Assembly: GCA_026388335.1 (NCBI GenBank)
Contig: JAPLJZ010000247.1
Location: forward strand, 1,233 to 65,232
Source: Deltaproteobacteria bacterium
GTDB taxonomy: Bacteria; Desulfobacterota; Syntrophia; Syntrophales; UBA8958
Direction: 5' to 3'
Length of the DNA stretch: 64,000 nt
Shown here: piece after piece, positions 1-64,000 of the stretch
How positions within the stretch are numbered: position 1 is the stretch's first letter
Layout: each line of letters begins with the position of its first letter
Notes under the pieces: model-generated
The model's input: the letters and a program-made list of their open reading frames with translations, nothing else
Told to the model about the DNA's origin: nothing
Database searches by the model: none
Made by a program: the position numbers and the translations under genes

Positions 1-660
1 GATTACAAGGAGAAGAAAAAGCAACAGATAGAAAAGGCACTTGAATGGCTATGCGTCCCGAAAGGAGAGGATCGGCATATGCTCCTGAACGAGATAGATA
101 GGCTTCGGTTGCTCAAGGATCTGATTGCGCACATCGCAAAGATGGATGTTAAGGCTCAAGGCGATTTAGCCGTACATTGGATGAACACATTATCCAATCA
201 ACGACGCAGAAAAGAAGATGCTGACGAGGTACTGACAAGAATGGATCGAGTGTTGTACGCCACACCCGCCATGGAAACCTGGGCTGAAGGTAGGCTAATC
301 GGCACGGGCATGGAGATCAAACCCCTAGAAATGGCGATTGAATGGGCTCATATCACACACCAAGACCCGCGGTTAGCTAGTGCGTACGTTCGGGATATGC
401 AAAAGATAAAGAATCGATTACAGCTTCGCATCCGCCGCACCACCACGCCAGTAAGGAAATCCGGTATGCCCATACAGCCCCGGCCGCGCTATAAGATGAC
501 GCCTCGGCAACAAGCTAAGCGCAAAGCCGCGATAACCAAGAACCGACTAAAAAAAGCAGCCGAAGCCAAGGGTTGGGAAGATGCCGCAGCCGCCCACAAG
601 GAGGAGCAACGCAAGGAACAAGAACGGGACCAAACACCGACGCCCAGCCCCCTCTCCTAA
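1..660 (+). CDS. hypothetical protein, 5-prime partial, Lys/Arg/Glu-rich C-terminus
   Basis: Frame 1 is open from nt 1 to the stop at 658-660 (ORF track 79..660). No motif recognised. Confidence 0.4.
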   Translation, partial: DYKEKKKQQIEKALEWLCVPKGEDRHMLLNEIDRLRLLKDLIAHIAKMDVKAQGDLAVHWMNTLSNQRRRKEDADEVLTRMDRVLYATPAMETWAEGRLIGTGMEIKPLEMAIEWAHITHQDPRLASAYVRDMQKIKNRLQLRIRRTTTPVRKSGMPIQPRPRYKMTPRQQAKRKAAITKNRLKKAAEAKGWEDAAAAHKEEQRKEQERDQTPTPSPLS

Positions 661-1604
661 TAAGCCCGCCCCCTCCCCCTGATGAGCCTTGAAACTCGTT
701 GGGGCGGAGGCCCCCCCAGGCGTCGGAGGACTACGCGGAAAACCAGCTCAACCAATAGGCCCCAGGAACCCAGGCCCCACCCTAAAAGGCCAGCCTTTCC
801 CCCTACCTTCAGTTTGTCTTTCGTCCAGTTCCAGGCCCCCTTGACCCCGGCGCTGCCCTGACAATATTCCGTCGTCTGGCAATCCACCTGTAGATTCAGG
901 GAGTCCGCTCCCGCTTCGGTGTAACCGCTCCCCCCCATGGAGAGATAGTGAAAGGTCAGGGCCGGACCGATAGTCTAGGGACCAAACTGAAAATCATAAC
1001 CCGTCCCCCCATAAACCGTCGTCTGACCACCGGAAGGTTTCGCAGTGGCCGTCCGGTCAATCCCCGGAAAGATGATACGCCGGCTGTTATCAAGGCTGTT
1101 CCATCCGTAACCGGCCTGTCCGTCGATATAAAAGGCCTCACGGAAATAAGTTTTATAAATTCCCAATGTATAACCATCTAATTTTACCGTGCTTCCAGCG
1201 TCGTTGAGCCAGGACTTGGCCGCATTCATCCCAAACAGGACGCCACCGATAAACCGTTCCGAAAAGCGGTAGTCCGTCCCCAGGGTGAGGCCGCCATTCT
1301 TAAAATCCTAGCCCCGCTGCGCCACCGTATCCTTCTGGTCCCCCAGAACAATATTATCTCTACCCATGTCAATCTTCTACCCATATTGCAGATGAGAGAG
1401 CAAAGAAAAAATGAAATTGGTCGGTAATTGGTCAACAAAGCCCCAGCCTGTTTGATTCTGCAAGAGGGCAATAATCCCTCTAAAGTTTTTCCTCAAAATG
1501 CCGATTAAATAAACGCTACTATAATGAGCATCTGGAATGCAGACATTGCCGGTGGTGTTTAGAACATTGAAAACTAACAGCAATTTACCAATGGTAGCCA
1601 CCAC
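657..1604 (-). pseudogene. autotransporter beta-barrel domain remnant (5-prime truncated, three in-frame TAG codons)
   Basis: Track ORFs 1377..1604, 975..1229 and 657..938 share one frame. Joined they read ...DFKNGGLTLGTDYRFSERFIGGVLFGMNAAKSW...YIDGQAGYGWNS...GYDFQFGP*TIGPALTFHYLSMGGSGYTEAGADSLNLQVD, typical of autotransporter beta domains. In-frame TAGs lie at 975-977, 1308-1310 and 1377-1379. There is no passenger domain (TGA at 1611-1613), and the C-terminal ~60 aa do not look barrel-like. Confidence 0.6.
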
Positions 1605-1666
1605 GTTTCTTCATCGGCACCAGAATTTACAGGATTTTGGGTAGTTTTTTGAGGAGTCATTCACGT

Positions 1667-2083
1667 ATGTTTCGCCTATGCTTACATAAAATCTCAAGGC
1701 TGGTTTGCATCGGTCTCGTTTTTTCCCTGATCGGGTGCGCAGCGGTTGCTACGGATCGCAGAAAAGAGGGTTTCGACGCACTCCAGAAGGGATTTACCTC
1801 TGTGGCGGAAACGCCTGACCTTCACGAGGTCATTGTATTAAAAGAAGTAAAGATCCATATTGTGGGATCCCGTAAGCTGTTCAACTGGAATATAGCAGCA
1901 GCCTACGGCTCCCCTGTGGCCGCTTATGCCAATACCGACAATGAGATCTGGATTTTAGGCAAAATGGTCAAAGGGAAAGTCATCGTCAATCAGGCAATTC
2001 TCGGGCATGAATTGGAGCATCTCCTGAATTTCAAGGAAAACAGGGTCGCCAATCCGGATGAGTTGGATGCCCTGGGCATGTAA
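1667..2083 (+). CDS. small lipoprotein with HExxH motif (putative metallopeptidase-like)
   Basis: Signal peptide with lipobox (VFSLIGC) and an ILGHELEHLL motif. The track ORF starts at 1637; Met at 1667 gives a normal signal peptide. Confidence 0.5.
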   Translation: MFRLCLHKISRLVCIGLVFSLIGCAAVATDRRKEGFDALQKGFTSVAETPDLHEVIVLKEVKIHIVGSRKLFNWNIAAAYGSPVAAYANTDNEIWILGKMVKGKVIVNQAILGHELEHLLNFKENRVANPDELDALGM

Positions 2084-2086
2084 TTA

Positions 2087-2192
2087 CGATTCTAAATCAA
2101 AGATGAAATCAAGACGGTTAGGAAGCGGCGACGCAGACGTATATAGGAATATGTCGAGGAGCCGATAAAGATATCGCTTTGATTTAGAATCG
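2087..2192. repeat. perfect 16-bp inverted repeat (CGATTCTAAATCAAAG / CTTTGATTTAGAATCG) enclosing 74 bp
   Basis: Arms at 2087-2102 and 2177-2192 are exact reverse complements. The loop holds a second smaller hairpin (GACGTATAT..ATATGTC). Lies in the intergenic gap between the lipoprotein and PilZ genes. Confidence 0.7.
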
Positions 2193-2337
2193 AAATAATG
2201 CCGGTATCACTCACTATTCATATAGATCCAGTCTCTTCCATTCCTTCTTATCTCCCGTCACAATGTCATTGACTTGAGAGTATATTTCTTTTATGTTTCA
2301 GGTATAGTGTTTAAGTAAATGACAGTGGAGTTAATTT

Positions 2338-3174
2338 ATGAAGAAGAGACCTTTAGCCATCGTTCTCATCGCCCTGTTTTACATCCTCGAACCCTTCGGT
2401 ACTCTGGTGCAAGCCGCCTACATCAATAATATGCCCATATTTGGCAGCAGTGGTATCATATCCCATCTTCTCTGGTCTGACTGGATCATTCTTGCTCTTT
2501 TCCCGGTGGTTGGAGTGGGTATCTACATGATGAAGAAGTGGGGCTGGTACCTTTTCCTATGCTTCTCGGTTCTCCTCATTTCCTATAACCTTTTTGTTTA
2601 CAAATACATGAATCCCAATTACTCCCTGGAAACGGTTATGTTTTTTATCGTTATCACTACCGTCATCACGGCATACTTCCTGAGAAAGAGTGTTTACGCC
2701 CCCTATTTCAACCCGAGGCTCCGGTGGTGGGAAATTGCAACACGTTACAGGACGCCTTTGAATACCGTCCTTGTCGTAAAGAATGGCGCCATGCCCTGCC
2801 AAACCATCGACATCTCTGAAACAGGATGTTTTGTTGACCTTGAGGGAGATATTCCCATAGGCTCCAGTGTGATGATTGAGTTTCTCTGCGACGGCATTGA
2901 AATAAGCTGCATGGGCAAGGTTGTCAATAAGAGGTCCGGTGCAAATGAAAAATATCGTGGCTACGGTATCATATTCGAGGCAATGCCCCGTGAAGTGAAG
3001 AAAAAAATCAGGCAGCTTCTTTGGCACTTTGAGAGAATCGGGTTGGAAGATAGAACGGATTCTCCCTCCGAAAACAGAACATCCAAAGATCCTTCCTGGC
3101 AAGAATATACATTCATCAAACAAATGGAATTCAGGATGAAGGTCTATTTCAGAAGCGTTTTTAGTCAGAAATAA
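2338..3174 (+). CDS. multi-TM membrane protein with C-terminal PilZ-like domain
   Basis: N-terminal ~110 aa are hydrophobic helices. The C-terminal part carries DISETG (the D/NxSxxG PilZ motif) preceded by an Arg-rich segment PRLRWWEIATRYR. The canonical RRxxxR is not cleanly present. Confidence 0.7.
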   Translation: MKKRPLAIVLIALFYILEPFGTLVQAAYINNMPIFGSSGIISHLLWSDWIILALFPVVGVGIYMMKKWGWYLFLCFSVLLISYNLFVYKYMNPNYSLETVMFFIVITTVITAYFLRKSVYAPYFNPRLRWWEIATRYRTPLNTVLVVKNGAMPCQTIDISETGCFVDLEGDIPIGSSVMIEFLCDGIEISCMGKVVNKRSGANEKYRGYGIIFEAMPREVKKKIRQLLWHFERIGLEDRTDSPSENRTSKDPSWQEYTFIKQMEFRMKVYFRSVFSQK

Positions 3175-3216
3175 CGAACAGTATTGTATTCTCCCTCCGG
3201 GGGAGTTCCTTTGTCG

Positions 3217-3999
3217 TTAACGCCGGGAGAAAAAGTCGAAGAATGACTTTTTCTTCTTGAGAGGTATGGGTTCGGGGATATTCACGGACTCCCCCCGGAG
3301 GATCTGCGCAGGTACCTCGTATACCATACGATGTGCCGCCTTCGTGCCGATAACCTCCGTGGCTGCGGCCAGACCTTCGGAGAGTTTGGGCGTTCTCGTG
3401 TGCAGGCCGTGGGAATCGCTTACGAGCATATGAACCAGGCGATGCTCCAGGAGACGGAAAGAAAATTCGCGAATCTCCTCCGTATGCGAGTCGACAAGAC
3501 TTGACGCCGTCATTTGCGCCAAATAACCCATTTCGACCCATCGATAGAGTCGCGACGGCTCCTGACGGATAACGGAGTTACGTTCCACATGGCTAAGGAT
3601 GGGTTTGATGCGCCCCATCTCGAGACCCCAGAAAAACTCATCCAAATGATCGGGAAGGGATCCATCGGGCAGTTCGATAAGGGCATATTTGCCGCCGTCG
3701 TTGATAGTTAGCAGTTCTCCCGCCTTGATCCTTTCCGGCAAGGTGATGTCGAGGCGCAGCTCCGCCCCGGGATGAATTCGCAGTTCAATCTTAGCTGACG
3801 CCATCATCTTTCGGCTTTCATCGAGTTTATCGAGAACAATCGACCTCGTATTTTCGTACCTTCCCGAAACCCAGTGGGGCGTGCAGACCACATCGGTAAT
3901 ACCGTCAGCCACAGCCATGCGGGCCATGGACAGGGACTGCTCCCAGTCCGTCGCACCGTCGTCTAGGTTCGGAAGCATATGGCTGTGTAAGTCTATCAT
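3217..3999 (-). CDS. PHP-family protein-tyrosine phosphatase (CpsB/YwqE type)
   Basis: N-terminus MIDLHSHMLPNLDDGA...VVCTPHW is the hallmark of CpsB/CapC Mn-dependent Tyr phosphatases. Sits directly downstream of the BY-kinase. Confidence 0.85.
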   Translation of the reverse strand: MIDLHSHMLPNLDDGATDWEQSLSMARMAVADGITDVVCTPHWVSGRYENTRSIVLDKLDESRKMMASAKIELRIHPGAELRLDITLPERIKAGELLTINDGGKYALIELPDGSLPDHLDEFFWGLEMGRIKPILSHVERNSVIRQEPSRLYRWVEMGYLAQMTASSLVDSHTEEIREFSFRLLEHRLVHMLVSDSHGLHTRTPKLSEGLAAATEVIGTKAAHRMVYEVPAQILRGESVNIPEPIPLKKKKSFFDFFSRR

Positions 4000-4009
4000 G
4001 GCGGTTTCC

Positions 4010-6400
4010 TTATGCCTTTCTGGGCGCCTTTGGGTCCGCCTTGGCCGACTGAGACTTCTTTTTTCCAGGGAAAAAACGGCTCAGCAACGATCGCTTGGGA
4101 GCCATGCCCGGCTTAACAGCATCTTGTCCATAGTAAAGACGACTTTTCAAAGATCGCTTCGAGTGGACGTTCTTCCGCTTCTCCCCATCCTCGCCATAAT
4201 AGTAATAATAGTACTGGTAGTAATAGTAGCTATCCCGCCCCATCTGTACGCCGTTGAGGACGGCGCCCAGGATATGGGCATTGACGGACTTGAGTTGGGC
4301 CACACCGTTTTTGATGATCTCCCGGTGGGTAACCCCGGCGCGGATGACCACAACGACGCCGTCGACGAAGTTCGACAGGATTACGGCGTCCGTAACGGCC
4401 GTAATCGGCGGGGAATCAATGATGATCCGGTCGTAGGATTTGCGGGCCTCCTCAATGAGGGCCTGCATATGGCGAGACCCCAGGAGTTCCGACGGATTGG
4501 GGGGAATCGGTCCCGAGGCAATGATGTCGATATTGGGTACCTGCGTATGAATAACCGCCTCTTCCAGGGTAGCGTTGCCGACGAGGATGTTGGACATCCC
4601 CATGTCCCTGTCTGCGCCGAATAGTTTGTTCAACTTGGGGCGGCGCATATCACAGTCCATAATCAACACCTTGCTCCCCGTCTGGGCCATGGTCACGGCA
4701 ATATTGGCCGAGGTAATGGTCTTCCCTTCCCGGGGCCCGGAACTGCACACCATGATGACCTGCGGCGCCTGGTCGGCGGAAGAGAAGAGGAGGCTCGTGC
4801 GGATGCCGCGATAGGACTCGCTGGCCGTCGATTTGGGCGCCCTCAGGGAGATGAGATCATCCTGTGGTTCCCGCTCCTGCTCCCTGCCTTCGGCGTCCTG
4901 TTCGGACGCAATCGCCGGCACGGGGCCGAGATAGGGAATCTTCAGCAGCGATGTGATCTCTTCGGGCAGCTTAATGGTGTTGTCTATATATTCCAGAAAA
5001 AAGGCCAGACCGATGCCCATGGACAGGCCGACCACAATGGCCAGGAGGATATTCTGGGCCTTCTTTGGCTTCACCGGGGATTTCGGGATCTCCGCCGGGT
5101 CAACGATACGGATGTTCCCCGTCCGGATATCTTCCGTAAGGGAAGTCTCCTTGAACCGTTTGAGGAGCACGTCGAATATGTCACGGCTCATATCAGCTTC
5201 CCGTTTCAGGGCCGAATAGTTGGCGGCCTCCTGATTCATGCTCATGCTCTCGCCCTTTTGCTGACTCATAGCCCCCCGCAGGGATTGTTCCCGGGACAGG
5301 GCCACACGATATTCGTTCTGGAGGGCCGTGATTATCCGCTGGATCTCCCCTGCCTTACGTTCATTCAGGGTCTTCATCTCATTATTCAGGGCAATGATCT
5401 GGGGATGATTGGCGCCGTATCGCTTGGAAAGCTCGGAGAGTTTTTTGTATATCTCCACTTCCTGTCTTTTGATGTCCTGAATGAGGAGATTATTCAATAC
5501 TTCGGCTACGGACCCCATGGAATCGGGACTGCCCTCCATGGATTTTGCCTGGCGGAAACGGGTCTCCGCCTCCACCCGCTTCGATGTCGCTTCGACAACC
5601 TGATTATTCAATATCGCCAGCTTCTGGGCAGTGATGGATTCAACATTGCTGGAAAAGTCCGTCGTGATGCCTTTTGTTTCTTTGAAGCTCAAAAGTGCCG
5701 TTTCGGCCTTCTCCACCCGTATTTTCTCTTGTTCGATCTGCTGATTAAGCCAGGCCATGGCATCCTGCGTGGCTTTCACCTTCGACTGTAGCATCAAATC
5801 GATATAGGATCGGGCGACGGTGTTCGCAACCTGGGCGGCAAGAACCCTTTCTTTACTCTCAAAGCTGATATCGACGAGGCGGCTGTTCCGGATGGGGCTG
5901 ACGGTGATCCGACTGGCAACGACGCCGACCAGGGGCGAATACGGCTCCGCAATGCCCAAAATGCTCCCCGCCGGGACATTGATCGGCTGGCCCGTCTTCA
6001 GGAGGGAACCGATGTAGTCGACAGGGGAGAAGATCCAGTTCCATATCTCGCCCAGGACGCCCTGTCTGGGGTTGAACTCCTCGCTTTTCTCCAGGTTCAG
6101 GCGCTTGATGACCTCATTGGCCACGCCGCGTCCTTCCAGGATCTTGTACTGGGTCTGGTAGTAGTCGAGGCCGGAGGAATCGACGGACATGACCTCCTGG
6201 ATGGAGACGACCTTCGGATTCTCCTTTTCGATGATAATCCTCGTCGTGGCCCGGTAGATTGGTGTGGCCGTAAAGGAAAAGATGGTGACGCTGACAACGA
6301 TCACGGCAAAAACGGTCAAGATGGTCCACTGGTGTTTCAGAATAACCCGGATGTAGTCTTGAATATTGATATTTTTCTGACCGATTTCCATACGTTGCAA
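4010..6400 (-). CDS. polysaccharide co-polymerase / tyrosine autokinase (Wzc/GumC-like BY-kinase)
   Basis: N-terminal TM, long coiled periplasmic region and second TM. Walker A SSGPREGKT, Walker A-prime VLIMDCDMRRP, Walker B IIIDSPP. Tyr cluster SYYYYQYYYYYYG, followed by a ~60 aa basic tail. Confidence 0.9.
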   Translation of the reverse strand: MQRMEIGQKNINIQDYIRVILKHQWTILTVFAVIVVSVTIFSFTATPIYRATTRIIIEKENPKVVSIQEVMSVDSSGLDYYQTQYKILEGRGVANEVIKRLNLEKSEEFNPRQGVLGEIWNWIFSPVDYIGSLLKTGQPINVPAGSILGIAEPYSPLVGVVASRITVSPIRNSRLVDISFESKERVLAAQVANTVARSYIDLMLQSKVKATQDAMAWLNQQIEQEKIRVEKAETALLSFKETKGITTDFSSNVESITAQKLAILNNQVVEATSKRVEAETRFRQAKSMEGSPDSMGSVAEVLNNLLIQDIKRQEVEIYKKLSELSKRYGANHPQIIALNNEMKTLNERKAGEIQRIITALQNEYRVALSREQSLRGAMSQQKGESMSMNQEAANYSALKREADMSRDIFDVLLKRFKETSLTEDIRTGNIRIVDPAEIPKSPVKPKKAQNILLAIVVGLSMGIGLAFFLEYIDNTIKLPEEITSLLKIPYLGPVPAIASEQDAEGREQEREPQDDLISLRAPKSTASESYRGIRTSLLFSSADQAPQVIMVCSSGPREGKTITSANIAVTMAQTGSKVLIMDCDMRRPKLNKLFGADRDMGMSNILVGNATLEEAVIHTQVPNIDIIASGPIPPNPSELLGSRHMQALIEEARKSYDRIIIDSPPITAVTDAVILSNFVDGVVVVIRAGVTHREIIKNGVAQLKSVNAHILGAVLNGVQMGRDSYYYYQYYYYYYGEDGEKRKNVHSKRSLKSRLYYGQDAVKPGMAPKRSLLSRFFPGKKKSQSAKADPKAPRKA

Positions 6401-6408
6401 TGTGCTCC

Positions 6409-7524
6409 TTAGAAGAAACTCTCCGGTACGATGATCAGGTCATTGGGCCTGATGCTCATGGCCTGGGTCATCTTTCCGGACTGGGTAATGGCGTCCATTT
6501 TGACTTCAAATATTTTTTCGACGCCTTTTTCCACCCGGACAATCCGGGTCTTGTTCCGCGAGGCGATCCGGGTAAAGCCGCCGGCCATGCTGATGGCCTC
6601 GGCGATGGTAATTTCCTTCTTCGTAAAGGCGTAAGAACCCGGCGTTTTGACCTCGCCGATGATGTAGAAGTAATCGGCGGTCGGAATGTAGAGGACATCA
6701 TTTTCGGCGAGGAAGATATTGGCATTCTGGTCCCGTCCCTTCAGGAGCCCCTGGAGATCAAAGTTGATGATGATCTTTTTTTCATCGGGTTTTCCGGGGT
6801 TAATGGTGCGGATGATCATCCCCTCCAGGGCCTGTGATTCATCCCTTGCTCCTGTCGAACCCTTTGCGGCTGCCGACGCCAGACCTCCCGCCTTGGAAAT
6901 GCCGTCCAGGACCCGTTCGCGGGCCTGGAGGGGGTAAAGACCGGGGGTAAAGACAGCGCCCAGGACAGAAAACTTCCGTCCCTCATATTTAACGACCATA
7001 ACCGACACATGGGCATCGAGAAGATATTCCTTTTCCGCCAGCATTTTCGCGATAAGGCGTTCAACCTCCGTCGTGGTCAAGTCGACGACCTTCACCCGGC
7101 CGATGAGGGGAAAGGTGATATCTCCTTCGGCCGTAACCCGGACGTTCTCCCGGGAGAGATCCTTTTCCTCATAGACGATGACGCTCAGGACATCGTATCC
7201 CCCGATCCGGTAATCGCTGATCGCATCTTTCGCATCGGGATATTTGGCCAGATACTCGGAAACGCTCATGGAAGCGCTCTTTTGGAGGAGGTCGGAAATG
7301 GTGTTTGTGCCCGGGTCCTTGGCGACAACCGTCTTTTTGTACTCCTCGAATTTGGCCAGATCGGCCTTCTTCAGTTCCAGGGCCTTCATGGCTTGGGCGG
7401 AATCGCTGACCTCCGTAACCGTCACCACGTTTCCGCCTAAGGCACAGGCGGAAAGGACAAGACAGCAGAGGAGCACAAAAGCCAGCTTTTTCAAGGAGAA
7501 ATTATTGTCTATCATCAAGTTCAT
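6409..7524 (-). CDS. Wza-like polysaccharide export protein (Poly_export + SLBB)
   Basis: Signal peptide with Cys (LVLSAC). YRIGGYDVLSVIVYEE...ITFPLIGRVKVVDLTTTEVE matches the Poly_export signature. A repeated SLBB-like segment follows. Confidence 0.85.
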   Translation of the reverse strand: MNLMIDNNFSLKKLAFVLLCCLVLSACALGGNVVTVTEVSDSAQAMKALELKKADLAKFEEYKKTVVAKDPGTNTISDLLQKSASMSVSEYLAKYPDAKDAISDYRIGGYDVLSVIVYEEKDLSRENVRVTAEGDITFPLIGRVKVVDLTTTEVERLIAKMLAEKEYLLDAHVSVMVVKYEGRKFSVLGAVFTPGLYPLQARERVLDGISKAGGLASAAAKGSTGARDESQALEGMIIRTINPGKPDEKKIIINFDLQGLLKGRDQNANIFLAENDVLYIPTADYFYIIGEVKTPGSYAFTKKEITIAEAISMAGGFTRIASRNKTRIVRVEKGVEKIFEVKMDAITQSGKMTQAMSIRPNDLIIVPESFF

Positions 7525-7630
7525 TACCGTTTATTAGCCTTCTTCATGTTTCGTTGTGCCCGCTTCGGCATGGGTGCTAGTTGCAATCGTCTCTAATACA
7601 GTTGACCTCAAATTGCAAAGAAATTGTGTT

Positions 7631-7677
7631 CATCAAAAGACATGGATACAACTCCCGGGGGGCTGTATCCATGTCTT
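7631..7677 (-). terminator. Rho-independent terminator after FecR-like paralog 1
   Basis: 14-bp perfect stem AAGACATGGATACA (7637-7650) / TGTATCCATGTCTT (7664-7677) with a GC-rich interior. On the minus strand it is followed by TTTTGATG. Confidence 0.7.
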
Positions 7678-8725
7678 GACATGCAAAGTGATTTTGAGGT
7701 GTTGATTACTGCTTGGGCTCGCACGGCGGGCTTGGGCATATGGTCGTCGTTGACATCGATGACGTGGTTGATGTGGTTGATGTCGTGCTGGTCGATGTCG
7801 TACTGGCCGCAGTTACCGGTACCGTTGTGGGCGTGGTTGTGGGACGTACCGTAGTCGTCGTCACGGGGACCGTGACGCCTGCCTGCTGGGCGTTATTCGT
7901 GTCCCTGGCCAGATTACTCTGAGTCTGCGTGATAGCTGTTGCCAAGACTGTCGATGCCTGGCTGGCCTGGCTCGCAACTGTCGAATCCGGGTTGCTCTTC
8001 ATGATCGTGGCGACGTCCTGGGCCACCTGGAGGGATGCCAACCTGGCCTGGTCCTGCACCACCGGTTTCAACACCGTGGCCGGCGCTGCCTGGGCCTGGA
8101 CGGTCTGCTGGTAGGCCGCCTGCAGGGCCTGATAAACACTGCTCTTTTGCGCGGCGCTGATACCGGGGTTCTCGAAGAAGCCCCGGATGACATTGCCGAC
8201 CACGGCGGCGTCGCCGCTGTACATATTCAGGTAGGTTCTCACGTTATCGTAGCCGAAATCCCCATCGGACCCTTGCAGACGAGCCACTGCCGTCGGGGTC
8301 TGGAGATAGTTCTTCGTGTTGGAAGCGCCGGATTTAAACCAGATCTTGCCGACCATGCAGGTGATGCGCCGGGCTGTATAGGTCGTCTTGAACATCCAGA
8401 AGCCACTCTGTTCCTGGCGCTCCTGAAGCAGGATGTTCGCATAGGGATTAACCTTCATGACCGCCCCGTCGTTAAAGGTGACATTCACCTCGCCGTTCTG
8501 CGTGGCGATGCCATCCCCGTCGTTCAAGGGCATACCCGCCTTGGTCACCTTGGTGATGACCGCCCCCGATTGGATAATCGCGTCCCCCTTGAAGCCGGTA
8601 ATCTTGCCGATGGCCGCCGCTACGGGGGAAGCGTAGAGGAGGATCAGGCCGGCCATTAAAAACGTCACGACCAACAATGTTTTCTTATAAAGCGGTTGAT
8701 TTTCCATAGGACAATTCTCCCTCCC
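7637..8725 (-). repeat. direct-repeat copy 1 of a ~1.1 kb duplicated segment (gene plus RBS plus hairpin)
   Basis: Nucleotide-level similarity to 16067-17160 is visible by eye from the stop codon region (TTACTGCTTGGGCTCGCACGGCGGGCTTGGGCATATGG identical) through the RBS. Confidence 0.75.
7706..8707 (-). CDS. secreted FecR-domain-like protein with Ser/Thr-rich tail ending ICPSPPCEPKQ (paralog 1)
   Basis: Signal peptide ...LYASPVAAA. IGKITGFKGDAIIQSG...PLNDGDGIATQNGEVNVTFNDGAVMKV resembles the FecR fold. Thr/Ser tract at the C-terminus. The track ORF runs to 8740; MENQ at 8707 aligns with the paralog. Confidence 0.7.
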   Translation of the reverse strand: MENQPLYKKTLLVVTFLMAGLILLYASPVAAAIGKITGFKGDAIIQSGAVITKVTKAGMPLNDGDGIATQNGEVNVTFNDGAVMKVNPYANILLQERQEQSGFWMFKTTYTARRITCMVGKIWFKSGASNTKNYLQTPTAVARLQGSDGDFGYDNVRTYLNMYSGDAAVVGNVIRGFFENPGISAAQKSSVYQALQAAYQQTVQAQAAPATVLKPVVQDQARLASLQVAQDVATIMKSNPDSTVASQASQASTVLATAITQTQSNLARDTNNAQQAGVTVPVTTTTVRPTTTPTTVPVTAASTTSTSTTSTTSTTSSMSTTTICPSPPCEPKQ

Positions 8726-8729
8726 GTGC

Positions 8730-10004
8730 TTAATAAACAATTTTCAAACTGGCCATAAACTGGTTGTCAGCAAATTCAAAGTTCTCGTAATTAGATGATT
8801 TCTTGTTATATTTATAACCTATGCCGCATGTTAACCATTCCCGGATCTTATAGTCGAGACCGGCATTAACAATATAGTTCTTGTCCGACCTGTCACCAAC
8901 GGAGGTGTAGCCCGCCGGCGCGGTGTTGTAATCATTAAGGCTGTAAAGAACACCGGCTGTCGCGAAAAACCTCGTGAGAATGGTCTGCCGAACACTGACG
9001 CCAACACCCGTGTCATAGAAAAAGGTGCTTGAATCGGCGGCCTGGTCTCTTGTGGTCCGGGCGATATTCAAACTGAGAACCGTCGTGGCCGTCGCATCAA
9101 AGTTGATGTTCGTCGCCGCCACCCACGTATCCCGATCGGTCCGGGTATTTCCCGCCGTGTCCAGGTTGTTATTGTACCTTTTCCACATGTAGCCGACGGA
9201 TAACTCTCCCGTCAGTTTAGAGCCCTGATCCCAGGTTAAACCGATATTGACCTGATTATATTTGAAATCCGCTTTGCGATTGTCGGGGAATCCGGCGACA
9301 TATGTCCCATTCTCCGTTTGGCCGCCGTAAAAGGACGCATAATTCTGGAGGCCGTAGATGTAGCGCACAAACCCCCACGTCCGGGGAAGAAAGCGGCCCT
9401 CGGCGCTGAAGCCGTATTCATTGAGGGTGTAATTCTGTGAAGCGTCATAATTGCTGAAATACTGCTGTTCGTACATGTTATATAGGGCGATGGTCCGGAA
9501 GGTGTTGTTCCCCCAAGCCATGCCCAGTTTGCTCTTCAAATCGTTTTCCCATCGTTTCGTCACACGGCCGATAGCGTACTGGTCGGGTGAGCCGAAGGGG
9601 TCCTGCTTCAGCCGGAATTCCTCGTTCACGCCAAGCAACAACCCTGACGGCGGTTTGTAGTCGATACCAAGAGCAAAGTTCTGGTTATTCCAGTTGTTTT
9701 TATCGTTTGTGTTATAAAAGGCCCAGTCGCCGTTCCAGCCAAGCTTGAGGTCGCCCCGCTCGGGGAGGTTGTAATTCAGCAGCATGCCGGGCTTGAGGTG
9801 ATAAATAGTATCGGATACCTTTTTGTTCGCATTGTCGTCGCTTCCATTCTTCATGTAGATATTGTCATCGTACACGACCTGGCCCTCGATACCAGGAATG
9901 ACCTTGAGATTCCCGAAGTTGATATTCCCTTGGGCAAGAAGCATTGTGGGGATTAGTAAAAATATCACCGTAACCACACAAGAAAAATTAATAGCTCTTT
10001 TCAC
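8730..10004 (-). CDS. outer-membrane beta-barrel protein (OmpL/BBP2-like, EPS-locus type)
   Basis: Signal peptide KRAINFSCVVTVIFLLIPTMLLAQG. Alternating aromatic/polar strands throughout, C-terminal ...ASLKIVY. The track ORF extends to 10121; GTG at 10004 behind GGAGG is the likelier start. Confidence 0.6.
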   Translation of the reverse strand: MKRAINFSCVVTVIFLLIPTMLLAQGNINFGNLKVIPGIEGQVVYDDNIYMKNGSDDNANKKVSDTIYHLKPGMLLNYNLPERGDLKLGWNGDWAFYNTNDKNNWNNQNFALGIDYKPPSGLLLGVNEEFRLKQDPFGSPDQYAIGRVTKRWENDLKSKLGMAWGNNTFRTIALYNMYEQQYFSNYDASQNYTLNEYGFSAEGRFLPRTWGFVRYIYGLQNYASFYGGQTENGTYVAGFPDNRKADFKYNQVNIGLTWDQGSKLTGELSVGYMWKRYNNNLDTAGNTRTDRDTWVAATNINFDATATTVLSLNIARTTRDQAADSSTFFYDTGVGVSVRQTILTRFFATAGVLYSLNDYNTAPAGYTSVGDRSDKNYIVNAGLDYKIREWLTCGIGYKYNKKSSNYENFEFADNQFMASLKIVY

Positions 10005-10172
10005 AATAATACCAGCCTCCTTTTCTTCACTTTCAAAACCCTCGATTACTCTACAGGAAAATACCAGTTGATTTTTTAATTTCACATGGGTAATATTAGT
10101 GAGAGATTGTAGTTCTGTCAAGTATTTTTTTGTAAATTTTTCGATACCAATTGGAGGGAGAATAGCTATTTT

Positions 10173-10868
10173 ATGATGTTAAATAAAACTGATATTGATC
10201 GTATCGGCATCGTCATTCCCACCCTGAACGAGGGTCAAACTCTTGCTGCTATTATCGAGGGAGTCCGCCCCTATACAAATGATATTATCGTAGTGGATGG
10301 ACACTCAACGGACAATACTGCCGAGGTCGCCGGATCCCTGGGGGCAAAGATCGTCCTTGATCACAAAAAAGGGAAAGGCGAAGCGATCCGGACCGTCATT
10401 CCCCATCTTACAAGAGAGGTCACCGTATTTATCGACGCCGATGGCTCCCACGATCCCGACGACATCCCGGCCATTGTCAGACCCATTCTCGACGGCGAGG
10501 CAGACCATGTCTCCGGTTCACGCCTCATCGGCGGTTCCAGCGAACTCCACGGCGGCTTCGACGAGTGTTTCCGTCTCATGGGCAGCTCCTTAATCACCGC
10601 CTGCATCAACCACCGTTTCCATGTCCGTCTGTCTGAGAGCCAGAACGGCTTCCGGGCCGTCCGGACAGAGGTACTGCGCCAGCTCGGTCTCGAGGAAAAC
10701 ATCACCACCATCGAGCAGGAGATGATCATCAAGACCCTGAAGAAGGGTTATCGCATGGCCGAGGTTCCCTCACACGAACACTCGCGGAAGGCGGGCTATT
10801 CAAAGATCAACGTTCGCAAAGTGGCCTTCCGATATGTTTACAGTATGGTCAAGTACCTTTATTTTTAG
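10173..10868 (+). CDS. GT2 glycosyltransferase, polyprenyl-phosphate sugar synthase class (Dpm1/Ppm1/GtrB/ArnC-like)
   Basis: IGIVIPTLNEGQTL...IIVVDGHSTDNT...VFIDADGSHDP (DxD). The ~230 aa size is typical of dolichyl/undecaprenyl-phosphate glycosyl synthases. Confidence 0.75.
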   Translation: MMLNKTDIDRIGIVIPTLNEGQTLAAIIEGVRPYTNDIIVVDGHSTDNTAEVAGSLGAKIVLDHKKGKGEAIRTVIPHLTREVTVFIDADGSHDPDDIPAIVRPILDGEADHVSGSRLIGGSSELHGGFDECFRLMGSSLITACINHRFHVRLSESQNGFRAVRTEVLRQLGLEENITTIEQEMIIKTLKKGYRMAEVPSHEHSRKAGYSKINVRKVAFRYVYSMVKYLYF

Positions 10869-10874
10869 GCTAAT

Positions 10875-12275
10875 ATGGCCAATGTTCTCCTCTTCAATCC
10901 CCCGGCGCCCGGCGGCGGCGGTTTCACCCGGGAGGGCCGATGTACCCAGGAGGCGGGGGTATGGGCCACCCAGTGGCCGCCCCTGTCCCTGACGACGACG
11001 GCGGCCCTGCTTATAGCGAATGGTCATATCGTAAAGGTCTTTGATTTTCCCGCCCTCGGGATGACGGCAACAGCCATCTCCACGCTCATCCGGAAAGAAC
11101 ATCCCGATTTAGCCATCTGGGGCACGGCGACGCCGACCCTCGGTTCGGATCTTCAAATCGCCCGCTTAATCAAGGAAATATCTCCGTCGACAATCACGGC
11201 GGTTATGGGAACCCACGTTACCGCCCGACCCGAAGACGCCCTCTCGGAAAGGGCCGTGGATGCAGTTATCCGGGGTGAACCGGAAGGCATCATCGGGAAT
11301 CTCTGCCGGGTTGGTCATAGCAACTGGAAGAGCGTCAACGGCATTTCATATCGCCGCAAGCAGCTTATACAACATAATCCCGATGCCGATTTTCTCGCTC
11401 CCCCAGACATTCCCGCCCCGGCGTGGCATCTCATCGATCACGGCTCCTATCGTTTGCCCCTAAAGGGACGTCCTTTTCTCATGGTCGCCCCGGTCCGGGG
11501 ATGCCCGTACCGCTGCACCTTCTGCACCGCCCCTCTATACTACGGCGCGAAATTGCGGCGGCGGCCCATCGAAAACGTCCTCCGGGAAATTGAAATAAAC
11601 ACAAAGTCATATAGCATCAGTGACATATTCATCTGGGCCGACACGTTCACCGCCGACCGGGACTATGTCAGGGAATTCTGTCGGGCCGTCATCGCACGCA
11701 GCCTGTCCATCTCCTGGACCTGCAACAGTCGTGTGGACACCATCGACGAGGAAACCCTCATGTTGATGAAAAAGGCCGGCTTGTGGATGATTTCCTATGG
11801 TCTGGAGTCGGGAAACGACGGGATTCTCGCAAGGTCGGGGAAAAAGATGACCGTTGCACAATCGAGAAAGGCTGTGCTATGGGCAAAACAGACGGGGATT
11901 CGCGTGGCGGGCCACTTCATCTTCGGTCTCCCGGGGGAAAAGAAAAGCACTATGGAGGAAACCCTGGCCCTCGCCCTTGAGCTTCCCCTGGATATCGCCC
12001 AGTTTTATGCGGCGGCGCCCTTTCCGGGAACCGGGCTCTACGCCGAGGCCAAGCGCGAGGGCTGGCTGAGGAAGGACTCATTTTCTTCCCAGGCTAGCGC
12101 CGTCATGGATCTGCCGGGTTTGTCGGCGGATGAGGTCGACGATTTCCGCCGTTTCGCCTTCCGGAAGTTCTACGGACGGCCCCAGGCGGCGCTTAATCTT
12201 CTTTCCATGGCGGAATGGGAGGCATTGAAAAGCGTCCCCGCGGCGATGAAAAGATTTCTTGGCTGGACACGGTAA
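10875..12275 (+). CDS. B12-binding-domain radical SAM enzyme
   Basis: CxxxCxxC cluster motif GCPYRCTFCTAP. An N-terminal ~150 aa Rossmann-like B12-binding region precedes it. Confidence 0.8.
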   Translation: MANVLLFNPPAPGGGGFTREGRCTQEAGVWATQWPPLSLTTTAALLIANGHIVKVFDFPALGMTATAISTLIRKEHPDLAIWGTATPTLGSDLQIARLIKEISPSTITAVMGTHVTARPEDALSERAVDAVIRGEPEGIIGNLCRVGHSNWKSVNGISYRRKQLIQHNPDADFLAPPDIPAPAWHLIDHGSYRLPLKGRPFLMVAPVRGCPYRCTFCTAPLYYGAKLRRRPIENVLREIEINTKSYSISDIFIWADTFTADRDYVREFCRAVIARSLSISWTCNSRVDTIDEETLMLMKKAGLWMISYGLESGNDGILARSGKKMTVAQSRKAVLWAKQTGIRVAGHFIFGLPGEKKSTMEETLALALELPLDIAQFYAAAPFPGTGLYAEAKREGWLRKDSFSSQASAVMDLPGLSADEVDDFRRFAFRKFYGRPQAALNLLSMAEWEALKSVPAAMKRFLGWTR

Positions 12276-12283
12276 ATTTCGGC

Positions 12284-12398
12284 GGGAGAGATTTTATACA
12301 AGGTCGGGGAAATCCCCCTGAATCCCCCTTTACAAAGGGAGACTTGGGGAAACTTTATACACCCTCTTTGCTAAAGAGGGGCTGGGGGAGATTTTACA
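12284..12398. repeat. cluster of family-A GC-hairpin mini-repeats filling an intergenic gap
   Basis: CCCCCTTTACAAAGGGA..GGGGAAACTTTATAC (12321-12360) and CCCTCTTTGCTAAAGAGGGGCTGGGGGAGATTTTACA (12362-12398), plus a partial GAGAGATTTTATACA. The same pattern recurs at 22596 and 26701. Confidence 0.8.
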
Positions 12399-12399
12399 T

Positions 12400-14262
12400 T
12401 TGGAAAACAATTATGTTTTAGGCGTCTGGGACGGCCACGATGCAGGAGCGGCCCTCCTCAAGGGAGAGGAAATCGTTTTCGCCATCAACGAAGAGCGCCT
12501 GAGCCGCCGGAAGCTGGAAGTCGGTTTCCCCCACCGATCCATCCGGGCCTGTCTCGACTTCGCCGGACTGAATCCCCCCGACATCAAGTATATTGCCGCT
12601 TCGACAACGGACCCTGCCAAGACACTAACGCGGATTTTCCCAAACCTGAAAGAGGAGTATTACCTCATCCGCCGCCGGAAGCAACCTCCACGTTCCTTTG
12701 ACGCTTTCAAAAAAACCTTTAAATACCGGTTCACGGAACTGGCTCCGAATGTGATTTCACGCCGACTCAGCCTGTCCTGGATGCATAGCCGACTACGGGA
12801 GATGGGCTTCGCCGGATACCGGCTCGAATGGGTTGACCACCACAAAGCCCATGCGGCGGCAGCCTTTTGCTGCGGCTTACCGGAATGTCTGGTGATAACC
12901 CTCGATGGCGTCGGAGACGGCTGCTGCGGCTCGCTATGGTCTTTCCGGAACAAAAAGCTCTCCCTCATCAAGGCCCTGCCCGCCTCCCGCTCCCTGGGAA
13001 TCTTCTTCGAACACGTTACTAATCTCATGAACATGCGGGAACTGGAAGACGAGGGAAAGGTCATGGCCCTGGCCAACTATGCCTATCCCATCGCGGATGA
13101 CGATAATCCCCTGATGTCCGTCATCCAGACGAAAGATCTGGACATTGTCACTCCTTATTCCTCCACGGCCATGTTTCGGGAAATGAAAAAGATCATCTGG
13201 CGCTATCCTTCGGAGCAATTTGCCGCCATGGCCCAGCGGGTCCTCGAAAAATGCGTTCTCGATCTTGTCGCAGCGGCCCTGGCGAAAACCAGTCATAAGA
13301 GAATCGCGGCGGCAGGAGGCGTTTTTTCCAACATCAAGATGAATATGAAGCTCGCCGCGCAACGGGAGGTGGAGAACATCTACGTCTTCCCCCACATGGG
13401 CGATGGCGGCCTCGCCATCGGCGCCGCCATGCTCATGAATCACGACCGCTTCGGCATTTCCGGATATTCGCTACCGAGTCTTGCCCTTGGCCCGTCCTTC
13501 ACGGCGGAAGAGGTTTGGGCCGCCCTTCAAAGCCACCATATAACTGATTCGGCAGCCGGAGAGGGCAGGCCTACAGGAAAAACGGCACTACTGGATTCCT
13601 GCCTTCGCCGGAATGACGATAGGGAGACTGAAATGGAATTTTTCAAAGGTCTCAAGGTAGCACCGGAAACGCACCGAAACGGCGATATCCTGTTTCGGCG
13701 GATCGAAAGCGCTCCGGAGACGGCGGCCCGCCTCATCCTCGCTGGAGAAATCATCCTTTGGTTCCAGGGACGGATGGAAATCGGCCCGCGGTCCCTGGGC
13801 AATCGCAGCATCCTCGCCCGGCCCGATGACAGTGCAATCAAGGACCGTCTCAATCTCCTGCTGAAGAAGAGGGTCTGGTATCAGCCCTTCTGCCCCAGCA
13901 TCCTCGTCGAAGACGCCCCGGCGCTCCTCCATACTGATGGGCAGAACCTCCGCAACAACCCCTTCATGACCATGGCCTTCCGGGTCAGGGCAGATGAGAT
14001 GAAGATGATGGCGGGAGTCATAAATATCGACGGGACCTGCCGTCCCCAGTTTGTCGGCGACGAGCATCCACTATACAGGGATCTCCTTGAACAGATCAAA
14101 AAAATCCTGGGCTATGGAGTGTTGCTCAACACGAGCTTTAACATCCACGGTGAACCGGTGGTCTGTACTCCTCATGAAGCCATCGACATGCTACAGCGGA
14201 CCGGCATCCGCTATCTCGTCATCGAGGACATCCTGGTCGAAAACATGAAGGCAAACCAATGA
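12400..14262 (+). CDS. carbamoyltransferase (NodU/CmcH family)
   Basis: N-terminus YVLGVWDGHDAGAALLKGEEIVFAINEERLSRRK and C-terminal WFQGRMEIGPRSLGNRSILARP are family signatures. Apparent TTG start. Confidence 0.85.
   Translation: MENNYVLGVWDGHDAGAALLKGEEIVFAINEERLSRRKLEVGFPHRSIRACLDFAGLNPPDIKYIAASTTDPAKTLTRIFPNLKEEYYLIRRRKQPPRSFDAFKKTFKYRFTELAPNVISRRLSLSWMHSRLREMGFAGYRLEWVDHHKAHAAAAFCCGLPECLVITLDGVGDGCCGSLWSFRNKKLSLIKALPASRSLGIFFEHVTNLMNMRELEDEGKVMALANYAYPIADDDNPLMSVIQTKDLDIVTPYSSTAMFREMKKIIWRYPSEQFAAMAQRVLEKCVLDLVAAALAKTSHKRIAAAGGVFSNIKMNMKLAAQREVENIYVFPHMGDGGLAIGAAMLMNHDRFGISGYSLPSLALGPSFTAEEVWAALQSHHITDSAAGEGRPTGKTALLDSCLRRNDDRETEMEFFKGLKVAPETHRNGDILFRRIESAPETAARLILAGEIILWFQGRMEIGPRSLGNRSILARPDDSAIKDRLNLLLKKRVWYQPFCPSILVEDAPALLHTDGQNLRNNPFMTMAFRVRADEMKMMAGVINIDGTCRPQFVGDEHPLYRDLLEQIKKILGYGVLLNTSFNIHGEPVVCTPHEAIDMLQRTGIRYLVIEDILVENMKANQ
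13591..13623. repeat. family-C hairpin repeat core (GGATTCC-TGCCTTCGCC-GGAATGACG) inside the carbamoyltransferase CDS
   Basis: The reverse strand reads VIPAKAGIQ (end of antisense ORF 13588..14067). The sense frame reads LLDSCLRRNDD. A related copy lies at 41775-41803. Confidence 0.7.
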
Positions 14263-16049
14263 ATACCAAGGGGTTCTACGGTATCTGCATCCTTATTCTC
14301 TACCTTTTTATCCTCGGCGTCGCTGTCTATATTATCGACTACTATCCCAAACCGGCCATCGAAGGGGCTTTGATGATCTGGATGCCCTGGACCCTCCGCC
14401 TCAATTTTATCATGTTATGTGCAGGCTTGCTCTTCTGGTGGCTGAACAGGCGAAACACTCATGGTCGCCGTGAGGAAGATACAAGCCAAAGCAGCAATAC
14501 TCTTGAACACACAAATAATCATGGCAAAGATCTTTTTCGTAGCAATCAGGTCATGGATCTATTCATAAACAACCGCACAGGGGTGAGCCTCGCCCTTATT
14601 CTGGTCGCTGCCTTCAGCGCCGTTTACTTTCTTTCCCCACAGATTCACCGCCTCTTCTACGACGAGGACATCTATACCAATATCGGCCAGAACATCGCTT
14701 ACCTCAATCGGGCGGCCATGTGTAACTACGGGATCTTCGATTACGGCGATTATCAGGGCAACTGGATGGAGTACAACAAAGATCCGAACGGCTGGCCCTT
14801 TCTCGTGAGCCTCGTATTTCAGGCCTTCGGCGTTAATGAAGCCTATGTATTTCTGCTGAACAACCTCATTTTTACCGGTAGCGTCTTCATCGTTTATCTC
14901 ATCGTGCGGCGCCTGACCGATCGTTTTTTCCCCGCTCTCCTCGGCGCCTTGGTCTATGCCATCATCCCCCACAATCTCATCTGGTCGAACACGGCCGTCG
15001 CGGAACCGGCAGCGGCCTTCTTTGGCGGGCTGACAGCCCTCTTTCTCGTCTCCTATCTGCGCTCACAGAAAGAGATCCACTTCTATCTTTTTGCCCTGAC
15101 CCTGCCCCTCGCATGCCAGATGCGGCCGGAATCGGGCCTGATCGCCATCTGGGCGGCTATCACCATCCTGGTCCTTTCGCCAAAAACGCTCCTCAAACGC
15201 CACGTTTGGGCCCTTGGATCATTAAGCGTCCTCTTCCTCATGCCCCATGTTTTCCATCTTTATGCCATGAGCGGCCATTCGTGGGGGGCGGAGGGTGCAA
15301 AGTTTTCCACGGACTTTTTCCTGAGCAATCTCCGGGTCAACGGGCCCTACTATCTGAACAATGAGCAGTTTCCTGTCATGATCACCATCCTTACCCTCAT
15401 GGGATGCCTGGTGGGCAAAGGGATCCGCCGATGGATGGCGGTGATCCTGGCCTGGCTGGTCCTTTTCTGGGGGATTTTTCTCTTCTTTTATGCGGGAAGT
15501 TACCGGTTCGGCACAGACGTGCGGTTCGCTCTGGTGACGTTCATGCCGATGGCGATTCTGGCGGGGCTGGGTGGCGGGGTGTTTATGGAATGGTTCGTAA
15601 AAAAAAGATATGCAGGCGCCTTAATCGTCCTGGTTCTTCTATTTTCCTGGCTGTCCTTCCTGCCCATGATCCGAACGGTTGGACAGGAGGCTTGGGCGGC
15701 CCGCTTCGATCACTGGTACGCCCGGGAGTTTGCGAAGAAGATCCCGAACCGATCCATTGTCCTGACCCATAATCCCAGCATGTTTCTCCTCTGGGGACAG
15801 AGCGCCATTCAGAGTCATGTCGGTCTGAAGGACCCCGAACTCGTCCGGCAGCTCATGGACAGGTACCCGGGACAGGTCTATTTTCACTTCAACTTCTGGT
15901 GCAATACCGAGCGGGATCCCAACCGGAAACTTTGTGAAGAGGTAATGGCGGCATACTCCATGGAGGAAATCGCCACAGCACAGGAACAGCATTACCATTA
16001 CGGCCTTTACAGAATGCATCCAAAAAAGAGCGGAAAGGCGGAACAATAA
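14259..16049 (+). CDS. GT-C fold membrane glycosyltransferase (GT39/GT83, PMT/ArnT-like)
   Basis: About 12 or more predicted TM helices. Acidic loop motif RLFYDEDIYTNIG after the early TM helices. Soluble C-terminal domain. 4-bp overlap with the carbamoyltransferase. Confidence 0.7.
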   Translation: MNTKGFYGICILILYLFILGVAVYIIDYYPKPAIEGALMIWMPWTLRLNFIMLCAGLLFWWLNRRNTHGRREEDTSQSSNTLEHTNNHGKDLFRSNQVMDLFINNRTGVSLALILVAAFSAVYFLSPQIHRLFYDEDIYTNIGQNIAYLNRAAMCNYGIFDYGDYQGNWMEYNKDPNGWPFLVSLVFQAFGVNEAYVFLLNNLIFTGSVFIVYLIVRRLTDRFFPALLGALVYAIIPHNLIWSNTAVAEPAAAFFGGLTALFLVSYLRSQKEIHFYLFALTLPLACQMRPESGLIAIWAAITILVLSPKTLLKRHVWALGSLSVLFLMPHVFHLYAMSGHSWGAEGAKFSTDFFLSNLRVNGPYYLNNEQFPVMITILTLMGCLVGKGIRRWMAVILAWLVLFWGIFLFFYAGSYRFGTDVRFALVTFMPMAILAGLGGGVFMEWFVKKRYAGALIVLVLLFSWLSFLPMIRTVGQEAWAARFDHWYAREFAKKIPNRSIVLTHNPSMFLLWGQSAIQSHVGLKDPELVRQLMDRYPGQVYFHFNFWCNTERDPNRKLCEEVMAAYSMEEIATAQEQHYHYGLYRMHPKKSGKAEQ

Positions 16050-16066
16050 AAAACAGACGCCTAAAA

Positions 16067-16104
16067 ACACGGATACGCCCCTTGGGGGGGCGTATCCGTG
16101 TTTT
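16067..16104. terminator. bidirectional Rho-independent terminator between convergent genes
   Basis: ACACGGATACGCCC(C) / (G)GGGCGTATCCGTGT stem of 14-15 bp. T-run TTTT follows on plus; A-run upstream gives GTTTTT on minus. Confidence 0.8.
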
Positions 16105-16132
16105 CGCATGGGCCGTTATTTTAAGATTTTGA

Positions 16133-17140
16133 TTACTGCTTGGGCTCGCACGGCGGGCTTGGGCATATGGTTGTCGTTGACATCGATGATGTGGTGGACG
16201 TGGTTGATGTCGTACTGGTTGATGTCGTACTGGCTGCGGTCGTTGGCGCCGTTGTGGGCGCGGGGACTGTAGTTGTGGTTGCGGGAACAGTGGTCGTGGG
16301 CACTGTAACGCCTGCCTTTTGCGCGTCACCTATGGCCTTACCAAGGTCAGTCCGGACCGTCGCGGTAATAGTGCCCAACGTAACCAATGCCTGACTGGCC
16401 TGGCTCGCAACGACCGCGTCAGGGTTGCTCTTCATTATCGCGGCCACCTGCTGGGCCACATCAAGGGCGGCAATCTTGGCCTGTGCCTGCACCACCGGTT
16501 TCAGCACCGTCGGCGGCGCTTCCTGGGCTTGGACGGTCTGCTGGTAAGCCCTCTGCATTGATTGGTAAACGCTGCTCTTTTGCGCCGCGCTGATACCGGG
16601 GTTATCGAAGAAGCCCCGGATGACACTGCCGATTACGGCGGCGTCGCCGCTGTACATATTCAGGTAGGTTCTGACATTGTCGTACCCGAAGTCTCCATCG
16701 GACCCTCGCAGACCCGCGACAGCGGTTGGGCTTTGGAGATAGCTCTTCGTGTTCGAAGCGCCCGTTTTGTACCAGAGCTTTCCGACCATGCAGGTAATTC
16801 GTCTAGCCGATTGGGAGGTCTTGAATATCCAGGTGCCGCTCTGCTCCGTGCGTTCCTGAAGCTGAATGTTAGAATAGGAATTAACCTTCATAACCGCCCC
16901 ATCGTTAAAGGTGATATTCACCTCACCGCTTTGTGTGGCTACCAAATCACCATCGTTCAAGGGCATACCCGCCTTGGTCACTTTGGCAATGGCTGCCCCC
17001 GATTGGATAATCGCGTCCCCCTTGAAGCCGGTGATCTTGCCGATGGCCGCCGCTACCGGGGAAGCGTGAAGAAGGATCAAGCCGAACATTACAAACACTA
17101 CGACCAACAATGTTTTCTTATACAGCAGTTGATTCTTCAT
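16133..17140 (-). CDS. secreted FecR-domain-like protein with Ser/Thr-rich tail ending ICPSPPCEPKQ (paralog 2)
   Basis: About 80 percent identical by eye to 7706..8707. The last 34 residues are identical. The track ORF extends to 17209; MKNQ at 17140 aligns with paralog 1. Confidence 0.7.
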   Translation of the reverse strand: MKNQLLYKKTLLVVVFVMFGLILLHASPVAAAIGKITGFKGDAIIQSGAAIAKVTKAGMPLNDGDLVATQSGEVNITFNDGAVMKVNSYSNIQLQERTEQSGTWIFKTSQSARRITCMVGKLWYKTGASNTKSYLQSPTAVAGLRGSDGDFGYDNVRTYLNMYSGDAAVIGSVIRGFFDNPGISAAQKSSVYQSMQRAYQQTVQAQEAPPTVLKPVVQAQAKIAALDVAQQVAAIMKSNPDAVVASQASQALVTLGTITATVRTDLGKAIGDAQKAGVTVPTTTVPATTTTVPAPTTAPTTAASTTSTSTTSTTSTTSSMSTTTICPSPPCEPKQ

Positions 17141-17319
17141 GGAACAATCCTCTCTTTTCGATTCCGGACGAGCACTTTTCGATCTTACCGATCTTCTTTG
17201 TTTCTTCACAATGAACCCTTTACAAGGCTCGTCTTAATAACACATAAAAAAAAATAAATATAGTTTTTCTACTCAGTGCATGTGCATCTCTACCATTCAG
17301 ATCTTGCTCTCATTTAATG

Positions 17320-18144
17320 TCAGTTCTTCTTCCTCCGATAAAAGAAAACAACGAGGACACAGATCAGCACCACCAGTCCCACGACGAGGAAGGCCTTGAA
17401 CAGAACCGGCCTTTCCTCCACACGGACCTTTCCTTCTACCTGCCTGGCATACTGGTTATTGTTCTCTTCATAGCGCACGATCATCTGATAGGAAACATCC
17501 CCCTTTAAGACCCCCGTCACCGCCACAGGTATTGCCAGTGCTTTTTCTTCTCCGGCGTTGAGGCGGAAGTCCATTTCACCTGCCTCCATCTTCAGGTCGT
17601 CGGGGAGGGCAAAGAAAACGACGGGTTCAATGGCTGTCCCATGGCCATTCTTCAGGGACAGATTAATTTTTATACGCGACCCCAGAGGGCTTTTCAGATT
17701 GATAACCGGCGTGTCCACTCTCACCGTCAAGGCCGGTTTCCCCTTAGCCTCCCCGGCGCGGACGGCAAATGTCGTGAAATGGTAGGTAATGTGGGACGTG
17801 CCGTATTTTTCGTTGAAATTGATCCGGGTGATCAGGATATACTGTCCCGGTTTCAGGATGGTTCCATCGAAAGCGCAGGTATAGCGGATTGTTCCACCGG
17901 GCCTGTTATCCCCCAGGACATCGGAATGGCGCGCGTCGCCGCCCAGAAAGGTGGTTACCGTGACGTTATGGGCCGTATCGTCCCCGAGATTGCTGATTTC
18001 GTCATCAATAAGGATCTTACTCGTAGCCTGGAAGGTAACCTTCGTCGTTACTTTAGTCGTGATGGCGCCGCCATGGACAATGGGCGTTGAAAGCAAGAAT
18101 GTGCAACCCAGCAAGACTATACAGCATAGAATGGCATTCTTCAC
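17320..18144 (-). CDS. hypothetical cell-surface protein, signal peptide (possible lipobox LLGC), two beta-rich domains, C-terminal TM anchor
   Basis: N-terminal MKNAILCCIVLLGC. C-terminal LFKAFLVVGLVVLICVLVVFFYRRKKN. No catalytic motif. Confidence 0.5.
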   Translation of the reverse strand: MKNAILCCIVLLGCTFLLSTPIVHGGAITTKVTTKVTFQATSKILIDDEISNLGDDTAHNVTVTTFLGGDARHSDVLGDNRPGGTIRYTCAFDGTILKPGQYILITRINFNEKYGTSHITYHFTTFAVRAGEAKGKPALTVRVDTPVINLKSPLGSRIKINLSLKNGHGTAIEPVVFFALPDDLKMEAGEMDFRLNAGEEKALAIPVAVTGVLKGDVSYQMIVRYEENNNQYARQVEGKVRVEERPVLFKAFLVVGLVVLICVLVVFFYRRKKN

Positions 18145-20447
18145 TCTTTTACCTCACCTGTTTTTCCCTCAATTTTCTCTCCGATGGCTTCTTTGATCTT
18201 TGTCTCGTCGGGATAGAAGTTTTTTACAAATCGAGTGATCTCCTCTTTGGCGGCCTCGACGTCTTTGACTACCTTGTCGTTGACAGTGGAAATGGTTTTG
18301 CCGCTGTTGACGGCTTCACCTCTGACGGCATTGTCGTCGCTCGCGGTCTTGCCGCTGGTGACCGCCAGGGCCTTATGATAGTGCCAGAGAGCCTTGGTCC
18401 AGGCGGTTTCGGATTTTGGATCTTCCGGGGACAGGGAGCGGGAGCGCATGACCCAGTAATTTCCCATGTCCAGATGTAGGTGAGGGTTTTCCGCCCAGTC
18501 GCCCGCCAAGTGGGCTGCCCTTTCCATAGACTTGTCCGCCGCCGGCATCCACTTCTCCGTGTAATCCGGCCGGTACCATAAATGGGTATATTCCCAGGCC
18601 AGGCGGACATGATATTCCGCGTCCAGGGGGTTCAAACGGATGGCTCCCTCCAGAGCTTTGATGACGGCCACTTGGTTTTCGTCCCTGCTCAGGGCCTTTT
18701 CCTTCTCATCGCCGCCCGGCGTCTGCGTCTGCCGTTGTGCCTCCTGGTCCTCTTTCCCGATCAGGACCATGGCCAGTTTATAATGGTAAGATGCGTTCCC
18801 GCCGTCCCAGGTGATCGCCTGCCGAATACGATCTTCCGGCGGCAACTGGTCCAGGTTCAGGGTCGGATTCATCCCCAGTGGGCAATTGGCATCGCCGATA
18901 AAATGCCGCACCGACCAGATACCCGCCCACAGCATTAACAAAACCAGTGATCCAAGTACCACCACGCCGCCTCGCCATAGGGGGAAGGAGTGAAAACCGT
19001 AAGTCATGGTATCATGGTGGCGTCCCTCTTCCAGGTGGAGGGCGCAAAAACCGATGGCCAGCACGGCGGTCAGGATCATAAAATTGGCAGGAATCCGGAG
19101 ATTGAAGTCGGACCAGGCATGGATAGCCGTCGCCACCAATGCCGCCAGGGACGCCACACCCAGGCAAACGGCAAAGGCACTGCGCCGGGCCAGGCATTTC
19201 CGGACTACGGGATAAAGATAATACCCTATCCCCGCAAGCATCAGGATCAAACCGACGACACCCGCCTCCGCCAGGAGCTGAACCCAGTCGTTGTGGCTGA
19301 ATATCATGCTCTGTCGCACATGTTTCGGATCCTGATAACGCGGATAGGCATATTTGAAGTTACCCACGCCGACCCCAGCCATACGATAGTCATCGAACAT
19401 TTTGAGCGAATTATGGGTAACCAGGGCGCGGTCCTGATAAGCCAGATCAAATTTCTTGAATCGTTCAACGGTCTTATCGAGACCAACAGCCAGGGAATAA
19501 CCCGACATCAGGAGGAAGAGGCCCAGGATGATCGCGCCTTTTCGCCGGAGATCTTTTCGAAAGACAAAGAATAAACCCATAAACAGGAGGGCAACCGTAG
19601 TCGCGATGATTCCGCCCCGGGACCTGGACAGGACCAGGCCGACGCCCATCACCGCGCCTGAAAAGATGATGAGAAAACGCCTGGTAAAGAAGCCCTCGCT
19701 GGAAAAAAAGACCAATATTTTTTCTTTCAGGCCATCTTTCCGGGAGGATCGCCTTGCCTTACCCTGCCCGCGAATCGCAAAGGCGCCGGCATAGGCCGCC
19801 GCCAGTATGATCCCCATCGCCATGAGACCGGCAAAATGATTCCGGTTGTCGTAAGTGCCCGTCACATCCCCAATATAATAAAGTTTTTTTGCCCACAGCA
19901 TCCGTTCGCTTCCCGAATAGGTTTCGATAATGCCATAGAGTGATTCAACCGTTGCCACGCAGAGGATGAGGAGCACCATCGTCTTGATGCGTTTCCGGGA
20001 ATTGAGGGTCCGGACAAGGCCGAAAAAAAAGAGTCCGTAGATTACCCAGCGGATGAGCGACATCCGGACGGGATAAACATAAGGGGCAAGGGTAAGCCAC
20101 TGTTCCTTCATCGCCGTGCCGCCGGCAAGGCCCGCCGCCGGTGCGGCGTAACCTTCCACAACCTTCGCCTCCGGAGATATCTTGAATAAGAGGGCTTCCG
20201 GCAGGGGAGTCATCTGTAAAACCAGGAGAACCATAAAGAAGACAAACAGGGGTATCATCCCCGTCTTCGGGAGGCAATAGGCATAGACGCCGTGGCTCGT
20301 TTTGACGATGCCTTCCTTGATCAGGAGCAGGTTGGCGATGATAATCAAAACAAATACAATGGTATACACCCAGGTATGGACAGCCCCGAAGAGCACCGGA
20401 CTGACGGCCAGGACAAACAAATAAATGATGAAAGCGGCTTTTTCCAT
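18141..20447 (-). CDS. O-antigen ligase / Wzy-like polymerase domain protein with C-terminal helical-repeat (TPR-like) periplasmic domain
   Basis: About 12 TM helices with a Wzy_C-like loop (SMIFSHNDWVQLLAEAGVVG). A ~250 aa soluble tail with helical repeats follows. Confidence 0.7.
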   Translation of the reverse strand: MEKAAFIIYLFVLAVSPVLFGAVHTWVYTIVFVLIIIANLLLIKEGIVKTSHGVYAYCLPKTGMIPLFVFFMVLLVLQMTPLPEALLFKISPEAKVVEGYAAPAAGLAGGTAMKEQWLTLAPYVYPVRMSLIRWVIYGLFFFGLVRTLNSRKRIKTMVLLILCVATVESLYGIIETYSGSERMLWAKKLYYIGDVTGTYDNRNHFAGLMAMGIILAAAYAGAFAIRGQGKARRSSRKDGLKEKILVFFSSEGFFTRRFLIIFSGAVMGVGLVLSRSRGGIIATTVALLFMGLFFVFRKDLRRKGAIILGLFLLMSGYSLAVGLDKTVERFKKFDLAYQDRALVTHNSLKMFDDYRMAGVGVGNFKYAYPRYQDPKHVRQSMIFSHNDWVQLLAEAGVVGLILMLAGIGYYLYPVVRKCLARRSAFAVCLGVASLAALVATAIHAWSDFNLRIPANFMILTAVLAIGFCALHLEEGRHHDTMTYGFHSFPLWRGGVVVLGSLVLLMLWAGIWSVRHFIGDANCPLGMNPTLNLDQLPPEDRIRQAITWDGGNASYHYKLAMVLIGKEDQEAQRQTQTPGGDEKEKALSRDENQVAVIKALEGAIRLNPLDAEYHVRLAWEYTHLWYRPDYTEKWMPAADKSMERAAHLAGDWAENPHLHLDMGNYWVMRSRSLSPEDPKSETAWTKALWHYHKALAVTSGKTASDDNAVRGEAVNSGKTISTVNDKVVKDVEAAKEEITRFVKNFYPDETKIKEAIGEKIEGKTGEVKE

Positions 20448-20471
20448 AACTACTCCGTGTTATTCGCTCTT

Positions 20472-23384
20472 TTATCTCCCGATGCGCACCCAATCCACCC
20501 TCAACTGCCGGTTGTTGTAGGCGTCGTCGGGATTATTGACCAAGTGGACTTCAATTCGATGATCGACGCCGGATATCGGTATCGTGTCCCCAGATTTATC
20601 TACTTTGAACCGGTAAATCTGCCAGCGGGGTTCCGTCACATCTACCTCACCGACTATTTGCCCATCCAGGACAACCCGCACCCGGGGCGGATCTTGCATT
20701 TGAATAAGGTTTCGGGCCTTGATATCGATGAAACCAGTCATGCGCTCGTTCCCCACGCCCGGAAAGTCAGGTACACGAAACGAAGCAGCTATGTAATTAT
20801 TCTTGAAGATCTCCCAGTAATGGTGCTCCCAGTTTCTCATAACCGGTTGTCCGGGCGTTTTCTCGGTCATGCTCTCCGCCTCGATCTGAACAAACGGCGC
20901 CGTATCAACGCAAGCCCCGACATTCGTCAAGAGGGTTGTGAATAGCCGCAATGCCCGTTCCTGATTTTCTCCCGCCGCCATAACCGAAACTGGCTGGGGA
21001 AAATGCGCTGCGGTCCGACTGAGCGACGCGTATTGAGGCTTCAGAATCTCTGTCCAGTCCAACGTATCAACGATGATAAGTCCTTTACCTGACTGCGCTG
21101 CCATAATGACGGCAGGCTCGGTAAGCTTCCACCAGCCTGGCGATAAGGTCTCAAGGTTAACGCTTTTCCCATCCCCTACAAAGGACATAGGCACTGATTT
21201 ATTCACCCCCTCCCCTTCAAGGGGAGGTTTAGGGTGGGGATGGGGTTTAGACGAGAGTTGTGGCGAAGCTAAAGGGGCAAGCTCCAGCGCCCATTTGGAC
21301 GGCGGCAGCAGGCTCGCGAAATTATAGGTCACATCGGGAAGCGACGCGGGCCAGTAAAGATATTGATTCAGAAGACCCTGGGTCAGCAGTGAAGCGTTCC
21401 AGAGAGATCCCGGGGTTCGAACCATCGGAGCATCTGGATCTCTCCCGGCAATTTTAACAGGCAAGCGCTCCTTTGACAATGACACAACCTTCAGGCCTCG
21501 CACCGGCGGGTTTATCATAGGCAATGTTTGATCATCGGCGCCCGTCAGCCAGAGGATATTTCCCGCTTTAACCCAATCCTCAAGGCGAGAGTCGGCATGA
21601 GGCTGCCGGGCAAGCTCAGACGCCGTCATCATGAAAATGCCCTGATAATCATCAGTCAATGCGGCGTTTTCGACATGAACACCCCATGCCGACAAATGCT
21701 GCTGCACTACCTCCGGAAGATGCAAGCTTGTCCCTGTTAACAACCTATCAGTGCTATCCTGCCCCGACATGTTCGCTCCGGCTACACTCCCCGTCCTTTC
21801 AGGACTTTCGAGATATCTAATGGCATTAAAGAGGATTTCCGCCGCCACCGGTTCCTTATGCGCTTTCTCAACCAACGCCAATTGACTGAAAAGTGTCGTG
21901 CCGGACACATCAGTCTTTTCGTTAGTCGTACCGGCAATACCAGGCTTTGCGATCGCCCTGCCACCCACACCGGGTTTTTCGATCAATGAGCAATAAATCA
22001 GGCCGCCTGTCCCACCGCTGACGACCAACGGCCGATACCCGCCACCGATTGGCAAATTGAAATCTTTACGGGAGATGTTCAGATCCGCTGCCCATAATCT
22101 GAACATGTCATTCCTACTCATACTGGAATCCTTTGCCCTTACGACCGGATGCCCGGGTGCGGCAACAAACCCCAACGTCGTCCCGTGCCGCTCATTAAGC
22201 GTCAGGCCCGGGGGGAATCCCAGTGGATATCTGTCCTGCTCCAGGATAAGCGTCGCTTCCCGACCGGCGGTGATTCGTTCCGTAAGCTTCCGAATTTCTT
22301 TATCGTCGAGTTTCGTTAAGGCATCCTTCCCGATGATGAGGATGCCTCGCATCTTTTTCCCCTCCGTGGCACTTGCCGCAGGCATGCTTGTCACCTTTCG
22401 ATAGGGTAACCCCAGCTTTTTGAAAAGATTCTCCGTATCTCCCAATGGATCGAAAAGATAAACCGGCTTCAGCCGCCTCCAGGTAACACCCGCCGGCCGG
22501 GGATAAACAGCCACCAATTTTTGAATGTCATCCTTTGATCTTCGGATCTCATCCCTCCCCCCTTCCGCGACAGGGGATCCAATGAGATTATTACTTCCCC
22601 CTTTCCCAAAAGAGGACCAAGGGGGATTTTCCAGGACACAAATCTTAACTTCATAATCCCGAACCGCACGGACCTTTGGCAAAGAAAACCCGATTTCAAC
22701 TTCCTGCCGGCCACCGGGCTCGACAAGAAAAGGCCCTAAAATATTAGCTTCGTAATCGCTGACTTGTTTTGATTTCCCTTTAACAGTCGAATTACCGGCA
22801 CGGACCGCTTTCGCTCCGACGGCAGCATTACCTTTGTCGCCTGCTTGTTCCCCTAACGAATAGTGAATGGATAAGCGCTTCTGCCCCCGGGTATCATTCA
22901 GCAAGATGCCTTTCCAGCGCAACGTAGCGCCGCCGTAGTATCTCTCCACGGCCTGTGGATAGAGGATCAGCTTCAGCGGTTTCAGCGCTTCTTTCAAGGC
23001 GGCGTTTGCCTTCGGACCCGCGGGCGGATTCCAGGGATTAATCATTGCAACATCCATGGCCCGCGTCGCTTCCACGGTATGTTTCCAGATTTCCCCTTGT
23101 GCGACATCTCGAATCGTACGGTGCTGCGCGTAGGCGTCATCACCGGAAATGATGGCTTCCGTGTGGGGCGCCCCACCGTAGAAATAACCGATTTCACCGA
23201 TATCCAGGGGCTTCTTTCGCTCCCAGCGCCATTTGAAATCCGGTTTGTGATACCAGAAGGAAGAAGTCGATATAGGTACTCGACCGGCTTTCTCCCCTAT
23301 CCTTGCGATCCCGCTCTTTCCCCCTCCCCTCAATCCCCTCCCGCAAGGGGAGGGGAAGCTTATTGGAATGCGCCGCCGCATCAC
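20472..23384 (-). CDS. C-terminal ~900 aa of a giant secreted glycosidase (continuation of the GH2 ORF in another frame); ends in a CBM-like beta-sandwich
   Basis: After the repeat-derived first ~30 aa it reads ...WYHKPDFKWRWERKKPLDIGEIGYFYGG, a GH2 nucleophile-like context. The C-terminus FVQIEAES...RVVLDGQIVGEV...QLRVDWVRIGR resembles a carbohydrate-binding module. No signal peptide of its own. Confidence 0.5.
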   Translation of the reverse strand: MMRRRIPISFPSPCGRGLRGGGKSGIARIGEKAGRVPISTSSFWYHKPDFKWRWERKKPLDIGEIGYFYGGAPHTEAIISGDDAYAQHRTIRDVAQGEIWKHTVEATRAMDVAMINPWNPPAGPKANAALKEALKPLKLILYPQAVERYYGGATLRWKGILLNDTRGQKRLSIHYSLGEQAGDKGNAAVGAKAVRAGNSTVKGKSKQVSDYEANILGPFLVEPGGRQEVEIGFSLPKVRAVRDYEVKICVLENPPWSSFGKGGSNNLIGSPVAEGGRDEIRRSKDDIQKLVAVYPRPAGVTWRRLKPVYLFDPLGDTENLFKKLGLPYRKVTSMPAASATEGKKMRGILIIGKDALTKLDDKEIRKLTERITAGREATLILEQDRYPLGFPPGLTLNERHGTTLGFVAAPGHPVVRAKDSSMSRNDMFRLWAADLNISRKDFNLPIGGGYRPLVVSGGTGGLIYCSLIEKPGVGGRAIAKPGIAGTTNEKTDVSGTTLFSQLALVEKAHKEPVAAEILFNAIRYLESPERTGSVAGANMSGQDSTDRLLTGTSLHLPEVVQQHLSAWGVHVENAALTDDYQGIFMMTASELARQPHADSRLEDWVKAGNILWLTGADDQTLPMINPPVRGLKVVSLSKERLPVKIAGRDPDAPMVRTPGSLWNASLLTQGLLNQYLYWPASLPDVTYNFASLLPPSKWALELAPLASPQLSSKPHPHPKPPLEGEGVNKSVPMSFVGDGKSVNLETLSPGWWKLTEPAVIMAAQSGKGLIIVDTLDWTEILKPQYASLSRTAAHFPQPVSVMAAGENQERALRLFTTLLTNVGACVDTAPFVQIEAESMTEKTPGQPVMRNWEHHYWEIFKNNYIAASFRVPDFPGVGNERMTGFIDIKARNLIQMQDPPRVRVVLDGQIVGEVDVTEPRWQIYRFKVDKSGDTIPISGVDHRIEVHLVNNPDDAYNNRQLRVDWVRIGR
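21205..21247. repeat. family-B GC-hairpin repeat inside CDS
   Basis: ACCCCCTCCCCTTCAAGGGGAGGTTTAGGGTGGGGATGGGGTT. Read in frame as KPHPHPKPPLEGEGV. Confidence 0.75.
22553..22633. repeat. family-A hairpin repeat (plus adjacent small hairpin) inside CDS
   Basis: CCCCCTTTCCCAAAAGAGGACCAAGGGGGATTTTCC preceded by CCCCCCTTCCGCGACAGGGG. Read in frame as ENPPWSSFGKGGSNNLIGSPVAEGG. Confidence 0.7.
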
Positions 23385-25101
23385 GGCGCGGCAGACTCGT
23401 CACATCTCCCAGCCACCAGGCATCCTTCGGATACTGATTCCAAAACGGCAGTTCATGAGGATAGTGCAGGCTGATGATATCCGCCACACCCTCCGGGTCG
23501 TCACCGCCGTTGAAGAGAATCGGCCGGGTGGGGTCCCACCTCTTGACCTTCCTCCCCAATTCCGCAAATTTCATCTCTGCGCGGTTGCCGTGACTGTACT
23601 GGATAGACTCGTTTTCAATACTGTAGACGATAACCGAGGGATGATTCCGGAATTTCCGCACCAAGCCCTGCCAGTGAATAGTCGCGTTATCAAAGAAAAT
23701 ATCGCTGTTATAATTATTTTGAACCACATAAGAACCATTAATCGCCGATTCTGCCACAACCAGCATCCCCATTTGATCAGCTACATCGTAATACCAATCG
23801 GGAAAAATATTCGCATGAAAGCGAACTGCATTGACATTCAAATTCTTCAAATGCTGCAGATGCTCCACAAGTTGCTGACGACTGAACCCATTATTGCCAA
23901 TCGAAGCCGTAAACAGATGGATCTTCTTCCCATTCAGCCAGAGTTCATGTCCCTTAACGATAATCTGCCGATAACCAAAGGGGATTACTTTTCTATAACA
24001 AAGTCCACCACCCAAATTAATTCTCAAATTATAAAGAACCGGACTTTTCGGCTCCCAGGGTGTCAACCCCTTCGCGTCCAGAATAACCTGAAATGTCTTA
24101 CTCTGTCCCGCCGCAACGTCGCGAACGTCGGTGACGTCAACGACGGTGATTCCTTTGCTGTCATTCCCGACGACGATTTCCTTGCCATCACCTCCCTCAA
24201 CGATGGCAATGGTCATTATCCCCTGCCACGCCCGCGCCCCCTGGTTGTGAATCTGTCCGGACACCCGAATCTTGCCGTCGGCAACCAGCGCATCCACTGC
24301 CACATCGTCCACGCGCACACCCGGCAATACCTCAAACCGGACATCATCCCAAATACCATACAGACGATGATTGCCGCCTACCGGAGCAATCGTTTTATAC
24401 CAGATGGATTTATCAAAGGGACTCCCTGGTGAAAATTGAAGGATCACACCATTCTTGTTGCTTCCTTGACCGGCTGCATCCGCTGATATCTCCTGCCCCT
24501 GTGCCTTCTCAAGCACTGAAGTCCAGTCCTGAACAAGGATAATCAATTCATTATCATTTTCTCCTTTATCCTTCACTGCTAAAGGAGAAGCAGGACGGAG
24601 TTCAGGAAATTGGGCGCTTCCCCTGTTTTTCAGGAAAGGCGTAAGATCATGTTCAAACGGCTCTAACGTCGGCCCATGCCCACCCACGAACCTGCCATTG
24701 AGATAAACCTGCGACGCGAAGGCAACACCATTGAAATGGATGATGATTCGATCGTCGATGTTTCCGGCAGGTAATGCAAAGGTTTTACGGTAGGCAGCAA
24801 AATGGGTTGGGGATGAACCTTCACGGGAAGGAATCTCTACAGGCGCCCACTTGTCCGGCTTCAGCGCGCTCAAGGAAAATTGATCGATGAATTGCCGCTG
24901 CCAAGGGCCATTCATGGAAATTATTTTGGGGTAAAAAACAGTTCCAACAGTTTCAACGGTTCCAGCAGTTCCAGCAGTTTCAACGGCATAAGCGCTTAAA
25001 ACACCAATATGCAGGCATAAAAAAAGCGTCATGATTAAGCACCATGCCGCCCCTTTTTGTCGATGTTTCATTTTAGATCGACCTGCAATTTTACAATTCA
25101 A
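23194..25101 (-). CDS. glycoside hydrolase family 2-like protein, N-terminal part (signal peptide, sugar-binding, Ig-like, start of TIM barrel)
   Basis: Signal peptide ...CLHIGVLSAYA. NAVRFHANIFPDWYYDVADQMGMLVVAES and VIVYSIENES (acid/base-type NE) are GH2 TIM-barrel signatures. The last ~55 aa are repeat or out-of-frame sequence. Confidence 0.7.
   Translation of the reverse strand: MNCKIAGRSKMKHRQKGAAWCLIMTLFLCLHIGVLSAYAVETAGTAGTVETVGTVFYPKIISMNGPWQRQFIDQFSLSALKPDKWAPVEIPSREGSSPTHFAAYRKTFALPAGNIDDRIIIHFNGVAFASQVYLNGRFVGGHGPTLEPFEHDLTPFLKNRGSAQFPELRPASPLAVKDKGENDNELIILVQDWTSVLEKAQGQEISADAAGQGSNKNGVILQFSPGSPFDKSIWYKTIAPVGGNHRLYGIWDDVRFEVLPGVRVDDVAVDALVADGKIRVSGQIHNQGARAWQGIMTIAIVEGGDGKEIVVGNDSKGITVVDVTDVRDVAAGQSKTFQVILDAKGLTPWEPKSPVLYNLRINLGGGLCYRKVIPFGYRQIIVKGHELWLNGKKIHLFTASIGNNGFSRQQLVEHLQHLKNLNVNAVRFHANIFPDWYYDVADQMGMLVVAESAINGSYVVQNNYNSDIFFDNATIHWQGLVRKFRNHPSVIVYSIENESIQYSHGNRAEMKFAELGRKVKRWDPTRPILFNGGDDPEGVADIISLHYPHELPFWNQYPKDAWWLGDVTSLPRRDAAAHSNKLPLPLREGIEGRGKERDRKDRGESRSSTYIDFFLLVSQTGFQMALGAKEAPGYR
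23316..23359. repeat. family-B GC-hairpin repeat at the frame junction of the two GH2 ORFs
   Basis: CTTTCCCCCTCCCCTCAATCCCCTCCCGCAAGGGGAGGGGAAGC. Read as LPLPLREGIEGRG in one ORF and SFPSPCGRGLRGGG in the other. Confidence 0.75.
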
Positions 25102-25390
25102 CGGAATTGAGCCAGTCTTCCAGATTGACTTTCAAAGCCATGTTCCTCTTTTTCAGCAAAAGGAGAAAGTCCCACATGTTCAAATCCAGCATGCGGCAGG
25201 CTTCTTCCACGGAAAGATCGCCGGTCTGATATTTCTCCAAAAGCCTCACCTGCCGGTCTTCATCAAACCCTTTTTGCAAGATTTCCCGCAGATACGCCGA
25301 TTTATCGAGGTGCATATTTTTGACAAACGAAGTTATCTCCTTCAGAAATTCTTCAGGTATCCTCACTGTTGCCGGTTTCAACATTTCCAA
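25091..25390 (-). CDS. RHH / UPF0175-like antitoxin-type protein
   Basis: TVRIPEEFLKEITSFVKNMHLDKSAYLREILQKG (CopG-like RHH), then LEKYQTGDLSVEEACRMLDLNMWDFLLLLKK (UPF0175-like). Confidence 0.5.
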   Translation of the reverse strand: MEMLKPATVRIPEEFLKEITSFVKNMHLDKSAYLREILQKGFDEDRQVRLLEKYQTGDLSVEEACRMLDLNMWDFLLLLKKRNMALKVNLEDWLNSVEL

Positions 25391-25579
25391 TCTCCTCCAG
25401 TCTCAATAGTGCTTCAGCAATGATATCGGGTGCATAACGTCCCTCAATGCGCATCTTTTCAATGGCTACTTTTGCCAAAGGTCTTTCGATGCGTCCACGC
25501 CGGTACAACTCCGTGGCGATCTTCGGGGATATGATAAAAGGCAGGTTCAGAAATCTGCATGTCTTAATGTTTCGTCCCC
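25353..25579 (-). pseudogene. C-terminal remnant of a DUF3368/PIN-like toxin (no start codon)
   Basis: Open frame reads ...LPFIISPKIATELYRRGRIERPLAKVAIEKMRIEGRYAPDIIAEALLRLEEIGN. It starts directly after the stop of the MazF-like gene and has no ATG/GTG. Confidence 0.3.
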
Positions 25580-25942
25580 CTACAAGTTAAGAACGAGTTT
25601 TATCGCCTGGTCTATATCGGCCATCCGATGGGTGGGCACCTGTCCGGCAAGATTGGGCAGATGTGTCTCGGGGTGATAGAAACGGGAAGGGTCAATTGAG
25701 CGTAACTGGAAACAAAGGAAAACAGTGTCTATCGGGAGCCCCGTTTCTTTAGCAGTGACACGAACATTGGTTGGATAGTCGCGGGGGACATTTCTGGCGT
25801 CTGTGCCTACAACCACGGTTACGACGAGTGGTTGCAGATTGATAGCATCGCTCGAAACGACCAGAACAGGTCTGTATCCGGCTTGCTCCCGGCCTTGAGT
25901 CGGATTCAGATTTGCAAAATAGATCTGACCGCGGTTAATCAT
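25580..25942 (-). CDS. MazF/PemK-family endoribonuclease toxin
   Basis: MINRGQIYFANLNPTQGREQAGYRPVLVVSSD is the canonical PemK/MazF N-terminus. 8-bp overlap with the upstream antitoxin. Confidence 0.85.
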   Translation of the reverse strand: MINRGQIYFANLNPTQGREQAGYRPVLVVSSDAINLQPLVVTVVVGTDARNVPRDYPTNVRVTAKETGLPIDTVFLCFQLRSIDPSRFYHPETHLPNLAGQVPTHRMADIDQAIKLVLNL

Positions 25943-26210
25943 TCTTTAAACCGTCCGCTTCCGCAATGGCAAATTCTTTTGATAGAACGGCACATTCCTT
26001 ACGGATGGCGGGATCAGCCGCCATCCGTGCCATTGACTCTTCAAAGGACCGCTTCTTTCGTTGGGTAACGAAATCCTGCAACGCCACCGTTACGAGACGG
26101 TTTAAATTTTCACGCAACTCAGGAGGAGCAACGGTGAGTACTTCTTCAATGAGTTTGTAAGGCAGCGCCACGCTGCGGCGAACGGTCTTGGGTGATGGTT
26201 CTGATTTCAT
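25935..26210 (-). CDS. RHH-type antitoxin partner of the MazF-like toxin
   Basis: KTVRRSVALPYKLIEEV...LVTVALQDFV (ribbon-helix-helix). ATG at 26210 sits behind GAAAGGA; the track ORF starts at a TTG at 26231. Confidence 0.6.
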   Translation of the reverse strand: MKSEPSPKTVRRSVALPYKLIEEVLTVAPPELRENLNRLVTVALQDFVTQRKKRSFEESMARMAADPAIRKECAVLSKEFAIAEADGLKND

Positions 26211-26231
26211 GTCACACATCCTTTCACACAA

Positions 26232-26271
26232 AATTTAACCCATAAAATGTTACTTGTCAAGCATAAAATGT
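26232..26271 (-). promoter_or_regulatory. sigma70-like promoter with flanking direct-repeat operator for the mazEF-like operon
   Basis: On the minus strand, TTGACA (26260-26255), a 17-nt spacer, then TAAATT (26237-26232). The 10-mer CATAAAATGT occurs at 26241-26250 and 26262-26271, 21 bp apart. Confidence 0.5.
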
Positions 26272-26479
26272 ATCCGGCCAATACCGGAAAGGCGGTACAA
26301 TTTATAAGCGATCCAAATCGAAACAGTGACGATCGCAAAATCAATCAACTGGCATATAAAATAGTAAGCCTTCTGGTAAATCATTGTTTTCATACGCTAA
26401 GATGGTTGATTTAGAAAATAACGGATATGCCCTGAACGATCTTTCTTCTCATGATTGTTTTATCGATGACGGGATTTAA

Positions 26480-26602
26480 TATTGCAAAGCACTTAGTCTC
26501 TCTACCGTTCAGAAGTGGGAGATCGGAGATAAGCATCCTGCCGGCCCTTCTCTCAAATTATTGAGCATTCTGGACCGTAAGGGACTGGAAGCACTGAGGT
26601 AA
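26480..26602 (+). pseudogene. C-terminal fragment of an XRE-HTH antitoxin (HigA/MqsA-like), frameshifted
   Basis: Reads ...KALSLSTVQKWEIGDKHPAGPSLKLLSILDRKGLEALR* with TAA immediately upstream. The upstream half (MTGFNIAKHL) lies in another frame. Confidence 0.35.
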
Positions 26603-26700
26603 ATTGAAAAATATAAGGAGGCATCGCCCCTATTTCCCCAAGGAGAGACGTGCCTTTTCGCACACCAATTACAAATCAATGCTGACCGTTACAGATTCAC

Positions 26701-26743
26701 TCCCCCCTTTAGTAAAGGGGGGAAAGGGGGGATTTTATACAAA
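26701..26743. repeat. family-A hairpin repeat abutting the stop codon of the response regulator
   Basis: TCCCCCCTTTAGTAAAGGGGGGAAAGGGGGGATTTTATACAAA. Confidence 0.8.
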
Positions 26744-27217
26744 CTACTTCCATATCATGCCGAGGATGATGCCCAGAATCAACCAGATGGGGATGGAGGC
26801 GATCAGGGCCCAGAAAAGACCGGTCATCGTCTTCAATGATTTTTTCGTCTTCCTGGTGCTGAGAATCCTCTCCACTTTTATGCGGATGTCTTCCATGTGA
26901 AAAGGCTTGGTCACATAGTCATAGGCCCCTTCCTTGATCGCATTGACAGCGGTGTTTGTATCCGGGAAGCCTGTAATCATCAGAAAATATACTAGACTGT
27001 CCTGCATTTTTATCCTTTTCAGCAGTTCAAGGCCGTCGATCTTCGGCATCATAAGGTCGGAGATGACGCAGTCGAATCTGCCCGGGACAAACTTCATCAG
27101 CGCATCCGCCCCATCGATAGCGGTGACCACTTCATGGCCGCAACTCGTAAAGTATTCACCTAAAGCCGAGCGGATGGCTTCATCATCATCGACTATCAGG
27201 ATACGTCCAGCATTCAT
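26744..27217 (-). CDS. single-domain response regulator (REC) with C-terminal transmembrane helix
   Basis: ILIVDDDEAIR...DCVISDLMMPKIDG...VTKPF (receiver-domain residues). Tail GLFWALIASIPIWLILGIILGMIW is a TM segment. No output domain. Confidence 0.8.
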   Translation of the reverse strand: MNAGRILIVDDDEAIRSALGEYFTSCGHEVVTAIDGADALMKFVPGRFDCVISDLMMPKIDGLELLKRIKMQDSLVYFLMITGFPDTNTAVNAIKEGAYDYVTKPFHMEDIRIKVERILSTRKTKKSLKTMTGLFWALIASIPIWLILGIILGMIWK

Positions 27218-27361
27218 TGCCTACCTCCAATATTAACTGGGAACAGTTCGGTATTTTTGAATTGGTACTTCCCAGGAAGGATTTGCGGCTTTATCCGAAT
27301 TATACCTTCCATTAGTCGTCGTAATAAATCGTATACTATTCCTAATTTAGCGTTAAAGCAT

Positions 27362-28036
27362 TTATAGTTTTACCGCATCATCCAGAAACATTCTTACCGT
27401 TTCCTTGGAATAAGGATGGACCAGCATCCCTTCCAACAGGTTCGGCAGCACGGTTACGATATGGGCACCCGCTTCCAGCCATTCGATAACATTCAAGATT
27501 TCTCGCGTCGAGGCAACGATGATTTTTGCATCCAAATCCTGTAAATCGAGAACTTGACGGAGTTTGACAATCTCATCACAGACATTATAGCCCATATTAT
27601 TGACCCTGCCTCCAAATAGGGAAATATAGGAAGCCCCCGCCATTGCTGCCAACAGGCATTGTTGGGCGCTCATCATGGCCGTCACATTCACCCGTACGTC
27701 ATATTTAGTTTCCAGATCATGGATCACACCCATGTTGTCCAGTTCTCCGTTTGGACCATGAATCGTAATCTTCACTACCACATTTTCCGCCCACTTTGCA
27801 AATTCGCGGGCCTGTTTGACCATATCCTGGGGATCGTTTGTGGTAACCTCCACCGAAACCGGATAAGGGGCGATCAATTGAGCAATTTTTATCGTTTGCT
27901 TCTTAATCCCCCCCAAACCGCCGGTGATTCCGTCTTTAAACATTATCGTTGGATTGGTTGTGACGCCTCTGATAATGCCCATCTTATGGTACTTTTGAAT
28001 CTCCTTGATTTTGCTGGTATCCAGAAATATAGCCAC
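27362..28036 (-). CDS. transaldolase / fructose-6-phosphate aldolase family (short, type 3B)
   Basis: FLDTSKIKEIQKYHKMGIIRGVTTNPTIM and the ~220 aa length are characteristic. Confidence 0.85.
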   Translation of the reverse strand: MAIFLDTSKIKEIQKYHKMGIIRGVTTNPTIMFKDGITGGLGGIKKQTIKIAQLIAPYPVSVEVTTNDPQDMVKQAREFAKWAENVVVKITIHGPNGELDNMGVIHDLETKYDVRVNVTAMMSAQQCLLAAMAGASYISLFGGRVNNMGYNVCDEIVKLRQVLDLQDLDAKIIVASTREILNVIEWLEAGAHIVTVLPNLLEGMLVHPYSKETVRMFLDDAVKL

Positions 28037-28054
28037 CTTGTTTTCCCCCTCCCT

Positions 28055-28597
28055 TTAAGTGTCTTTATTCTTTATGATGATCTCTAAAGCGCTTTTGAGA
28101 TTCTCGATCCGGTAATCGCCTCCGACATCCTGATTATACAGCGCATCAATCAAAATGCATGTGCAGCCTGCCTTTTTGCCTGCTTCCATGTCTTTCCATC
28201 CATCGCCGACCATGAATGATTGTGCCAGGTCGATGCCCCATTTCCCAGCGCCTTCCAGCAGCATCCCCGGCAGGGGTTTTCTGCATGTGCAGGCATGCTG
28301 ATCGTCATGCGGGCAAACGAGCAGATCATCCACATGGGTTTCCGACAGCACCCGCTCTGTCATCCAATCAAAGTCAGCCGTAGAAAGCAACCCCCTCGCA
28401 ATGTCAGGCTGGTTGGTCACCACCAGCACTTTGAAGCCTGCCGCCTGCAGCTCCCGAATCGCCGCCGACGCACCTTCTATAACCCTGAATTCCTCCCGCG
28501 TCCGGGGAGAAAACGCTTTACCATCGCGAATAATGGCATGATTGATAACCCCGTCGCGATCGAGAAAAACTGCACGGTTCACTTCACGCTTTCCCAT
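28055..28597 (-). CDS. gmhB: D-glycero-D-manno-heptose 1,7-bisphosphate phosphatase (HAD-IIIA)
   Basis: AVFLDRDGVIN (DxDG), Zn-finger-like CPHDDQHACTCRKP, and MVGDGWKDMEAG. The track ORF extends to 28645; ATG at 28597 is the likely start. Confidence 0.8.
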   Translation of the reverse strand: MGKREVNRAVFLDRDGVINHAIIRDGKAFSPRTREEFRVIEGASAAIRELQAAGFKVLVVTNQPDIARGLLSTADFDWMTERVLSETHVDDLLVCPHDDQHACTCRKPLPGMLLEGAGKWGIDLAQSFMVGDGWKDMEAGKKAGCTCILIDALYNQDVGGDYRIENLKSALEIIIKNKDT

Positions 28598-29175
28598 TTC
28601 ATCTCCGAAATTTTCATGTCCGGATGGGAAACAATCATATGCCAAACCACGGCCTGAAAGGCCTCCGTATGGGGCGTCACCGTCTCTGGATTGACAGTGG
28701 GAATGATCACACAGACGTCTGCGACCTGTGCCGTATAGCCGCCATCACGGCCAACCACACCGAATACCTTTGCCCCGACTTCTTTGGCATATTCCAAGGC
28801 GCGGACCAGATTCATACTGATGTTCTTTTCAGCATTGCCCCCGCCTACGGAAAACACGAAAACGCCATCTTCTTTTCGTAATCGGCTTCCTTTCAACCAG
28901 TTCACAAAAGAGGTGTCCCAGCCGTCGTCATTTACACGTGCCGTTAATTCCGAGACATTATCCGTGGGCGCATAGCTTTCAATCCCGCAGATCTTCCGGA
29001 AGTCGTTCACTGCATGGGAGGCATTGCCCGCCCCTCCGCCGACGCCCAGAAAGAAAAGCCGTCCATTCGTCCCGCGCAGATCCACTAATAATTGAACCAT
29101 CTTTTCTATGACAGCTTTATCCATTTCCCCAATGATTTTATATAATTCATCAATATAAACATCTACGTATGGCAT
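28579..29175 (-). CDS. gmhA: phosphoheptose isomerase (SIS domain)
   Basis: LFFLGVGGGAGNASHAVNDFRK...FSVGGGN matches the GmhA SIS signature. Confidence 0.85.
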   Translation of the reverse strand: MPYVDVYIDELYKIIGEMDKAVIEKMVQLLVDLRGTNGRLFFLGVGGGAGNASHAVNDFRKICGIESYAPTDNVSELTARVNDDGWDTSFVNWLKGSRLRKEDGVFVFSVGGGNAEKNISMNLVRALEYAKEVGAKVFGVVGRDGGYTAQVADVCVIIPTVNPETVTPHTEAFQAVVWHMIVSHPDMKISEMKWESVK

Positions 29176-29177
29176 TT

Positions 29178-30107
29178 TTATATATTTCCCTTCTCAATTT
29201 CGCTTTTAATATAGGCAATGGCGTTTCTGAGGCCCGTCTCGATATCGGTCTTCGGCACCCACCCCAGCTTCCGTGCCGCAGTTATATCGGCCAGCGTCGT
29301 CTCTGCTTCGCCCGGCAGATCCGGATTCCGAACCGGCGGGATATGAATGCCGAGCATCTCGGTAAGCATCGCGTAAATATCATTGACGGAATAGTTTACA
29401 CCGGCGCCGAGATTAAAAACCTGATTATCCGTACGCTCATCCGTCAAACACTGGACATGAAAATCATTGACGTCATCCACATAGACAAAATCCCTGCGCT
29501 TTTCCCCTGTTCCATAGATGATGGGCGTTTCTCCCCTGAGGAGCTTGATAATGAAGGCACTCATGACCGGCGGGATCGTCCGCCGGTAATCCTGAACGGG
29601 GCCATAGACGCAGAAATAACGCAAGGCCGTCGAATTCAGACCATAAAAGCGTTGGTAGGCGTCGGCAAAATATTTCGTGGCCATTTTGCTGACGGCATAA
29701 AAGCTTTCGGGCGCCTCATCCCATTCCGGGGTCGGGTACGTCTTTGCCCCTTCATACAGCGCCGAGCTTTCCGCGTAGATCACTTTACGAACACCGGCCA
29801 GACGGGTGGCTTCAAAGACGTTGACCGTCCCCCGGACGTTGATATCCGCCGTTTCTACGGGGTCCTGCTGGCAATCGGCGATGCAATTCTTTGCCGCAAG
29901 GTGAAATACCGCATCGATTCCGCCGAAAAATGGATACATGGCTTTATCCCGAATGTCCTGCTGATGGAATGCGATGCCGGCCGGAATATTCTCCCGCAAC
30001 CCATAGGCAAGGTTATCAATACCAACGACCTCATGGCCTTCCTTCAAAAGCCTTACACCAAGATTAGATCCAATGAATCCGGCAACCCCAGTAATTAATA
30101 CTTTCAT
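29178..30107 (-). CDS. NAD-dependent nucleotide-sugar epimerase/dehydratase (extended SDR)
   Basis: MKVLITGVAGFIGSNL (GxxGxxG) and YAVSK (YxxxK). Confidence 0.85.
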   Translation of the reverse strand: MKVLITGVAGFIGSNLGVRLLKEGHEVVGIDNLAYGLRENIPAGIAFHQQDIRDKAMYPFFGGIDAVFHLAAKNCIADCQQDPVETADINVRGTVNVFEATRLAGVRKVIYAESSALYEGAKTYPTPEWDEAPESFYAVSKMATKYFADAYQRFYGLNSTALRYFCVYGPVQDYRRTIPPVMSAFIIKLLRGETPIIYGTGEKRRDFVYVDDVNDFHVQCLTDERTDNQVFNLGAGVNYSVNDIYAMLTEMLGIHIPPVRNPDLPGEAETTLADITAARKLGWVPKTDIETGLRNAIAYIKSEIEKGNI

Positions 30108-30117
30108 CTACTGTCCT

Positions 30118-30849
30118 TTATTGTTTTTTCCCCGACAAGATCTTCGCAGCCAACTGATTCGCCCTCTCATACGCATCCAGATCATCGATCCCGATAATCG
30201 GTTCATCCATCTTTACGGCGTACATGCAGTCGCCACGCCGCAGCAACGCGGGGAAGACATCATAACTAAAATCACAATATTTTCCAGGCGGGATGTCTTT
30301 AAGAATCCGGGGATGCATGTAGAAAAACCCGGCGTTGACATAATGACTCGTGACCTCTTCCACCTGGGGCTTTTCGACGATTCGCAGGATGCTGCCATCT
30401 TCCGCCATCTCGATCATACCGCTATGCGTTACATCATCCCGCCAGTGGACGGCCATAACAGCCATCGGTGTAGCTACGCTCCGATCATCGAAGCAGGCCT
30501 TCAAAAGACCCAGATCCCACCTGCTGAAATTATCCCCATAAATCATGTAAAAAGGATCATCAAAGAAATCAGCCACTTTTTTGACAGCGCCTGCCGTCCC
30601 CAGCAAAACAGGCTCGAAAGAATAATGGACCGTCATTCCAAATCGCGATCCATCGCCAACAAAATCCTTGACCTGATCCTGAAGATAATGAAGATTGATG
30701 GCACATTCCGTAACACCATGTTCTTTCAACCAGTTCAATGTCCATTCAATCAACGGCCGCCCCGCCAACGGCATCAGACACTTCGGCCTGTCATCCGTCA
30801 GGGGCTTCAGTCTGTTTCCCATTCCGGCTGCCAGAACCATGGCTTTCAA
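30118..30849 (-). CDS. hddC: sugar-1-phosphate nucleotidyltransferase, probable D-glycero-alpha-D-manno-heptose-1-P guanylyltransferase
   Basis: MKAMVLAAGMGNRLKPLTDDRPKCLMPL (NTP_transferase G-loop). The assignment to heptose rests on context with gmhA/gmhB/hddA. Confidence 0.65.
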   Translation of the reverse strand: MKAMVLAAGMGNRLKPLTDDRPKCLMPLAGRPLIEWTLNWLKEHGVTECAINLHYLQDQVKDFVGDGSRFGMTVHYSFEPVLLGTAGAVKKVADFFDDPFYMIYGDNFSRWDLGLLKACFDDRSVATPMAVMAVHWRDDVTHSGMIEMAEDGSILRIVEKPQVEEVTSHYVNAGFFYMHPRILKDIPPGKYCDFSYDVFPALLRRGDCMYAVKMDEPIIGIDDLDAYERANQLAAKILSGKKQ

Positions 30850-31925
30850 GAGTCAACCTCGCTAATTTTTACCGGACGATTTTCCTTTGCGGACAGATAC
30901 ACCGCCGCGAGCATCCGGTTCGCCTCCAGACCGTCGCACCCGCTTCCCAAGGGTTCCCGCCCTTCTCGAATCGCCGCCGTAAATTCCTGCCATTCCATCT
31001 CCCAGGAGACATCCGGTCCGTCAAAGATGATCGTCTCTTCCTCCGGCGCCCCCCCAAGATACTGATTCTTATTTCCCCCTTTTTTCACAGGCCGTTTCCC
31101 AATGATCAATTTCTCAACACCATAACTCCCCCCAAGGCCTTCAATAATCAAGTAACCGGCCTCGCCGAATATCTCGAAGGTGAAACGATTCTTCCACTGG
31201 GTCCAACTGGTGTGCATCATGGCCGTCTGTCCGTCTGAAGTGCGGAAAATGGCGAAGGCGTTGTCCTCCACTTCCACCGGCCAATAGCAGGTTTGGGTGT
31301 AACCCATAGCTTCCTCAAAATCACCCAGGAACCAGCGAAAAAGGTCCACCACGTGGACACCCTGATCCAAAAGTTCCCCGCCGCCGCAGATCTCTTTGCT
31401 GGCCCGCCATTCCTTTTCATAACCGGGCCTGCCGCCGTGACCGTAGATGCAACGGGCATAATAGATCTGCCCGATAGCCCCTTTACTTACAAGATCATGC
31501 GCTTCGAAGATCGCCGGATGGTGCCTGTGATTGAATCCCGTCTTGAGGATCGCACCGTTCTCCCGGGCTACCTTGACCAGCCGCTCGGACTCCCAGGGAT
31601 TCCGGCCCAATGGCTTTTCGCACAACACGTTAATCCCCCGTTGCAATGCCCAGAGGCTGATTTTCTTCAGATATTTATTCGGCGTCGCTACGATTACGGC
31701 ATCTAACTTTTCCTCGCTCAACATATCCCGCCAGTCCTGACAAGCGCGGCCACCCGCGCCCGCACCGAATTGCTGCAATAAACCGGCGGCGTTGATGACA
31801 TTGACGTCAGAGGCGGCGCGCAGCACGGACGCTGGATCATTTTTAATGACCGCAGCCCGTTTGTTGCCGATCAAACCGCAGCCGATGATGCCAACTTTCA
31901 AGATGTCGTTGTTTATGATAGTCAT
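30846..31925 (-). CDS. Gfo/Idh/MocA-family oxidoreductase
   Basis: LKVGIIGCGLIGNKRA Rossmann N-terminus and an EKP motif (LCEKPL). Confidence 0.8.
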   Translation of the reverse strand: MTIINNDILKVGIIGCGLIGNKRAAVIKNDPASVLRAASDVNVINAAGLLQQFGAGAGGRACQDWRDMLSEEKLDAVIVATPNKYLKKISLWALQRGINVLCEKPLGRNPWESERLVKVARENGAILKTGFNHRHHPAIFEAHDLVSKGAIGQIYYARCIYGHGGRPGYEKEWRASKEICGGGELLDQGVHVVDLFRWFLGDFEEAMGYTQTCYWPVEVEDNAFAIFRTSDGQTAMMHTSWTQWKNRFTFEIFGEAGYLIIEGLGGSYGVEKLIIGKRPVKKGGNKNQYLGGAPEEETIIFDGPDVSWEMEWQEFTAAIREGREPLGSGCDGLEANRMLAAVYLSAKENRPVKISEVDS

Positions 31926-31972
31926 AAGCGTTCCACAAAACCTAATAAATACGAGGGACAGAGCCCTATTTA

Positions 31973-32944
31973 TTATTTATATGGCTGCCGTCTAAGCATA
32001 CCAGCCGCGCCAGGATCTTTCCCTTCAAAATGTATCACGTATTCTTTATAGGGTTCGTTGACGTGAATCAGGCGGCCCGAAAGGCATTCAGGACGCTGCT
32101 CCGCCAGATAAAGGCATAATTCCGACACCTTTCCCGGCGGGGTCCCACCCTCAGCATCGGTCTGTACTGCTTCCGCATAGGCCCGTTCCCCTGCCGCTTC
32201 CTGACAGGCAAGCACTTCTTCAGTCATGCGTGTCCGCACGGCCCCCGGCGCTATGGCATAGATCTTAATTCCCTCTGAGCAGTCAATTCTCAATTCTTCA
32301 TGAATCGACTCCACCAGCCTCAGCATACCGGTTTTACTTGCCCCGTAAGCAGAAAAATTGGGGCGTGCATAGGCCGCCCCGCCTCCGGAAAAAATAATGA
32401 TCACACCCCGCTGCGCCTTGAGCATCCGGCTAAGACCGGCTTGGCATACATGGAAGACCCCGTTCAGATTGGCGGCGACGGCTTCGCACCATTTGTTAGG
32501 TTCGTTTTTCCAAAGAGGTCCGATCGGGCCTTGCAGGGCTGCAGCGTTGACGATAACATCGAAGCCACCGAAGCATTGAACATGCTCTTCGATCACCCCC
32601 GCCACGCTTTCAAAGGAAGTCACATCGGCAACCTGCCCACGGATTTTCATGCTTCGTTGTGCCCGCGCCTGGGCATGGGTGTTAGACAGCACCGCGCCCC
32701 CCGATGCATGTCCTGCACCATCCTGTTCTATCGAAGTAGGAATCACTCGGCGCAACTCCTGCACTGAATTCTCATCCTGCTCAACCGCCACAAATGTAAC
32801 GCATCTCAACTCCTGAACCGTGCGATCTACCGGCCCCAGTGACCTGGCGGCAATAGTCACGCCGTAGCCGGCAGAAACAAAGGAATCGGCCACGACCCGG
32901 CCAATCCCCCCGGAACCTCCAAAAATGATGGCTGACTTATGCAC
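31973..32944 (-). CDS. short-chain dehydrogenase/reductase with a ~50 aa internal insertion
   Basis: IIFGGSGGIGR (TGxxxGxG-like) and YGASK (YxxxK). The insertion contains an 18-aa diverged tandem duplication. Confidence 0.75.
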   Translation of the reverse strand: MHKSAIIFGGSGGIGRVVADSFVSAGYGVTIAARSLGPVDRTVQELRCVTFVAVEQDENSVQELRRVIPTSIEQDGAGHASGGAVLSNTHAQARAQRSMKIRGQVADVTSFESVAGVIEEHVQCFGGFDVIVNAAALQGPIGPLWKNEPNKWCEAVAANLNGVFHVCQAGLSRMLKAQRGVIIIFSGGGAAYARPNFSAYGASKTGMLRLVESIHEELRIDCSEGIKIYAIAPGAVRTRMTEEVLACQEAAGERAYAEAVQTDAEGGTPPGKVSELCLYLAEQRPECLSGRLIHVNEPYKEYVIHFEGKDPGAAGMLRRQPYK

Positions 32945-33945
32945 TACCTCACCCCATCCACAATGTTCATCAGGACTTTTGAACCCTCGAAGTCAAACCG
33001 ATAACGCATTTCCCGGAGGCCCAGTTCCTTCATTTTCTCCCGGAACCGGGCCTGATGCTTTTCCACATAAAACAAAAAGAACCCACCGCCGCCCGCCCCG
33101 GAAATCTTCCCGCCCAGGGCGCCGTTCTCCTTGGCAAGGTCGTAAATCTCATCAAACCGCTTGTTGGACATCTTCGTAGATATTCTTTTCTTATACTGCC
33201 AATGCTGATCGAACAGCAGGCCCACATCGGTGATATTGCCGCTCTCCACGGCCTCCAGGATCTTGTAACCCAATTCCTTGATGTAGTGCATGCTTTCCAC
33301 CACGCTCTTCTTTTCCTCTTTGGCCCCCCGGCTCTGCTCGGAAAGAATGGTATCCGCACTCCGGGAGGACCCCGTGTAAAACATGAGGATGTTGCAACTC
33401 AACTCATCCAGGGCGTTGTCTGTCACATTAGCAGCACGAACCTTCACCGTCCCGTCTTTGCCGATCTCCAGCACCGTCAGCCCCCCGAATGCGGCCATGT
33501 ATTGATCCTGTTTGCCGATCGGCTTGCCCAAGCGGTTGATCTCAAGATCGCAGGCCATCTCGGCCAGATCCTGGAGGGATAAATACTGCCGCTTCATGGA
33601 CTGCAAAGCCCGTAGGAGCCCCACAGCATAGCAACTCGATGAGCCCAAGCCGGTGCCGGCTGGTACGTCGGCCATGGAAATGATCTCTACGGCCTTTTCC
33701 ACCCCCATCATGCGCAGGGCCTCTTTAGCGATGTCATGCTGGAGATCTTCCCGGTGCTCTACCGTTTCAGATATCGAGTATTTGACCCGCACCATATCGT
33801 CAACGATGGGACGATTAAGATTGATGTACATGTATTTATTGATGGCTGCGGCAAATATAAAACCGCCGTATTTTGAATAATAAGACGTAAGGTCTGTCCC
33901 GCCACCGCCCAGAGTAAAGCGGAATGGTGTTCTTGTGATAATCAT
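32944..33945 (-). CDS. hddA: GHMP kinase, probable D-glycero-alpha-D-manno-heptose 7-phosphate kinase
   Basis: MIITRTPFRFTLGGGGTDL...YGGFIFAAAINKYMYI and the GHMP motif PAGTGLGSSS. Confidence 0.75.
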   Translation of the reverse strand: MIITRTPFRFTLGGGGTDLTSYYSKYGGFIFAAAINKYMYINLNRPIVDDMVRVKYSISETVEHREDLQHDIAKEALRMMGVEKAVEIISMADVPAGTGLGSSSCYAVGLLRALQSMKRQYLSLQDLAEMACDLEINRLGKPIGKQDQYMAAFGGLTVLEIGKDGTVKVRAANVTDNALDELSCNILMFYTGSSRSADTILSEQSRGAKEEKKSVVESMHYIKELGYKILEAVESGNITDVGLLFDQHWQYKKRISTKMSNKRFDEIYDLAKENGALGGKISGAGGGGFFLFYVEKHQARFREKMKELGLREMRYRFDFEGSKVLMNIVDGVR

Positions 33946-34530
33946 TTAAGCGCCTTCCTGCATCAATTTACATTCTGTCTCAGAAATAGAATACATGCGC
34001 CTGCATGTACAGGACACTACACTAACTGAACCATCACTACTCGGCAACTTCAACCCGCAGACACACATCCATCCTTTTGACCGTGCAGGATTGCCGTGAA
34101 CCAGCGCATGGGCCGTCACCATTCTTGTCACCACCGCGCCTGCGCCGACCGAGGCATATCGCCCGATTTTCACGCCGGGGGCGATGATCGCCCCCGCACC
34201 AATACTGACGCCATCTTCAATAATAATGGGTTCATAGGTCTTGGGATAACCGCTCCGCGGGTACCGCTCATTCGAGAACACCGCATGCGGCCCCAAAAAA
34301 ACATCATTGCCGATCATGGTTCCTTCCCAAAGGGAGATACCGTTTTTCACCACCACCCGGTCACCGATCTTCACCCCGTTTTCGATGAAGCAGTGCTCGC
34401 CGACATTGCACGACGCACCGATGGAAACCTGTTCTTGGACATGGCTCCAGCCCCAAATCCTGGTACCCTCGCCAATACTGCGTGTCTCAACAATAGCCAA
34501 GGGGTGGACAAAAAAGGGGTTCTCTGTCAT
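33946..34530 (-). CDS. left-handed beta-helix (hexapeptide) acyl/acetyltransferase with Cys-rich C-terminal tail
   Basis: Hexapeptide repeats (IGDRVVVKNGISLWEGTMIGNDVFLG..). C-terminal CVCG...SCTCRR. The first 38 codons of the track ORF are repeat-derived; Met at 34530 is the likely start. Confidence 0.8.
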   Translation of the reverse strand: MTENPFFVHPLAIVETRSIGEGTRIWGWSHVQEQVSIGASCNVGEHCFIENGVKIGDRVVVKNGISLWEGTMIGNDVFLGPHAVFSNERYPRSGYPKTYEPIIIEDGVSIGAGAIIAPGVKIGRYASVGAGAVVTRMVTAHALVHGNPARSKGWMCVCGLKLPSSDGSVSVVSCTCRRMYSISETECKLMQEGA

Positions 34531-34536
34531 CAAGAA

Positions 34537-34574
34537 ACACCCCCACCCTCCCCCTGCAATGGGGAGGGAAATGG
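34537..34574. repeat. family-B GC-hairpin repeat in the short gap between two genes
   Basis: ACACCCCCACCCTCCCCCTGCAATGGGGAGGGAAATGG. Confidence 0.75.
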
Positions 34575-34615
34575 AAGGACATTCTCCCTTGCTGGGAGTG
34601 AATTTAAAAGAGTTG

Positions 34616-35590
34616 TCATTGTTTGAACTGCAACACTGATTCAAATAGTTCCATGACTTTCAGCATGAAGCCGCCATCCGTCAATGGCCGCTGCCTTTCG
34701 CGGATACACATGATAAAATGATCCACCACATTGGCCAAGGGCTCGCCCGCACCATGCGGCAAGGCAGTTTCTGTCTTCTCTTCAAACTTGAAAAGGGTCA
34801 ACTTTTTCTCCGGATCAAGGTCATCGAAGATGAGCTGCTGCCGGCCATCGGCAATCAACAATTCACGACGGCGCTCCGGTAGTGTCCAACTCAAACCAAC
34901 ATGGATCGGAAAGCGCTGCGATTCCAATCTGATCATGGCCGTATCGCAACACGTCCCGGATATGCCATACAAGCGATGCACGGCAACCGGCGCAAAAACC
35001 TCATTAGGGAACAGGTATGTCAGGATGGCCGCATCATGGAAGAACAGATCCCGGATCACATCCGTTCCCTGATCCAACATGGTCGTCCTGAGTCTGGCGA
35101 TATTATGCATCCGCAGGTCATTACCGTAACGCAGGGATTGGATAAACCCAATCTCCGGAAAAAGTTCCTTATCCAATAAATGCCTGATCTCACGGACAGG
35201 ATCGCTATAGACAAATGTTGAATCCATCATAAATACAAAATGATCCCGATCTGCCATCTCCACAAGTATTTCCAGCTCTGTCAAAGTCTGCGTCGGCGGC
35301 TTGGTCATAAGGACGTGTTTGCCTGCCGCAAATGCCGCCTTCGCCAACTCAAAATGGGTCGGCGGCGGCGTGGCGATTACTACACCCACCACATCTGGCA
35401 TCTCCAGAACGCGCGAGGGATCTTCATACAAGACCACATTTGGGTAGCTCTTCATCTCTTCCCGCCGCGCCGCCCAGGGATCACAACCAGAAATCTTTGA
35501 TACTTGAGGATTTGCCGATAAATTGCGCAACAGCTTCGATCCCCACCAGCCAAGGCCTAAAACCGCAATATGCAGCATATCTCCCCTCAT
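34616..35590 (-). CDS. Gfo/Idh/MocA-family oxidoreductase
   Basis: IAVLGLGWWGSKLLRNL Rossmann N-terminus and LMTKPP (EKP-like). Confidence 0.7.
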   Translation of the reverse strand: MRGDMLHIAVLGLGWWGSKLLRNLSANPQVSKISGCDPWAARREEMKSYPNVVLYEDPSRVLEMPDVVGVVIATPPPTHFELAKAAFAAGKHVLMTKPPTQTLTELEILVEMADRDHFVFMMDSTFVYSDPVREIRHLLDKELFPEIGFIQSLRYGNDLRMHNIARLRTTMLDQGTDVIRDLFFHDAAILTYLFPNEVFAPVAVHRLYGISGTCCDTAMIRLESQRFPIHVGLSWTLPERRRELLIADGRQQLIFDDLDPEKKLTLFKFEEKTETALPHGAGEPLANVVDHFIMCIRERQRPLTDGGFMLKVMELFESVLQFKQ

Positions 35591-37050
35591 GAAATTCTGC
35601 TCCCATCGCCAAAGATGACCACAGGAATGGTTCGCAACATGATTTCCAGATCAAGCAACAGAGACCAGTTCTGAATGTAATAAAGATCCAGGGCGACCAT
35701 GTCGTCATAAGAAACGTCGCTTCTCGCCCGAACCTGCCACAAACCCGTTATCCCCGGCTTCATTTGAAAACGTCTTTTTTGCCAGGGTTTATAGAAACTT
35801 AATTCCGTCACGGAACAGAAACGGGGACCCACCAAACTCATTTCGCCCCTGAATACGTTGATCAACTGAGGCAACTCATCCAATGAATACTTGCGCAAAA
35901 AACGGCCCACTTTGGTAATCCTGCATTCGTTTTCCACGAAGTATGCGTCCTTTACCCGCCCCTGGATAAAATCCTGCATAAACTCAAGATGCCTCTTTTT
36001 ACCTTCTTCATACGCTTGCTTCTCTTCCGGCGAGGGACTATTTTCAGGAATCATGCTGCGGAATTTGTAAGTGAGAAAAACCTTTTCCCCTTTGCCGACA
36101 ACCGTCGGCCGATAAAAAACAGGACCTCGAGATTCGCTTTTGATAGCCCAGATAATGGCGCAAAAAACCGGGCTTACCAATAAGAGGGCCAAGGCAGAAC
36201 ACAAGAGGTCTATCATTCGTTTTATGCCAGCGCGGACAATGCCGTGCTGGCGGGATTCGATGCGATATGTGATCAGCCCGCCAAAGGCCTCTGCTTCCAG
36301 TTTCTCAGTCACGTGCGAAAAAAGGTTCGATATGACATGAATCACCAAATCGGCTTCCTTGCACCGTTCGATCAACGCGACCAGATCCCCCCGGTTAATA
36401 TTGCTGATGGCAATGATCACCTCCTGGATTTTTGCTTGCACCTTCAATTGGGGTATATCGGAGCTAGAACCCAGTACCGGAAACCCGAAGGCATATGTAC
36501 CCAGTAAATTGGGGTTGTCATCGCAAAACCCGACAATCTCAAAGTAATTCTCATGGCTTTGCCGCAGATGATCCAGCACCTGTTGGCCATGCTCACCGGC
36601 GCCCATGATGAGTGCCCGCTTCTTGATGATCCCCTTGTCAACAAAATAATAGAAAACCAGAGGAACCGTCAGGACACGCGCAAGGATCATGAATGTGAAA
36701 CTGAAAAGGAAACCAAGGCCGATGGTCAGGCGGCTGTCGGCAATGTACGCAGTCTTCATAAAGAAAACGAGCAGGATAAATGCCGCCAAAACCCGGAAAT
36801 AACATTTCAACAGCGACTGCACCTGATGGACAGGATTTGCAATGGCCTGATACTTGTACAGCCCGTTCAACTGAAACACGACCAGAAAGATCACCGTGAG
36901 CACGATGATGGAGGGGATGAAATAAGGCGGATATGCACGCGCAGATCCATAGAGACCGGAGTCAAAAACGTACCAGAAGGACAGGGAAAAACCGGCCACC
37001 AGCAGGGTGATGTCCAAAAGGGCTAATGAGATTTTATGTTTAGAAATCAT
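35587..37050 (-). CDS. polyprenyl-phosphate hexose-1-phosphate transferase (WbaP/EpsB-type priming enzyme)
   Basis: 4-5 N-terminal TM helices, a central Rossmann-like domain, and a C-terminal Bac_transf domain (KRMIDLLCSALALLLVSPVF...SLVGPR...PGITGLWQV). Confidence 0.9.
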   Translation of the reverse strand: MISKHKISLALLDITLLVAGFSLSFWYVFDSGLYGSARAYPPYFIPSIIVLTVIFLVVFQLNGLYKYQAIANPVHQVQSLLKCYFRVLAAFILLVFFMKTAYIADSRLTIGLGFLFSFTFMILARVLTVPLVFYYFVDKGIIKKRALIMGAGEHGQQVLDHLRQSHENYFEIVGFCDDNPNLLGTYAFGFPVLGSSSDIPQLKVQAKIQEVIIAISNINRGDLVALIERCKEADLVIHVISNLFSHVTEKLEAEAFGGLITYRIESRQHGIVRAGIKRMIDLLCSALALLLVSPVFCAIIWAIKSESRGPVFYRPTVVGKGEKVFLTYKFRSMIPENSPSPEEKQAYEEGKKRHLEFMQDFIQGRVKDAYFVENECRITKVGRFLRKYSLDELPQLINVFRGEMSLVGPRFCSVTELSFYKPWQKRRFQMKPGITGLWQVRARSDVSYDDMVALDLYYIQNWSLLLDLEIMLRTIPVVIFGDGSRIS

Positions 37051-37086
37051 GATAAGACGAAGCGAACGGCAGGGTCTTGACGGCGA

Positions 37087-38685
37087 TCATCCCGCCGCGG
37101 CATAGAAGTCCTTGATTTGATCCGCAACATACCGGATCTGTCTTTCATCAAGTTCCGGGTACATGGGCAGGGAGAGAATCCTTTTCGCCCCGGCTTCCGC
37201 AATCGGAAAATCACCGGTTTTATATCCCAGGTGCTGATAGGCAAGTTGGAGATGCAAAGGCGTCGGATAGTGCAGCCCCGTCGCGATGCCCTTTTCCAGA
37301 AGGTATTTCTGCAAAGCCTCACGCCTGACTGCCTGAATTACAAACAGGTGATAGACGCTGTAAACATTTTCTCTTTCCGTCGGGACCTGCACCTCCTCAA
37401 CATCTTTCAGGAATTCGCGATATAAAGCGGCATTGACCCGGCGTTTCTCCGTCCATTCCGCCAGATATTTCGCCTTCACGGAAAGCACCGCTCCCTGGAA
37501 GGCCTCCATCCGGTAATTATGACCGATCACCTGATGCTGATAACGCTGTATTTCCCCGTGCTGTCGGATCATCCTGGCCTTTTCATATAGTCCATCATCA
37601 TTGGTGATCAATGCCCCCGCCTCGCCATAAGCCCCCAAGTTCTTACCGGGGAAAAAACTGAAGGCGCCAAAAGCCCCAAAGTTCCCAACCGGTTTCTCTT
37701 GATATCGCGCCAAATGCGCCTGGCAGCAGTCTTCCACAATCGTTAAACCATACTGATCAGCCAATGCGCCGACGGCCTCCATATTAGCCGGCTGCCCGTA
37801 GAGATGCACAGGAATAATCGCCTTAATTTGAATATTCCCGCCCCCTTGACGGGGGAGGTCTGGGTGGGGGTGAAAATGGGGATGCCCTTCCATTAATTCC
37901 CTCACCTTCTCAACATCAACATTATAGTATTCATCGCAATCCACAAAAACCGGCGTAGCTCCGCAAAGCGACACCGCCTCGGCAGTAGCGATAAACGTAT
38001 TCACCGGCAGGATCACCCCATCGCCAGGTCCAATCCCCGAAGCCAGCAGGGCGATATGCAAGGCGTCCGTCCCGCTGGAGAGACCGATGCAATGCTTCGC
38101 CCCCTGCATCGCGGCGAATGCACCTTCAAATTCCTCCACATACTTCCCCAGGATAAAGGCCGTATTGGCAATAACATCCGTGAGTTTGTCATCAATTTCG
38201 TTATATGTTCGATGATGCTGCGCCTTCAGGTCGACAAATGGAACAGATGAAACCAAAGGATTGTTATTCGTCTCCTTGAAAAGCGAGACAAATTCGGCAG
38301 GTGTGAAAGCCGGCACAGGAGAACCCTGAAAATGCCTTGTGTTGCGGGTGATGATGTAATCCAGATTGAACTGGCTGGCCGCTGCCATCTTCATGTTGTC
38401 TTCAAAATCCGGAGATAACGACGCATTGGCCTCCGTGAGGGTAGATTTCCGGACCGGTAGGACGGAAAGTGAGCGCAGGTTCGTGAATATCTTGTTCCGC
38501 GCGACAAGTTCATCAAATTCCTTTTTCAGGTAGTAGTGCACCGTCGAATAAGAATCCGCGCTCAACCACCCTTCCACCTTATTCAAGGCGCAGAGATTCA
38601 GGACTGCAAAGCTGTCGAGATAAAACTCACGCCGGGGAAGCAGAATATCCAGAACCACATTGATATCGAGAAGTATCCTGATCAT
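37087..38685 (-). CDS. in-frame fusion of a PIN-domain toxin-like module (~150 aa) to a DegT/DnrJ/EryC1 sugar aminotransferase
   Basis: N-terminus MIRILLDINVVLDILL...DFEDNM...IITRNTRHF (PIN). From VPFVDLKAQ onward it is DegT-like (GLSSGTDALHIAL, SFFPGKNLGAYGEAG). The ATG at 38685 forms an ATGA overlap with the stop of the upstream DUF104 gene. Confidence 0.8.
   Translation of the reverse strand: MIRILLDINVVLDILLPRREFYLDSFAVLNLCALNKVEGWLSADSYSTVHYYLKKEFDELVARNKIFTNLRSLSVLPVRKSTLTEANASLSPDFEDNMKMAAASQFNLDYIITRNTRHFQGSPVPAFTPAEFVSLFKETNNNPLVSSVPFVDLKAQHHRTYNEIDDKLTDVIANTAFILGKYVEEFEGAFAAMQGAKHCIGLSSGTDALHIALLASGIGPGDGVILPVNTFIATAEAVSLCGATPVFVDCDEYYNVDVEKVRELMEGHPHFHPHPDLPRQGGGNIQIKAIIPVHLYGQPANMEAVGALADQYGLTIVEDCCQAHLARYQEKPVGNFGAFGAFSFFPGKNLGAYGEAGALITNDDGLYEKARMIRQHGEIQRYQHQVIGHNYRMEAFQGAVLSVKAKYLAEWTEKRRVNAALYREFLKDVEEVQVPTERENVYSVYHLFVIQAVRREALQKYLLEKGIATGLHYPTPLHLQLAYQHLGYKTGDFPIAEAGAKRILSLPMYPELDERQIRYVADQIKDFYAAAG
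37837..37882. repeat. family-B GC-hairpin repeat inserted in frame in the aminotransferase
   Basis: CCCGCCCCCTTGACGGGGGAGGTCTGGGTGGGGGTGAAAATGGGGA, read as HPHFHPHPDLPRQGGG. Confidence 0.8.
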
Positions 38686-38969
38686 CGATGCTTCCTCCAC
38701 AGGTGCTCCCGGTAGGCCTCCCTGTCGTATTTTCCCGGTGGCTGTCTCAGAATGCCCACCAATTCCAAAATATCCTTGCTGACTTCCATCCCCGGAAAAT
38801 TCTTCTGAAAATAGCTTCTGGCCTCCCCCTGATAAAGATTCACATGCTCCTCGGATGTGTGGGGTTTTTCATCACTGATCACAACAACGGCATCGGAATC
38901 CCCGTCCAGTTGCAATGGCTCGACAGGAACGAATACGCCATCTTTGTATTTTACTGAAATAACCTGCAT
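38682..38969 (-). CDS. DUF104 (AF2212-like) antitoxin-type protein, C-terminally extended
   Basis: MQVISVKYKDGVFVPVEPLQLDG..AVVVI is the DUF104 signature. Translationally coupled to the PIN fusion. Confidence 0.6.
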   Translation of the reverse strand: MQVISVKYKDGVFVPVEPLQLDGDSDAVVVISDEKPHTSEEHVNLYQGEARSYFQKNFPGMEVSKDILELVGILRQPPGKYDREAYREHLWRKHR

Positions 38970-38996
38970 TGTTAAAAACCTCCTTTACTAATTATG

Positions 38997-39480
38997 CTAA
39001 TTCCCCAAGAACATTTCCGCTACTTCTTCGACGAGATCTTTTGATTTCATCAAAGAGGTACCACCCCGGTACTTCTTCTTTAAGCGAATCAGGGGAATTT
39101 TCTCCATTTCATCCAAACGAACCATCCGGCCCCTTTCGATCAGGTGGCGATCAACGGCGGCCAATTTACCTTTGAACAGGGAATAAGTGGGGGTTCCCAG
39201 CACCGCCGCTTCCCGGTTCATGCTCCCAACAAAGCAATCCGGATTCGATACGACGTGTTCAAGGGCGGCTTCAAACAGGGGGTTCTCAAAATGATGATAC
39301 AAAGCCCGTGTGGCAGGAAGCCTCATAACAGCAAGAATTTTCCCCGGCGATATCTTGAGCCTGGAAAGGTAATCTTCAACGGGCGCAAAGTCCGCCAGAT
39401 AAATCTCTTCATTCGTTCCCTAATTTCTTACCGCCATGCTCACCGGTCGGCACATGCTTCGTGCGAAAAAGATTGATGAA
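38997..39480 (-). pseudogene. DUF354-family gene remnant, copy 1 (about the last 160 codons, frameshifted upstream)
   Basis: EEIYLADFAPVEDYLSRLKISPGKILAVMRLPATRALYHH...GSMNREAAVLGTPTYSLFKGKLAAVDRHLIE... No N-terminal half. Frame break near 39400. Confidence 0.55.
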
Positions 39481-39482
39481 CT

Positions 39483-40328
39483 TCATTCGCCCAATCCTTT
39501 CAGCAGCATGCGAACAAATCCCACTACATCCGCTTGGATATCATCATCGGGAGCTCCATGTATAAACTCAGAAACTCTTCGGGGGCCAAGGCCATCCTGG
39601 TTTAGAAAGTCACGCTTAAGAATATCAATGGTTTTTCTGGTTTCAGAGTCCTTAAGCAGGGGCCGAAGCCTGTCAACAACGTCCCCTATCCCGGCCCCAT
39701 AATTGCGAAGCACATAAAAAAGATCATAGGCATCCTTGTTTTCCCCGCGGCCATCGAACGCAAGGGTTTTCAGGACAGTATAAGCCCCGGGACCACAAAC
39801 CCATATCCTACGTGAGGCCTCCTCACCGATAATGGTTTTGCCTGAGAGCGTGATCTGTTGCCGGTCAATGAAAGCCAGTCGAAGACCGGGGGTGACAATG
39901 GCCGCAAAATCGGACTGAATGTGTTTCAACCTGCCGCCCTGATCTCTGTCGTCCGACGGAGGGATGAGAAAGTCCACCGTAACATGTCCGAAGTCCTTGA
40001 TCTTCCATCGTTGATTCGTCAAACGCCCTTCTTCATTTGTATCCGGGACGAACCCGGCCCGCCGGAGGCGTTCCGCAAGGGCTTCGTACCGTTTCTCATC
40101 AAAGATCGCCAGGCTCAAGCCGACATCCAGATCCATCGTACCCACATGAGTATCGGTCTCCGGAGAAAGGGTTGACTGGTCGATGATGAGTGAAGGAACA
40201 AGCCCGCCCACCACCACAAGCTCATCCATCAGGTCGCCCAGCTTCGTTGCTATAAAAAGACAAACAGCCCGAACAAGAGCCACCTGTTTCGGAACATAAT
40301 CGGATGCCCGTGTCGGTTTAGCGATCAC
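39483..40328 (-). CDS. nucleotidyltransferase-fold protein (AbiEii/MNT-like toxin candidate)
   Basis: LVVVGGLVPSLII...THVGTMDLDVGLSL fits the hG[GS]-x(n)-DxD NTase pattern. 11-bp overlap with the upstream wHTH gene. Confidence 0.45.
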   Translation of the reverse strand: MIAKPTRASDYVPKQVALVRAVCLFIATKLGDLMDELVVVGGLVPSLIIDQSTLSPETDTHVGTMDLDVGLSLAIFDEKRYEALAERLRRAGFVPDTNEEGRLTNQRWKIKDFGHVTVDFLIPPSDDRDQGGRLKHIQSDFAAIVTPGLRLAFIDRQQITLSGKTIIGEEASRRIWVCGPGAYTVLKTLAFDGRGENKDAYDLFYVLRNYGAGIGDVVDRLRPLLKDSETRKTIDILKRDFLNQDGLGPRRVSEFIHGAPDDDIQADVVGFVRMLLKGLGE

Positions 40329-41373
40329 TCGTCCTCCAGTTCAGGAAATCTTTACGGAGTTTTTCGGCAGCCTCTGCGGACCTTTCCGGATGATCCTTGA
40401 GATCGAGGTAAACCTGAACCGGATGAACGCAACGGATGCCTGCGACTTCACCGGCGCCATGAAATACCCCCTCGTCCTTGGGTTCAATCAGCCATACGTT
40501 GCCACCCCGAGGTTCCTCTTGAAAGCCGATCTCTGCCAACCAGGACGGCGACGGAGCCTCATTCAGGTAAATGCTTGCAGTGCGATATGCCGCAAAATGG
40601 GTGTAGAGCCAGGCCGCACCAAGGCCGGTGGCGGCATATGCGATCCCTCGATTTTGACAGTCGGCCGCCAACCGCTGTAACGCCTCTTCGCCGGTTCGCG
40701 CCGCTATATGACCTCGTATCCATGCATGCGCCTGTATTCGGTACATCTCCCTCCATGATTCCATGAGCGCTGCGGGATCCTGCACCAGCAAATTTCCCGA
40801 CTTATCGCGCCGGATCAAACCTTCATTTACCATTCGGGAGACGATCCGGCTTACAAAGCCCTCGTCCATGCCGACGGTCCGGGCCAATTCCCGCTGGGGG
40901 AAAGACTTTCCCGGATGGATGAGGAGCCAGCGGGCGATCCGCGAGCTTTTAGGTGCAAATATATCGGCCGGCCGGCCTCTGACATTGAAGCGGTTGGGAC
41001 GTCCTTCGACACGGACATGAAGTCCCGAACCCATGATCCGTCCGTTGCCGGAAAGGTCGAACCAGCCGATGCCGGCCTCTTCACAGACGGTGCGTCCGGC
41101 TGAACCCATAAAAGGGACGCAAATGACAGGCACGGCTTGTACGTCTATAGGAAGCGACAGCTTCCGGTGTTGCTCGATCGCCGTTTTCATAGGGATAATC
41201 GAACTGGACGACTTGTACACCACGACAAATAGTTTACCCAACGCCTGAAGAGCCAGATCCACGCCGGGAATCGGTTGGGCAGCAAGGACGGCATCAGGCT
41301 CGATGCCCAAAAGCTCGGAAAATACCTGGGTTGCGCCGGCTAACCAATTATTATGTTTACTTTTGTCACTCAT
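40318..41373 (-). CDS. winged-HTH regulator with AbiEi-like C-terminal domain and an extra N-terminal domain
   Basis: SFPQRELARTVGMDEGFVSRIVSRMVNEGLIRRD (MarR-like wHTH). The C-terminal VQVYLDLKDHPERSAEAAEKL resembles AbiEi antitoxins. Confidence 0.45.
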   Translation of the reverse strand: MSDKSKHNNWLAGATQVFSELLGIEPDAVLAAQPIPGVDLALQALGKLFVVVYKSSSSIIPMKTAIEQHRKLSLPIDVQAVPVICVPFMGSAGRTVCEEAGIGWFDLSGNGRIMGSGLHVRVEGRPNRFNVRGRPADIFAPKSSRIARWLLIHPGKSFPQRELARTVGMDEGFVSRIVSRMVNEGLIRRDKSGNLLVQDPAALMESWREMYRIQAHAWIRGHIAARTGEEALQRLAADCQNRGIAYAATGLGAAWLYTHFAAYRTASIYLNEAPSPSWLAEIGFQEEPRGGNVWLIEPKDEGVFHGAGEVAGIRCVHPVQVYLDLKDHPERSAEAAEKLRKDFLNWRTSDR

Positions 41374-41381
41374 GCTTGACT

Positions 41382-41401
41382 AAATAAGGCAACTTGATCG
41401 A
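41382..41401 (-). promoter_or_regulatory. palindrome ACTTGA-N8-TCAAGT just upstream of the wHTH gene (possible operator)
   Basis: Arms at 41382-41387 and 41396-41401. The centre contains GATCGATC. Confidence 0.25.
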
Positions 41402-41447
41402 TCAGTCAAGTGAAATAATTTACTCATATCTCTCCGTTTATTCCTCC

Positions 41448-41649
41448 AAAAACATTCCCGCTACCTCTTCGACAAGATCTTTTGATTTCATCAGCGAGGA
41501 GTCACCCCGGTCCTTCTTCTTCAGGCGAATCAAGGGAATTTTCTCCATTTCATCCAAATGAACCATCCGGCCCTTTTCGATCAGGTGGCGATCAACGGCG
41601 GCTAATTTACCTTTAAACAGGGAATAAGTCGGCGTTCCCAGGACCGCCG
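41448..41649 (-). pseudogene. DUF354 remnant, copy 2 (last ~66 codons)
   Basis: Reads AAVLGTPTYSLFKGKLAAVDRHLIEKGRMVHLDEMEKIPLIRLKKKDRGDSSLMKSKDLVEEVAGMFLEE*. DNA is ~85-90 percent identical by eye to copies 1 and 3. Confidence 0.6.
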
Positions 41650-41738
41650 CCTCCAGTTCAGGAAATCTTTACGGAGTTGTTCGGCAGCCTCCGCAGACCT
41701 TTCCGGATGATCCTTGAGATCGAGGTAAATCTGAACCG
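41650..41738 (-). pseudogene. duplicated 3-prime end of the AbiEi-like gene fused to DUF354 copy 2
   Basis: The 89 bp match 40333-40421 with about 5 mismatches. Reads VQIYLDLKDHPERSAEAAEQLRKDFLNW in its own frame. Confidence 0.7.
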
Positions 41739-41756
41739 TGCATTAAGTTTTGTGTC

Positions 41757-41803
41757 CCCATATTCCCCCCCCATATTCCCCCGGCCTTCGCTGGGATGAC
41801 AGG
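41757..41803. repeat. tandem CCCATATTCCCCC x2 followed by a family-C-like core (ATTCCCCCGGCCTTCGCTGGGATGACAGG)
   Basis: Direct reading. Compare GGATTCCTGCCTTCGCCGGAATGACGA at 13593-13619. Confidence 0.6.
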
Positions 41804-41816
41804 AAAGTGTAGATTT

Positions 41817-42245
41817 TCAAAGGTCCCTCTGGCGGAAGGCGGCGGCGGTCATGATGGGGATATTACGGAAACTGCCGAGAGTGAGGAGATCTTTGTCTCC
41901 GCTTATGATGCAATCGGCGCTTGCGGCCACGGCGCAGGACAGGAATGGATCATCCGCCGGATCCCGGCACACGCTAAGGATCGCTTCCCCAATCTCGACT
42001 ACTTCGCAAAAAGGCAGTACCTCGTCTTCGATGAGGGCGGCGATTTCCTGAATCGTCAGAGAAAATTTCGGATATGAGAGGACCCTCCTAAACTCGTCAA
42101 AGGTTTCGCGCGAAAAAACCGGAACAAATGCGCCGGATTTCCAACCTTCGACGATCCATCCCAGCTCTCCGGAAAAAAGCAGCGCGGAAACAAGGACATT
42201 CGTGTCCAGAACGACCCGGATCACGTCTCTTTCTTTCTCGCCCAA
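41817..42245 (-). CDS. PIN-domain toxin (TIGR00305-like)
   Basis: IRVVLDTNVLVSALLFSG...CAVAASADCIISGDKDLL. Confidence 0.8.
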   Translation of the reverse strand: MGEKERDVIRVVLDTNVLVSALLFSGELGWIVEGWKSGAFVPVFSRETFDEFRRVLSYPKFSLTIQEIAALIEDEVLPFCEVVEIGEAILSVCRDPADDPFLSCAVAASADCIISGDKDLLTLGSFRNIPIMTAAAFRQRDL

Positions 42246-42460
42246 CGGATTGCGTCGGTCACCTCGTCCGGCGTTATCCCGAGTTTCTCCATCTTCTTAC
42301 GGATCCCATCCAGATTGGCGCCCAAGGGCTGCATTCTTACGGGCGCCAGGAGGATACGCCCATCTGCCACGGCGACATCGAAATACGTGATCCCCTGGAA
42401 CTCTTTAACAATGTCCCGTGGTAGCGTAAGCTGATTTTTTGTGGTGAGTTTGGCAAGCAT
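42221..42460 (-). CDS. AbrB/SpoVT-family antitoxin
   Basis: MLAKLTTKNQLTLPRDIVKEF (SpoVT-AbrB swapped-hairpin motif). Overlaps the PIN gene by 25 bp. Confidence 0.75.
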   Translation of the reverse strand: MLAKLTTKNQLTLPRDIVKEFQGITYFDVAVADGRILLAPVRMQPLGANLDGIRKKMEKLGITPDEVTDAIRWARKKET

Positions 42461-42612
42461 TCCTTACCTCCTTACAACAAGGATACATTCCATTCGAACA
42501 TCCGTCAAGAAAAAACACGCAAGCTGTCAAGAACAAGCGAGGAAGTGTCTCATTTACATTGGTACATGAGGGAGGGTGAATAAAGAGGTTTCTGTCCCTA
42601 TTTTCTCCAATT

Positions 42613-43011
42613 TTATCGCCAGTCTTCCAGATGCAGGTCAACAACTCTTTCAAATTCTTTGGTGTTGTTAGTCACCAATATCATGTCTCGTGATCGGGCA
42701 AGACCTGCTATTAGAAGATCATAAGGTCCAATTGATATTCCTTTCTTTTCAAGTTGTGCACGAATGGCTGCGGCTTCAATCGCAGCGGAACGATCCAGGT
42801 CAATAATGTTCAATGGCAGAAGGAATTTGTCAAGAGCATCCTCGGAACGTTGCCTGAATTGACTTTTTTCAACCCCGTATTGAAGCTCAAAGAGGGTGAT
42901 TGTGGAAATTGCAACATCCTGTGGTGAATGTTCCCGGAATCGCTCAAGAATCTCTGGTGAGTGTTTTTTGATGAGATAGATGCAAATATTGGTATCAAAC
43001 AGATAGCGCAT
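42613..43011 (-). CDS. vapC: VapC-type PIN ribonuclease toxin
   Basis: MRYLFDTNICIYLIKK...LVTNNTKEFERV. Abuts vapB with a 1-nt coordinate overlap at 43011 (ORF-track coordinates). Confidence 0.9.
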   Translation of the reverse strand: MRYLFDTNICIYLIKKHSPEILERFREHSPQDVAISTITLFELQYGVEKSQFRQRSEDALDKFLLPLNIIDLDRSAAIEAAAIRAQLEKKGISIGPYDLLIAGLARSRDMILVTNNTKEFERVVDLHLEDWR

Positions 43012-43241
43012 CAGAAGGATTCTCTTTTCTGCATGTCTGGTTGATTACGCCCGTCTTTCATGAAATCTTCCGGAAATTCACTGAGCGATTCAAACAACGG
43101 GTCCCATGTCGTTTCTATGGGCTCCAGAATAACATGATTGCCTTTCCTAAATATTTTTACCTCATTTCCGGGAATTCTGAATTCCTTGGGCAGCCTTACT
43201 GCTTGAGAACTCCCATTCTGAAACAACTTTGCTGTATCCAT
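43011..43241 (-). CDS. vapB: VapB antitoxin (AbrB/MazE fold)
   Basis: MDTAKLFQNGSSQAVRLPKEFRIPGNEVKIFRKGNHVILEP. Confidence 0.85.
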   Translation of the reverse strand: MDTAKLFQNGSSQAVRLPKEFRIPGNEVKIFRKGNHVILEPIETTWDPLFESLSEFPEDFMKDGRNQPDMQKRESF

Positions 43242-43245
43242 TTTA

Positions 43246-43572
43246 TCACCTCTCTATTTCGTATATATTTTTAGTATATACACCAATGATCGTAAAATCA
43301 AGGAACATTTCCGCGACTTCTTCGACAAGATCTTTTGATTTCATCAATGAGGAACCATTCTGATCCTTCTTCTTCAGGAGAACCAGGGGAATTTTCTCCA
43401 TTTCATCCAAATGAACCATCCGGCCCTTTTCGATCAGGTGGCGATCAACGGCGGCCAATTTTCCTTTGAACAGGGAATAAGTGGGGGTTCCCAGCACCAC
43501 TGCTTCCCTGTTCATGCTCCCGCCACCGCTGATTAAGAGCCCCGCGTGGTACATGGGATTGGGTCTGTCCAA
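43246..43572 (-). pseudogene. DUF354 remnant, copy 3 (last ~100 codons), abutting the AT-rich cassette
   Basis: HAGLLISGGGSMNREAVVLGTPTYSLFKGKLAAVDRHLIEKGRMVHLDEMEKIPL... Only 18 bp separate it from the stop of the upstream GT4 gene. No N-terminal half is present. Confidence 0.6.
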
Positions 43573-43590
43573 GGCGTGATCGGTGTATCG

Positions 43591-44703
43591 CTATGCAAAC
43601 GAATGATAGAGTTCATCATACTGCTGTGCTAAATTATCCCATGAAAACTTGCCACGCACCCAATTTTGTGCTTTTAATCCCATCGCTTTAACTATCTCAG
43701 GATTTTGCATAGCCCATTCAATTTTTGACTTTAAATCATTCGAGTCGTCAACTTTAAAAAATAAAGCATGATCATTATCTAATACAGCCTTATTCGCATG
43801 AATATTGCTACATATTATTGGAACACCGAGCGCTGCCGCTTCCAACAAAGCCATTGACATTCCTTCGCTGATTGATGGCATTATAAATAAACTACACATC
43901 TTGATTATCCCAAACAAGGCGTATTCATTAGAAATAAACGGTATGTAGATTACATTCTCATTTGACATGGATTTTAGCATTCGAGAATATGCGGGATGTG
44001 CTTGTGATAGATCTCCAATGATAATTAATTTTTTTGTACTGCCTAATTGCTGAAAAGCACCCAGCAGAACATGCGCACCTTTTAGAGGAATAATCCTCCC
44101 TGCAACAAAAACGAAATATTCATCCGTATCAATATTTAAGCCGGAATTTTTTAAAATCTTTTTTGACTCAGCAAGATCCACCTTTTCTTCATCATCAATT
44201 CCATTAGGAATATAATGGACGATACGATGGCATTTCATACTCAAATACCGTGCATCAATCGCGGAAACACTTGTGCTGGCGCTGGCCAGTTGAGCAAATA
44301 AATATTCGATCGAGTTTAATAAAAGAACAGCAAAAGAATTCCACTTATTTCCTTTGGTAAATCTTCCATGGGCCGTTGCTATCACAGGATATTTAAAGCG
44401 AAGAATTGGTAGGACGATACTTGCTTCTATATTATGCAGATGTATTAAATCATATTTTCTGAATAATATTGCATGGAATGCTGCAATCAGATCAACGGTT
44501 AGCATTCTAAATACTTTTCCAGGTAAACCTTTAATCCTTATAAGTTCAACATTTTGTAATTTGAAATTTGGGGGTGTATAATGACTGCTGCAGTAGACTG
44601 TCACTTGATGGTTTACAGAAATTCTTTTTACGAGGGCTTCAACGACACGTTCCGCGCCGCCTTTTGATGGTAAACCCTTTATGCCAATATAGGCTATTTT
44701 CAA
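43591..44703 (-). CDS. GT4 glycosyltransferase
   Basis: KIAYIGIKGLPSKGGAERVVE... and a C-terminal EGMSMALLEAAALGVPII (E-x7-E region). The track ORF runs to 44844; TTG at 44703 gives the usual GT4 N-terminus. Confidence 0.8.
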   Translation of the reverse strand: MKIAYIGIKGLPSKGGAERVVEALVKRISVNHQVTVYCSSHYTPPNFKLQNVELIRIKGLPGKVFRMLTVDLIAAFHAILFRKYDLIHLHNIEASIVLPILRFKYPVIATAHGRFTKGNKWNSFAVLLLNSIEYLFAQLASASTSVSAIDARYLSMKCHRIVHYIPNGIDDEEKVDLAESKKILKNSGLNIDTDEYFVFVAGRIIPLKGAHVLLGAFQQLGSTKKLIIIGDLSQAHPAYSRMLKSMSNENVIYIPFISNEYALFGIIKMCSLFIMPSISEGMSMALLEAAALGVPIICSNIHANKAVLDNDHALFFKVDDSNDLKSKIEWAMQNPEIVKAMGLKAQNWVRGKFSWDNLAQQYDELYHSFA

Positions 44704-44725
44704 TTTCTGGACCGGTATAGCGTTG

Positions 44726-47173
44726 TCAAGGCTGTTTAAACATTGATAGAACAAATTCAAGATTCGTTGATAAAGCACGTGAAGATCCATACAATAAGGG
44801 ATTAGACACCCAATCAGGTGAACCTGCAAATTTATCGACGGCAATTTTCGTTTTCATCATTTCTTGTGTTATATTCTCAATCTGACGGACATTTTGCTGT
44901 GAACCAAGTTTTTTCATAAGAGCCGCTAGTGACAATTTCGTTTCTTCTTTTCCGACAACCTTTGCGGCAGCGTTCAGGTCGCGCAAGACTGTCTCAATAC
45001 TTGTTACGGTTCTTTCAATATGCTCTTTAATAATTGCATCCAAAGATCCTATTTGTATAATTGTCACATCGCCTGCTGATAAAAATACGTCTTTTAACTG
45101 AATCTGTGTTTCTGAGACCGATAATTTCAGAAATGTGTGTCCCAGAACATCAACAGCGTAGACAGGCCGAGAACCGACTCTTATTTTTCTTGCATCAACA
45201 AATAAGTCAAAATTAGTTCTGTCCTTCCCACTATTTAAACAAGTAAACCGTAAGGTATTATTCTCTCCATAGCCAAATCGCTCAACGAAAACGTCAGGTT
45301 TCGAGGAAACAGCATAAGTCAAAGGCTCCCAGCCTGCCCGGGAGGTTTGAACAATTGGCTGTAAATAGTCCCGAAAGAGCTGTTGATCTCTCTTCTGCAT
45401 ATCAGACTTGTAAAATTCATAACGTTGCCAATCGTCACCTTTCTTCTCGGCGCCGCCATTCATCGCAGGATAAAAACCGTAAAAAAGCGAGCGCCCTAAG
45501 TATTGCTTAACCATGTCGTGGTTGAATTTCTGAATTCCCGTCATGAGAAGCAAATATGGTTTCTTATACGAAAAAGCCCGCCGAAAAGAGAGCCGTGAAT
45601 CTGGCTCCGGTGTCATCTGATTTGGCGCTGTCGCCCACCAGACCTCGGTTCCGGGTATATCAATCAAGTGATTATAAAATCCAAAACTTGCCCGCATGGC
45701 GCCATTACACATTGTTAGCAAACCAGCATGAGAAATTGAGGTGTTTAGCCAAGAAAGATATTCATAGTTAGTTAATAAATTGAAAATCGCCACTTTCTTG
45801 TTCTTGCTCGAGAAGGTAAGCGGAAAATCAGTGAACTTGAAATGGTCGCGCCGAAAATTTAGGTAATTACCCGTATATTCAGGAGAACCATCGATATAAA
45901 TACCGTCGTATTTGGCAACATTTTTTAAATATTCATTCGCAGAATACCTGGCCGCGTTAATCCCCTTAGAATTTACCGTCGGCAATTCCGGGGCACAATT
46001 CAGTGGGAACCAGCCACCGTAACTCCAAGATTCGTCCTTAAAAGAGCCTATCACGCGCCCACTCTCATCATGTAATGCGCTTGAAAGGGTGGCGCCATTT
46101 TTATGAGGCCCTGGTTTATTGCCCGTCTCTTTTAAATAGGACAATACATCATCGTAACTATATTTCTTTCCCTTTGGCATATGCAGCCAGAAATCCCATG
46201 GTTCATCATAATAAAAGCTTTTGATGTCGTTCTGCCTATCGAATTCCAATGCCTTCGCGTCAACCGGCTGTTCGTGAAAACCAATTTGAAAATCTTCCCA
46301 GTTAGGAATATCCTCTATTCTGCCAAAATTCTTCCAGATGCCTTCTTTCTTGACACGTTTTTCAAACCATTGAGGGTACATTTCATAGTATTTTTTCAAA
46401 GCCGAACGCATACCCCAAGCAGGTTCATCAATTTTATAAAGTATGAATCTGATTTTTACCGTAGATGGAATCTTGGAATCTTTCGTGAGACCAATATCAT
46501 AACGAATGATCAACTGCTTTGATTGGCTATCATAGATCAAACGATACACAGCGGGGCTATCCATTGGTAGGCCAAGCGCTAATCCTACTTGATCGTTTGA
46601 AATCGCTGACCAGCAGTATCGTGCCATTTTTCCAGACTCGCCTGCAGGAACAGTGACGCTCTCTTCATAAATCTTTCCAGCTTCAATCTTACGCTTTTCC
46701 CTAAGATGGTCATACCAATACCATCCGAGCGCATCGATGGGCAAGGCAAACCCAACTGCCAGCGACCGATCCAATTTTGACAGGGATGTTAACGTCAAAT
46801 CGAACATAATTTTCTTGGCATCGGTTCGGATTTGGGCAAGAAGGTTAAGTTGAAGCGCTGGGCTACTGGCTACAAAGACCGCATCTGTTTTTGAACCTTC
46901 CATTTTGCCTCTGAACCATTTTGTTTCACTGCCACTTGCTATATCCTTGGCATAGAACCCACCGATACCTTTGACCTGCGAGCCCTTGTCATCAAAGTCA
47001 GTGCGACTTACGTTTCCATTTTCATCAAATTGGATCGATAGACCGTCACCGGTTTGTATCTTAATCGCGGCGAAACAAACACCCGCACAAAAAAAGAATA
47101 TGAAGACACTAAAAAGAAGAATACGAAGTTCTTTGTGATTTTTAAAAACGCGATAAATAGAAATAGTATGCAT
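44726..47173 (-). CDS. large (815 aa) N-terminally anchored hypothetical protein
   Basis: ATG at 47173 behind AGGTGG. TM/signal segment LRILLFSVFIFFFCAGVCFAA. Trp/Tyr-rich body (possible glycan-binding or hydrolase-like) with no motif I can name. Confidence 0.5.
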   Translation of the reverse strand: MHTISIYRVFKNHKELRILLFSVFIFFFCAGVCFAAIKIQTGDGLSIQFDENGNVSRTDFDDKGSQVKGIGGFYAKDIASGSETKWFRGKMEGSKTDAVFVASSPALQLNLLAQIRTDAKKIMFDLTLTSLSKLDRSLAVGFALPIDALGWYWYDHLREKRKIEAGKIYEESVTVPAGESGKMARYCWSAISNDQVGLALGLPMDSPAVYRLIYDSQSKQLIIRYDIGLTKDSKIPSTVKIRFILYKIDEPAWGMRSALKKYYEMYPQWFEKRVKKEGIWKNFGRIEDIPNWEDFQIGFHEQPVDAKALEFDRQNDIKSFYYDEPWDFWLHMPKGKKYSYDDVLSYLKETGNKPGPHKNGATLSSALHDESGRVIGSFKDESWSYGGWFPLNCAPELPTVNSKGINAARYSANEYLKNVAKYDGIYIDGSPEYTGNYLNFRRDHFKFTDFPLTFSSKNKKVAIFNLLTNYEYLSWLNTSISHAGLLTMCNGAMRASFGFYNHLIDIPGTEVWWATAPNQMTPEPDSRLSFRRAFSYKKPYLLLMTGIQKFNHDMVKQYLGRSLFYGFYPAMNGGAEKKGDDWQRYEFYKSDMQKRDQQLFRDYLQPIVQTSRAGWEPLTYAVSSKPDVFVERFGYGENNTLRFTCLNSGKDRTNFDLFVDARKIRVGSRPVYAVDVLGHTFLKLSVSETQIQLKDVFLSAGDVTIIQIGSLDAIIKEHIERTVTSIETVLRDLNAAAKVVGKEETKLSLAALMKKLGSQQNVRQIENITQEMMKTKIAVDKFAGSPDWVSNPLLYGSSRALSTNLEFVLSMFKQP

Positions 47174-47175
47174 AT

Positions 47176-48015
47176 TTATCCACCTAAGCCCCATAGTCGC
47201 CTCAGTTTCTTGCGCAGTGGGATCAGTTTTTCATCCCAGAGAAAAGATTCTGGCAAAGAGTGTATTAAACGGTCGATGATATACCTTGTGTATAGCCCTG
47301 CATATATTTTATGGCTGTGTTTATAACTTATAGTTAATGTTTCATGCCACATTTTCCAGCGGCTGTTTTGGCTTTTAGAATTCTGATGCACCCTGAAGGC
47401 GGCCAAGAATTGGTCTATGAAACGCAATGGATAGCACTTGGCAACCTTAATACAAAAGTCGTAATCAGCAGCGTATTTATATGCTGTGTCAAAAAAACCA
47501 ATGTTCTTCAAGGCAGATCTCCGTACAAGCATGGCCCCGGTAAAAATATTGTTTCCATGTCTAATTAGCCGATCATAGTCAGTTAGCCCAGCCCGCAAAT
47601 GATCAACGGGAATACCTTGTTCGGAGAGCCTAACACTACCCCCGTAGGCGAGAGCGCTCTCAGGATGTGCGTTTAATTCACCTACAAGCGTTGAGATTGC
47701 ACCAGGATATAACACATCATCTGCATTAAGGTATCCCAGATAATCACCCTTGGCGTTATGCCACCCTTTGTTGACAGCATCATAAAGGCCTTGATCTGGT
47801 TCGCAAATCCAACCAATTCTTCCTGAATAATCACGCAATATATCCAACGTATCATCGGTGGAGCCACCATCCAGGACAGTATATTCTACCATAGGATAGT
47901 CCTGGGCTAACACACTATCAATGGCTGCGCGGATATATGCACCATGGTTTAGAGATGGTGTTACTATCGAAACCGTGCAAGATGCCGTTGTGGTCGCTTT
48001 ACTAAGTAGAGTCAT
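47176..48015 (-). CDS. GT2 glycosyltransferase
   Basis: VSIVTPSLNHGAYIRAAIDSVLAQDYP...VLDGGSTDDT...LNADD. Confidence 0.85.
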   Translation of the reverse strand: MTLLSKATTTASCTVSIVTPSLNHGAYIRAAIDSVLAQDYPMVEYTVLDGGSTDDTLDILRDYSGRIGWICEPDQGLYDAVNKGWHNAKGDYLGYLNADDVLYPGAISTLVGELNAHPESALAYGGSVRLSEQGIPVDHLRAGLTDYDRLIRHGNNIFTGAMLVRRSALKNIGFFDTAYKYAADYDFCIKVAKCYPLRFIDQFLAAFRVHQNSKSQNSRWKMWHETLTISYKHSHKIYAGLYTRYIIDRLIHSLPESFLWDEKLIPLRKKLRRLWGLGG

Positions 48016-49046
48016 TTCGGTAGTTTGACATATAGATTATGTAAAGTTTGTATTTCTAAGTTGACTATATGCGCAAAATTAAAGGTTCGGGCACTCAGAT
48101 GGGCATTACTTGAAAGTCTTTTTCGCAAATTTGAATCTTTAAGCAAACAATTCAGTGAACCAGCCAAAGCGTCAACATCACCAGGCGGAAATAGAAGCCC
48201 TGTTTCTCCGTCGATAATAGCATCACTATTCCCAGGCACATTGCTTACTATACATGCTGCTCCACAAACCATGGCCTCAATTAGAGACTTTGGGTGTCCT
48301 TCCATTGTCAGCGTGGGCAAGACAAAAATTGCGGCAGACTGCATTAGTTCCAAAACATCGGCATTAGATACACGCCCCTTGAATTGGACATCGGTCAGCC
48401 CTAACGCTTCTGCTTGGGCGCATAGTTTCTCTTCTTCCTCACCGGCACCACAAATGACTAACCGCGCATCAGGGTGGAGAAGCTTCACGCGAGCAAAGGC
48501 ATCTATAAGGACATTTATGCCTTTAATCCAGTTTAGTCGCCCAGCATATAAAATTAAATGATTATTTCGCACAACTTCTTTAGAGGCTAAAGCCACAGAG
48601 CTTAAATCAACCCAATTAGGCAATAAGATTGTCTTTTTTGCATAAACTGTTTGGATTTTCTCCTCAAGCCATTTAGCGGTTACAAGGACAAGATCAGCGG
48701 GCCACAATGCAAGTCTCTCCAAGAGAGGAGCCAACAAGTATTTCAACCCTTTCTTATCATTCATGCGAGTTCCCTCAGCATAATCAAACTGATAGGTCAC
48801 CATCATCGGTCTGCGAGAGAGTATCTTTACGAGAGGTAAAGTCGGGATATTGCTGCCAAATACCTTAATTACACCTTTCATGCGTGGAGCTTTCCATACA
48901 AGCCAGAGGTAAAAAACCAGATGTCGCCAACCAAATGTTTTCGGTAGCCAAGGAACCGGATTATGCGAGACACCTAATTCCTTGGCGTATGCGTCCTCGT
49001 CACATGTATATAAGACCACATCAAATGTTTTGGCATACTCCTGCAA
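48012..49046 (-). CDS. GT4 glycosyltransferase (frame stays open upstream to 49136)
   Basis: EGHPKSLIEAMVCGAACIVSNVPG (GT4 C-terminal motif). The N-terminal ~30 codons upstream of the track TTG look genuine (KPILTIIQSTHASLRGIKEVG). Confidence 0.8.
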   Translation of the reverse strand: MQEYAKTFDVVLYTCDEDAYAKELGVSHNPVPWLPKTFGWRHLVFYLWLVWKAPRMKGVIKVFGSNIPTLPLVKILSRRPMMVTYQFDYAEGTRMNDKKGLKYLLAPLLERLALWPADLVLVTAKWLEEKIQTVYAKKTILLPNWVDLSSVALASKEVVRNNHLILYAGRLNWIKGINVLIDAFARVKLLHPDARLVICGAGEEEEKLCAQAEALGLTDVQFKGRVSNADVLELMQSAAIFVLPTLTMEGHPKSLIEAMVCGAACIVSNVPGNSDAIIDGETGLLFPPGDVDALAGSLNCLLKDSNLRKRLSSNAHLSARTFNFAHIVNLEIQTLHNLYVKLPK

Positions 49047-49166
49047 TAACCTTCTGTGTCTCTCAAGCAGTCCAACTTCTTTGATGCCACGTAATGATGC
49101 ATGGGTTGACTGAATAATCGTTAAAATTGGCTTCGTTATATTCCTCCTGCTTAAAACCTAATGAGG

Positions 49167-50543
49167 TCAAAGGGGCTTCGTTTCATCAATGACAAGTTTA
49201 AACTTACCGGCCTTAGTCAAGGCAATTTTCTCCACTTGCTCAATATCATACTCGATTTTCCCTTCAAGATGCGGGGCTATTTGTCTACGAATTAGGTCAA
49301 GTTCCACTTGAGATAAGTGCGGTGACGCCTGAATCCGGATCGTAATGCGGTTAGGGGTTACTTTGGCGATTTGATATTGTTGAATCTTGGGTAACTGGCT
49401 GATTAGACTGGAGCCAAAAAAGCTGGGAACTAAAAGAGCGCCACCCGTTGGTGTCGTGATCAAATCGGCGGTTCTTCCGGCGATTTTCTTTAATGTTGCC
49501 CAGTGACGACCACAACTGCAAGTTTCATTAGCCAGCACTGCCAGGTCGCCAACTTTATAACGAATGAATGGCATACCATAGTTATCGAGGTTGGTAAGTA
49601 CCAACTCCTTGAACTCATCCCCGCCACAATCGGCGTACTCAACGATTACATGTGGTTCCACAATGTGATAAAACCCGCCCGCTTTGCATTGATAGGCTAC
49701 GCCCGAGATTTCCCCTGATCCATAACCATCATAAACTGGTCCGAAAACTTCACCAATCATTGCGCGTTGAAAATCGTAGACGGTTTCAGCGGTTGTCAGC
49801 ACACCCTTACACGCCAGCCCGCCCACACCAAACTCCTTTGCCTTAAGCGCTAAAAAGTAGATAGCGTTCGGATAGCCATTCAGATAATCAGGCCGCCAGT
49901 CATGGATGGTTTTGAGGGCATCTCTGACGTGCCGGTCGTCAGTGAGCAGATACGCCCCAATCCGCTTGTTCCTATAAGCCCATTGCTTTAGCCGGCTATG
50001 CCATGTCGTCCATTGTTCCTCGACCGTAATACGATTGCCCCATACGGTGACATTACGCGCCCCGAAGCGATAACCAGCCATCTCCCAACCAATACGTTCA
50101 GCACCAAAAGCTGCGCCAATGGCCGTTCTCGTACGATAGCTAACCACGACCTGCCCTGTTGAGCCGCTGGATGCGCCTTTTTTTAAAGTCTCTATACTGT
50201 GGTCGGTTGATATCAAGTCTTGAAGATTTTCAAGGACATCTTTTCTTGTCAAAAATGGCAGCTTTGAAAGATCGCCCGGTTCCCGAATATCATCTGGAAC
50301 GATTCCAGCTTTTTTCATCGTACGGTGATAGTAAGGCACTGTCTGATAAGCATGTTGAATTAGTCGCTTTAACGCCGCTTGCTTATATCTATCGTTTTCT
50401 TCTCGTGACCACCATTGAGCCTTACGATAAAAGCGGAAGAATTTATTGATGGGAACGCGGCGAAGCAAATCCTCACCGGGGAACAAGATGTTATATGCAA
50501 TCAGACTACGCAGCGAAGAAGGCAACATGTATGAACGCCTCAA
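49167..50543 (-). CDS. adenylate-forming enzyme, phenylacetate-CoA ligase / CapK / F390-synthetase-like
   Basis: QHAYQTVPYYHRTMKKAGI...DLSKLPFLTRKDV...SSGSTGQ (AMP-binding P-loop analogue). Confidence 0.7.
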   Translation of the reverse strand: MRRSYMLPSSLRSLIAYNILFPGEDLLRRVPINKFFRFYRKAQWWSREENDRYKQAALKRLIQHAYQTVPYYHRTMKKAGIVPDDIREPGDLSKLPFLTRKDVLENLQDLISTDHSIETLKKGASSGSTGQVVVSYRTRTAIGAAFGAERIGWEMAGYRFGARNVTVWGNRITVEEQWTTWHSRLKQWAYRNKRIGAYLLTDDRHVRDALKTIHDWRPDYLNGYPNAIYFLALKAKEFGVGGLACKGVLTTAETVYDFQRAMIGEVFGPVYDGYGSGEISGVAYQCKAGGFYHIVEPHVIVEYADCGGDEFKELVLTNLDNYGMPFIRYKVGDLAVLANETCSCGRHWATLKKIAGRTADLITTPTGGALLVPSFFGSSLISQLPKIQQYQIAKVTPNRITIRIQASPHLSQVELDLIRRQIAPHLEGKIEYDIEQVEKIALTKAGKFKLVIDETKPL

Positions 50544-51724
50544 TATAATAGTTTCTTGAGAATCGGTGTGGCGCCCACTTGCCTCAACAGTCGTCGCAAC
50601 TGAGCGTATGGCCAGACTTCCCGGTGCGCATTTAATGCATACGTTACGAATAAACGGCTTATTGTTTTTGATTCCCCTACCTGATGTAGGCCCATCCGCA
50701 AAAGACGCGTGGGGTCAGGGCTATCAAACACATTACTGCTACCTTTAGCAGTAGTGGCAACGTAACCAACGTGCAAGGCCATCGCATGTGTATCTTCATT
50801 CCACCCACCGTTAGGCCAACAAAGGTAAGAAACAGGTTTTGAGAGGTGGTTTTCTATGATTTGCTTTGATTCAGCCAATTCATACTTAAGGCGTAAGAAG
50901 TAATCAGTCTCTGTTTCTCGCTTATATACCACTGAATGCTGCTTCGTGTATTGCTGTGAAACTGAAAACAATTCCTGTCTCCAGTCGAATCGGGAAAAGA
51001 ATGCAGCCCCCCCGTGAAGCCTGACATAGTTAACAATATAGTTTGTCAAAGTGCCGTCTTCATCAACACGGCGGGCCACAATAGCTTGCGATGATTCGTA
51101 AACAGGCGTGCCGAAAGACACCAAACCCTCCTGATCTTGCGTCATGTAAAATGGTTTAACCATTTTATCTGCATTCCATTTTAGCCAGATCCAGAAATCG
51201 TCCGGATAGTGAAAATCTACGATCTGATCGGTTATCGGATAAAAGGTGTGAGTCATCGTATGAGACTCAACATCAATAATTCCGCTCTTTTGCATTTCCT
51301 GCAATTCCGCCCATGAAAGGAATCCATCACTAACCAAAGCGGCTGTATCAGAATGGCCTGACCAACAGTCTTCTAAGTTTGGTCGTACATCTGTCTCTCC
51401 CAGGATAAATTCCGGACTGACAAAGATCGTAGCCCGAAACCCATGCTTCCGGAGTAGTGGAAAGGCAAAAACCCAATTGTCCAAATAGCCGTCGTCAAAG
51501 GTCAGACAGACGCTTCGTGCGGGCAAACTTTTGATTCCTTTCTTATGCGCTATTATTTCATCTAACGAAGCCACATAATAATCATTTTTCTTAAAATATT
51601 CTAACTGACGGATGAAATAAGGCAGTTCCAATGTTAAATGGGAATATACCCATTTTGGATTCCTTGCCGGCCGTACAGAATGATACATAATAATTGGTAC
51701 CGGATGGGATTTCATCAACTCCAC
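50540..51724 (-). CDS. polysaccharide deacetylase (NodB homology domain)
   Basis: PIIMYHSV...CLTFDDGYLDNW...ATIFV. Confidence 0.8.
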   Translation of the reverse strand: MELMKSHPVPIIMYHSVRPARNPKWVYSHLTLELPYFIRQLEYFKKNDYYVASLDEIIAHKKGIKSLPARSVCLTFDDGYLDNWVFAFPLLRKHGFRATIFVSPEFILGETDVRPNLEDCWSGHSDTAALVSDGFLSWAELQEMQKSGIIDVESHTMTHTFYPITDQIVDFHYPDDFWIWLKWNADKMVKPFYMTQDQEGLVSFGTPVYESSQAIVARRVDEDGTLTNYIVNYVRLHGGAAFFSRFDWRQELFSVSQQYTKQHSVVYKRETETDYFLRLKYELAESKQIIENHLSKPVSYLCWPNGGWNEDTHAMALHVGYVATTAKGSSNVFDSPDPTRLLRMGLHQVGESKTISRLFVTYALNAHREVWPYAQLRRLLRQVGATPILKKLLY

Positions 51725-52818
51725 TCTTTTACTGTTTCCCGGTACATTCCATCAAGTACCTTCAGGCGGGCTGTCTGGGAAAAATTATTTTCCGTTCTTT
51801 GTTTGGCTTCAGATCCCATTTTTTTTCTCAGGGCATCATCGGCCAATAAAGCTGTGAGACGGTCCGCAAATTGCTCGCAATCTGCAAACGGAACCACGTA
51901 CCCTGTCTCCCCATGAACCACTATCTCTTTGTTTCCCCCCACATCGAATACAACGGCAGGTAAACCAGAAGCATTCGCTTCTAACAGGGCCACAGAGAAG
52001 GCTTCCCGCTCGGAAGTTAACACAAACACATCCATCATTTCGTAGAATTGCGCAATATCCGTTTGCGGACCCACTATGCGAAATATATTAGCCAATCCTC
52101 TTTTTTTCACTTGATTCCTCAACTCTGGAATGTCTGGGCCATCGCCAACGATTAAGAAAATTACATTTGGGATCTTTTCCATAATAATTTCAGCTACAGC
52201 CAGCAGCAGATCCAACCTCTTAACCGGAATCAATCTGCCGACAAAGCCTACTACTATCGCACTTTCGCGTATTTGATGCCTGCAACGCGCTGCGAGAGAT
52301 ATCTGTGTTTTAGCTACGGCAAAGGAACTATAACAATTGTAAATTATGGTTGTTTTTGTCGGGTCTGCATTCTCCCTCTCAATTTTTACCGTCTGGGTTG
52401 CGATACAAACACATGCAATTGTATGCGCAAGCTTGAAAGTGACTGAAACAACGATGCGAAATTTTAGTTCATTAAGCCGCCAAAGCCCTAGGCCATGCTC
52501 CGTGATGATAACTGGAATATTAAGTAATCTACCCACAACAGAAGCCAATAGGTTGGCACCAGTGAGATGCGCATGGATGAGATCGAAACGGCCTTTGCGG
52601 CAAAAAAAGTACAGAGAAACTAAACGGCCAAGCCAGTTTCTGGATGTGATTAAAAATTGAGCAACTGCTGGATTTATCGTGTTAACAAGCCTACCAGTTG
52701 CCCAATAAGCCAAGGTTACATTCCAGTTGTTCGCAGCTAGCAGATTCGCATCCGTTACAACCTGCCGTTCAGCACCCCCGGGGTCAAGAGTTTCACAAAG
52801 CAGCAATATTTTCTTCAT
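51715..52818 (-). CDS. GT4 glycosyltransferase
   Basis: MKKILLLCETLDPGGAERQ... and EAFSVALLEANASGLPAVVFDVGGNKE. Confidence 0.85.
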   Translation of the reverse strand: MKKILLLCETLDPGGAERQVVTDANLLAANNWNVTLAYWATGRLVNTINPAVAQFLITSRNWLGRLVSLYFFCRKGRFDLIHAHLTGANLLASVVGRLLNIPVIITEHGLGLWRLNELKFRIVVSVTFKLAHTIACVCIATQTVKIERENADPTKTTIIYNCYSSFAVAKTQISLAARCRHQIRESAIVVGFVGRLIPVKRLDLLLAVAEIIMEKIPNVIFLIVGDGPDIPELRNQVKKRGLANIFRIVGPQTDIAQFYEMMDVFVLTSEREAFSVALLEANASGLPAVVFDVGGNKEIVVHGETGYVVPFADCEQFADRLTALLADDALRKKMGSEAKQRTENNFSQTARLKVLDGMYRETVKEWS

Positions 52819-52886
52819 TTTGAAATCACTGAGCACGCATTTGGCGCTTTCACATGCTACGATAGAATAATCCTAACCACCTGAAT

Positions 52887-54128
52887 CTAAATTGCTTCTT
52901 CGATCAAGCGAACAATCTTGTCATGATACTCTTTAAAAATATATTTGCGGAACATTTTTATACAATTCTGCTTGTAGCCATTTTCATGTGACAATATCTT
53001 TGTAATAGACTCCGTAATGTCATCAAATTTATCTATACATATCCCGACCTCGTTCCCTTCGATTAATTCTTCGAATCCCATCAATTTTTGAGTAATTATC
53101 GGGACACCAAACTTAAGATAATGAAACATCTTGCCAGATGATAAATCTGGGCACGATAAATTCGTGTTCATGGCTGTATGTGTTCCATCAAAAAATACCA
53201 AACCAATATCGCAGGACGAATATATATCGTCAAGCCGCTCAAATGGCACTGGTTCATTACTTAAGAAAACATTTTTTCTTCTCTTAAGGAGTTGATACAG
53301 CATGTCATTATTAGACAATTTCATTTCTGCTTTTGTGTGGATTACCAACACACAGTCAGATGGCCATGCGGCAATTTGGTTTATCAGTGAGTTTATGCAA
53401 TAAGCTTCGCCATAACCACCTGCATGAAGAACAATTTTCTTGTCTTTCTCTATATTGAACATTTCATTGAAATAATAATTTCTCTTTATTTCTGCAGCAC
53501 CGAGGGGCGAGTTGGGGATTGATAACATAGAGGATAATGGTATTTTGTTTTCCACACTCAGTAAGTTACAGCGCGACTGCCCGAACTCAATCGTATACAA
53601 AGAAAATTTGTTGCAGTATCTTTCAATTTTCTTCACTAATATTTGACCAAAATTTTGAAGGTCCTTCTCTATCCATAGTTCTAATGACCAATAAATTAGC
53701 ACATTATTCGTCCTACGTTGAAGCAAATAAACCGCCGCCAAACTTACCGGATCGCCAGCAATGAAAACATGCCGTTTTTTTTTGTTAGTTTTTAAATAAA
53801 CAGTTGAGACAAAAATTAATGATCTACATAATAGGTCTATTGCATCGCCAAACCCGGATAAGCCTTTCAAGTTAAAGTACCGAAAGACTCTGAAAATACG
53901 TTTTATTATGGCCAATAATAATTTCAGAAAATATGGTATCTTAACTTCGACTAGCCTGAAGTTATCTGAGAAATTAGCCTTATATTTATGATTTCTGTAA
54001 TCCCATATTTGATATACATTTACATCGTACCCTCTTTCAGTCCATAATCGGATAGAATTTCGCCACGGGCTACATTGAAAAATTGATTCATAAAATATTA
54101 CAAAATTTACAGAGGGTTTTTGTTCCAT
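52887..54128 (-). CDS. hypothetical protein, probable GT-B fold glycosyltransferase
   Basis: C-terminal half (KIVLHAGGYGE...SGKMFHYLKFGVPIITQKL) resembles a GT-B nucleotide-sugar-binding domain. Weak call. Confidence 0.4.
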   Translation of the reverse strand: MEQKPSVNFVIFYESIFQCSPWRNSIRLWTERGYDVNVYQIWDYRNHKYKANFSDNFRLVEVKIPYFLKLLLAIIKRIFRVFRYFNLKGLSGFGDAIDLLCRSLIFVSTVYLKTNKKKRHVFIAGDPVSLAAVYLLQRRTNNVLIYWSLELWIEKDLQNFGQILVKKIERYCNKFSLYTIEFGQSRCNLLSVENKIPLSSMLSIPNSPLGAAEIKRNYYFNEMFNIEKDKKIVLHAGGYGEAYCINSLINQIAAWPSDCVLVIHTKAEMKLSNNDMLYQLLKRRKNVFLSNEPVPFERLDDIYSSCDIGLVFFDGTHTAMNTNLSCPDLSSGKMFHYLKFGVPIITQKLMGFEELIEGNEVGICIDKFDDITESITKILSHENGYKQNCIKMFRKYIFKEYHDKIVRLIEEAI

Positions 54129-54238
54129 AGCGAGAAAACTTACATTGACAAATGGTTTTTCAATTTCATACGTATAGGCACCGAACGAAACATAGAGATA
54201 ATGCTGCTACAATCATTGAGGCGTAATCAATATTATCG

Positions 54239-55279
54239 TTATTGGTCACACTCTAAATAGTTTTTCTTAAGAACGTAGGACAGTAGCTCTGGATCGTTCC
54301 GGACCTCATTCCGGTGAAATTCATAGCCATCTAAATATGCCGTTCTAACTTGTCTGCTAATTTTTGCATCTCGGGAAAACCAACATAGTGTCGATGCAAT
54401 TCTTCTCCAAAATGCGCCCAACATTTCCATAAACGATTTCTGTTGTACTTTAAGGCACACCCTGGTAAATTGCTTATACAGATTTTCTGTTGTTTCAGGC
54501 GACGGTTGCAACATCAATCCACCATTATGGCGAATATCCGAAAACGATCTTGAAATACCTTGATTGTAGGCACGGTTGCAAATATATTCAATAGTTAATC
54601 TGCTCGCGGGAATTATATGATACGCAGTGGCACAGGGATCATAATAGGCTCTATAGCCAGCCTTTTTGAATCTGGACATAAGTGCGGTTTCTCCGTCACC
54701 GCGCCATCGCAAGTGCTCCGTCGGCACCCCATCGGGATGAAACCCTCCCAGGCTGAACACTATCTTTTTGGGAAGAAAGCAATTGCCGCCAAATACAAGC
54801 ATTGGATCAATAGGCTTTTTTTCGCCCCCCAAATCAAGTAATCCTAAGTAACCAAAGACTCCATTGCTCGCCATTTTCAATAGCCATTCAGGCGGTTTTG
54901 CCTCCCATTTAGGCAAAATACGGCCAACCACGGCGACCGCTTTGTCGCTTGCGACCATATCAACCCCTTGAATCCAAGTTGGCGCCAAAACCATATCATC
55001 ATCCAAATACCCCACGAAGGAACCTTCTGCCTCGTTTGCGCCGCGGTGCCGCCCATGGTGAAGGCCAAGCCGAGGTTCATGTATATAGCGAATTTTAATT
55101 GGTAGCTCACTCATTTTTTGGTGAACAATTTGCGAGGTTTGATCCGTAGACCCATTATCTATTACAAGTACTTCCCAACGGAACGGTACCGGGTTTTGCA
55201 CAGCAAGTGAGTCTAAAAGGTCTCCGATCCGTTGCGCACGATTTCGCGTTGGAATAATAACAGACAAAAGCAAACTCAT
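54239..55279 (-). CDS. GT2 glycosyltransferase
   Basis: LSVIIPTRNRAQRIGDLLDSLAVQ...IDNGSTDQT...LDDD. Confidence 0.85.
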   Translation of the reverse strand: MSLLLSVIIPTRNRAQRIGDLLDSLAVQNPVPFRWEVLVIDNGSTDQTSQIVHQKMSELPIKIRYIHEPRLGLHHGRHRGANEAEGSFVGYLDDDMVLAPTWIQGVDMVASDKAVAVVGRILPKWEAKPPEWLLKMASNGVFGYLGLLDLGGEKKPIDPMLVFGGNCFLPKKIVFSLGGFHPDGVPTEHLRWRGDGETALMSRFKKAGYRAYYDPCATAYHIIPASRLTIEYICNRAYNQGISRSFSDIRHNGGLMLQPSPETTENLYKQFTRVCLKVQQKSFMEMLGAFWRRIASTLCWFSRDAKISRQVRTAYLDGYEFHRNEVRNDPELLSYVLKKNYLECDQ

Positions 55280-55367
55280 GCGCGTTTAATCGACCCCTTA
55301 CGTGGACATAACATCATTTCATAAAGTCTTCGACGATCTTACTCTTAGGTCCGTGGTTTTTTAAAGT

Positions 55368-56561
55368 TCAAAGAAACTGATGGCCAGGAGCGCGCCTGAA
55401 ATTCCACGGATATTGCAGTTCCAGTGGTGGATGCTGCAACCCGCTAAGACAATAGGCCAATCCTAGTGTCCTGAACCATGTGTAGAACAAATTGCTTTCA
55501 TTTACTGCACTGAACATCTCGCGATGTCCGATGGTCATTGACTCGTGTCTTCGGAATACCCACCCGCCATTACCATTGAAGTTATGTAAAAGTGCCGGTA
55601 AGGCCCGCTGAAGTGATAATTGAATATCCGCATTTCTATAGCTACTCTGCCGACCCAGTCGCACTAAAGGATCGATGCTATCAATGTCCTCACATGCGCT
55701 AGAGTTCCATTTAACGCCATAACCGCCAAGCCGATTCTGCGTCTTTAGGACATTATCTATGATACTCTCCACGTGGTTAATAGCAAGGTCATCATAGAAA
55801 TACAAAAGCCAAAAATGATAACCTGCTTGAACACCTATCGAAATTTCTGTTGGTGTATTAAATTTACAACCATAAAGCCCCGTATGACTGTCTTGCTTAG
55901 CACTAAGCATCTCGTATAATACATCAATAAGCTTACCGGCAGTTGTTGAGTTATGATAATCCCTTGAATATTGAAGCATTACTCCGATATTCTGTATCGC
56001 GTTAGATGAATCATGAACCTTGTTTTCCCAATCGAGAGAATTAAGAAACTTCCTAAACTTGTCAGGATTGGCAAATTGAACTACATAGCTAATCTCACGA
56101 CGCGCCGGTCTATCATAAAGAGCGAGGGTCATTAATGCATGGAGCGTCAGGTGTCGCCATCCCCACCAATCCTCGGTTTCCGCTTCCCTACATTCAATTA
56201 CGGGGTCACGCCAAAGACCATCTTCGCTTTGAGCTTTCAATACTAATTCCAACGCCTCTTCGGCGTGATTAACGTCTTCATCATAAAGATTCTTAATAAG
56301 TAGCACTGCAAGGGTCGAATATAGTGTGGGCTTAGTACAGCTTTTTGAGTGTCGATAGCCTATAAACTTCCCCCTTTTCGTAACGCGCAGGGAGGATAAA
56401 TAATTAAGCGTTCTACTTTTGATTTCATAAATATTCACCGGTGAAGTAAGTAAATATTCCTCGCGCCTGCCGAGAAAATTATTCCACCTTCGTAAACCTT
56501 TTTCGGCGAACACAGTTAGCGGATAAAGAGCGGATTTCGTTTGCGATAGAAGAGACTTCAT
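55368..56561 (-). CDS. hypothetical protein with alpha/alpha-toroid-like repeats (prenyltransferase / terpene-cyclase-like)
   Basis: Repeated motifs AQSEDGLWRD, TQNRLGGYG and NGNGGWVF resemble QxxDGxW / GGW repeats. Assignment is tentative. Confidence 0.35.
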   Translation of the reverse strand: MKSLLSQTKSALYPLTVFAEKGLRRWNNFLGRREEYLLTSPVNIYEIKSRTLNYLSSLRVTKRGKFIGYRHSKSCTKPTLYSTLAVLLIKNLYDEDVNHAEEALELVLKAQSEDGLWRDPVIECREAETEDWWGWRHLTLHALMTLALYDRPARREISYVVQFANPDKFRKFLNSLDWENKVHDSSNAIQNIGVMLQYSRDYHNSTTAGKLIDVLYEMLSAKQDSHTGLYGCKFNTPTEISIGVQAGYHFWLLYFYDDLAINHVESIIDNVLKTQNRLGGYGVKWNSSACEDIDSIDPLVRLGRQSSYRNADIQLSLQRALPALLHNFNGNGGWVFRRHESMTIGHREMFSAVNESNLFYTWFRTLGLAYCLSGLQHPPLELQYPWNFRRAPGHQFL

Positions 56562-56605
56562 AACCTTATGTTTTGTAATCCTTCATAAAAAATAATATTC
56601 CATTC

Positions 56606-57625
56606 TTAGTATTGAGCATATTTTTTTACGATGCGCTTTATGAGTTGTTTTGCTAAAGACATATCTAATCGCCGCAGCGGTGAATTCCAAAATGTTTTTA
56701 TTTCCTTGAGGCCGGGTTCACTACTATTTAGACAAATAGAACTCCATGTTTTAGATATAGTGCCAAAGAAAATATCTTCAGGATATATTTTTTTTACTTT
56801 ATTCATTTCGTTCAGTTTAAGCAAAATCTTTTCCACCCTGATTGCAAAATCCTTACCCTGAACTTTTCCTCCCCAAAATATACTAATAAGCAAACTGACT
56901 TCTTCCTCCGAAGCCTCAATTCCAATGAGGCGCATGTTGTTTCTGTAAATATTTCCTAGATTGAGAGCCCTGACCTCGTTAACTGAATGGCTAAAACTTG
57001 TAGAAGAAACTCGATAATTTAACAGAATTTCCGGTACATTAGATAACGGGAAAAAAAAACTACACCTGTGCCATAATTCAAAATCCTCCAATATGTGAAT
57101 ATACTTAGGATCGTAATATAAATTATGTTCCTTCATCTGTGACTTACGCATCATCACAGAAGGATGGGCTAGCGCATTTGTAAAAAAGGAGGTGCATTTT
57201 ATTTCATTTGCATCGGTAGGTGGACACCATAGTCTATCATTCTCTTCTCCAAAAAATCTGACCCATGTGCCGCAGATGCCAACTTCACGATGCGTATCCA
57301 TAAACCGCACTTGCTTGCTTAACCTCTCCGGCAGGCTTATGTCATCACAATCCATGCGTGCAATGTATTCTCCTTCTGCCAAATCAATTCCTCTGTTAAG
57401 CGTCGCTACAAGTTTAAGATTCTTATTATTGTGAACAAGTCTTATCCTTGAGTCGTTATATGACGCAATAATGTTCGCACTTTCATCTGTAGATCCATCA
57501 TTGATTATCAGGAATTCAAAATCCGTGAATGTTTGCCCACGTATGCTTTCTATAGCCTCACGAAGGTATTTTTCACCATTATACACCGGCATCAACACGG
57601 TTACCTTAGGCAGGCTTGCTCTCAT
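56606..57625 (-). CDS. GT2 glycosyltransferase
   Basis: VTVLMPVYNGEKYLREAIESIRGQTF...INDGSTDES...MDCDD. Confidence 0.85.
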   Translation of the reverse strand: MRASLPKVTVLMPVYNGEKYLREAIESIRGQTFTDFEFLIINDGSTDESANIIASYNDSRIRLVHNNKNLKLVATLNRGIDLAEGEYIARMDCDDISLPERLSKQVRFMDTHREVGICGTWVRFFGEENDRLWCPPTDANEIKCTSFFTNALAHPSVMMRKSQMKEHNLYYDPKYIHILEDFELWHRCSFFFPLSNVPEILLNYRVSSTSFSHSVNEVRALNLGNIYRNNMRLIGIEASEEEVSLLISIFWGGKVQGKDFAIRVEKILLKLNEMNKVKKIYPEDIFFGTISKTWSSICLNSSEPGLKEIKTFWNSPLRRLDMSLAKQLIKRIVKKYAQY

Positions 57626-58883
57626 TTAGATTGCCTCCACTATTGTTCATAGAATGCTTCAGAAAGGGGTTTACCATCAAACCGAGCAAAACAAAAAATA
57701 ATATTTCATTCTGTACCACCACCCAAGTTATCCAATTAACAACAGCCAAATATAGAAAAGAATAGAAAAGTATTTTCCCAACCAATGTATCCTTACTTAA
57801 TTGATAGGAACCTTTAATTGCTTTGAACCAGACATAAGTATATACAATCCCGCAAAAGATACCTTTCAGCAAGAATTTATTCAGGTACCCATTCAGTAGG
57901 TCAGTGTTACTCAAGAACCAATAATAATCGAATTTTGTAACTATCTTCTCTCCCAACCAATTTGGGTAGGAAAAAATCATATAAAATGAGTCTGCAATAT
58001 TTCTTGATCTTCCAATTAAACCACCAGGTGCGTCAGGAGAAAATATGCTGTAAAAAATAAGATCATCAAAAGCCTGACCTAACAGAAAATATATGAGCCA
58101 AACAGAGGCAAACACGGGTACGGTAAATACAAATAATCTCGCTATCCCAATTTTTTGTCTTCGATCAAACCAATATGTAATAGATGTTAATATTAAACAT
58201 ATCGCCGCTGTTCGAGACTGTGAGACTACTACGCCTATGACAGCAAAGATAATTACACAATAAATAATGGCTTTCTGATTTTTACTAATCATTAATCTTT
58301 CCTGAATAATTATAAAATTCATTAATACAACGAGACTCAAAAACACACCTAAAAAAATTGGTTGAGCAAAACTTGCTGCAACTCTTACACTACCAAACCT
58401 CTCATACAGCATTTGACTATTCATCCACAAATTGTCCGGGTCCATCATTAAATAACTAAACCTCTGAAAAAAAGGGTTTCCAGTACGCATTTCATACAAC
58501 GCCATAATAGACACAACGAGCGCGGCGCAATTCAAGACAATAACGTAGGACAAAAATGATTTTTCACTTTTGATGAGATATTTTCCTGCAAAATAAGGAA
58601 CTATAAAATACATAGATTTGGCTATAAAGTCAGCAACAGCGGCCCTCATGTTCTGATTAAAGAATGTAGCAAAAACATCTAACGCTACGAGAGCCAAGAT
58701 CACTAAATCAAATGTCTCAATATTAAAATAGTTTCCTTTAACTTCTTTGAGAAGTGGGGGGATAATAAGAAGTATTGCCAAAATCATCCATAAATAAAAA
58801 TCAAGTAAAGATCGAAACCCGATACCGTTTGGAAGAATAATCATAAGAAACGTATAAACAAAGAATGAATTAATCGTCTTCAT
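57606..58883 (-). CDS. Wzy-type O-antigen/EPS polymerase (polytopic membrane protein)
   Basis: About 10-12 hydrophobic helices, very AT-rich and Phe/Ile/Leu-rich, embedded among GT genes. Confidence 0.6.
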   Translation of the reverse strand: MKTINSFFVYTFLMIILPNGIGFRSLLDFYLWMILAILLIIPPLLKEVKGNYFNIETFDLVILALVALDVFATFFNQNMRAAVADFIAKSMYFIVPYFAGKYLIKSEKSFLSYVIVLNCAALVVSIMALYEMRTGNPFFQRFSYLMMDPDNLWMNSQMLYERFGSVRVAASFAQPIFLGVFLSLVVLMNFIIIQERLMISKNQKAIIYCVIIFAVIGVVVSQSRTAAICLILTSITYWFDRRQKIGIARLFVFTVPVFASVWLIYFLLGQAFDDLIFYSIFSPDAPGGLIGRSRNIADSFYMIFSYPNWLGEKIVTKFDYYWFLSNTDLLNGYLNKFLLKGIFCGIVYTYVWFKAIKGSYQLSKDTLVGKILFYSFLYLAVVNWITWVVVQNEILFFVLLGLMVNPFLKHSMNNSGGNLNESKPA

Positions 58884-58901
58884 AAAATAAATGTCAACAG
58901 A

Positions 58902-60071
58902 TCACGCAGCAAGGTATATATGATCAAAAAAATCCTTAAATCTCCGCGTCCATGTATGCTCCTGGATAGCCCGTTTATAACCAGCGTTCGCTATGTTTTC
59001 TCTGGAAGTCTCATGCTTTATGTAGTAACCAAGTTTCTCTGCTAAATCGTGTTCATTATGATAACAGCAAATCTCTTTGTTAATATCAAACAAAGATGCA
59101 ATTTCATCGGAATACTGGGTGCAAAGAAAAGTACCGCTCATAGTTGTTTCAAAATCCCTGAGATTTGAGCCATACAAAACATGATGATCAAGAAAATCAT
59201 GATTAAATCGCGATTCTGCAACATTTATGACTCCACTTGCTTGAGCCAAACACTGTGTGTATTCATCATCATTAAGTGCCGAGTGAACATGTCTTGGATA
59301 GTCCATATTAACTTTTAAAATTATACGGTCTCGCAGGTCGGAATCCAAATGCTGTAACGTTTTATCAATTGAATCACCATAATACTTTGTTATATTAAGA
59401 CCAAGACTGTTCATAGTTTTCTTTATGGTATTCTTAAGCAACGATGGGTTATATCTCCGGGAAGGGACTTGCCATCCATTCCCATGGAGATGCAAATTTA
59501 CACCATACTGCAACACCCGCCAGAACAAATAAGGTCGAATCCCATATGGTTGCCCAACAAATACTATATCCTGAGTTTTCAATTTAGAAGGCTTATAGAA
59601 GGCAGGATTCGCTGCAAAGGGCATCCAGTAACTTTGTACACCCGTCTTATCGAACGCTCCCTTAGCCACCGTTGACACATAAATATTTATGTCAACATTC
59701 CGTGCAATATCTTCGTACAATGAAAACTGATGGAAATTAGTTGTGTAATTTACGGTGAGCACCTTTTTTTTTATTTCTTTGAAAACATCTGGTTCAATCT
59801 GACCACTGTGGAGATACGACAAAAAGATATCAAAACCTTTTTTTTCGTGTTCTTGTCCGAATATAATAGGCAGCTCGTTCGAGAGCAGTTCTTTTGCTTT
59901 TTGACTCATTGATACTTCATTATGGCTTAACAGAAAAGCGTCAATATCGTATAATCTTACGTCATGCCCCATCGAGACGAGGGGATCATAAAAATTCCGC
60001 AACCATATCTCACTGCCGGCAATCGAAGTTGCACGAGCACCCATAACCAGGAATATTCTTAGTTTTTTCAT
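58902..60071 (-). CDS. CgeB-like / Glyco_trans_1_2-type glycosyltransferase
   Basis: The C-terminus IANAGYKRAIQEHTWTRRFKDFFDHI is typical of CgeB/DUF3880-associated GT domains. Confidence 0.55.
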   Translation of the reverse strand: MKKLRIFLVMGARATSIAGSEIWLRNFYDPLVSMGHDVRLYDIDAFLLSHNEVSMSQKAKELLSNELPIIFGQEHEKKGFDIFLSYLHSGQIEPDVFKEIKKKVLTVNYTTNFHQFSLYEDIARNVDINIYVSTVAKGAFDKTGVQSYWMPFAANPAFYKPSKLKTQDIVFVGQPYGIRPYLFWRVLQYGVNLHLHGNGWQVPSRRYNPSLLKNTIKKTMNSLGLNITKYYGDSIDKTLQHLDSDLRDRIILKVNMDYPRHVHSALNDDEYTQCLAQASGVINVAESRFNHDFLDHHVLYGSNLRDFETTMSGTFLCTQYSDEIASLFDINKEICCYHNEHDLAEKLGYYIKHETSRENIANAGYKRAIQEHTWTRRFKDFFDHIYLAA

Positions 60072-60099
60072 GGCAATATTCTGAATACAAACAAGCGTA

Positions 60100-61191
60100 T
60101 CAACGATAGAACTCTTTGATCACCAGCGAAACCATTTCTATCTCATCATCGGTGAGGCGCGAGGCGGATGGTAACCAGAGTCCTTTTTGGCCGATGAGGT
60201 TTGAGACTTTATGTTCTCCGGCTACACTGTACGCCTTCTGTTTATTAATCGGTGGATACATAATTCGTGTCCCTATGCCTCTTCCTTTTAAGTGATTCTG
60301 TAGGTCCTCTCTTTTCTCAACCAAAACATCAATAAACCAAGGGACAGTGCGCTCCAGGTCTTGATTGAAAAACGACACTTGGACTACATCTTCGAGCAAA
60401 CGTTTGTATAACCTGTATATTTCTTTTTTTCTCGCTACACGCCAGGGCAGTTTTTTCATTTGCTCTATACCTATACAGGCTTGGAGGTCTGTAAATTTGA
60501 AGTTATATCCGATCGTATCGTGTATGTCTGTTCCGCCCTCTGCTCTCCCAAAATCTTTCAATCTCTGTAGTTTGCGTGCAATTTGCTCATCGTTTGTTAC
60601 TATGCAGCCGCCCTGTCCTGTGGAGATGACTTTTGGCGCTGAAAAAGAAAAACTCCCAACCAATCCGGCAGTACCCATATGCCGGCCATCAGGATAAAAG
60701 GAGCCAAGGCTCTGTGCCGCATCTTCTATAAGGACCAGGGAATGTCGATTGCACAAATCTTGAAACGCTTGAATGCCTGCCTGTGGATACCTTCCATTGG
60801 CCGTAACCAACATTATAGCCTTCGTTTTCCGGGTTATGGCATTTTCCACTTTGTTGATATCCAAACAGAGAGTCTCGCGTTCGACATCCACAAACACAGG
60901 TATTGCACCAAATATCTTGACCGAATTCGGGGTGGCAATCATAGTATAGTTAGGTATGATTACCTCATCCACCGCTTTCACACCGCAGGCTAATGCCGCC
61001 AAGGTAAGGCTTATTGTTCCGTTATTGACAACGACGCAATGCTTCGCCCCGGTATATTCGGCAATCATATTCTCGAACTTCTCAGTCTGTTTGAACTCTG
61101 TGATCCAGCCACCTTCGTTCATATAATCGACAAGCGCCTGTTTTTCTTCGTCGCCGAACCATGGTTCCATTTGAGGAATACTCATAATCAT
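60100..61191 (-). CDS. DegT/DnrJ/EryC1 sugar aminotransferase
   Basis: VNNGTISLTLAALA..., SFSAPKVISTGQGG (PLP-Lys region), and 363 aa length. Confidence 0.9.
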   Translation of the reverse strand: MIMSIPQMEPWFGDEEKQALVDYMNEGGWITEFKQTEKFENMIAEYTGAKHCVVVNNGTISLTLAALACGVKAVDEVIIPNYTMIATPNSVKIFGAIPVFVDVERETLCLDINKVENAITRKTKAIMLVTANGRYPQAGIQAFQDLCNRHSLVLIEDAAQSLGSFYPDGRHMGTAGLVGSFSFSAPKVISTGQGGCIVTNDEQIARKLQRLKDFGRAEGGTDIHDTIGYNFKFTDLQACIGIEQMKKLPWRVARKKEIYRLYKRLLEDVVQVSFFNQDLERTVPWFIDVLVEKREDLQNHLKGRGIGTRIMYPPINKQKAYSVAGEHKVSNLIGQKGLWLPSASRLTDDEIEMVSLVIKEFYR

Positions 61192-61754
61192 TTCTCCTGT
61201 TCAATAAACTCCCTGAATCTTAGCTCGTAGCCAGCTATGTGGGTTTTATTTACATCTCTTATAACTCGGGCAGGGATGCCCCCGTAAAGCGTGTAGCTTT
61301 CTAAATCCGTCGTAGCCAAAGAAAGGGCAGCTAATCGTGCGCCCTCAAAAAAAGTTACATTAGGCAGCACTACTGAATTGGCTCCGATTAATGCATGTTT
61401 CTCCATGATTATCTTCCCTTTTGTAACGCCTCCTTTGAACTCTTCGGGAATTATGGGTGTAGCAATGCCGTTGACGTAATCATCGGAGCCTGCAGACAAA
61501 ACAACATTCGGTGACAAACTCGTGAATTCCTGCATCTCTACAGAGCATTCGCGTCCACCAATAAGTTTGCATCCAGAAGCTATGTGAACATAAGAACATA
61601 CTTTTAATGACGTTGAGATATAAGTAAAATCATCTATGATGACATTGTCTTCGATTTCGACCAACTCTGGATATCGAATACGAACTGTTTTACCAATGAT
61701 TACATTTTTCCCGCAGCTTTTGAGTTCTGAAAGATCGAAAAAAAGATTGTCCAT
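61188..61754 (-). CDS. hexapeptide-repeat (LbH) N-acetyltransferase
   Basis: Repeating [LIV]G-x4 turns. 4-bp overlap with the aminotransferase. Confidence 0.8.
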   Translation of the reverse strand: MDNLFFDLSELKSCGKNVIIGKTVRIRYPELVEIEDNVIIDDFTYISTSLKVCSYVHIASGCKLIGGRECSVEMQEFTSLSPNVVLSAGSDDYVNGIATPIIPEEFKGGVTKGKIIMEKHALIGANSVVLPNVTFFEGARLAALSLATTDLESYTLYGGIPARVIRDVNKTHIAGYELRFREFIEQEK

Positions 61755-61759
61755 TTAAG

Positions 61760-62158
61760 CTAAATTCTCCTTCTGTCTTTTTCAGCGCCTGGGTATGGTC
61801 CATTCTTTATTTCAAATACAATCGTATCGTTATCGAGAATTTCATATCCGTGGCCGCCTGAGAATAGAACCATAGCTTCTCCAGAATTTACACGAACCTC
61901 TTCCAGAAACTCACCACCTTCATCATACATGATTACCTTAATGGATCCTGCCATGACAACAATACATTCCTGAGTTCGATTAATTTCGCGCTTCACGTAA
62001 TTGTGAATATGTGCAGAGAGCTTTCTGCCCTTGTCGTATCTCCAGCTACCAAGCTGAAGATAATCGCTTTCCTCTGTAAAGAACGACAAGCCACTCTTCA
62101 GATCAGCGCCTTTTATATGCCTTCCTATTATCACACCGTCACTCACAAAGTCCTTCAC
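61760..62158 (-). CDS. cupin-fold WxcM/FdtA-like protein (possible NDP-4-keto-6-deoxyhexose 3,4-isomerase)
   Basis: 132 aa beta-rich protein with a His (SAHIHN) in a cupin-like context. Context: sits next to the aminotransferase and acetyltransferase. Confidence 0.5.
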   Translation of the reverse strand: MKDFVSDGVIIGRHIKGADLKSGLSFFTEESDYLQLGSWRYDKGRKLSAHIHNYVKREINRTQECIVVMAGSIKVIMYDEGGEFLEEVRVNSGEAMVLFSGGHGYEILDNDTIVFEIKNGPYPGAEKDRRRI

Positions 62159-62169
62159 GGACCACCCCC

Positions 62170-63084
62170 CTATATTACTCGGTAATGGGTAAAATAATCA
62201 TAATAGTTGAATATCTTTATCATCTGTGAAATGCCGTCATCTAATGTTTTTTCCGGAATATAGCCCAAGCTCCGTATCTTATTATATGAAATCAAAAAAT
62301 TTCTCAGGTCTTTATCCTTAACGTCTGACTCTATGATCTGAAAATTAGCATATTTTTGAACTGCCTGTGCAATTTCTAACTTTGAATAATTCAGATGTTC
62401 GCCACCCGCATTAAAGACATCCCCTTTCATTTTTTCGAAGTTCTCCAGTGCGAAAATGTAACACCCGACTGCATCATCAATATGGATAAAGGTTCTTTTT
62501 GCGTAACTATCAAACAACACAACAACCCCTTCCTTGAGGGCCTTATAGGTAAAATCGTTCACCATCAAATCCATGCGCATTTTTGGGCTGAAGCCGAACA
62601 CTGTTGCGAAGCGTAGGCTAATTGAATTCTCTCTTTCCATCATAATCTGTTCAGCCGCGTACTTTGTTTTGCCATATTGGCTTACCGGATCCACCGGAGT
62701 ATGCTCGGTGTACTCTTCGCCGGACTTTCCATAAAAAGACGTTGTGGAGGCATATATTAACCTTTGCCCTTTCCCCAACGATCTTACCAACTGATTCGTT
62801 GCCTCGACATTAATCAATTGCGCCGACGATGGATTTGCCGCACACGCTGGCAAACCGCTCAGACCTGCCAAGTGAAAAATAACATCATACTCCGCTATAT
62901 CATCAATATTGTTTCTAATATCCTGTTTCTTAACGGTAAGATCATCGTTTTCCACCAAATGTAAGATTGGTTCGAAACCATACATAAAATTGTCCAGGAT
63001 CGTCACTTTGTAGCCTTTTTCCAAGAGCCTTGCCACCAGCTTAACCCCTTTATATCCAGCACCACCCGTTACAAGTATTTTCAA
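62170..63084 (-). CDS. NAD-dependent epimerase/dehydratase (extended SDR)
   Basis: MKILVTGGAGYKG and YGKTK (YxxxK). Confidence 0.85.
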   Translation of the reverse strand: MKILVTGGAGYKGVKLVARLLEKGYKVTILDNFMYGFEPILHLVENDDLTVKKQDIRNNIDDIAEYDVIFHLAGLSGLPACAANPSSAQLINVEATNQLVRSLGKGQRLIYASTTSFYGKSGEEYTEHTPVDPVSQYGKTKYAAEQIMMERENSISLRFATVFGFSPKMRMDLMVNDFTYKALKEGVVVLFDSYAKRTFIHIDDAVGCYIFALENFEKMKGDVFNAGGEHLNYSKLEIAQAVQKYANFQIIESDVKDKDLRNFLISYNKIRSLGYIPEKTLDDGISQMIKIFNYYDYFTHYRVI

Positions 63085-63097
63085 AGTATCCTCCTAT

Positions 63098-64000
63098 TTA
63101 GATTCGTTGATTAAATTTTATAAACGCTTTTAATATTTTCTTTATTCTACTTTTTGTGGCCATCTTAAATCCAAAAAAGGCAGAGATTAAGATTAGCCGC
63201 TTAAAATAATTCTGTGGTTCGGGTCGATCTATCCCAAGGCAATCGAGGTCTTTAATTGATCTTATATTATATTTTATGAATAGCTTTCTCAGAACGGGGG
63301 CATATAAATCTAAATTTTCATTTTTCCCATGTATTTTCTTAAATAAATGCAAGTATTCTGATAATTCTATTTGTTTGTTATTTGAGCAAAGATTGGTCAC
63401 TCGATTTTTGTTTGCATCTGTCTCACCGATAAGTGGCTTTGAGCAAAAAACAAAGTCTCTATTATTTCGTAGCACCCTTATATAGAAATCAAAATCAACT
63501 AGCCATTGAAGCTTTATATCAAAACCTTCTTTAACTGAGTGCCTATATATTACAGCGCTTGGGCTCCCTATAAAATTTCCAGTAAAGAGGACGTCTGGAT
63601 TGTCAAAAAGCAGCGTCCGTTGGTTCTCGTCCGCAGCATGTATTTTTGTCTCATTAATTGAAGAGAACTCATTTAAAGTTGCGGAAAAAGCAAAATCACA
63701 GTGCGGATTTTGGTCAAGCATATTGACATACTCGCCAAGACTTTTGTCATCTATAAACCAAGTGTCATGGTGCATAATCTTTATGTATTCGCCTTTTGCA
63801 TGACGCACCGCTTCGTTCCAGTTTTCAGGGGAACCTAAGCGCGTTTCATTCTTGATATATCTTAACTTTTTGTTCCCATATTGATTGGCAATGTTTTTGA
63901 TACTATCGTCTTGCGTGTCATCGGTAATAACTATCTCGTAATCCGGAAACTTTTGCACAAATACAGTTTCTAATAATTTTCCCAGATATTTTGGTTCGTT
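63098..64000 (-). CDS. GT2 glycosyltransferase, 5-prime partial (frame runs off the window end)
   Basis: ...YEIVITDDTQDDS...SPENWNEA...IMHHDTWF. The frame is open to nt 64000. Confidence 0.75.
   Translation of the reverse strand, partial: NEPKYLGKLLETVFVQKFPDYEIVITDDTQDDSIKNIANQYGNKKLRYIKNETRLGSPENWNEAVRHAKGEYIKIMHHDTWFIDDKSLGEYVNMLDQNPHCDFAFSATLNEFSSINETKIHAADENQRTLLFDNPDVLFTGNFIGSPSAVIYRHSVKEGFDIKLQWLVDFDFYIRVLRNNRDFVFCSKPLIGETDANKNRVTNLCSNNKQIELSEYLHLFKKIHGKNENLDLYAPVLRKLFIKYNIRSIKDLDCLGIDRPEPQNYFKRLILISAFFGFKMATKSRIKKILKAFIKFNQRI

Follow-up and report, generated by a model that had tools for sequence, protein, structure and literature searches.

The two overlapping reading frames on the minus strand, ORF A (23194-25101) and ORF B (20472-23384), are one gene for a large secreted GH2-type sugar-cleaving enzyme, interrupted by a tandem duplication of four bases. 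Positions refer to the window, by which we mean the whole 64-kb stretch of DNA that was analysed. The frames differ, with starts offset by 1717 nt (1 modulo 3), and overlap by 191 nt, as given in the preliminary description, which had also taken them for the halves of a single giant secreted enzyme. That reading holds: the homologues are single polypeptides, and the intact allele is one ORF of 1,531 aa (Table 1). In the NCBI annotation the first part of the gene is MCX5829796.1, a hypothetical protein of 625 aa (NTV58_17640); that entry and the next ORF are best handled as a single GH2 gene that is frameshifted (or mis-assembled). Beyond annotation hygiene the importance is small and the finding an ordinary one. 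It does carry a caution: the conspicuous GC hairpin in the ORF overlap seemed causal, and comparison within the strain places the lesion 53 nt off, in plain sequence.

Table 1. Coordinates of the gene, its catalytic residues, the frameshift site, the inserts and the neighbouring gene
Feature	Positions	Strand	Remarks
GH2-type glycosidase gene, 1,531 aa intact	20472..25071	-	ATG 25071, stop 20472-20474; 4 extra nt disrupt the window copy
Signal-peptide-like N-terminus MKHRQKGAAWCLIMTLFLCLHIGVLSAYA, then VE	24985..25071	-	read from sequence; kept in P0001 and P0002
Glu488 codon (SIENE), predicted acid/base	23608..23610	-	aligns with NE motif (SIGNE) of GH2 structure 5t98; invariant in 14 homologues
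39-codon (117-nt) in-frame insert LPRRDAAAHSNKLPLPLREGIEGRGKERDRKDRGESRSS	23278..23394	-	loop between acid/base and nucleophile regions; bounded CGAGT...CGAGT
Core C-run/G-run hairpin CCCCTCCC-GCAA-GGGGAGGGG (+ strand)	23335..23355	.	"family-B repeat" of the preliminary description; identical in intact allele
CTTC-CTTC, gactt[CTTC][CTTC]tgg	23256..23263	-	single CTTC in intact allele; extra 4 nt shift the frame (gac ttc ttc / cttc / tgg)
Out-of-frame ORF A tail LLVSQTGFQMALGAKEAPGYR, then stop	23194..23259	-	not native protein
Glu625 codon (KKPLDIGEIG), presumed nucleophile, intact numbering	23193..23195	-	invariant in 14 homologues; beta-strand LDIGEI in AF2 model
Second C-run/G-run hairpin, translated in frame KPHPHPKPPLEGEGV	21209..21227	.	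common to related species L001; absent from P0002 and P0003
CBM60-like C-terminal module (PF16841)	20475..20702	-	weak: 25 bits, below gathering cut-off 28.2
Wzy_C (O-antigen ligase/polymerase-like) gene MCX5829794.1	18141..20447	-	downstream of GH2 gene

The GH2 signatures previously read in ORF A are confirmed by Pfam matches to the N-terminal and TIM-barrel domains. The N-terminal sugar-binding beta-sandwich (PF02837) scores 43.2 bits in ORF A and 41.4 bits in the intact protein P0122, against a cut-off of 28. The immunoglobulin-like beta-sandwich (PF00703) is weak, at 19.9 and 17.8 bits below a cut-off of 23, and the AF2 model has all-beta segments at its position. The (beta/alpha)8 barrel (PF02836) scores 70.8 bits over profile positions 7-174 of 302 only. 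A Foldseek search with the AF2 model of the intact N-terminal 792 residues returned LacZ, BuGH2A and others with E values of 9e-32 to 1e-29 over ~870 columns, and the alignments to LacZ and other GH2 structures are long enough to span the whole model including the junction. The N-terminus of ORF A looks like a signal peptide by eye, as had been claimed. In agreement with the preliminary description, ORF A contains the acid/base region and ORF B the Glu (GEIG) that is probably the nucleophile. A profile search against PDB sequences ends before the insert, so sequence alone did not locate the nucleophile; conservation and the predicted fold together make Glu625 the presumed residue. ORF A alone would be without it, since its codon lies downstream of the frameshift. 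ORF B does carry WERKKPLDIGEIGYFYGG, and its proposed CBM-like C-terminus is present as a weak CBM60-like match; the precomputed domain list of homologue P0005 also includes the CBM60 family.

In these respects the enzyme resembles CAZy GH2 members (E. coli LacZ and GusA and Bacteroides BuGH2A, 5t98): it shares with them the N-terminal sugar-binding beta-sandwich and the (beta/alpha)8 barrel, its acid/base residue stands in an NE motif, a beta-strand contains another invariant Glu, and its Foldseek E value to LacZ is ~1e-31. In contrast, identity to solved GH2 structures is only ~15%, and the GH2 Pfam model fails to match the distal half of the barrel even in intact homologues. Unlike those enzymes, this one has ~900 extra C-terminal residues ending in the CBM60-like module, and its gene adjoins a Wzy_C gene in a polysaccharide-synthesis locus. 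The GH2 gene lies just upstream of Wzy_C in 3/3 loci examined; Wzy_C follows directly in L001, and in a further locus, L010, it comes after the GH2 gene and three small genes, a RelE-family toxin and an HTH protein among them. Full-length relatives numbered only five among the 5.8 billion proteins searched, and genome contigs searched with the 1,531-aa protein gave no relative. The GH2 clade to which the enzyme belongs is rare and uncharacterised, and its position beside Wzy_C may interest researchers of exopolysaccharide turnover.

Alignment to full-length homologues, which had been proposed as a check, places the presumed nucleophile Glu in ORF B and leaves the junction uninterrupted. Each of the five closest homologues (P0001-P0005, 26-72% identity, with P0004 truncated C-terminally) aligns through the junction as a single protein. 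These alignments bear directly on whether the frames could instead be two genes in their own right, one encoding a short GH2 and the other a downstream protein independent of it. NCBI does annotate ORF A as a separate protein, but that arrangement is scarcely credible given that the homologues are single polypeptides and that the presumed nucleophile Glu and the remaining barrel are in ORF B. Furthermore, ORF B opens with ~44 residues that are out-of-frame translation of the repeat (the preliminary description had counted ~30 repeat-derived residues), and its GTG/ATG has no preceding Shine-Dalgarno sequence.

The same alignments, with other assemblies, show where the indel lies and what it consists of. 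Where the homologues have TYIDFFWYHKPDF, the window encodes TYIDFF in the ORF A frame but (F)WYHKPDF in the ORF B frame, and therefore the frame changes at 23256-23263. The diagnostic peptide would be TYIDFFWYHKPDFK for the intact allele and TYIDFFLLVSQTGFQMALGAK for truncated ORF A, and +1 recoding would give TYIDFFFWYHK. The context of the CTTC duplication is not a homopolymer. In the related species L001, whose better-aligned blocks are 88-91% identical at the nucleotide level, the site is gac ttt ttc tgg, which makes a single copy the ancestral state.

Four Logan contigs of the same strain cross the site, one from each of runs SRR20698638, SRR20698651, SRR25046532 and ERR15302165, and together they matched window positions 17003-25397. 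These independent public assemblies have 0 mismatches to the window over 7.0-8.4 kb, and each shows a single 4-nt gap, at the CTTC site, where it has one CTTC fewer. L002 and L003 contain the full 1,531-aa ORF; the other two, L004 and L005, are truncated at the 5' end. Same-strain contigs cover 30.9 kb of the window in all, and the 4 extra nt are the sole difference in that length. A simple indel whose removal restores one gene had been named as the outcome that would dissolve the anomaly, and this is essentially what the independent assemblies contain. Neither frameshifted product (ORF A of 625 aa; ORF B of 969 or 970 aa) was found in any assembly besides the NCBI MAG, and exact look-ups of ORF B came back empty. 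A scan of JGI metagenomes for the intact or the duplicated allele gave 0 matches, and a literature search on the run accessions found no publication.

The preliminary description had put the split exactly at the GC-hairpin repeat (23316-23359), and this part did not stand. The frame changes ~53-55 nt downstream of the repeat, beyond its low-coordinate end, and the repeat with its C5/G4 runs is identical in the intact allele. The hairpin in the ORF overlap is real, but it is a bystander that is translated in frame and not the cause of the frameshift. It sits, together with a G-quadruplex-type motif on the coding strand (GGGAGGGGATTGAGGGGAGGGGG), inside the 117-nt insert. An origin of the split in a repeat insertion of length 3n±1, or in slippage of the C5/G4 runs, would fit the location of the repeat inside the 191-nt overlap; however, the insert is 117 nt, or 3 x 39, is read in the ORF A frame, which stays correct for the six conserved codons (TYIDFF) past it, and occurs with all of its C/G runs unchanged in the intact 1,531-aa allele. 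Both versions of this proposal, the pseudogene-making insertion and the slippage in the C/G runs, are accordingly next to impossible: the C/G tracts of the hairpin show no variation between assemblies, and the lesion is the CTTC duplication.

The lesion is very probably an ordinary 4-nt indel, real or artefactual, neither caused by the hairpin nor programmed. In the mechanism that we propose, a gene for a secreted GH2-type glycosidase of ~1,531 aa inside a large polysaccharide-biosynthesis locus would have undergone a 4-nt tandem duplication, CTTC to CTTCCTTC at 23256-23263, in the DNA from which the MAG was derived, a frame shift of +1. A ribosome that began at the native start would then read 21 wrong codons past the site before the stop at 23194-23196, and the truncated protein would lack Glu625, the presumed nucleophile, together with the following ~930 residues. 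The hairpin, 53 nt upstream, belongs to the older in-frame insert in a disordered loop and has no role. Because the stop would remove Glu625 and those ~930 residues, we read the duplicated allele in the sampled population as a recent, non-programmed null allele, a call that we regard as evenly balanced. That the four nucleotides were truly in the sampled DNA, and not only in the assembly, appears slightly the better bet. De Bruijn-graph assemblers normally output only k-mers found in reads, and the MAG has no other discrepancy from same-strain contigs in 31 kb; against this, the duplicated allele has no independent sighting.

The competing account is that the organism's gene is intact and that the extra CTTC entered while the MAG consensus was built, for example in a contig join or local repair within the low-complexity CTTCTTC. 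We give it somewhat less than an even chance. All four independent assemblies that cross the site are without the 4 nt, nothing else differs in 30.9 kb, and the frameshifted products are absent from every other assembly. The site is also awkward for graph assemblers: Logan contig L006 (SRR20698639) begins at 23258, inside the duplicated 8-mer, and this is the exact start of a 38-nt perfect match common to an L001-like relative. Since the break coincides with that shared match, the CTTC site may be a difficult graph node, prone to assembler or curation error. On the other hand, k-mer assemblers seldom invent a 4-nt tandem duplication without reads, and 31 kb of the MAG show no other error. The L006 break was also considered as a sign of mixed alleles and rejected, as it coincides with the 38-nt match and a mixture would predict 23259.

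The preliminary description had also raised slippage-dependent or programmed expression, in which the duplication would be a reversible switch or a recoding site. Surface-polysaccharide genes are classic targets of phase variation, and a two-unit tetranucleotide repeat might revert through slippage, much as a 4-nt unit toggles the frame of a surface-polysaccharide-related gene in the tetranucleotide contingency loci of Haemophilus influenzae (the lic genes). Contingency loci have long tracts of 1-7 nt units whose length varies between cells or samples, whereas here there are 1 to 2 units and no long tract, and the other assemblies all have one unit, with two only in the MAG. Alternatively, a +1 ribosome shift at UUC-UUC-CUU-CUG could yield the full-length enzyme, as base-pairing rules would let tRNA-Leu on CUU re-pair with UUC. 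A +1 shift restoring the product would be like prfB, where a shift-prone codon is combined with a stop or rare codon and a Shine-Dalgarno-like stimulator. The site here (UUC UUC CUU CUG GUA) differs in having no rare codon after it, no stop for 21 codons and no Shine-Dalgarno-like stimulator (no GGAGG within 20 nt upstream); its hairpin/G4 motif lies upstream and not downstream, and the frameshift is conserved in no homologue. RNA folding of 23240-23400 gave a stability no greater than that of shuffles (z = -1.07), and Rfam has no element at the junction, its sole match being at chance level and outside it. With 4/4 other assemblies of the strain and 5/5 homologues uninterrupted across the junction, switching or recoding is very unlikely.

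The insert itself has a history apart from the frameshift. Orthologue L008 has an empty site, reading WWLRETGMYIDSF with no insert, and unrelated inserts replace the window insert in L001 (153 nt) and L010 (189 nt), both in frame. The window insert therefore shows the features of an intragenic palindromic insertion: an orthologous empty site, a length that is a multiple of 3 and no stop. The CGAGT flanks, a candidate target-site duplication, have no counterpart in L001, and at 5 nt could be chance. In the AF2 model the insert lies inside a low-confidence stretch, residues 511-584, which also reaches into conserved sequence on either side of it. The 64-kb window contains four hairpins of this architecture against ~0 in shuffles, with a fifth match, at 34177, unrelated; those at 26701 and 34546 are intergenic. 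The 21-mers of the hairpin halves, searched within the window exactly and with up to 3 mismatches, found only their own copy, and a repeat search found no long repeats touching the locus. The hairpin "family" is one of architecture and not of sequence. The hairpin in the L001 insert resembles the window copy at 26701.

Rickettsia palindromic elements (RPEs) are short palindromic DNA inserted in frame into coding genes at a surface or disordered loop and tolerated as extra peptide (PMC10969869). The present case is similar to these and to other intragenic MITE/REP insertions in placing an in-frame palindromic repeat in a coding gene. It is unlike RPEs in that the elements are much shorter, share only an architecture (C-run, loop and G-run, plus a third run), have no conserved encoded peptide and have a 5-nt flanking direct repeat that may be chance; the host, moreover, is an uncultured "Deltaproteobacteria" MAG. 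In-frame repeat inserts tolerated within a catalytic-barrel region are a small addition to the RPE/MITE theme. As a speculation that we consider improbable, the loop that separates the acid/base from the nucleophile strand in this GH2 clade may repeatedly receive, perhaps by targeting, GC-hairpin/G-quadruplex-type or short-tandem repeats that differ from genome to genome and stay in frame, an RPE-like behaviour outside Rickettsia, and replication trouble there might promote nearby microduplications such as CTTC, silencing the enzyme in an otherwise clonal population.

Two minor observations concern the distribution of such inserts. In 4/5 orthologues a different in-frame insert occupies the loop that runs from the acid/base Glu to the presumed nucleophile Glu, and more hairpin inserts are present elsewhere in the GH2 gene.

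The two overlapping frames, designated ORF A and ORF B, were found as described earlier, in different frames with a 191-nt overlap, and the proposal that they represent one split GH2 gene was borne out by homologues that match both ORFs within one polypeptide. A conceptual fusion of ORF A and ORF B served as the protein search query and was matched over 95-100% of its length inside single polypeptides, except in P0004 (43% identity), where a cut C-terminus reduced coverage of the query to 73%. The other homologues share 72% (P0001; 1,647 aa), 45% (P0002; 1,321 aa), 40% (P0003; 1,393 aa; NCBI NT178_16830), and 26% (P0005) identity with the fusion. None of the homologues is frameshifted, and their consensus across the junction reads ...SLHYPHELPFWNQYPKDAWWL-[variable loop]-YID(S/F)FWY.KP....W.(R/K)KKPLD(I/L)GEIG(Y/F)F.... 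In Pfam, ORF A gave a GH2 N-terminal match of 43 bits and a GH2 TIM-barrel match of 71 bits that is confined to positions 7-174 of the 302-position profile, and the sole match of ORF B was a sub-threshold CBM60-like C-terminus. ORF A is deposited at NCBI as a hypothetical protein (MCX5829796.1), and the MAG to which the window belongs is labeled there as 'Deltaproteobacteria bacterium' (locus tags NTV58_, 89 kb contig).

Coordinates of features in the window and in two related contigs (L001, which encodes P0001, and L010, which encodes P0003)
Feature	Contig	Position	Strand	Details
ORF A	window	23194-25101	minus	635 aa from TTG start; 625 aa from ATG at 25071
ORF B	window	20472-23384	minus	970 aa
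Shift site	window	23253-23268		gac ttc ttc c ttc tgg
Hairpin-bearing insert	window	23278-23394		117 nt, 39 codons; translation LPRRDAAAHSNKLPLPLREGIEGRGKERDRKDRGESRSS
C-run/G-run hairpin	window	23335-23355		CCCCTCCC-GCAA-GGGGAGGGG as read on the plus strand
G-quadruplex-type motif	window	23320-23342	minus	GGGAGGGGATTGAGGGGAGGGGG; canonical; coding strand of insert
Hairpin with third adjacent run	window	26701-26723		intergenic
Hairpin with third adjacent run	window	34546-34568		intergenic
Toxin-antitoxin-like small ORFs	window	25091-26231		immediately upstream of GH2 gene
PemK/MazF-like ORF	window	25580-25942		with small partner ORFs; by eye
Independently assembled segments	window	10718-13630, 17003-25397, 33254-39163, 43469-57194		100% identical apart from CTTC
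Contig-end gene	window	16133-17209	minus	
Diverged paralogue of contig-end gene	window	7636-8156		74-82% identity; repeat search, D2/D3
219-nt direct repeat	window	39009-39227, 41450-41668, 43303-43521		three copies, 85-91% identity
89-nt repeat pair	window	40333-40421, 41650-41738		96% identical
P0001 gene	L001	2821-7764		
Three MazE-PIN pairs	L001	187-2575		equivalent position upstream of GH2
Two 23S_rRNA_IVP / bAvd-family small genes	L010	4086-4439, 8871-9233		sugar-nucleotide cluster upstream of GH2

Two Glu residues are invariant in a 14-sequence alignment: Glu488 (SIENE), which aligns to the acid/base NE motif in 5t98, a solved GH2 structure, and Glu625 (KKPLDIGEIG). The intact protein was modeled with AlphaFold2 over residues 29-820 (pTM 0.77, mean pLDDT 73.6), and LDIGEI forms a beta-strand in the model. 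The lineage-specific inserts in this part of the protein, the 39-residue one among them, lie in low-confidence segments; at the junction, the low-confidence segment (model residues 511-584) extends into the conserved sequence flanking it on either side. In Foldseek, LacZ and further GH2 enzymes matched the model (E 9e-32 to 1e-29) over about 870 alignment columns, a length at which alignments can span the whole 792-residue model, junction included. The ORF A stop codon overlaps the Glu625 codon. Given the position of Glu625, the LDIGEI strand, and the long GH2 matches, ORF A alone would lack the presumed nucleophile. Judged from the sequence by eye, the N-terminus (MKHRQKGAAWCLIMTLFLCLHIGVLSAYA, then VE) resembles a Sec signal peptide.

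The preliminary description had placed the split exactly at a GC-hairpin repeat, but the frame changes elsewhere. The window still reads the ORF A frame at TYIDFF and reads the ORF B frame at (F)WYHKPDFKWRWERKKPLDIGEIG, so the shift lies inside gac ttc ttc c ttc tgg, and the duplicated 8-mer is 53 nt from the hairpin's low-coordinate end. In a DNA alignment with the P0001 locus, which comes from a related species, the flanks are near-identical on both sides of the shift, where L001 has gactt----tttctgg and the window has gacttcttccttctgg. The hairpin-bearing insert, flanked by CGAGT...CGAGT, is translated in the ORF A frame and recurs without a single base change in the intact allele, which excludes both a repeat insertion of 3n±1 nt and a homopolymer error in the C5/G4 runs. 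By this comparison the hairpin repeat is a bystander. At the DNA or mRNA level, the G-quadruplex-type motif could form in competition with the hairpin. Slippage-dependent or programmed expression, the remaining suggestion, found no support: the CTTC repeat goes only from one to two units, no homologue shares the frameshift, inspection of the site sequence revealed no stop or rare codon after it and no SD-like stimulator, and an Rfam search found nothing. What is left of the anomaly is a 4-nt indel private to this assembly. Whether mutation or artefact, the event is ordinary and derived, since the single-copy state is found in L001.

The same strain was recovered in independent assemblies. Six Logan contigs, each from a different sequencing run, carry an identical coding sequence for the neighboring Wzy_C protein (768 aa). 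Of the six, four extend across the shift site (L002, SRR20698638; L003, SRR20698651; L004, SRR25046532; L005, ERR15302165) and differ from the window by no mismatches and one gap over 7.0-8.4 kb, the gap being one CTTC unit, which can be placed either at 23256-23259 or at 23260-23263. The GH2 gene is called as a single 1,531-aa ORF (P0122) in both L002 and L003. When additional contigs were fetched via three other window genes, independent coverage of the window reached 30.9 kb from at least ten runs, with CTTC as the sole difference. The covering runs fall in three accession series (SRR206986xx, SRR25046532, and ERR153021xx/22xx). These data represent one clonal strain that was sampled repeatedly, probably at one site or from one enrichment. 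The six Logan contigs over the GH2/Wzy region all share the same endpoint, 17003, inside a gene with a diverged paralogue elsewhere in the window.

We give slightly better than even chances to a real, sample-specific null allele in the MAG's DNA, since k-mer-graph assemblers normally output only read-supported sequence and the MAG shows no other flaw across 31 kb. Against this reading, the duplicated allele has been seen once only, in the MAG; frameshifted ORF products were found in no other assembly, and a JGI metagenome scan for the intact or duplicated allele returned no match. The single sighting speaks instead for an assembly artefact, to which we give a little less than even chances, as does the independent contig L006, which starts at 23258, within the duplicated 8-mer. 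We rejected the L006 break as proof of mixed alleles because a mixture would predict a start at 23259. The observed start coincides exactly with that of a 38-nt exact match common to an L001-like relative, and L006 therefore marks a difficult graph node and is no proof of heterogeneity.

Hairpins of the C-run/G-run type number four in the window (21209, 23335, 26701, and 34546), compared with 0-1 in 20 shuffles; one additional hit at 34177 is unrelated. Two of the four, and both L001 hairpins, are inside the GH2 gene. One of the intergenic copies separates a toxin-antitoxin pair from the gene that follows, and the other lies between GFO_IDH_MocA oxidoreductase and hexapeptide-transferase genes. 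The loop between the catalytic strands is empty in P0002 (WWLRETGMYIDSF, contig L008). It holds the hairpin/G4-type insert in the window, an unrelated 153-nt insert in L001, a 189-nt insert of short tandem repeats in P0003, and a shorter insert in P0004, all in frame. The hairpin of the L001 loop insert (CCCCCCTTTAGAAAAGGGGGG) closely resembles the window's intergenic copy at 26701. P0001 carries several more in-frame, repeat-like inserts with no counterpart in the window protein, among them IAPSPLLQRGGRGDFLVSL (hairpin at L001 3779), PPQSPFRKGGSVNIKGG..., and VSDLVGKTGDTIPNPGAIGSCPQISPQISG, and is 116 aa longer as a result. This pattern resembles the behavior of Rickettsia palindromic elements, for which in-frame insertion has been described (PMC10969869).

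The GH2 gene lies within a polysaccharide-biosynthesis locus with GT2 and GT4 glycosyltransferases, a Bac_transf priming transferase, a DegT aminotransferase, a polysaccharide deacetylase, and Wzy_C. It is a reasonable inference that the enzyme has a putative role in trimming or turning over an exopolysaccharide. In L001 a Wzy_C gene directly follows the GH2 gene on its downstream side; in L010 three small genes, among them those for a RelE-family toxin and an HTH protein, separate the two. Together with the small genes upstream in the window and L001, these resemble variable TA cassettes surrounding a conserved GH2/Wzy_C pair. No 23S_rRNA_IVP / bAvd-family genes like those of L010 were found in the window region examined. 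The 219-nt and 89-nt repeats are probably paralogous gene segments of the glycosyltransferase region.

What the first reader, a model, noticed from the sequence alone, without database searches (positions are those of the whole stretch)
37087..38969. DUF104 antitoxin translationally coupled (ATGA) to a PIN domain fused in frame to the locus DegT aminotransferase
A 95-aa DUF104-type protein ends in an ATGA overlap with an ORF. That ORF's first ~150 residues form a PIN domain (LLDINVV..., DFEDNM, IITRNTRHF) and it continues without a stop into a full DegT/DnrJ/EryC1 aminotransferase (VPFVDLKAQ... to the end).

I could find no Met or separate RBS at the aminotransferase boundary. The last PIN acidic position appears to be Asn/Thr (TRNTRHF), so the nuclease may be inactive.

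Either a TA module inserted upstream and captured the aminotransferase, or the enzyme is made only as a PIN fusion. The latter would be an unusual way to tie an addiction or regulatory module to a sugar-tailoring step.
Basis: partly seen in the sequence, partly recalled or inferred. Interest (0 to 1): 0.55.

Follow-up and report, generated by a model that had tools for sequence, protein, structure and literature searches.

The report
Toxin domain fused to sugar aminotransferase
A toxin-type nuclease domain (PIN) really is fused to a sugar-modifying enzyme in a polysaccharide operon; more than 100 related bacteria carry the same fusion, and the small antitoxin-like gene in front of it survives only where the nuclease site is still intact.

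Summary
A 95-aa AF2212/DUF104-like gene (38682-38969) overlaps by ATGA a 532-aa ORF (37087-38685). That ORF is a PIN_3 domain joined to a complete DegT sugar aminotransferase.

It is not a one-off. At least 106 diverged proteins (50-80% identity, mostly Desulfobacterota MAGs) have the same architecture, in the same operon: partner, PIN-DegT, acetyltransferase, phosphoglycosyl transferase, GFO oxidoreductase. There is no conserved internal start. Ka/Ks is 0.12 for PIN, 0.13 for DegT and 0.12 for the partner.

It keeps every residue that is invariant in 70 stand-alone toxin relatives (D7, D13, D93, E95, D96, T113).

Across 31 non-redundant fused loci, the partner is present in 18 of 19 with E95/D96 intact and in 0 of 12 where they are altered (p = 9e-8). 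Partner divergence tracks PIN divergence (r = 0.92), not DegT divergence (r = 0.20).

My best reading is a live toxin-antitoxin pair whose toxin is covalently part of the enzyme. The PIN domain is kept even after the nuclease decays, so it probably also has a structural role. Toxicity and neutralisation are inferred, not shown. I found no paper describing this fusion. I rate it a new variant of a known kind.

The parts
38979..38985 (-). Shine-Dalgarno AAGGAGG of the partner gene, 9 nt before its ATG
   Evidence: Read directly from the sequence.
38682..38969 (-). Partner gene, 95 aa. The N-terminus is an AF2212/DUF104-like beta domain. The C-terminus is helical and carries a conserved FPGME..ILELVGIL motif. 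It is the putative antitoxin.
   Evidence: Pfam PF01954 at 22.4 bits against a cut-off of 21.6. 20 close homologues, one of which JGI names 'predicted DNA-binding antitoxin AbrB/MazE fold protein'. An iterative HMM links it to the 103-117-aa genes in front of other fusions. Ka/Ks is 0.12 against L001. The AF2 model is poor (pLDDT 63): four N-terminal strands and three helices.
38682..38685 (-). ATGA overlap: the partner's stop TGA and the fusion's start ATG (translational coupling)
   Evidence: The overlap is also 4 nt in L001, L007 and L008, and 17 nt in L003, L006, L012 and L016.
38272..38685 (-). PIN_3 (VapC-like) domain, residues 1-138 of the fusion. The signature residues D7, D13, R18, Y51, D93, E95, D96 and T113 are all intact. 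The fusion-specific residues W40, P77, R79 and P129 are present.
   Evidence: Pfam E 8e-16. Residue comparison with 70 stand-alone and 85 fused PINs. AF2 gives an alpha/beta/alpha fold with pLDDT above 90. Ka/Ks 0.12.
38245..38271 (-). Linker, residues 139-147 (TNNNPLVSS). Variable in the family.
   Evidence: Column frequencies. Ka/Ks about 1.4 over codons 136-147, which is noisy. pLDDT 80-90.
38254..38256 (-). In-frame TTG (codon 144), used as the start in the public 389-aa annotation. AAGGAG at 38272-38277 lies 15 nt upstream.
   Evidence: The start is not conserved: at this column the family has K22, E11, T10 and others. No common start codon in 15 loci. L001 keeps AAGGAG, where it encodes Lys-Glu, but has no TTG there.
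37087..38244 (-). DegT/DnrJ/EryC1 PLP-dependent nucleotide-sugar aminotransferase domain (residues 148-532) plus the stop codon. Most like C3-aminotransferases.
   Evidence: Pfam E 5e-111. Closest PDB entries are 7b0d, QdtB 3frk, DesV 2oga and WbpE 3nu7, with TM 0.94-0.96 normalised to the target. D319, Q322 and K348 (FPGKNLG) are invariant in 85 fusions.
35587..37050 (-). Downstream operon gene: polyprenyl glycosylphosphotransferase (CoA_binding_3 plus Bac_transf)
   Evidence: Pfam and TIGR03025, 372 bits. The same neighbour is present in the other fused loci.
34616..35590 (-). Downstream GFO/IDH/MocA oxidoreductase, the likely sugar 3-dehydrogenase that supplies the keto-sugar
   Evidence: Pfam. 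Conserved neighbour in the related loci.
33946..34644 (-). Hexapeptide-repeat acyltransferase, the likely N-acetyltransferase of the amino sugar
   Evidence: Pfam. Conserved neighbour in the related loci.

Best explanation
The 95-aa gene and the 532-aa gene form a conserved two-gene module embedded in an exopolysaccharide operon.

The long gene encodes one polypeptide. Its N-terminus is a VapC-like PIN_3 nuclease domain. This is joined, apparently rigidly, to a complete PLP-dependent nucleotide-sugar 3-aminotransferase. That enzyme works with the neighbouring GFO-type dehydrogenase, hexapeptide acetyltransferase and phosphoglycosyl transferase to make and load an acetamido sugar.

The fusion descends from a PIN toxin/antitoxin cassette that became joined to the aminotransferase, probably once. 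All fused PINs share W40, P77, R79 and P129, which the free toxins lack.

In this member the PIN active site is intact. The small AF2212/AbrB-like protein made just before it, by translational coupling, most likely binds the PIN domain and masks the nuclease, i.e. it acts as its antitoxin. In lineages where the active site decayed, the partner gene was lost. The PIN domain itself was kept, so it has probably also taken on a structural role in the enzyme.

Shown here:
- the architecture and its conservation;
- purifying selection on all three parts;
- the intact catalytic signature in this member;
- the link between partner presence and an intact active site;
- co-divergence of partner and PIN.

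Inferred:
- nuclease activity, toxicity and neutralisation by the partner;
- the C3 specificity of the enzyme;
- any physiological role, such as stabilising the operon or coupling growth arrest to polysaccharide synthesis.
For: 1. Architecture: Pfam PIN_3 plus DegT in one ORF, with the ATGA overlap.

2. Family: 106 of the 120 best homologues have a full PIN plus DegT, at 50-80% identity. Fused loci were recovered independently from a genome scan (L007, L008, L012, L016, L027) and from a metagenome scan (25 loci).

3. Selection: Ka/Ks between the window and L001 is 0.12 for PIN, 0.13 for DegT and 0.12 for the partner.

4. No conserved internal start.

5. TA ancestry: about 70 stand-alone PIN relatives, each about 140 aa, sit directly behind a coupled antitoxin gene of a known family. 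PIN plus COG2880/DUF104 is a predicted TA pair (PMC2701414).

6. Active site: stand-alone PINs have D7, D13, D93, E95 and D96 in 70 of 70 and T113 in 69 of 70. The window has all of them.

7. Correlation: in 31 non-redundant fused loci, those with E95/D96 intact have the partner in 18 of 19. Those with E95/D96 altered have it in 0 of 12 (Fisher p = 9e-8). Partner-less members are scattered over the NJ tree, so the losses were repeated.

8. Partner identity tracks PIN identity (r = 0.92), not DegT identity (r = 0.20), over 105 pairs.

9. Structural integration: W40 is present in 85 of 85 fused PINs, P129 in 85, P77 in 84 and R79 in 80, including the degenerate members. Among free PINs W40 is 0 of 70 and R79 is not among the listed residues (D18, G15, T8, S6). 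The AF2 model of the whole fusion has pLDDT 92.8 and pTM 0.91.

10. Enzyme: the closest solved structures are sugar C3-aminotransferases, and the conserved neighbours are a GFO oxidoreductase, a hexapeptide transferase and a Bac_transf protein.
Against: - No experiment. Nuclease activity, toxicity and partner binding are all inferred.
- The AF2212-like assignment of the partner is marginal (22.4 against 21.6 bits). It has no PDB sequence match and its model is poor.
- The pair has no intergenic room for its own promoter: only 27 nt separate it from the DUF354 fragment upstream. No promoter-like site was found above chance. It does not look like an autonomous, autoregulated TA cassette.
- The correlation has exceptions. 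L108 (D93E) lacks the partner. L008 (D93N) and L105 (D7G) keep it.
- The loci are phylogenetically related, so the Fisher p-value overstates independence.
- The window has Q99K, where 66 of 70 free toxins have Q.
- Rigid docking of PIN on DegT rests on pTM alone. I could not inspect coordinates or PAE.
- An extra internal-start product from the TTG cannot be excluded for this particular gene.
Confidence: 0.6

Rival explanations
1. The PIN domain is a non-nuclease structural or regulatory appendage of the aminotransferase in all members, including this one. The small upstream protein is an accessory subunit or regulator of the enzyme or operon, not an antitoxin.
For: Nearly half of the fusions (47 of 85) have at least one substitution in the six-residue signature, yet they keep the domain and the fusion-specific residues W40, P77, R79 and P129. 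pTM of 0.91 suggests a fixed two-domain body. The pair has no promoter region of its own. The window carries Q99K.
Against: This does not explain why the partner is present in 18 of 19 loci with E95/D96 intact and in 0 of 12 where they are altered, with losses scattered over the tree. It also does not explain why the full acidic signature is kept under Ka/Ks 0.12 in the partner-bearing lineage.
Confidence: 0.2
2. In this genome the enzyme is made, solely or additionally, from the internal TTG at 38254-38256 as a 389-aa stand-alone DegT, as the public annotation has it. The upstream PIN reading frame would then be a separate or decaying toxin gene that happens to lack a stop.
For: The TTG sits five codons before PFVDL, exactly where stand-alone orthologues start (P0060 'MSVPFLDL', P0094, P0108). 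An AAGGAG lies upstream. P0002 is annotated this way. Some relatives carry only partial PIN remnants (7 of 120).
Against: AAGGAG is 15 nt from the TTG, whereas the partner's own SD is 9 nt from its ATG. In L001 the same AAGGAG encodes Lys-Glu and there is no TTG. The PIN part has Ka/Ks 0.12 and an intact signature, so it is not decaying. Without a stop codon, ribosomes translating PIN must continue into DegT, so the fusion is made in any case.
Confidence: 0.12
3. The in-frame junction is an assembly or sequencing artefact, or a recent accidental stop-codon loss peculiar to this MAG.
For: The window comes from a metagenome-assembled genome. The public annotation did not call the fusion.
Against: The same fusion is seen in more than 100 diverged proteins from independent assemblies in JGI, ENA, NCBI and Logan, and in 40 or more loci read as DNA.
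Confidence: 0.02

Closest known systems
VapBC-type type II toxin-antitoxin pairs, specifically PIN toxin plus COG2880/DUF104 (AF2212-like, AbrB superfamily) antitoxin (Makarova et al. 2009, PMC2701414; PIN_3 classed as TA toxins in Matelska et al. 2017, PMC5499597)
   Same: The antitoxin-like gene comes first and overlaps the PIN gene. The PIN carries the acidic signature of its free toxin relatives. The partner has a beta-rich N-terminus and a helical C-terminus. Partner and PIN co-diverge. The partner is lost when the active site is lost.
   Different: The toxin is not a small free protein. It is the N-terminal domain of a 532-aa metabolic enzyme. The pair sits inside a biosynthetic operon with no visible promoter or operator of its own. 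The PIN domain persists after inactivation.
Nucleotide-sugar C3-aminotransferases of the DegT/DnrJ/EryC1 family (WbpE, QdtB, DesV; PDB 3nu7, 3frk, 2oga, 7b0d)
   Same: 36-44% identity and TM 0.94-0.96 over the whole enzyme domain. The PLP motif is conserved. The neighbouring genes (GFO oxidoreductase, hexapeptide acetyltransferase) match a WbpB/WbpE/WbpD-like route. The pathway analogy is from my own knowledge.
   Different: None of the solved enzymes has an N-terminal PIN domain. All PDB matches cover only about 380 of the 532 residues. Substrate and regiochemistry were not tested.
PhoH2 / PhoAT (a PIN domain fused to a PhoH ATPase, preceded by a small antitoxin-like gene, in mycobacteria). 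Recalled from memory, not checked here; Matelska 2017 does list PIN_4 fused with PhoH.
   Same: A VapC-like PIN domain is covalently coupled to a second enzymatic domain and is preceded by a small coupled gene.
   Different: There the fused partner domain acts on RNA (helicase/ATPase), so the two halves share a substrate. Here the second half is a sugar aminotransferase with no known link to nucleic acids.
NtdA / KabA-type sugar aminotransferases with an extra N-terminal domain (PDB 4k2b, 7kz3)
   Same: The DegT-family core is extended at the N-terminus (fold matches at ranks 36-49).
   Different: The aligned region is still essentially the core (TMq 0.62-0.64). No PIN_3 or TA ancestry is indicated, and no coupled small partner is known to me.

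Membership tests
PIN_3 (PF13470) / VapC-like PIN nucleases | Sequence match to the family model above the curated cut-off | tested here: met
   59.3 bits against a cut-off of 27, covering profile positions 1-115 of 115.
PIN_3 (PF13470) / VapC-like PIN nucleases | Conserved acidic active-site residues | tested here: met
   D7, D13, D93, E95, D96 and T113 are invariant or nearly so in 70 stand-alone relatives, and all are present in the window protein. The only deviation is Q99K.
PIN_3 (PF13470) / VapC-like PIN nucleases | Three-layer alpha/beta/alpha PIN fold | tested here: met
   The AF2 model has alternating strands and helices over residues 1-138 with pLDDT mostly above 90. No fold search was run on the PIN part alone.
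PIN_3 (PF13470) / VapC-like PIN nucleases | Metal-dependent ribonuclease activity | not testable with these tools
   Needs an in vitro RNase assay.
Type II toxin-antitoxin system (VapBC-like, PIN + COG2880/DUF104) | Adjacent, co-directional, coupled antitoxin and toxin genes | tested here: met
   ATGA overlap in the window. 4-nt or 17-nt overlaps in the other fused loci.
Type II toxin-antitoxin system (VapBC-like, PIN + COG2880/DUF104) | Antitoxin belongs to a recognised antitoxin family (AF2212-like / AbrB superfamily) | tested here: inconclusive
   PF01954 at 22.4 bits against a cut-off of 21.6. The family is also on record for 6 of 20 homologues, and JGI names one an AbrB/MazE-fold antitoxin. 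Against this, there is no PDB sequence hit and the AF2 model has pLDDT 63.
Type II toxin-antitoxin system (VapBC-like, PIN + COG2880/DUF104) | Toxin is a small stand-alone protein | tested here: not met
   The PIN is residues 1-138 of a 532-aa enzyme with no stop codon in between.
Type II toxin-antitoxin system (VapBC-like, PIN + COG2880/DUF104) | Own promoter/operator autoregulated by the antitoxin | tested here: inconclusive
   Only 27 nt separate the partner from the upstream ORF. 2 promoter-like sites were found against 2.6 expected by chance.
Type II toxin-antitoxin system (VapBC-like, PIN + COG2880/DUF104) | Toxin harmful and neutralised by the cognate antitoxin | not testable with these tools
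   Indirect support only. The partner is retained in 18 of 19 loci with E95/D96 intact and in 0 of 12 where they are altered. Partner-PIN co-divergence has r = 0.92.
DegT/DnrJ/EryC1/StrS sugar aminotransferases (PF01041) | Full-length match to the family model | tested here: met
   371.9 bits, covering profile positions 5-359 of 360.
DegT/DnrJ/EryC1/StrS sugar aminotransferases (PF01041) | PLP-binding Lys and Asp motifs retained | tested here: met
   D319, Q322 and K348 (FSFFPGKNLG) are invariant in 85 fusions. Equating K348 with the Schiff-base lysine is from my knowledge of WbpE/QdtB.
DegT/DnrJ/EryC1/StrS sugar aminotransferases (PF01041) | Fold type I aminotransferase structure | tested here: met
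   Foldseek TM 0.94-0.96 (normalised to the target) to 7b0d, QdtB, WbpE and DesV.
DegT/DnrJ/EryC1/StrS sugar aminotransferases (PF01041) | Specific equivalog (PseC, LegC, WecE, ArnB, DesI and others) | tested here: not met
   All NCBIfam equivalog scores are far below their cut-offs. The best is PseC at 245 against 423.5.

The most novel reading that the evidence does not exclude
The fusion is a functional coupling device, not a frozen accident. An active VapC-like nuclease is physically built into the enzyme that supplies the amino sugar for the exopolysaccharide repeat unit. Loss, silencing or imbalance of the operon, or the state of the enzyme itself, would then release a growth-arresting RNase. 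In effect, a toxin-antitoxin system would be recruited to enforce or time the production of a costly public good. The partner/PIN cassettes would be swapped between lineages like immunity pairs: PIN is 31% identical on DegT bodies that are 83% identical.
Probability: 0.15. Interest if true: 0.8.

Novelty: new variant of a known kind. Interest (0 to 1): 0.62.

Why it matters
Toxin-antitoxin toxins are almost always small free proteins, and what they do on chromosomes is a long-running argument. Here a toxin domain has been part of a housekeeping biosynthetic enzyme across more than 100 lineages. Those lineages form a natural series:

- intact active site with antitoxin;
- mildly altered site, mostly still with the partner;
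- dead site without antitoxin;
- truncated PIN remnants;
- no PIN at all.

This makes two questions directly testable. First, is an antitoxin kept only as long as its toxin can still kill? Second, how does a toxin domain become domesticated as a structural part of another enzyme?

There is also a practical point for annotation. Public pipelines either cut the PIN part off (the 389-aa call for this very gene) or label the fusion simply as an aminotransferase.

Tried and rejected
- An exact-sequence look-up of the 537-aa ORF and of the NCBI 389-aa protein found nothing on record. I therefore could not see how the public record annotates the PIN part or the partner.
- A PDB sequence search with the PIN part gave only a weak VapC hit (7by2, E 1.5). 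It was useful only for lining up the TRNT(K/R)(D/H)F motif.
- I first treated H118 as a lost fourth acidic residue. I rejected this after the stand-alone relatives proved variable at that position.
It worked with 8 sequences.
- The exhaustive search of the 50%-identity representative library with the PIN part returned almost only stand-alone PINs, with one fused protein (507 aa) among the best 150. It shows the free family is large (3673 hits at E <= 0.001) but was no use for counting fusions.
- A direct phmmer search with the 95-aa partner reached only type-i partners. Three rounds of a hand-made iterative HMM were needed to link the 115-117-aa partners. It never reached the antitoxins of the free PINs, which belong to other families.
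- The partner profile found nothing meaningful in the PDB. The AF2 model of the partner was too poor for a fold search.
- PADLOC gave no hit for the fusion or the partner.
- The promoter/terminator scan found no promoter-like sites above chance; the terminator-like matches (8 found, 3.3 expected) were not followed up.
- Five literature searches found no description of a PIN-DegT fusion.
- I considered independent fusions of different PINs as the source of the three PIN 'types'. I rejected this in favour of a single origin followed by recombination, because all types share W40, P77, R79 and P129, which free PINs lack.
Full report
**1. The observation**

The feature lies on the minus strand. A 95-aa ORF (38682-38969) starts with ATG, 9 nt after an AAGGAGG. 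Its TGA stop overlaps the ATG (38683-38685) of a long ORF that runs without a stop to 37087. The mechanical ORF list starts that ORF at a GTG at 38700 (537 aa). The coupled ATG gives 532 aa, beginning MIRILLDINVV.

Pfam places PIN_3 (PF13470, E 8e-16) on residues 8-122 of the 537-aa ORF. It places a full-length DegT_DnrJ_EryC1 domain (PF01041, E 5e-111) on residues 167-529. The small protein matches AF2212-like (PF01954, formerly DUF104) at 22.4 bits, just above the 21.6-bit cut-off.

One detail needs correcting. An in-frame TTG (38254-38256) lies five codons before the enzyme's PFVDL motif. An AAGGAG lies 15 nt upstream of it. The public protein identical to this gene (P0002, 389 aa, from a Deltaproteobacteria MAG) is annotated from that TTG, which leaves the PIN part out.

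**2. It is a conserved family, not an accident**

A homology search with the 532-aa protein returned a long list of 510-590-aa proteins covering 99-100% of the query at 50-80% identity. Of the best 120:
- 106 contain a full PIN domain in the same polypeptide;
- 7 contain a partial PIN remnant;
- 8 contain none, and one of those is the truncated public call for this very gene.

Named sources are Desulfobacterales, Desulfobacteraceae, Desulfosarcina and 'Deltaproteobacteria' MAGs. A genome scan adds Desulfonatronospira and a Coatesbacteria MAG.

In an alignment of 85 full-length fusions, the residue at the window's TTG position is K, E, T, R or Q in most members. In 15 fused loci read as DNA there is no common in-frame start near the junction. 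Five of them have no ATG, GTG or TTG at all in the 22 codons before PF(L/V/M)DL.

Between the window and its 80%-identical relative L001, Ka/Ks is 0.12 for PIN, 0.13 for DegT and 0.12 for the partner. Only the 12-codon linker looks unconstrained. The enzyme is therefore made as a PIN fusion, and the PIN part is under selection.

**3. Context**

The window is a large exopolysaccharide locus. It holds a Wzz/GNVR kinase, Poly_export, a Wzy-like polymerase and many glycosyltransferases.

Directly downstream of the fusion lie:
- a CoA_binding_3/Bac_transf phosphoglycosyl transferase (TIGR03025);
- a GFO/IDH/MocA oxidoreductase;
- a hexapeptide acyltransferase.

The same set surrounds the fusion in every related locus with enough flank, often followed by an exosortase EpsH/EpsI gene.

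The enzyme domain is closest in sequence and in predicted fold to sugar C3-aminotransferases: 7b0d, QdtB, DesV and WbpE. No NCBIfam equivalog reaches its cut-off. A WbpB/WbpE/WbpD-like dehydrogenase, aminotransferase and acetyltransferase route is a reasonable inference from the neighbours. The substrate was not tested.

**4. Where the PIN domain came from**

A genome-collection scan with the PIN part found about 70 stand-alone PIN proteins of roughly 140 aa, 26-45% identical to it, in many phyla. In nearly all of them a small upstream ORF ends 0, 3 or 16 nt past the PIN start. Those upstream proteins belong to known antitoxin families: DUF6364, Phd/YefM, HicB, CcdA and FitA-like RHH. An exhaustive search puts the free family at 3673 cluster representatives at E <= 0.001.

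The fused PIN is therefore a descendant of ordinary type II toxins. PIN plus COG2880/DUF104 is itself a predicted toxin-antitoxin pair (PMC2701414), and PIN_3 proteins are classed as TA toxins (PMC5499597).

**5. Is the nuclease site dead?**

In the 70 free relatives:
- D7, D13, D93, E95 and D96 are invariant (70 of 70);
- T113 (69), Y51 (66), Q99 (66) and R18 (62) are nearly so.

Position 115 is Asn in 41 and Asp in 28 of the free toxins. Position 118 is D, G or H.

The window protein has D7, D13, R18, Y51, D93, E95, D96 and T113. Only Q99 is changed, to K. By the standard of its own family the active site is intact.

Across the fusions conservation is relaxed. D96 is present in 60 of 85 and R18 in 27 of 85. 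The exact six-residue signature is present in 38 of 85.

Conversely the fusions have their own near-invariant residues: W40 (85 of 85), P129 (85), P77 (84) and R79 (80). Free PINs lack W40 (0 of 70) and do not show R at position 79.

AlphaFold2 with the 85-sequence alignment gives pLDDT 92.8 and pTM 0.91 for the whole two-domain chain. This suggests a fixed arrangement of the two domains, though I could not inspect the interface.

**6. The partner**

An iteratively built HMM shows that the small genes in front of the fusions form one family (95-117 aa). They have a beta-rich N-terminus and a conserved (K/N)(F/Y)P....(L/I)..(V/A)GI motif in a helical C-terminal half.

I combined three sources into 31 non-redundant (<95% identity) fused loci with enough upstream DNA: contig look-ups, the genome scan and a metagenome scan. 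The result:

| PIN active site | Partner present |
|---|---|
| E95 and D96 intact | 18 of 19 loci |
| E95 or D96 altered | 0 of 12 loci |
| Exact six-residue signature intact | 13 of 13 loci |

Fisher's exact test on the E95/D96 split gives p = 9e-8. The HMM finds nothing in the partner-less loci of the first set (L005, L087-L091) even at E <= 10; the second set was searched at E <= 0.01.

In a rough NJ tree the partner-less members are scattered among partner-bearing ones. L096 sits beside the L003/L012 group, L100 beside L006, and L108 beside L112-L114. This points to several independent losses.

There are exceptions. L108 (D93E) lacks the partner. L008 (D93N) and L105 (D7G) keep it. The loci are also related to one another, so the p-value is optimistic.

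Over 105 pairs, partner identity tracks PIN identity (r = 0.92) but not DegT identity (r = 0.20). PIN and DegT histories are themselves decoupled. P0009 is 82-84% identical to the window in DegT but 31% in PIN. P0006 changes from 33% (PIN) to 67% and then 89% along the gene. Partner and PIN therefore behave as one cassette that recombines onto related enzyme bodies.

**7. Interpretation**

The simplest account has four steps:
- A PIN/AF2212-like toxin-antitoxin cassette became fused to the operon's aminotransferase. This probably happened once, given the shared W40, P77, R79 and P129.
- Where the nuclease site is intact, as in this window, the partner is needed and retained. It most likely acts as a neutralising antitoxin made just ahead of the toxin by translational coupling.
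- Where the site decays, the partner is lost.
- The PIN domain persists because it has become part of the enzyme's structure.

Steps shown: architecture, conservation, selection, active-site status, the association with the partner and the co-divergence. Steps inferred: nuclease activity, toxicity, binding, C3 specificity and any physiological purpose.

Two facts argue against a fully autonomous TA cassette. There is essentially no intergenic space upstream (27 nt), and there is no promoter-like signal above chance.

The main rival is that PIN is purely structural and the partner is an accessory subunit. That fits the persistence of dead PINs but not the partner/active-site association. An extra product from the internal TTG cannot be excluded for this gene. 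It is not a family feature, and since there is no stop codon the fusion is made regardless.

**8. Comparison with what is known, and novelty**

The parts are known: PIN_3 toxins, DUF104/COG2880 antitoxins and DegT C3-aminotransferases. The fusion is present in databases. JGI labels some members 'dTDP-4-amino-4,6-dideoxygalactose transaminase/predicted nucleic acid-binding protein'.

No solved structure covers both domains. Five full-text searches found no description of the fusion. The large PIN survey does not list it.

The nearest analogy I know is PhoH2, a PIN domain fused to a PhoH ATPase with a small upstream gene. I recall this from memory. There both halves act on RNA.

As a type II TA system this module fails the 'small free toxin' criterion. 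Two criteria are inconclusive (antitoxin family membership and own promoter). Toxicity and neutralisation cannot be tested with these tools. So I file it as working like a VapBC pair, not as a plain member. I rate it a new variant of a known kind, with interest 0.62.

Noticed in passing
window 38997-43572 (minus strand): A toxin-antitoxin island lies immediately upstream of the finding. Three copies of a 219-nt piece are present (39009-39227, 41450-41668 at 85%, 43303-43521 at 91%). Each corresponds to the 3' end of a DUF354 gene (ORFs 38997-39326 and 43246-43572 match only profile positions ~269-342 of 349). Each copy is followed by TA-like genes. No full-length DUF354 gene is present, although related loci (L003, L004) have one at this place. 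This looks like repeated cassette insertion or duplication at one site.
   Followed up: partly
window 43011-43241 / 42613-43011; 42221-42460 / 41817-42245; 40318-41373 / 39483-40328 (all minus strand): Three further TA-like pairs sit in tandem. The first is an AbrB/MazE-like gene plus a canonical VapC ('LVTNNTKEF'). The second is an AbrB-like gene plus a canonical PIN_3 ('IISGDKDLL'). The third is an AbiEi-like regulator (PF09952) plus a 281-aa ORF with no Pfam hit. An 89-nt copy (96% identical) of the AbiEi gene's 3' end (40333-40421) is repeated at 41650-41738.
   Followed up: partly
L093 1653-3017 (Desulfobacterales MAG JACKQG010004504); also L012 690-974, L095 661-945, L106 114-452: Some relatives carry two or three tandem paralogues of the partner gene in front of the PIN-DegT fusion. 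L093 has three: 1653-1970, 2206-2523 and 2664-3017. Only the last overlaps the fusion's start.
   Followed up: partly
L027 1141-1606: In this Desulfobacteraceae MAG the partner gene is split between two reading frames (1141-1311 and 1304-1606), although the PIN signature is intact. This is either a frameshift, a sequencing error or early decay.
   Followed up: no
proteins P0006 and P0009 compared with window 37087-38685: Mosaic relationships. P0009 is 82-84% identical to the window in the DegT domain but 31% in PIN. P0006 is 33% in PIN, 67% in the first half of DegT and 89% in the second half. This points to recombination within these genes, with the partner-plus-PIN part exchanged as a unit.
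   Followed up: partly
window ~37825-37900 (residues ~262-288 of the fusion): There is a His/Pro-rich loop (HPHFHPHPDLPRQGGGN) inside the aminotransferase domain, with pLDDT below 50 at residues 276-282. The equivalent loop varies from 9 to 71 residues across the family.
   Followed up: partly
P0067, P0077, P0084, P0085, P0089, P0095, P0104 (homologues): These are aminotransferases of 417-484 aa whose N-termini are only the last 25-100 residues of the PIN domain. They may be stages of PIN erosion, or gene calls that start inside a frameshifted PIN. Their DNA was not examined.
   Followed up: no
L001 14290-17170, L006 14425-16200, L087 512-1179, L091 7690-9319: Related polysaccharide loci are also littered with other TA-like genes close to the fusion: ParE-like, MazE, HepT, PIN plus PrlF, and HipA plus HTH. 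In L091 a HipA pair sits between the fusion and the acetyltransferase.
   Followed up: no
window 44726-47194, 20472-23384, 49167-50543, 52887-54128, 55368-56561 (minus strand): Several long ORFs inside the polysaccharide locus (822, 970, 458, 413 and 397 aa) have no Pfam match at E <= 1e-4 or 1e-5.
   Followed up: no

Follow-up and report, generated by a model that had tools for sequence, protein, structure and literature searches.

A putative TMECO/PIT/BoxC repeat copy lies in frame in a loop of a PIN-DegT aminotransferase gene

Introduction

How does a short, G/C-rich stretch of DNA come to lie, in frame, within the coding sequence of a conserved enzyme? The question is raised by a 46-nt string at positions 37837–37882 of a deltaproteobacterial MAG sequence (hereafter the window, meaning the whole 64 kb stretch of DNA analysed), which falls inside a DegT/DnrJ/EryC1 aminotransferase domain. 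A preliminary description had taken this string for a GC-hairpin mini-repeat that behaves as the palindromic elements of Rickettsia (RPEs) do, had based the proof on a second DegT gene of the same window, and knew of no description of the repeat family. Few non-coding repeats of bacteria are as widely shared as the triplex-motif repeats, referred to as BoxC, PIT or TMECO. The reading that I favour, to which I give a probability of roughly 80%, is that a copy of such a repeat inserted into loop-coding DNA, was tolerated in frame, and is now decaying.

Results

The host gene and its product

The host gene is on the minus strand, in an open reading frame (ORF) spanning 37087–38700. Translation probably starts from the ATG at 38685, for a product of 532 amino acids (37087–38685) that is identified as a PIN_3–DegT/DnrJ/EryC1 aminotransferase fusion by Pfam, by its orthologs and by an AF2 model. 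PIN_3 matches residues 8–122 (about 38335–38679), and DegT_DnrJ_EryC1 matches residues 167–529 (E = 5e-111; about 37114–38202). The orthologs, of 514–535 amino acids, show the same architecture and synteny. In the family alignment all 75 of 75 invariant positions are retained in the host protein, including K353 of the invariant PGKN motif, which I take to be the PLP-binding lysine.

The 46-nt string occupies 37837–37882 exactly and is unique in the window at up to three mismatches, as exact and mismatch searches with the 46-mer, and with its 18-nt core, returned nothing beyond the query itself. It sits in frame within the minus-strand ORF, and the gene strand reads ...ELMEG HPHFHPHPDLPRQGGG NIQIKAI... 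across it; the position, frame and reading first given for a GC-rich copy inside the DegT domain are therefore exact. Peptides encoded at the insert region include, in predicted translation, ELMEGHPHFHPHPDLPR and QGGGNIQIK.

Extra codons relative to structures, paralog and orthologs

Compared with solved DegT structures and with the in-window paralog, the host gene has 18 extra codons (37834–37887, minus strand; residues 272–289), encoding the peptide GHPHFHPHPDLPRQGGGN. The paralog (60100–61191, minus strand) lacks the insert: from the PVFVD motif to the KAI motif it has 21 residues and the host protein 38, as originally counted, and BLASTP places an 18-residue gap exactly there. HMMER alignments to PDB entries 7b0d and 3frk give the same 18-residue gap, while that to 2oga gives a shorter one, a few residues further upstream, because the 2oga chain aligns part of the insert. 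Since the paralog is only 30% identical, it is the orthologs, and not the paralog, that bear the proof of the insert; the preliminary description had the count right but gave the paralog too much weight. It had also proposed to look for the same segment in orthologs, and the peptide is found in none of the 119 others retrieved (119/119 without it), nor in the three solved structures or the paralog.

The closest orthologs are syntenic and 76–80% identical, and the DNA alignment to them gives a net insert of 45 nt (about 37840–37884, HPHFHPHPDLPRQGG). The difference is a clean 45 nt against the orthologous loci L001 and L003, and 33 nt against L005; removal of the 45 nt gives back the 27-residue loop of the orthologs P0003 and P0004. 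No target-site duplication or other signature of insertion was seen. L005 carries GGGGGAGGG exactly at the position of GGGGGCGGG in the query, the reverse complement of the C-rich arm described below, and judging from the alignment this run could be either an older insertion, partly deleted, or a pre-existing G-run. Because the length of the loop varies across the family, and because of this run in L005, the polarity of the event (insertion rather than loss) is one that I infer.

When the protein is mapped onto its predicted fold, as the preliminary description had suggested, the insert falls in a loop of low confidence, whereas the AF2 model is confident elsewhere: the overall pLDDT is 89.6 (pTM 0.88), and that of residues 271–290, between a helix (263–272) and a strand (290–295), is 57–63. 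The insert peptide would form a Pro/His/Gly-rich, probably disordered loop of 15–18 residues that leads from this helix to the N-terminus of the KAIIPVHLYG strand, presumably at a distance from the cofactor site. The PIN-DegT protein is presumably active, and the insert peptide would be neutral to it.

It could be argued that the insert is an artefact of assembly or annotation, or that the gene is dead, as the source is a MAG, the NCBI annotation holds only a 389-aa product, and a neighbouring GH2-like gene is frameshifted (see below). However, an identical protein (P0240) is found on five independent contigs, from three sequencing runs (SRR20698639, ERR15302169 and ERR15302196), with 100% identity through the insert, and the ORF is intact, none of the invariant residues is lost and the fold is modelled with confidence. 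This explanation is hardly credible.

Identity of the repeat

A profile made solely with copies taken from other genomes, used with nhmmer, matched positions 37837–37874 with E = 1.1e-4, and found exactly four sites in the window, namely the DegT copy and three more; with the same profile, no family copy was found at the loci of the empty-site orthologs. The DegT copy (37837–37882, plus strand, located both as an exact string and by nhmmer) aligns with copies from E. coli, Deltaproteobacteria and cyanobacteria, and is collinear with the mrcB-hrpB copy of E. coli at about 75% identity. It consists of a C-arm, CCGCCCCC (37838–37845), the loop TTGAC, a G-arm, GGGGGAGG (37851–37858), the spacer TCT and a G-tail, GGGTGGGGGTGAAAATGGGG. 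Read from the first arm through the loop (TTGA), the second arm and the spacer to the tail (GGGTGGGGGTGAA), its blocks follow the order of those in canonical copies from E. coli and from a deltaproteobacterium, and the three-block layout, CCGCCCCC-TTGAC-GGGGGAGG-TCT-GGGTGGGGG in the DegT copy, is present in the other three window copies likewise. On these alignments, the repeat family is identified as the G/C-rich intrastrand triplex motif, alias TMECO, PIT or BoxC. This motif was reportedly the subject of earlier work by Hoyne and Maher, in 2000 and 2002. I know of no transposase for the triplex-motif family, and to my knowledge its repeats have no known function or dispersal mechanism.

The family is therefore not one that lacks a description, as had been supposed: it has been described as TMECO/PIT/BoxC (PMC4666352), and the match to E. 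coli is direct. The published TMECO pattern is CCCTCNCCC N3-6 GGGNGAGGG N3 GGGNGAGGG, with at most one mismatch in the stem, and the motif has been found in E. coli and in more than 260 genomes from many phyla, being always intergenic in E. coli K-12 MG1655, where none of 23 copies is within a gene (Holder et al., 2015; PMC4666352). In the present analysis more than 120 family loci were collected, from many phyla. One canonical deltaproteobacterial copy, L047, differs from the DegT copy at a few positions only, and when used as a query it found matches in 4647 of the 5426 E. coli genomes, with about 90% identity across 95% of the 41 nt and no annotated feature beneath any of the ten matches listed.

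None of 33 canonical copies in other low-GC genomes is convincingly intragenic. Candidates for in-frame copies elsewhere, drawn from 148 pattern matches (L044, L066, L112, L088 and L099), proved to be upstream of real starts or in spurious ORFs. The preliminary description had proposed to compare the number of elements inside genes with chance, but this comparison is ill-posed: at a coding density of about 90% (a rough estimate, unmeasured), most of a set of randomly placed copies would fall inside genes anyway. What is informative instead is the contrast between the in-gene copies reported here and the strictly intergenic location of the family elsewhere.

The DegT copy departs from the canonical form. 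In a scan of the window with the strict published TMECO pattern, allowing up to four substitutions, it gave no match, and only copy 3 (23322–23354) was found. It is a decayed variant, with GGGTGGGGG as its second arm and a first G-arm of 8 nt, and from comparison with the canonical copies it appears to be already decaying, with mutations in the C-arm and the first G-arm and the loss of 1 nt in the spacer region. The hairpin has a perfect stem of 5 bp, or 7 bp with one mismatch, and it folds with an energy no more favourable than that of shuffled sequences (z = -0.2 to -0.4). Of the GC-hairpin mini-repeat initially proposed, the repeat thus holds, and the hairpin is weak in this copy. A canonical G-quadruplex (G4) motif is present within the copy (37851–37881), and the G-rich strand serves as the gene's template.

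Variability of the DegT loop

Among 112 orthologs the DegT loop ranges from 26 to 100 aa, with a mode of 31, and is at least 39 aa long in 36 of them. In about a third of the orthologs other, genome-specific repeats occupy this same loop; the DNA inserted in L007 and in L008 has many further occurrences in its own contig, mostly between called genes. Repeats of different types fill the loop in many lineages, which are dispersed across the tree, and the DegT loop is therefore a recurrent insertion-tolerant site. Older remnants of the triplex motif were also considered in P0005 (GGGG...), P0046 (HPGGNGG) and P0077 (Gly-rich), and are unsupported. A profile search of the L133 and L134 DNA gave no triplex-motif signal, and L005 is ambiguous as the remnant of an old triplex-motif insertion.

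Such variability could suggest that the insert is simply a lineage-specific variant of a low-complexity loop, generated by slippage and point mutation, its likeness to the repeat being compositional convergence. The range of loop lengths is compatible with this, as are the Gly-rich loops that P0005, P0046 and P0077 encode on G-rich DNA without family signal, and the hairpin of the DegT copy, which is not significant. Nevertheless, compositional convergence does not readily account for a profile E-value of 1e-4 with no spurious matches in the window, for blocks collinear with those of canonical E. coli and deltaproteobacterial copies, or for the absence of the family at the empty-site loci, and I consider this explanation highly unlikely.

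Other copies in the window

The best preserved of the other copies, copy 2 (21205–21250, plus strand; nhmmer E = 2.6e-9), is located in a GH2-like gene, where it is read in frame as SSKPHPHPKPPLEGEGV. It is oriented as the DegT copy is, its G-tail is read in the same phase (HPHP), and its hairpin has z = -2.7 relative to shuffles. The insert is also present in the ortholog P0121 (72% identical), in frame and with indels that are multiples of three, and absent from P0122 and P0123.

Copy 3 (23316–23365, minus strand; nhmmer E = 1.6e-3) is in the same gene, and is translated in the opposite orientation, as KLPLPLREGIEGRGKE. It is part of a 39-aa insert in the loop of the GH2 TIM barrel that has the acid/base motif (IENES) on one side and the nucleophile motif (IGEIGY) on the other. 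In a three-frame translation its flanks, WWLGDVTS ... TYIDFF, share one frame, and the GH2 barrel runs on across the junction. This loop is short in P0122, and P0121, P0123 and P0124 have other inserts there.

The gene hosting copies 2 and 3, delineated from its ORFs, Pfam matches and orthologs, is a giant GH2-like gene made of two ORFs (20472–25101, minus strand). It is broken by a +4-nt frameshift at 23247–23268 (GACTTCTTCCTTCTGG), downstream of copy 3. Pfam reports a truncated GH2 barrel, and uninterrupted orthologs of 1321–1647 aa exist; no solved structures were found for the C-terminal ORF of 970 aa.

Copy 4 (34538–34575, minus strand; nhmmer E = 1.5e-3) is intergenic, between the stop of a GFO/IDH/MocA gene (34616) and the ATG of a hexapeptide acetyltransferase gene (about 34533). 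Three of the four copies, one in DegT and two in the GH2-like gene, are thus inside ORFs and in frame, not between genes as TMECO is in E. coli MG1655. The number of four applies to 64 kb of the source genome. A generic repeat finder run on the window missed the family, whose copies surfaced in motif, hairpin and profile scans, and a search of the window against Rfam gave no family at the gathering threshold. Below that threshold, spurious miRNA matches were obtained on a long hairpin in L063.

The four copies lie within about 17 kb, a region that takes in a polysaccharide gene cluster, and family copies make up three of the seven canonical G4 motifs of the window. These observations, and the canonical G4 on the G-rich strand of the DegT copy, could point to an element kept for a nucleic-acid role, the peptide being a by-product: it would act either as a triplex/G-quadruplex-hairpin switch on the template strand, in transcription or replication, or as an instability device that diversifies a polysaccharide-synthesis locus. 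In vitro, TMECO does adopt a triplex, and rearrangements among E. coli strains are more common at TM loci (PMC4666352); in related archaeal repeats, hairpin/triplex and G4 states interchange (PMC8044849). On the other hand, the decayed state of the DegT copy speaks against selection on its structure, and PIT/TMECO elements acted neither as promoters nor as terminators and gave no in vivo triplex signal (PMC4666352). Unrelated repeats in the same loop of other orthologs also fit tolerance better than a specific function. A role of this kind is therefore improbable for the DegT copy.

Another possibility is that the recurrence is not just what purifying selection leaves behind, and that the loop-coding DNA is an actively targeted landing site, where sequence or structure would direct insertion, for instance through a G-run, the context of the replication fork or homology to a repeat arm. 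The presence of different repeat types in the same DegT loop, in many scattered lineages, is in agreement with this, as is the similar pattern in one TIM-barrel loop of a second gene, GH2, and the run in L005 is found at the position of an arm. In contrast, DNA alignment with L001, L003 and L005 revealed no evident conserved motif at the empty DegT sites, the P0046 and P0077 loops have no family signal, and selection acting on a repeat-rich genome accounts for the recurrence. Targeting is thus a conceivable but unlikely alternative. One form of it, also with a small chance of being correct, is that two stretches, the one encoding the helix-to-strand loop of DegT and the one encoding the GH2 barrel loop that separates the catalytic residues, are active landing pads in repeat-rich anaerobic Deltaproteobacteria, with insertion directed by structure or homology at G-runs such as the GGGGGAGGG of L005. 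If true, this would reveal how a repeat found from E. coli to cyanobacteria is dispersed, and would make the repeat a generator of protein loop diversity.

Discussion

In the reading favoured here, insertion followed by tolerance, a copy of a cosmopolitan triplex-motif repeat, in which a C-arm and its complementary G-arm flank a loop and a second G-rich arm follows, would have entered the DNA encoding a putative surface loop of a PIN-DegT sugar aminotransferase. The event would postdate the separation of this lineage from its 76–80%-identical relatives. The added 45 nt are a multiple of three, and the C-rich strand of the element is free of stop codons in the frame that is read, so that the gene stays open and the element would be translated. 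It would then persist as a tolerated passenger. The RPE-like behaviour that had been proposed thus appears well founded at the level of sequence, given the empty syntenic sites, the family match, the loop position, the identical independent assemblies and the two further in-frame copies.

The three in-frame copies in about 17 kb indicate that triplex-motif repeats can enter, and survive in, coding sequence, and copy 2 has been retained across 28% protein divergence. The DegT loop and the GH2 barrel loop, each filled by distinct genome-specific repeats in separate lineages, together provide a natural map of insertion tolerance for two enzyme folds, and short repeats can steadily supply variation in protein loop length. 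Such inserts also lower identity scores, and put odd His/Pro/Gly-rich peptides into annotations.

Comparison with known systems

Several families of short repeats resemble the one described here. Intragenic MITEs (ERIC, BOX and the Anabaena MITEs) are likewise non-autonomous, with open frames that fuse with host ORFs, but are 100–300 bp long, with terminal inverted repeats and target-site duplications (PMC10969869), neither of which is seen here. The REP and REPIN sequences, mobilised by RAYT (PMC3116915, PMC3733652), are also short, GC-rich, dispersed hairpin repeats, and in Alphaproteobacteria and some other groups the triplex-motif family occurs as inverted pairs, mostly about 60–420 nt apart, like REPIN doublets. 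However, REPs are extragenic by definition, and the window copies are singletons, with no GTAG or CGTC tag seen at their ends. The recurrent potential-quadruplex repeats of Methanomicrobiaceae (Chashchina et al., 2021; PMC8044849) are interspersed and mutually similar, and combine a G4-capable tract with a complementary C-tract, in an equilibrium between hairpin/triplex and G4; in these the C-tract is 3' of the G tract, whereas it is 5' here, and all are intergenic (PMC8044849).

TMECO/PIT/BoxC itself has the same layout, about 37–40 nt long, in which a C-rich arm, a loop of 3–6 nt and a complementary G-rich arm precede a 3-nt spacer and another G-rich arm. Much of the sequence is alike as well, and the family has dispersed, multiple copies in many genomes. 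The second G-arm is GGGTGGGGG here and GGGNGAGGG there, the DegT copy fails the strict pattern, and whereas the E. coli MG1655 copies are intergenic, three of the four copies here are translated in frame. The membership of the copies in TMECO/PIT/BoxC would stand on sequence grounds, and it is their location within genes that is of interest.

As for the RPEs, the part of PMC10969869 devoted to them describes dispersed palindromic repeats, found in frame in unrelated housekeeping and metabolic genes and also between genes, of about 100–150 bp, in ten Rickettsia-specific families each with a conserved, fold-compatible peptide (Ogata et al., 2000, 2002, cited therein). Three of the copies reported here are similarly inserted in frame in coding genes, their translation being deduced from the intact ORFs. 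They are set apart from RPEs, as these are described there, by their length (38–46 nt), their very G/C-rich and cosmopolitan nature, their design of a hairpin with a third arm (triplex/G4), and their occurrence in a deltaproteobacterial MAG. What is new is therefore not a kind of system but a clean example of a known phenomenon, with in-frame copies of a known repeat family, and it extends the behaviour of RPEs to a seemingly unrelated, far shorter and cosmopolitan element.

An in-frame repeat within the DegT domain

The sequence CCCGCCCCCTTGACGGGGGAGGTCTGGGTGGGGGTGAAAATGGGGA (37837–37882), hereafter the DegT copy or copy 1, occurs once within the window, allowing up to three mismatches, and lies inside the minus-strand ORF 37087..38700. 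This ORF has 537 codons from the earliest possible start and encodes 532 amino acids from the ATG at 38685. Pfam identifies a PIN_3 domain (residues 8–122) and a DegT_DnrJ_EryC1 domain (residues 167–529, E = 5e-111) in the protein, hereafter PIN-DegT, and the minus-strand translation around the repeat reads ...VEKVRELMEGHPHFHPHPDLPRQGGGNIQIKAIIPVHLYG... The preliminary description had proposed an extra segment relative to the second DegT gene of the window (60100–61191), and this is correct: a BLASTP alignment of the two proteins (30% identity) opens an 18-residue gap precisely at GHPHFHPHPDLPRQGGGN. Two solved structures, 7b0d and 3frk, give the same 18-residue gap when aligned with HMMER; with 2oga, the gap is shorter and displaced slightly upstream.

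Orthologues of PIN-DegT were gathered by a search of 5.8 billion clustered proteins. One entry from a deltaproteobacterial MAG (NCBI MCX5829812.1) is identical, and the next orthologues show 80%, 77%, 77% and 76% identity, then lower. The inserted peptide is found in none of the 119 other proteins listed by this search, and the reading of the segment as an insertion therefore stands. Three homologues (P0003, P0004 and P0005) are true orthologues, since their loci have the gene order of the window: AF2212-like small gene, PIN-DegT, Bac_transf, GFO/IDH/MocA and hexapeptide transferase. At the DNA level, the window gene carries a surplus flanked on both sides by conserved codons, a clean 45 nt relative to loci L001 and L003, and 33 nt relative to L005. 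Without the 45 nt, the spacing between the PVFVD and PVHLY motifs is 27 residues, exactly as in P0003 and P0004.

That the insert is an artefact of MAG assembly is essentially excluded, because an identical protein (P0240) is found on five separately assembled contigs (runs SRR20698639, ERR15302169 and ERR15302196), and the three loci fetched from these are 100% identical to the window across the insert.

Where the query has its arm, the loop of P0005 (L005, ∼8690–8720) possesses GGGGGAGGG. Within this empty site, that is an orthologous loop without the repeat, GGAGGGGGAGGGAC (coding for GGGG) is found exactly opposite the query's GGGGGCGGG, the reverse complement of the repeat C-arm. This G-run could be what is left of a copy after partial deletion, a run that was already present and served as an arm, or a coincidence; it gives no significant match to the family profile described below, and other Gly-rich neighbouring loops show no family signal.

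A widespread repeat family

Reading around G- and C-runs in the window revealed three further elements of the same build, in which a short loop separates a C-arm from its complementary G-arm and a spacer is followed by a second G-rich arm: copy 2 (21205–21250, plus strand), copy 3 (23316–23365, minus) and copy 4 (34538–34575, minus). Perfect C-rich hairpins are found at five loci in the window, against ∼1 in Markov simulations. A composite pattern derived from copies 1 and 2, CCCCTT N2-6 GGGGAGG N1-6 GGGTGGGG, gave at least 148 matches at at least 120 loci in the genome collection. Among the matches listed, the hosts are Alpha-, Beta-, Gamma- and Deltaproteobacteria, Cyanobacteria of ∼40% G+C, Bacteroidota, Nitrospirae, Planctomycetes, Chloroflexi and Spirochaetes, and the matches are often inverted pairs, mostly ∼60–420 nt apart. 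Some of these loci (L009–L128) contain tandem arrays of the motif, ∼150–340 nt apart, and its sequence is strikingly constant across phyla (e.g. L014, L025, L028, L038, L036, L050, L063); at L063 (1732–1820) it is part of an 89-nt hairpin.

I then used a profile HMM trained on foreign, non-window copies only, with a cut-off of E < 0.01. It identified exactly four sites in the window, corresponding to copy 2 (21205–21242, E = 2.6e-9), the DegT copy (37837–37874, E = 1.1e-4), copy 4 (34538–34569, E = 1.5e-3) and copy 3 (23331–23357, E = 1.6e-3), and none at the loci of the empty-site orthologues. The segment is thus unlikely to be a home-grown low-complexity loop, since its profile match is collinear with the family.

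Compared to a canonical deltaproteobacterial copy (L047), the DegT copy has a T>G change in the C-arm, a first G-arm and spacer one base shorter, and two spacer substitutions, and is a somewhat decayed member of the family. The hairpin of the DegT copy does not exceed shuffled sequence in stability (z ∼ −0.3); that of copy 2 shows clear structure (z = −2.7). In copies 1–3, the G-rich strand contains a canonical G-quadruplex motif, accounting for three of the seven such motifs in the window. A role at the DNA level, as a triplex/G4 switch or an instability device, is possible, but the DegT copy is decayed, and other repeats fill the same place elsewhere. Rfam contains nothing matching these elements.

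A different C-arm/G-arm/G-arm element, TCCCCCC TTTAGTAAA GGGGGGA AA GGGGGGA, is present at 26700–26735, in intergenic DNA, just past the stop codon at the 3′ end of a response-regulator gene (26744..27217, minus).

Copies in a GH2-like gene

The minus-strand ORFs 23194..25101 and 20472..23384 together make up a single GH2-like gene cut in two. The GH2 barrel recognised by Pfam breaks off midway through the first ORF, a GH2 chain from the PDB can be aligned over the junction of the two, and the orthologues are single proteins of 1321–1647 amino acids. A 4-nt surplus at 23247–23268, just downstream of copy 3 (GACTTCTTCCTTCTGG, versus GACTTTTTCTGG in L006), shifts the frame and splits the gene; this reflects either a recent pseudogene or a sequencing or assembly error.

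Copy 3 is located in the GH2 barrel loop between the acid/base (IENES) and nucleophile (IGEIGY) motifs, and is read through in one frame with its flanks in register (WWLGDVTS...KLPLPLREGIEGRGKE...TYIDFF). This loop is short in the orthologue P0122, and P0121, P0123 and P0124 each possess a different insert. Copy 2 is translated as SSKPHPHPKPPLEGEGV, in the same orientation and G-tail phase as the DegT copy. The same insert is present in diverged form (KPHPHPNPNPTLEGERGN) in P0121, a 72% identical orthologue, with length differences in multiples of three, and is absent from P0122 and P0123; this in-frame copy has therefore persisted through substantial divergence. Copy 4 is intergenic, just upstream of an ATG.

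The TIM-barrel loop (23194–23420, minus) is a second recurrent insertion site, with inserts of ∼25–70 amino acids that differ between the query, P0121, P0123 and P0124, and none in P0122. In L006 (4590–4800), the loop insert combines a family-like C-rich tail, CACCCCCACCCAAACCC, with a different hairpin, CCCCCCTTTAGAAAAGGGGGG, and a hairpin near-identical to the 26700–26735 element is found within it. Near the 5′ end of the gene (24939–24986), a 9-nt tandem periodicity (CAGTTCCAA/CGGTTCCAG...) encodes a VETAGTAGTVETVGTV stretch after the signal peptide.

The DegT loop as a recurrent insertion site

Of the 112 orthologues with both anchor motifs, 56 have the modal PVFVD-to-PVHLY spacing of 31 residues, and in 36 this spacing is 39–100 residues. 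Long loops resemble translated simple repeats, such as QRSEVRG periods, ITNNDSRIT and SHRPTQTDTD. About one third of the orthologues (P0013–P0106) have 8–69 extra residues here, from genome-specific simple repeats, including CACAGAC-type, GGTGAGAA-type and ATTACGA-type heptamers. In neighbour-joining order, long-loop proteins are scattered among short-loop ones, with four different loop states within the small cluster around the query. In two orthologues carried on long contigs, the inserted DNA is repeated within the contig: that of L007 (10790–10915) in at least eight further places, and that of L008 (10414–10533) in at least four, mostly between called genes. Different genomes have therefore occupied the same loop with local repeats of their own, either through targeting or simply because this is what selection lets through; active targeting of the site seems improbable.

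The small-ORF region just ahead of the PIN-DegT operon carries three 219-nt direct repeats (39009–39227, 41450–41668 and 43303–43521), 85–91% identical, the first of which contains the ends of independent Logan contigs. An 89-nt repeat pair (40333–40421 and 41650–41738) also lies in this region.

Effect on the protein

Modelling the 537-residue ORF with AlphaFold2 and 92 homologues gave a confident fold, with a mean pLDDT of 89.6 and a pTM of 0.88, for both the PIN and the DegT domains. Residues 271–290, a coil between helix 263–272 and strand 290–295, have a pLDDT of only 57–63. All 75 invariant positions of a 93-sequence alignment are kept in the query, including K353 of the invariant PGKN motif, presumably the PLP-binding lysine. 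The strands of fold-type I aminotransferases bear the cofactor site at their C-terminal ends, and the insert, which sits before the N-terminal end of the KAIIPVHLYG strand, should therefore be on the far surface from that site.

The fusion itself is odd, a toxin-type nuclease domain permanently joined to a sugar aminotransferase in polysaccharide loci. PIN_3 precedes the aminotransferase in one ORF, itself preceded by an overlapping gene for a 95-residue AF2212-like (antitoxin-like) protein (together 37087–38969, minus), and NCBI annotates only a 389-residue DegT product at this gene. The architecture is kept in most of the best 120 orthologues (514–535 amino acids), and is seen at L001–L005, L007, L008 and L129–L131.

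Comparison with known elements

I put at roughly 80% the probability that a copy of the triplex-motif repeat inserted into a permissive DegT loop, in frame and stop-free on its C-rich strand, that its translation yields a disordered Pro/His/Gly-rich segment, and that it is now decaying as a tolerated passenger. The cosmopolitan repeat and the recurrent filling of the loop add somewhat to the interest of this insert; the sample of a single 64-kb window lowers it.

The preliminary description knew of no account of the repeat family, but the family is in fact that of TMECO, a G/C-rich intrastrand triplex motif reported by Holder et al. (2015; PMC4666352) and previously known as PIT elements or BoxC. 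The published pattern is CCCTCNCCC N3-6 GGGNGAGGG N3 GGGNGAGGG, with 3610 copies in 262 proteobacterial genomes, and G/C-rich motifs are abundant in cyanobacteria. The 23 copies of E. coli MG1655 are all intergenic. No known mobile element is linked to the motif, which is active neither as a promoter nor as a terminator; the triplex forms in vitro and is not detectable in vivo, and sequence variability is raised locally around the copies (PMC4666352). Chashchina et al. (2021; PMC8044849) describe archaeal G4/hairpin repeats and mention analogous bacterial ones in which the C-tract is 5′.

A search of 5426 complete E. coli genomes with the canonical deltaproteobacterial copy found matches in 4647 of them, ∼90% identical across 95% of the copy, at a median of four places per genome, and no annotated feature lies beneath any of the ten matches listed. 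One E. coli copy, between mrcB and hrpB, is collinear with the DegT insert; the TTGA loop and the trailing GTGAA are shared, and I counted ∼75% identity. The strict published pattern does not match the DegT copy even with four substitutions allowed, and the copy is therefore a decayed variant rather than a canonical member. Among the matches listed in other genomes below 57% G+C, none of 33 canonical ones is convincingly intragenic, the few candidates being upstream of real starts, which agrees with E. coli, where the copies are strictly intergenic. The DegT copy thus belongs to TMECO/PIT/BoxC by sequence, but departs from its intergenic habit; the literature searched, which was covered in part, yielded no description of in-frame, translated copies.

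The proposed likeness to the behaviour of Rickettsia palindromic elements is borne out within the one 64-kb window from which family copies were sampled, by an in-frame repeat in a conserved enzyme, empty sites in its orthologues, and two more in-frame copies in the GH2-like gene. Many of the Rickettsia elements, which are ∼150 bp long and fall into ten families, lie in frame within metabolic genes; according to a 2024 review of MITEs, something similar “is conceivable” in other prokaryotes (PMC10969869). The DegT copy is like them in what it does, but differs in size, sequence family and host.
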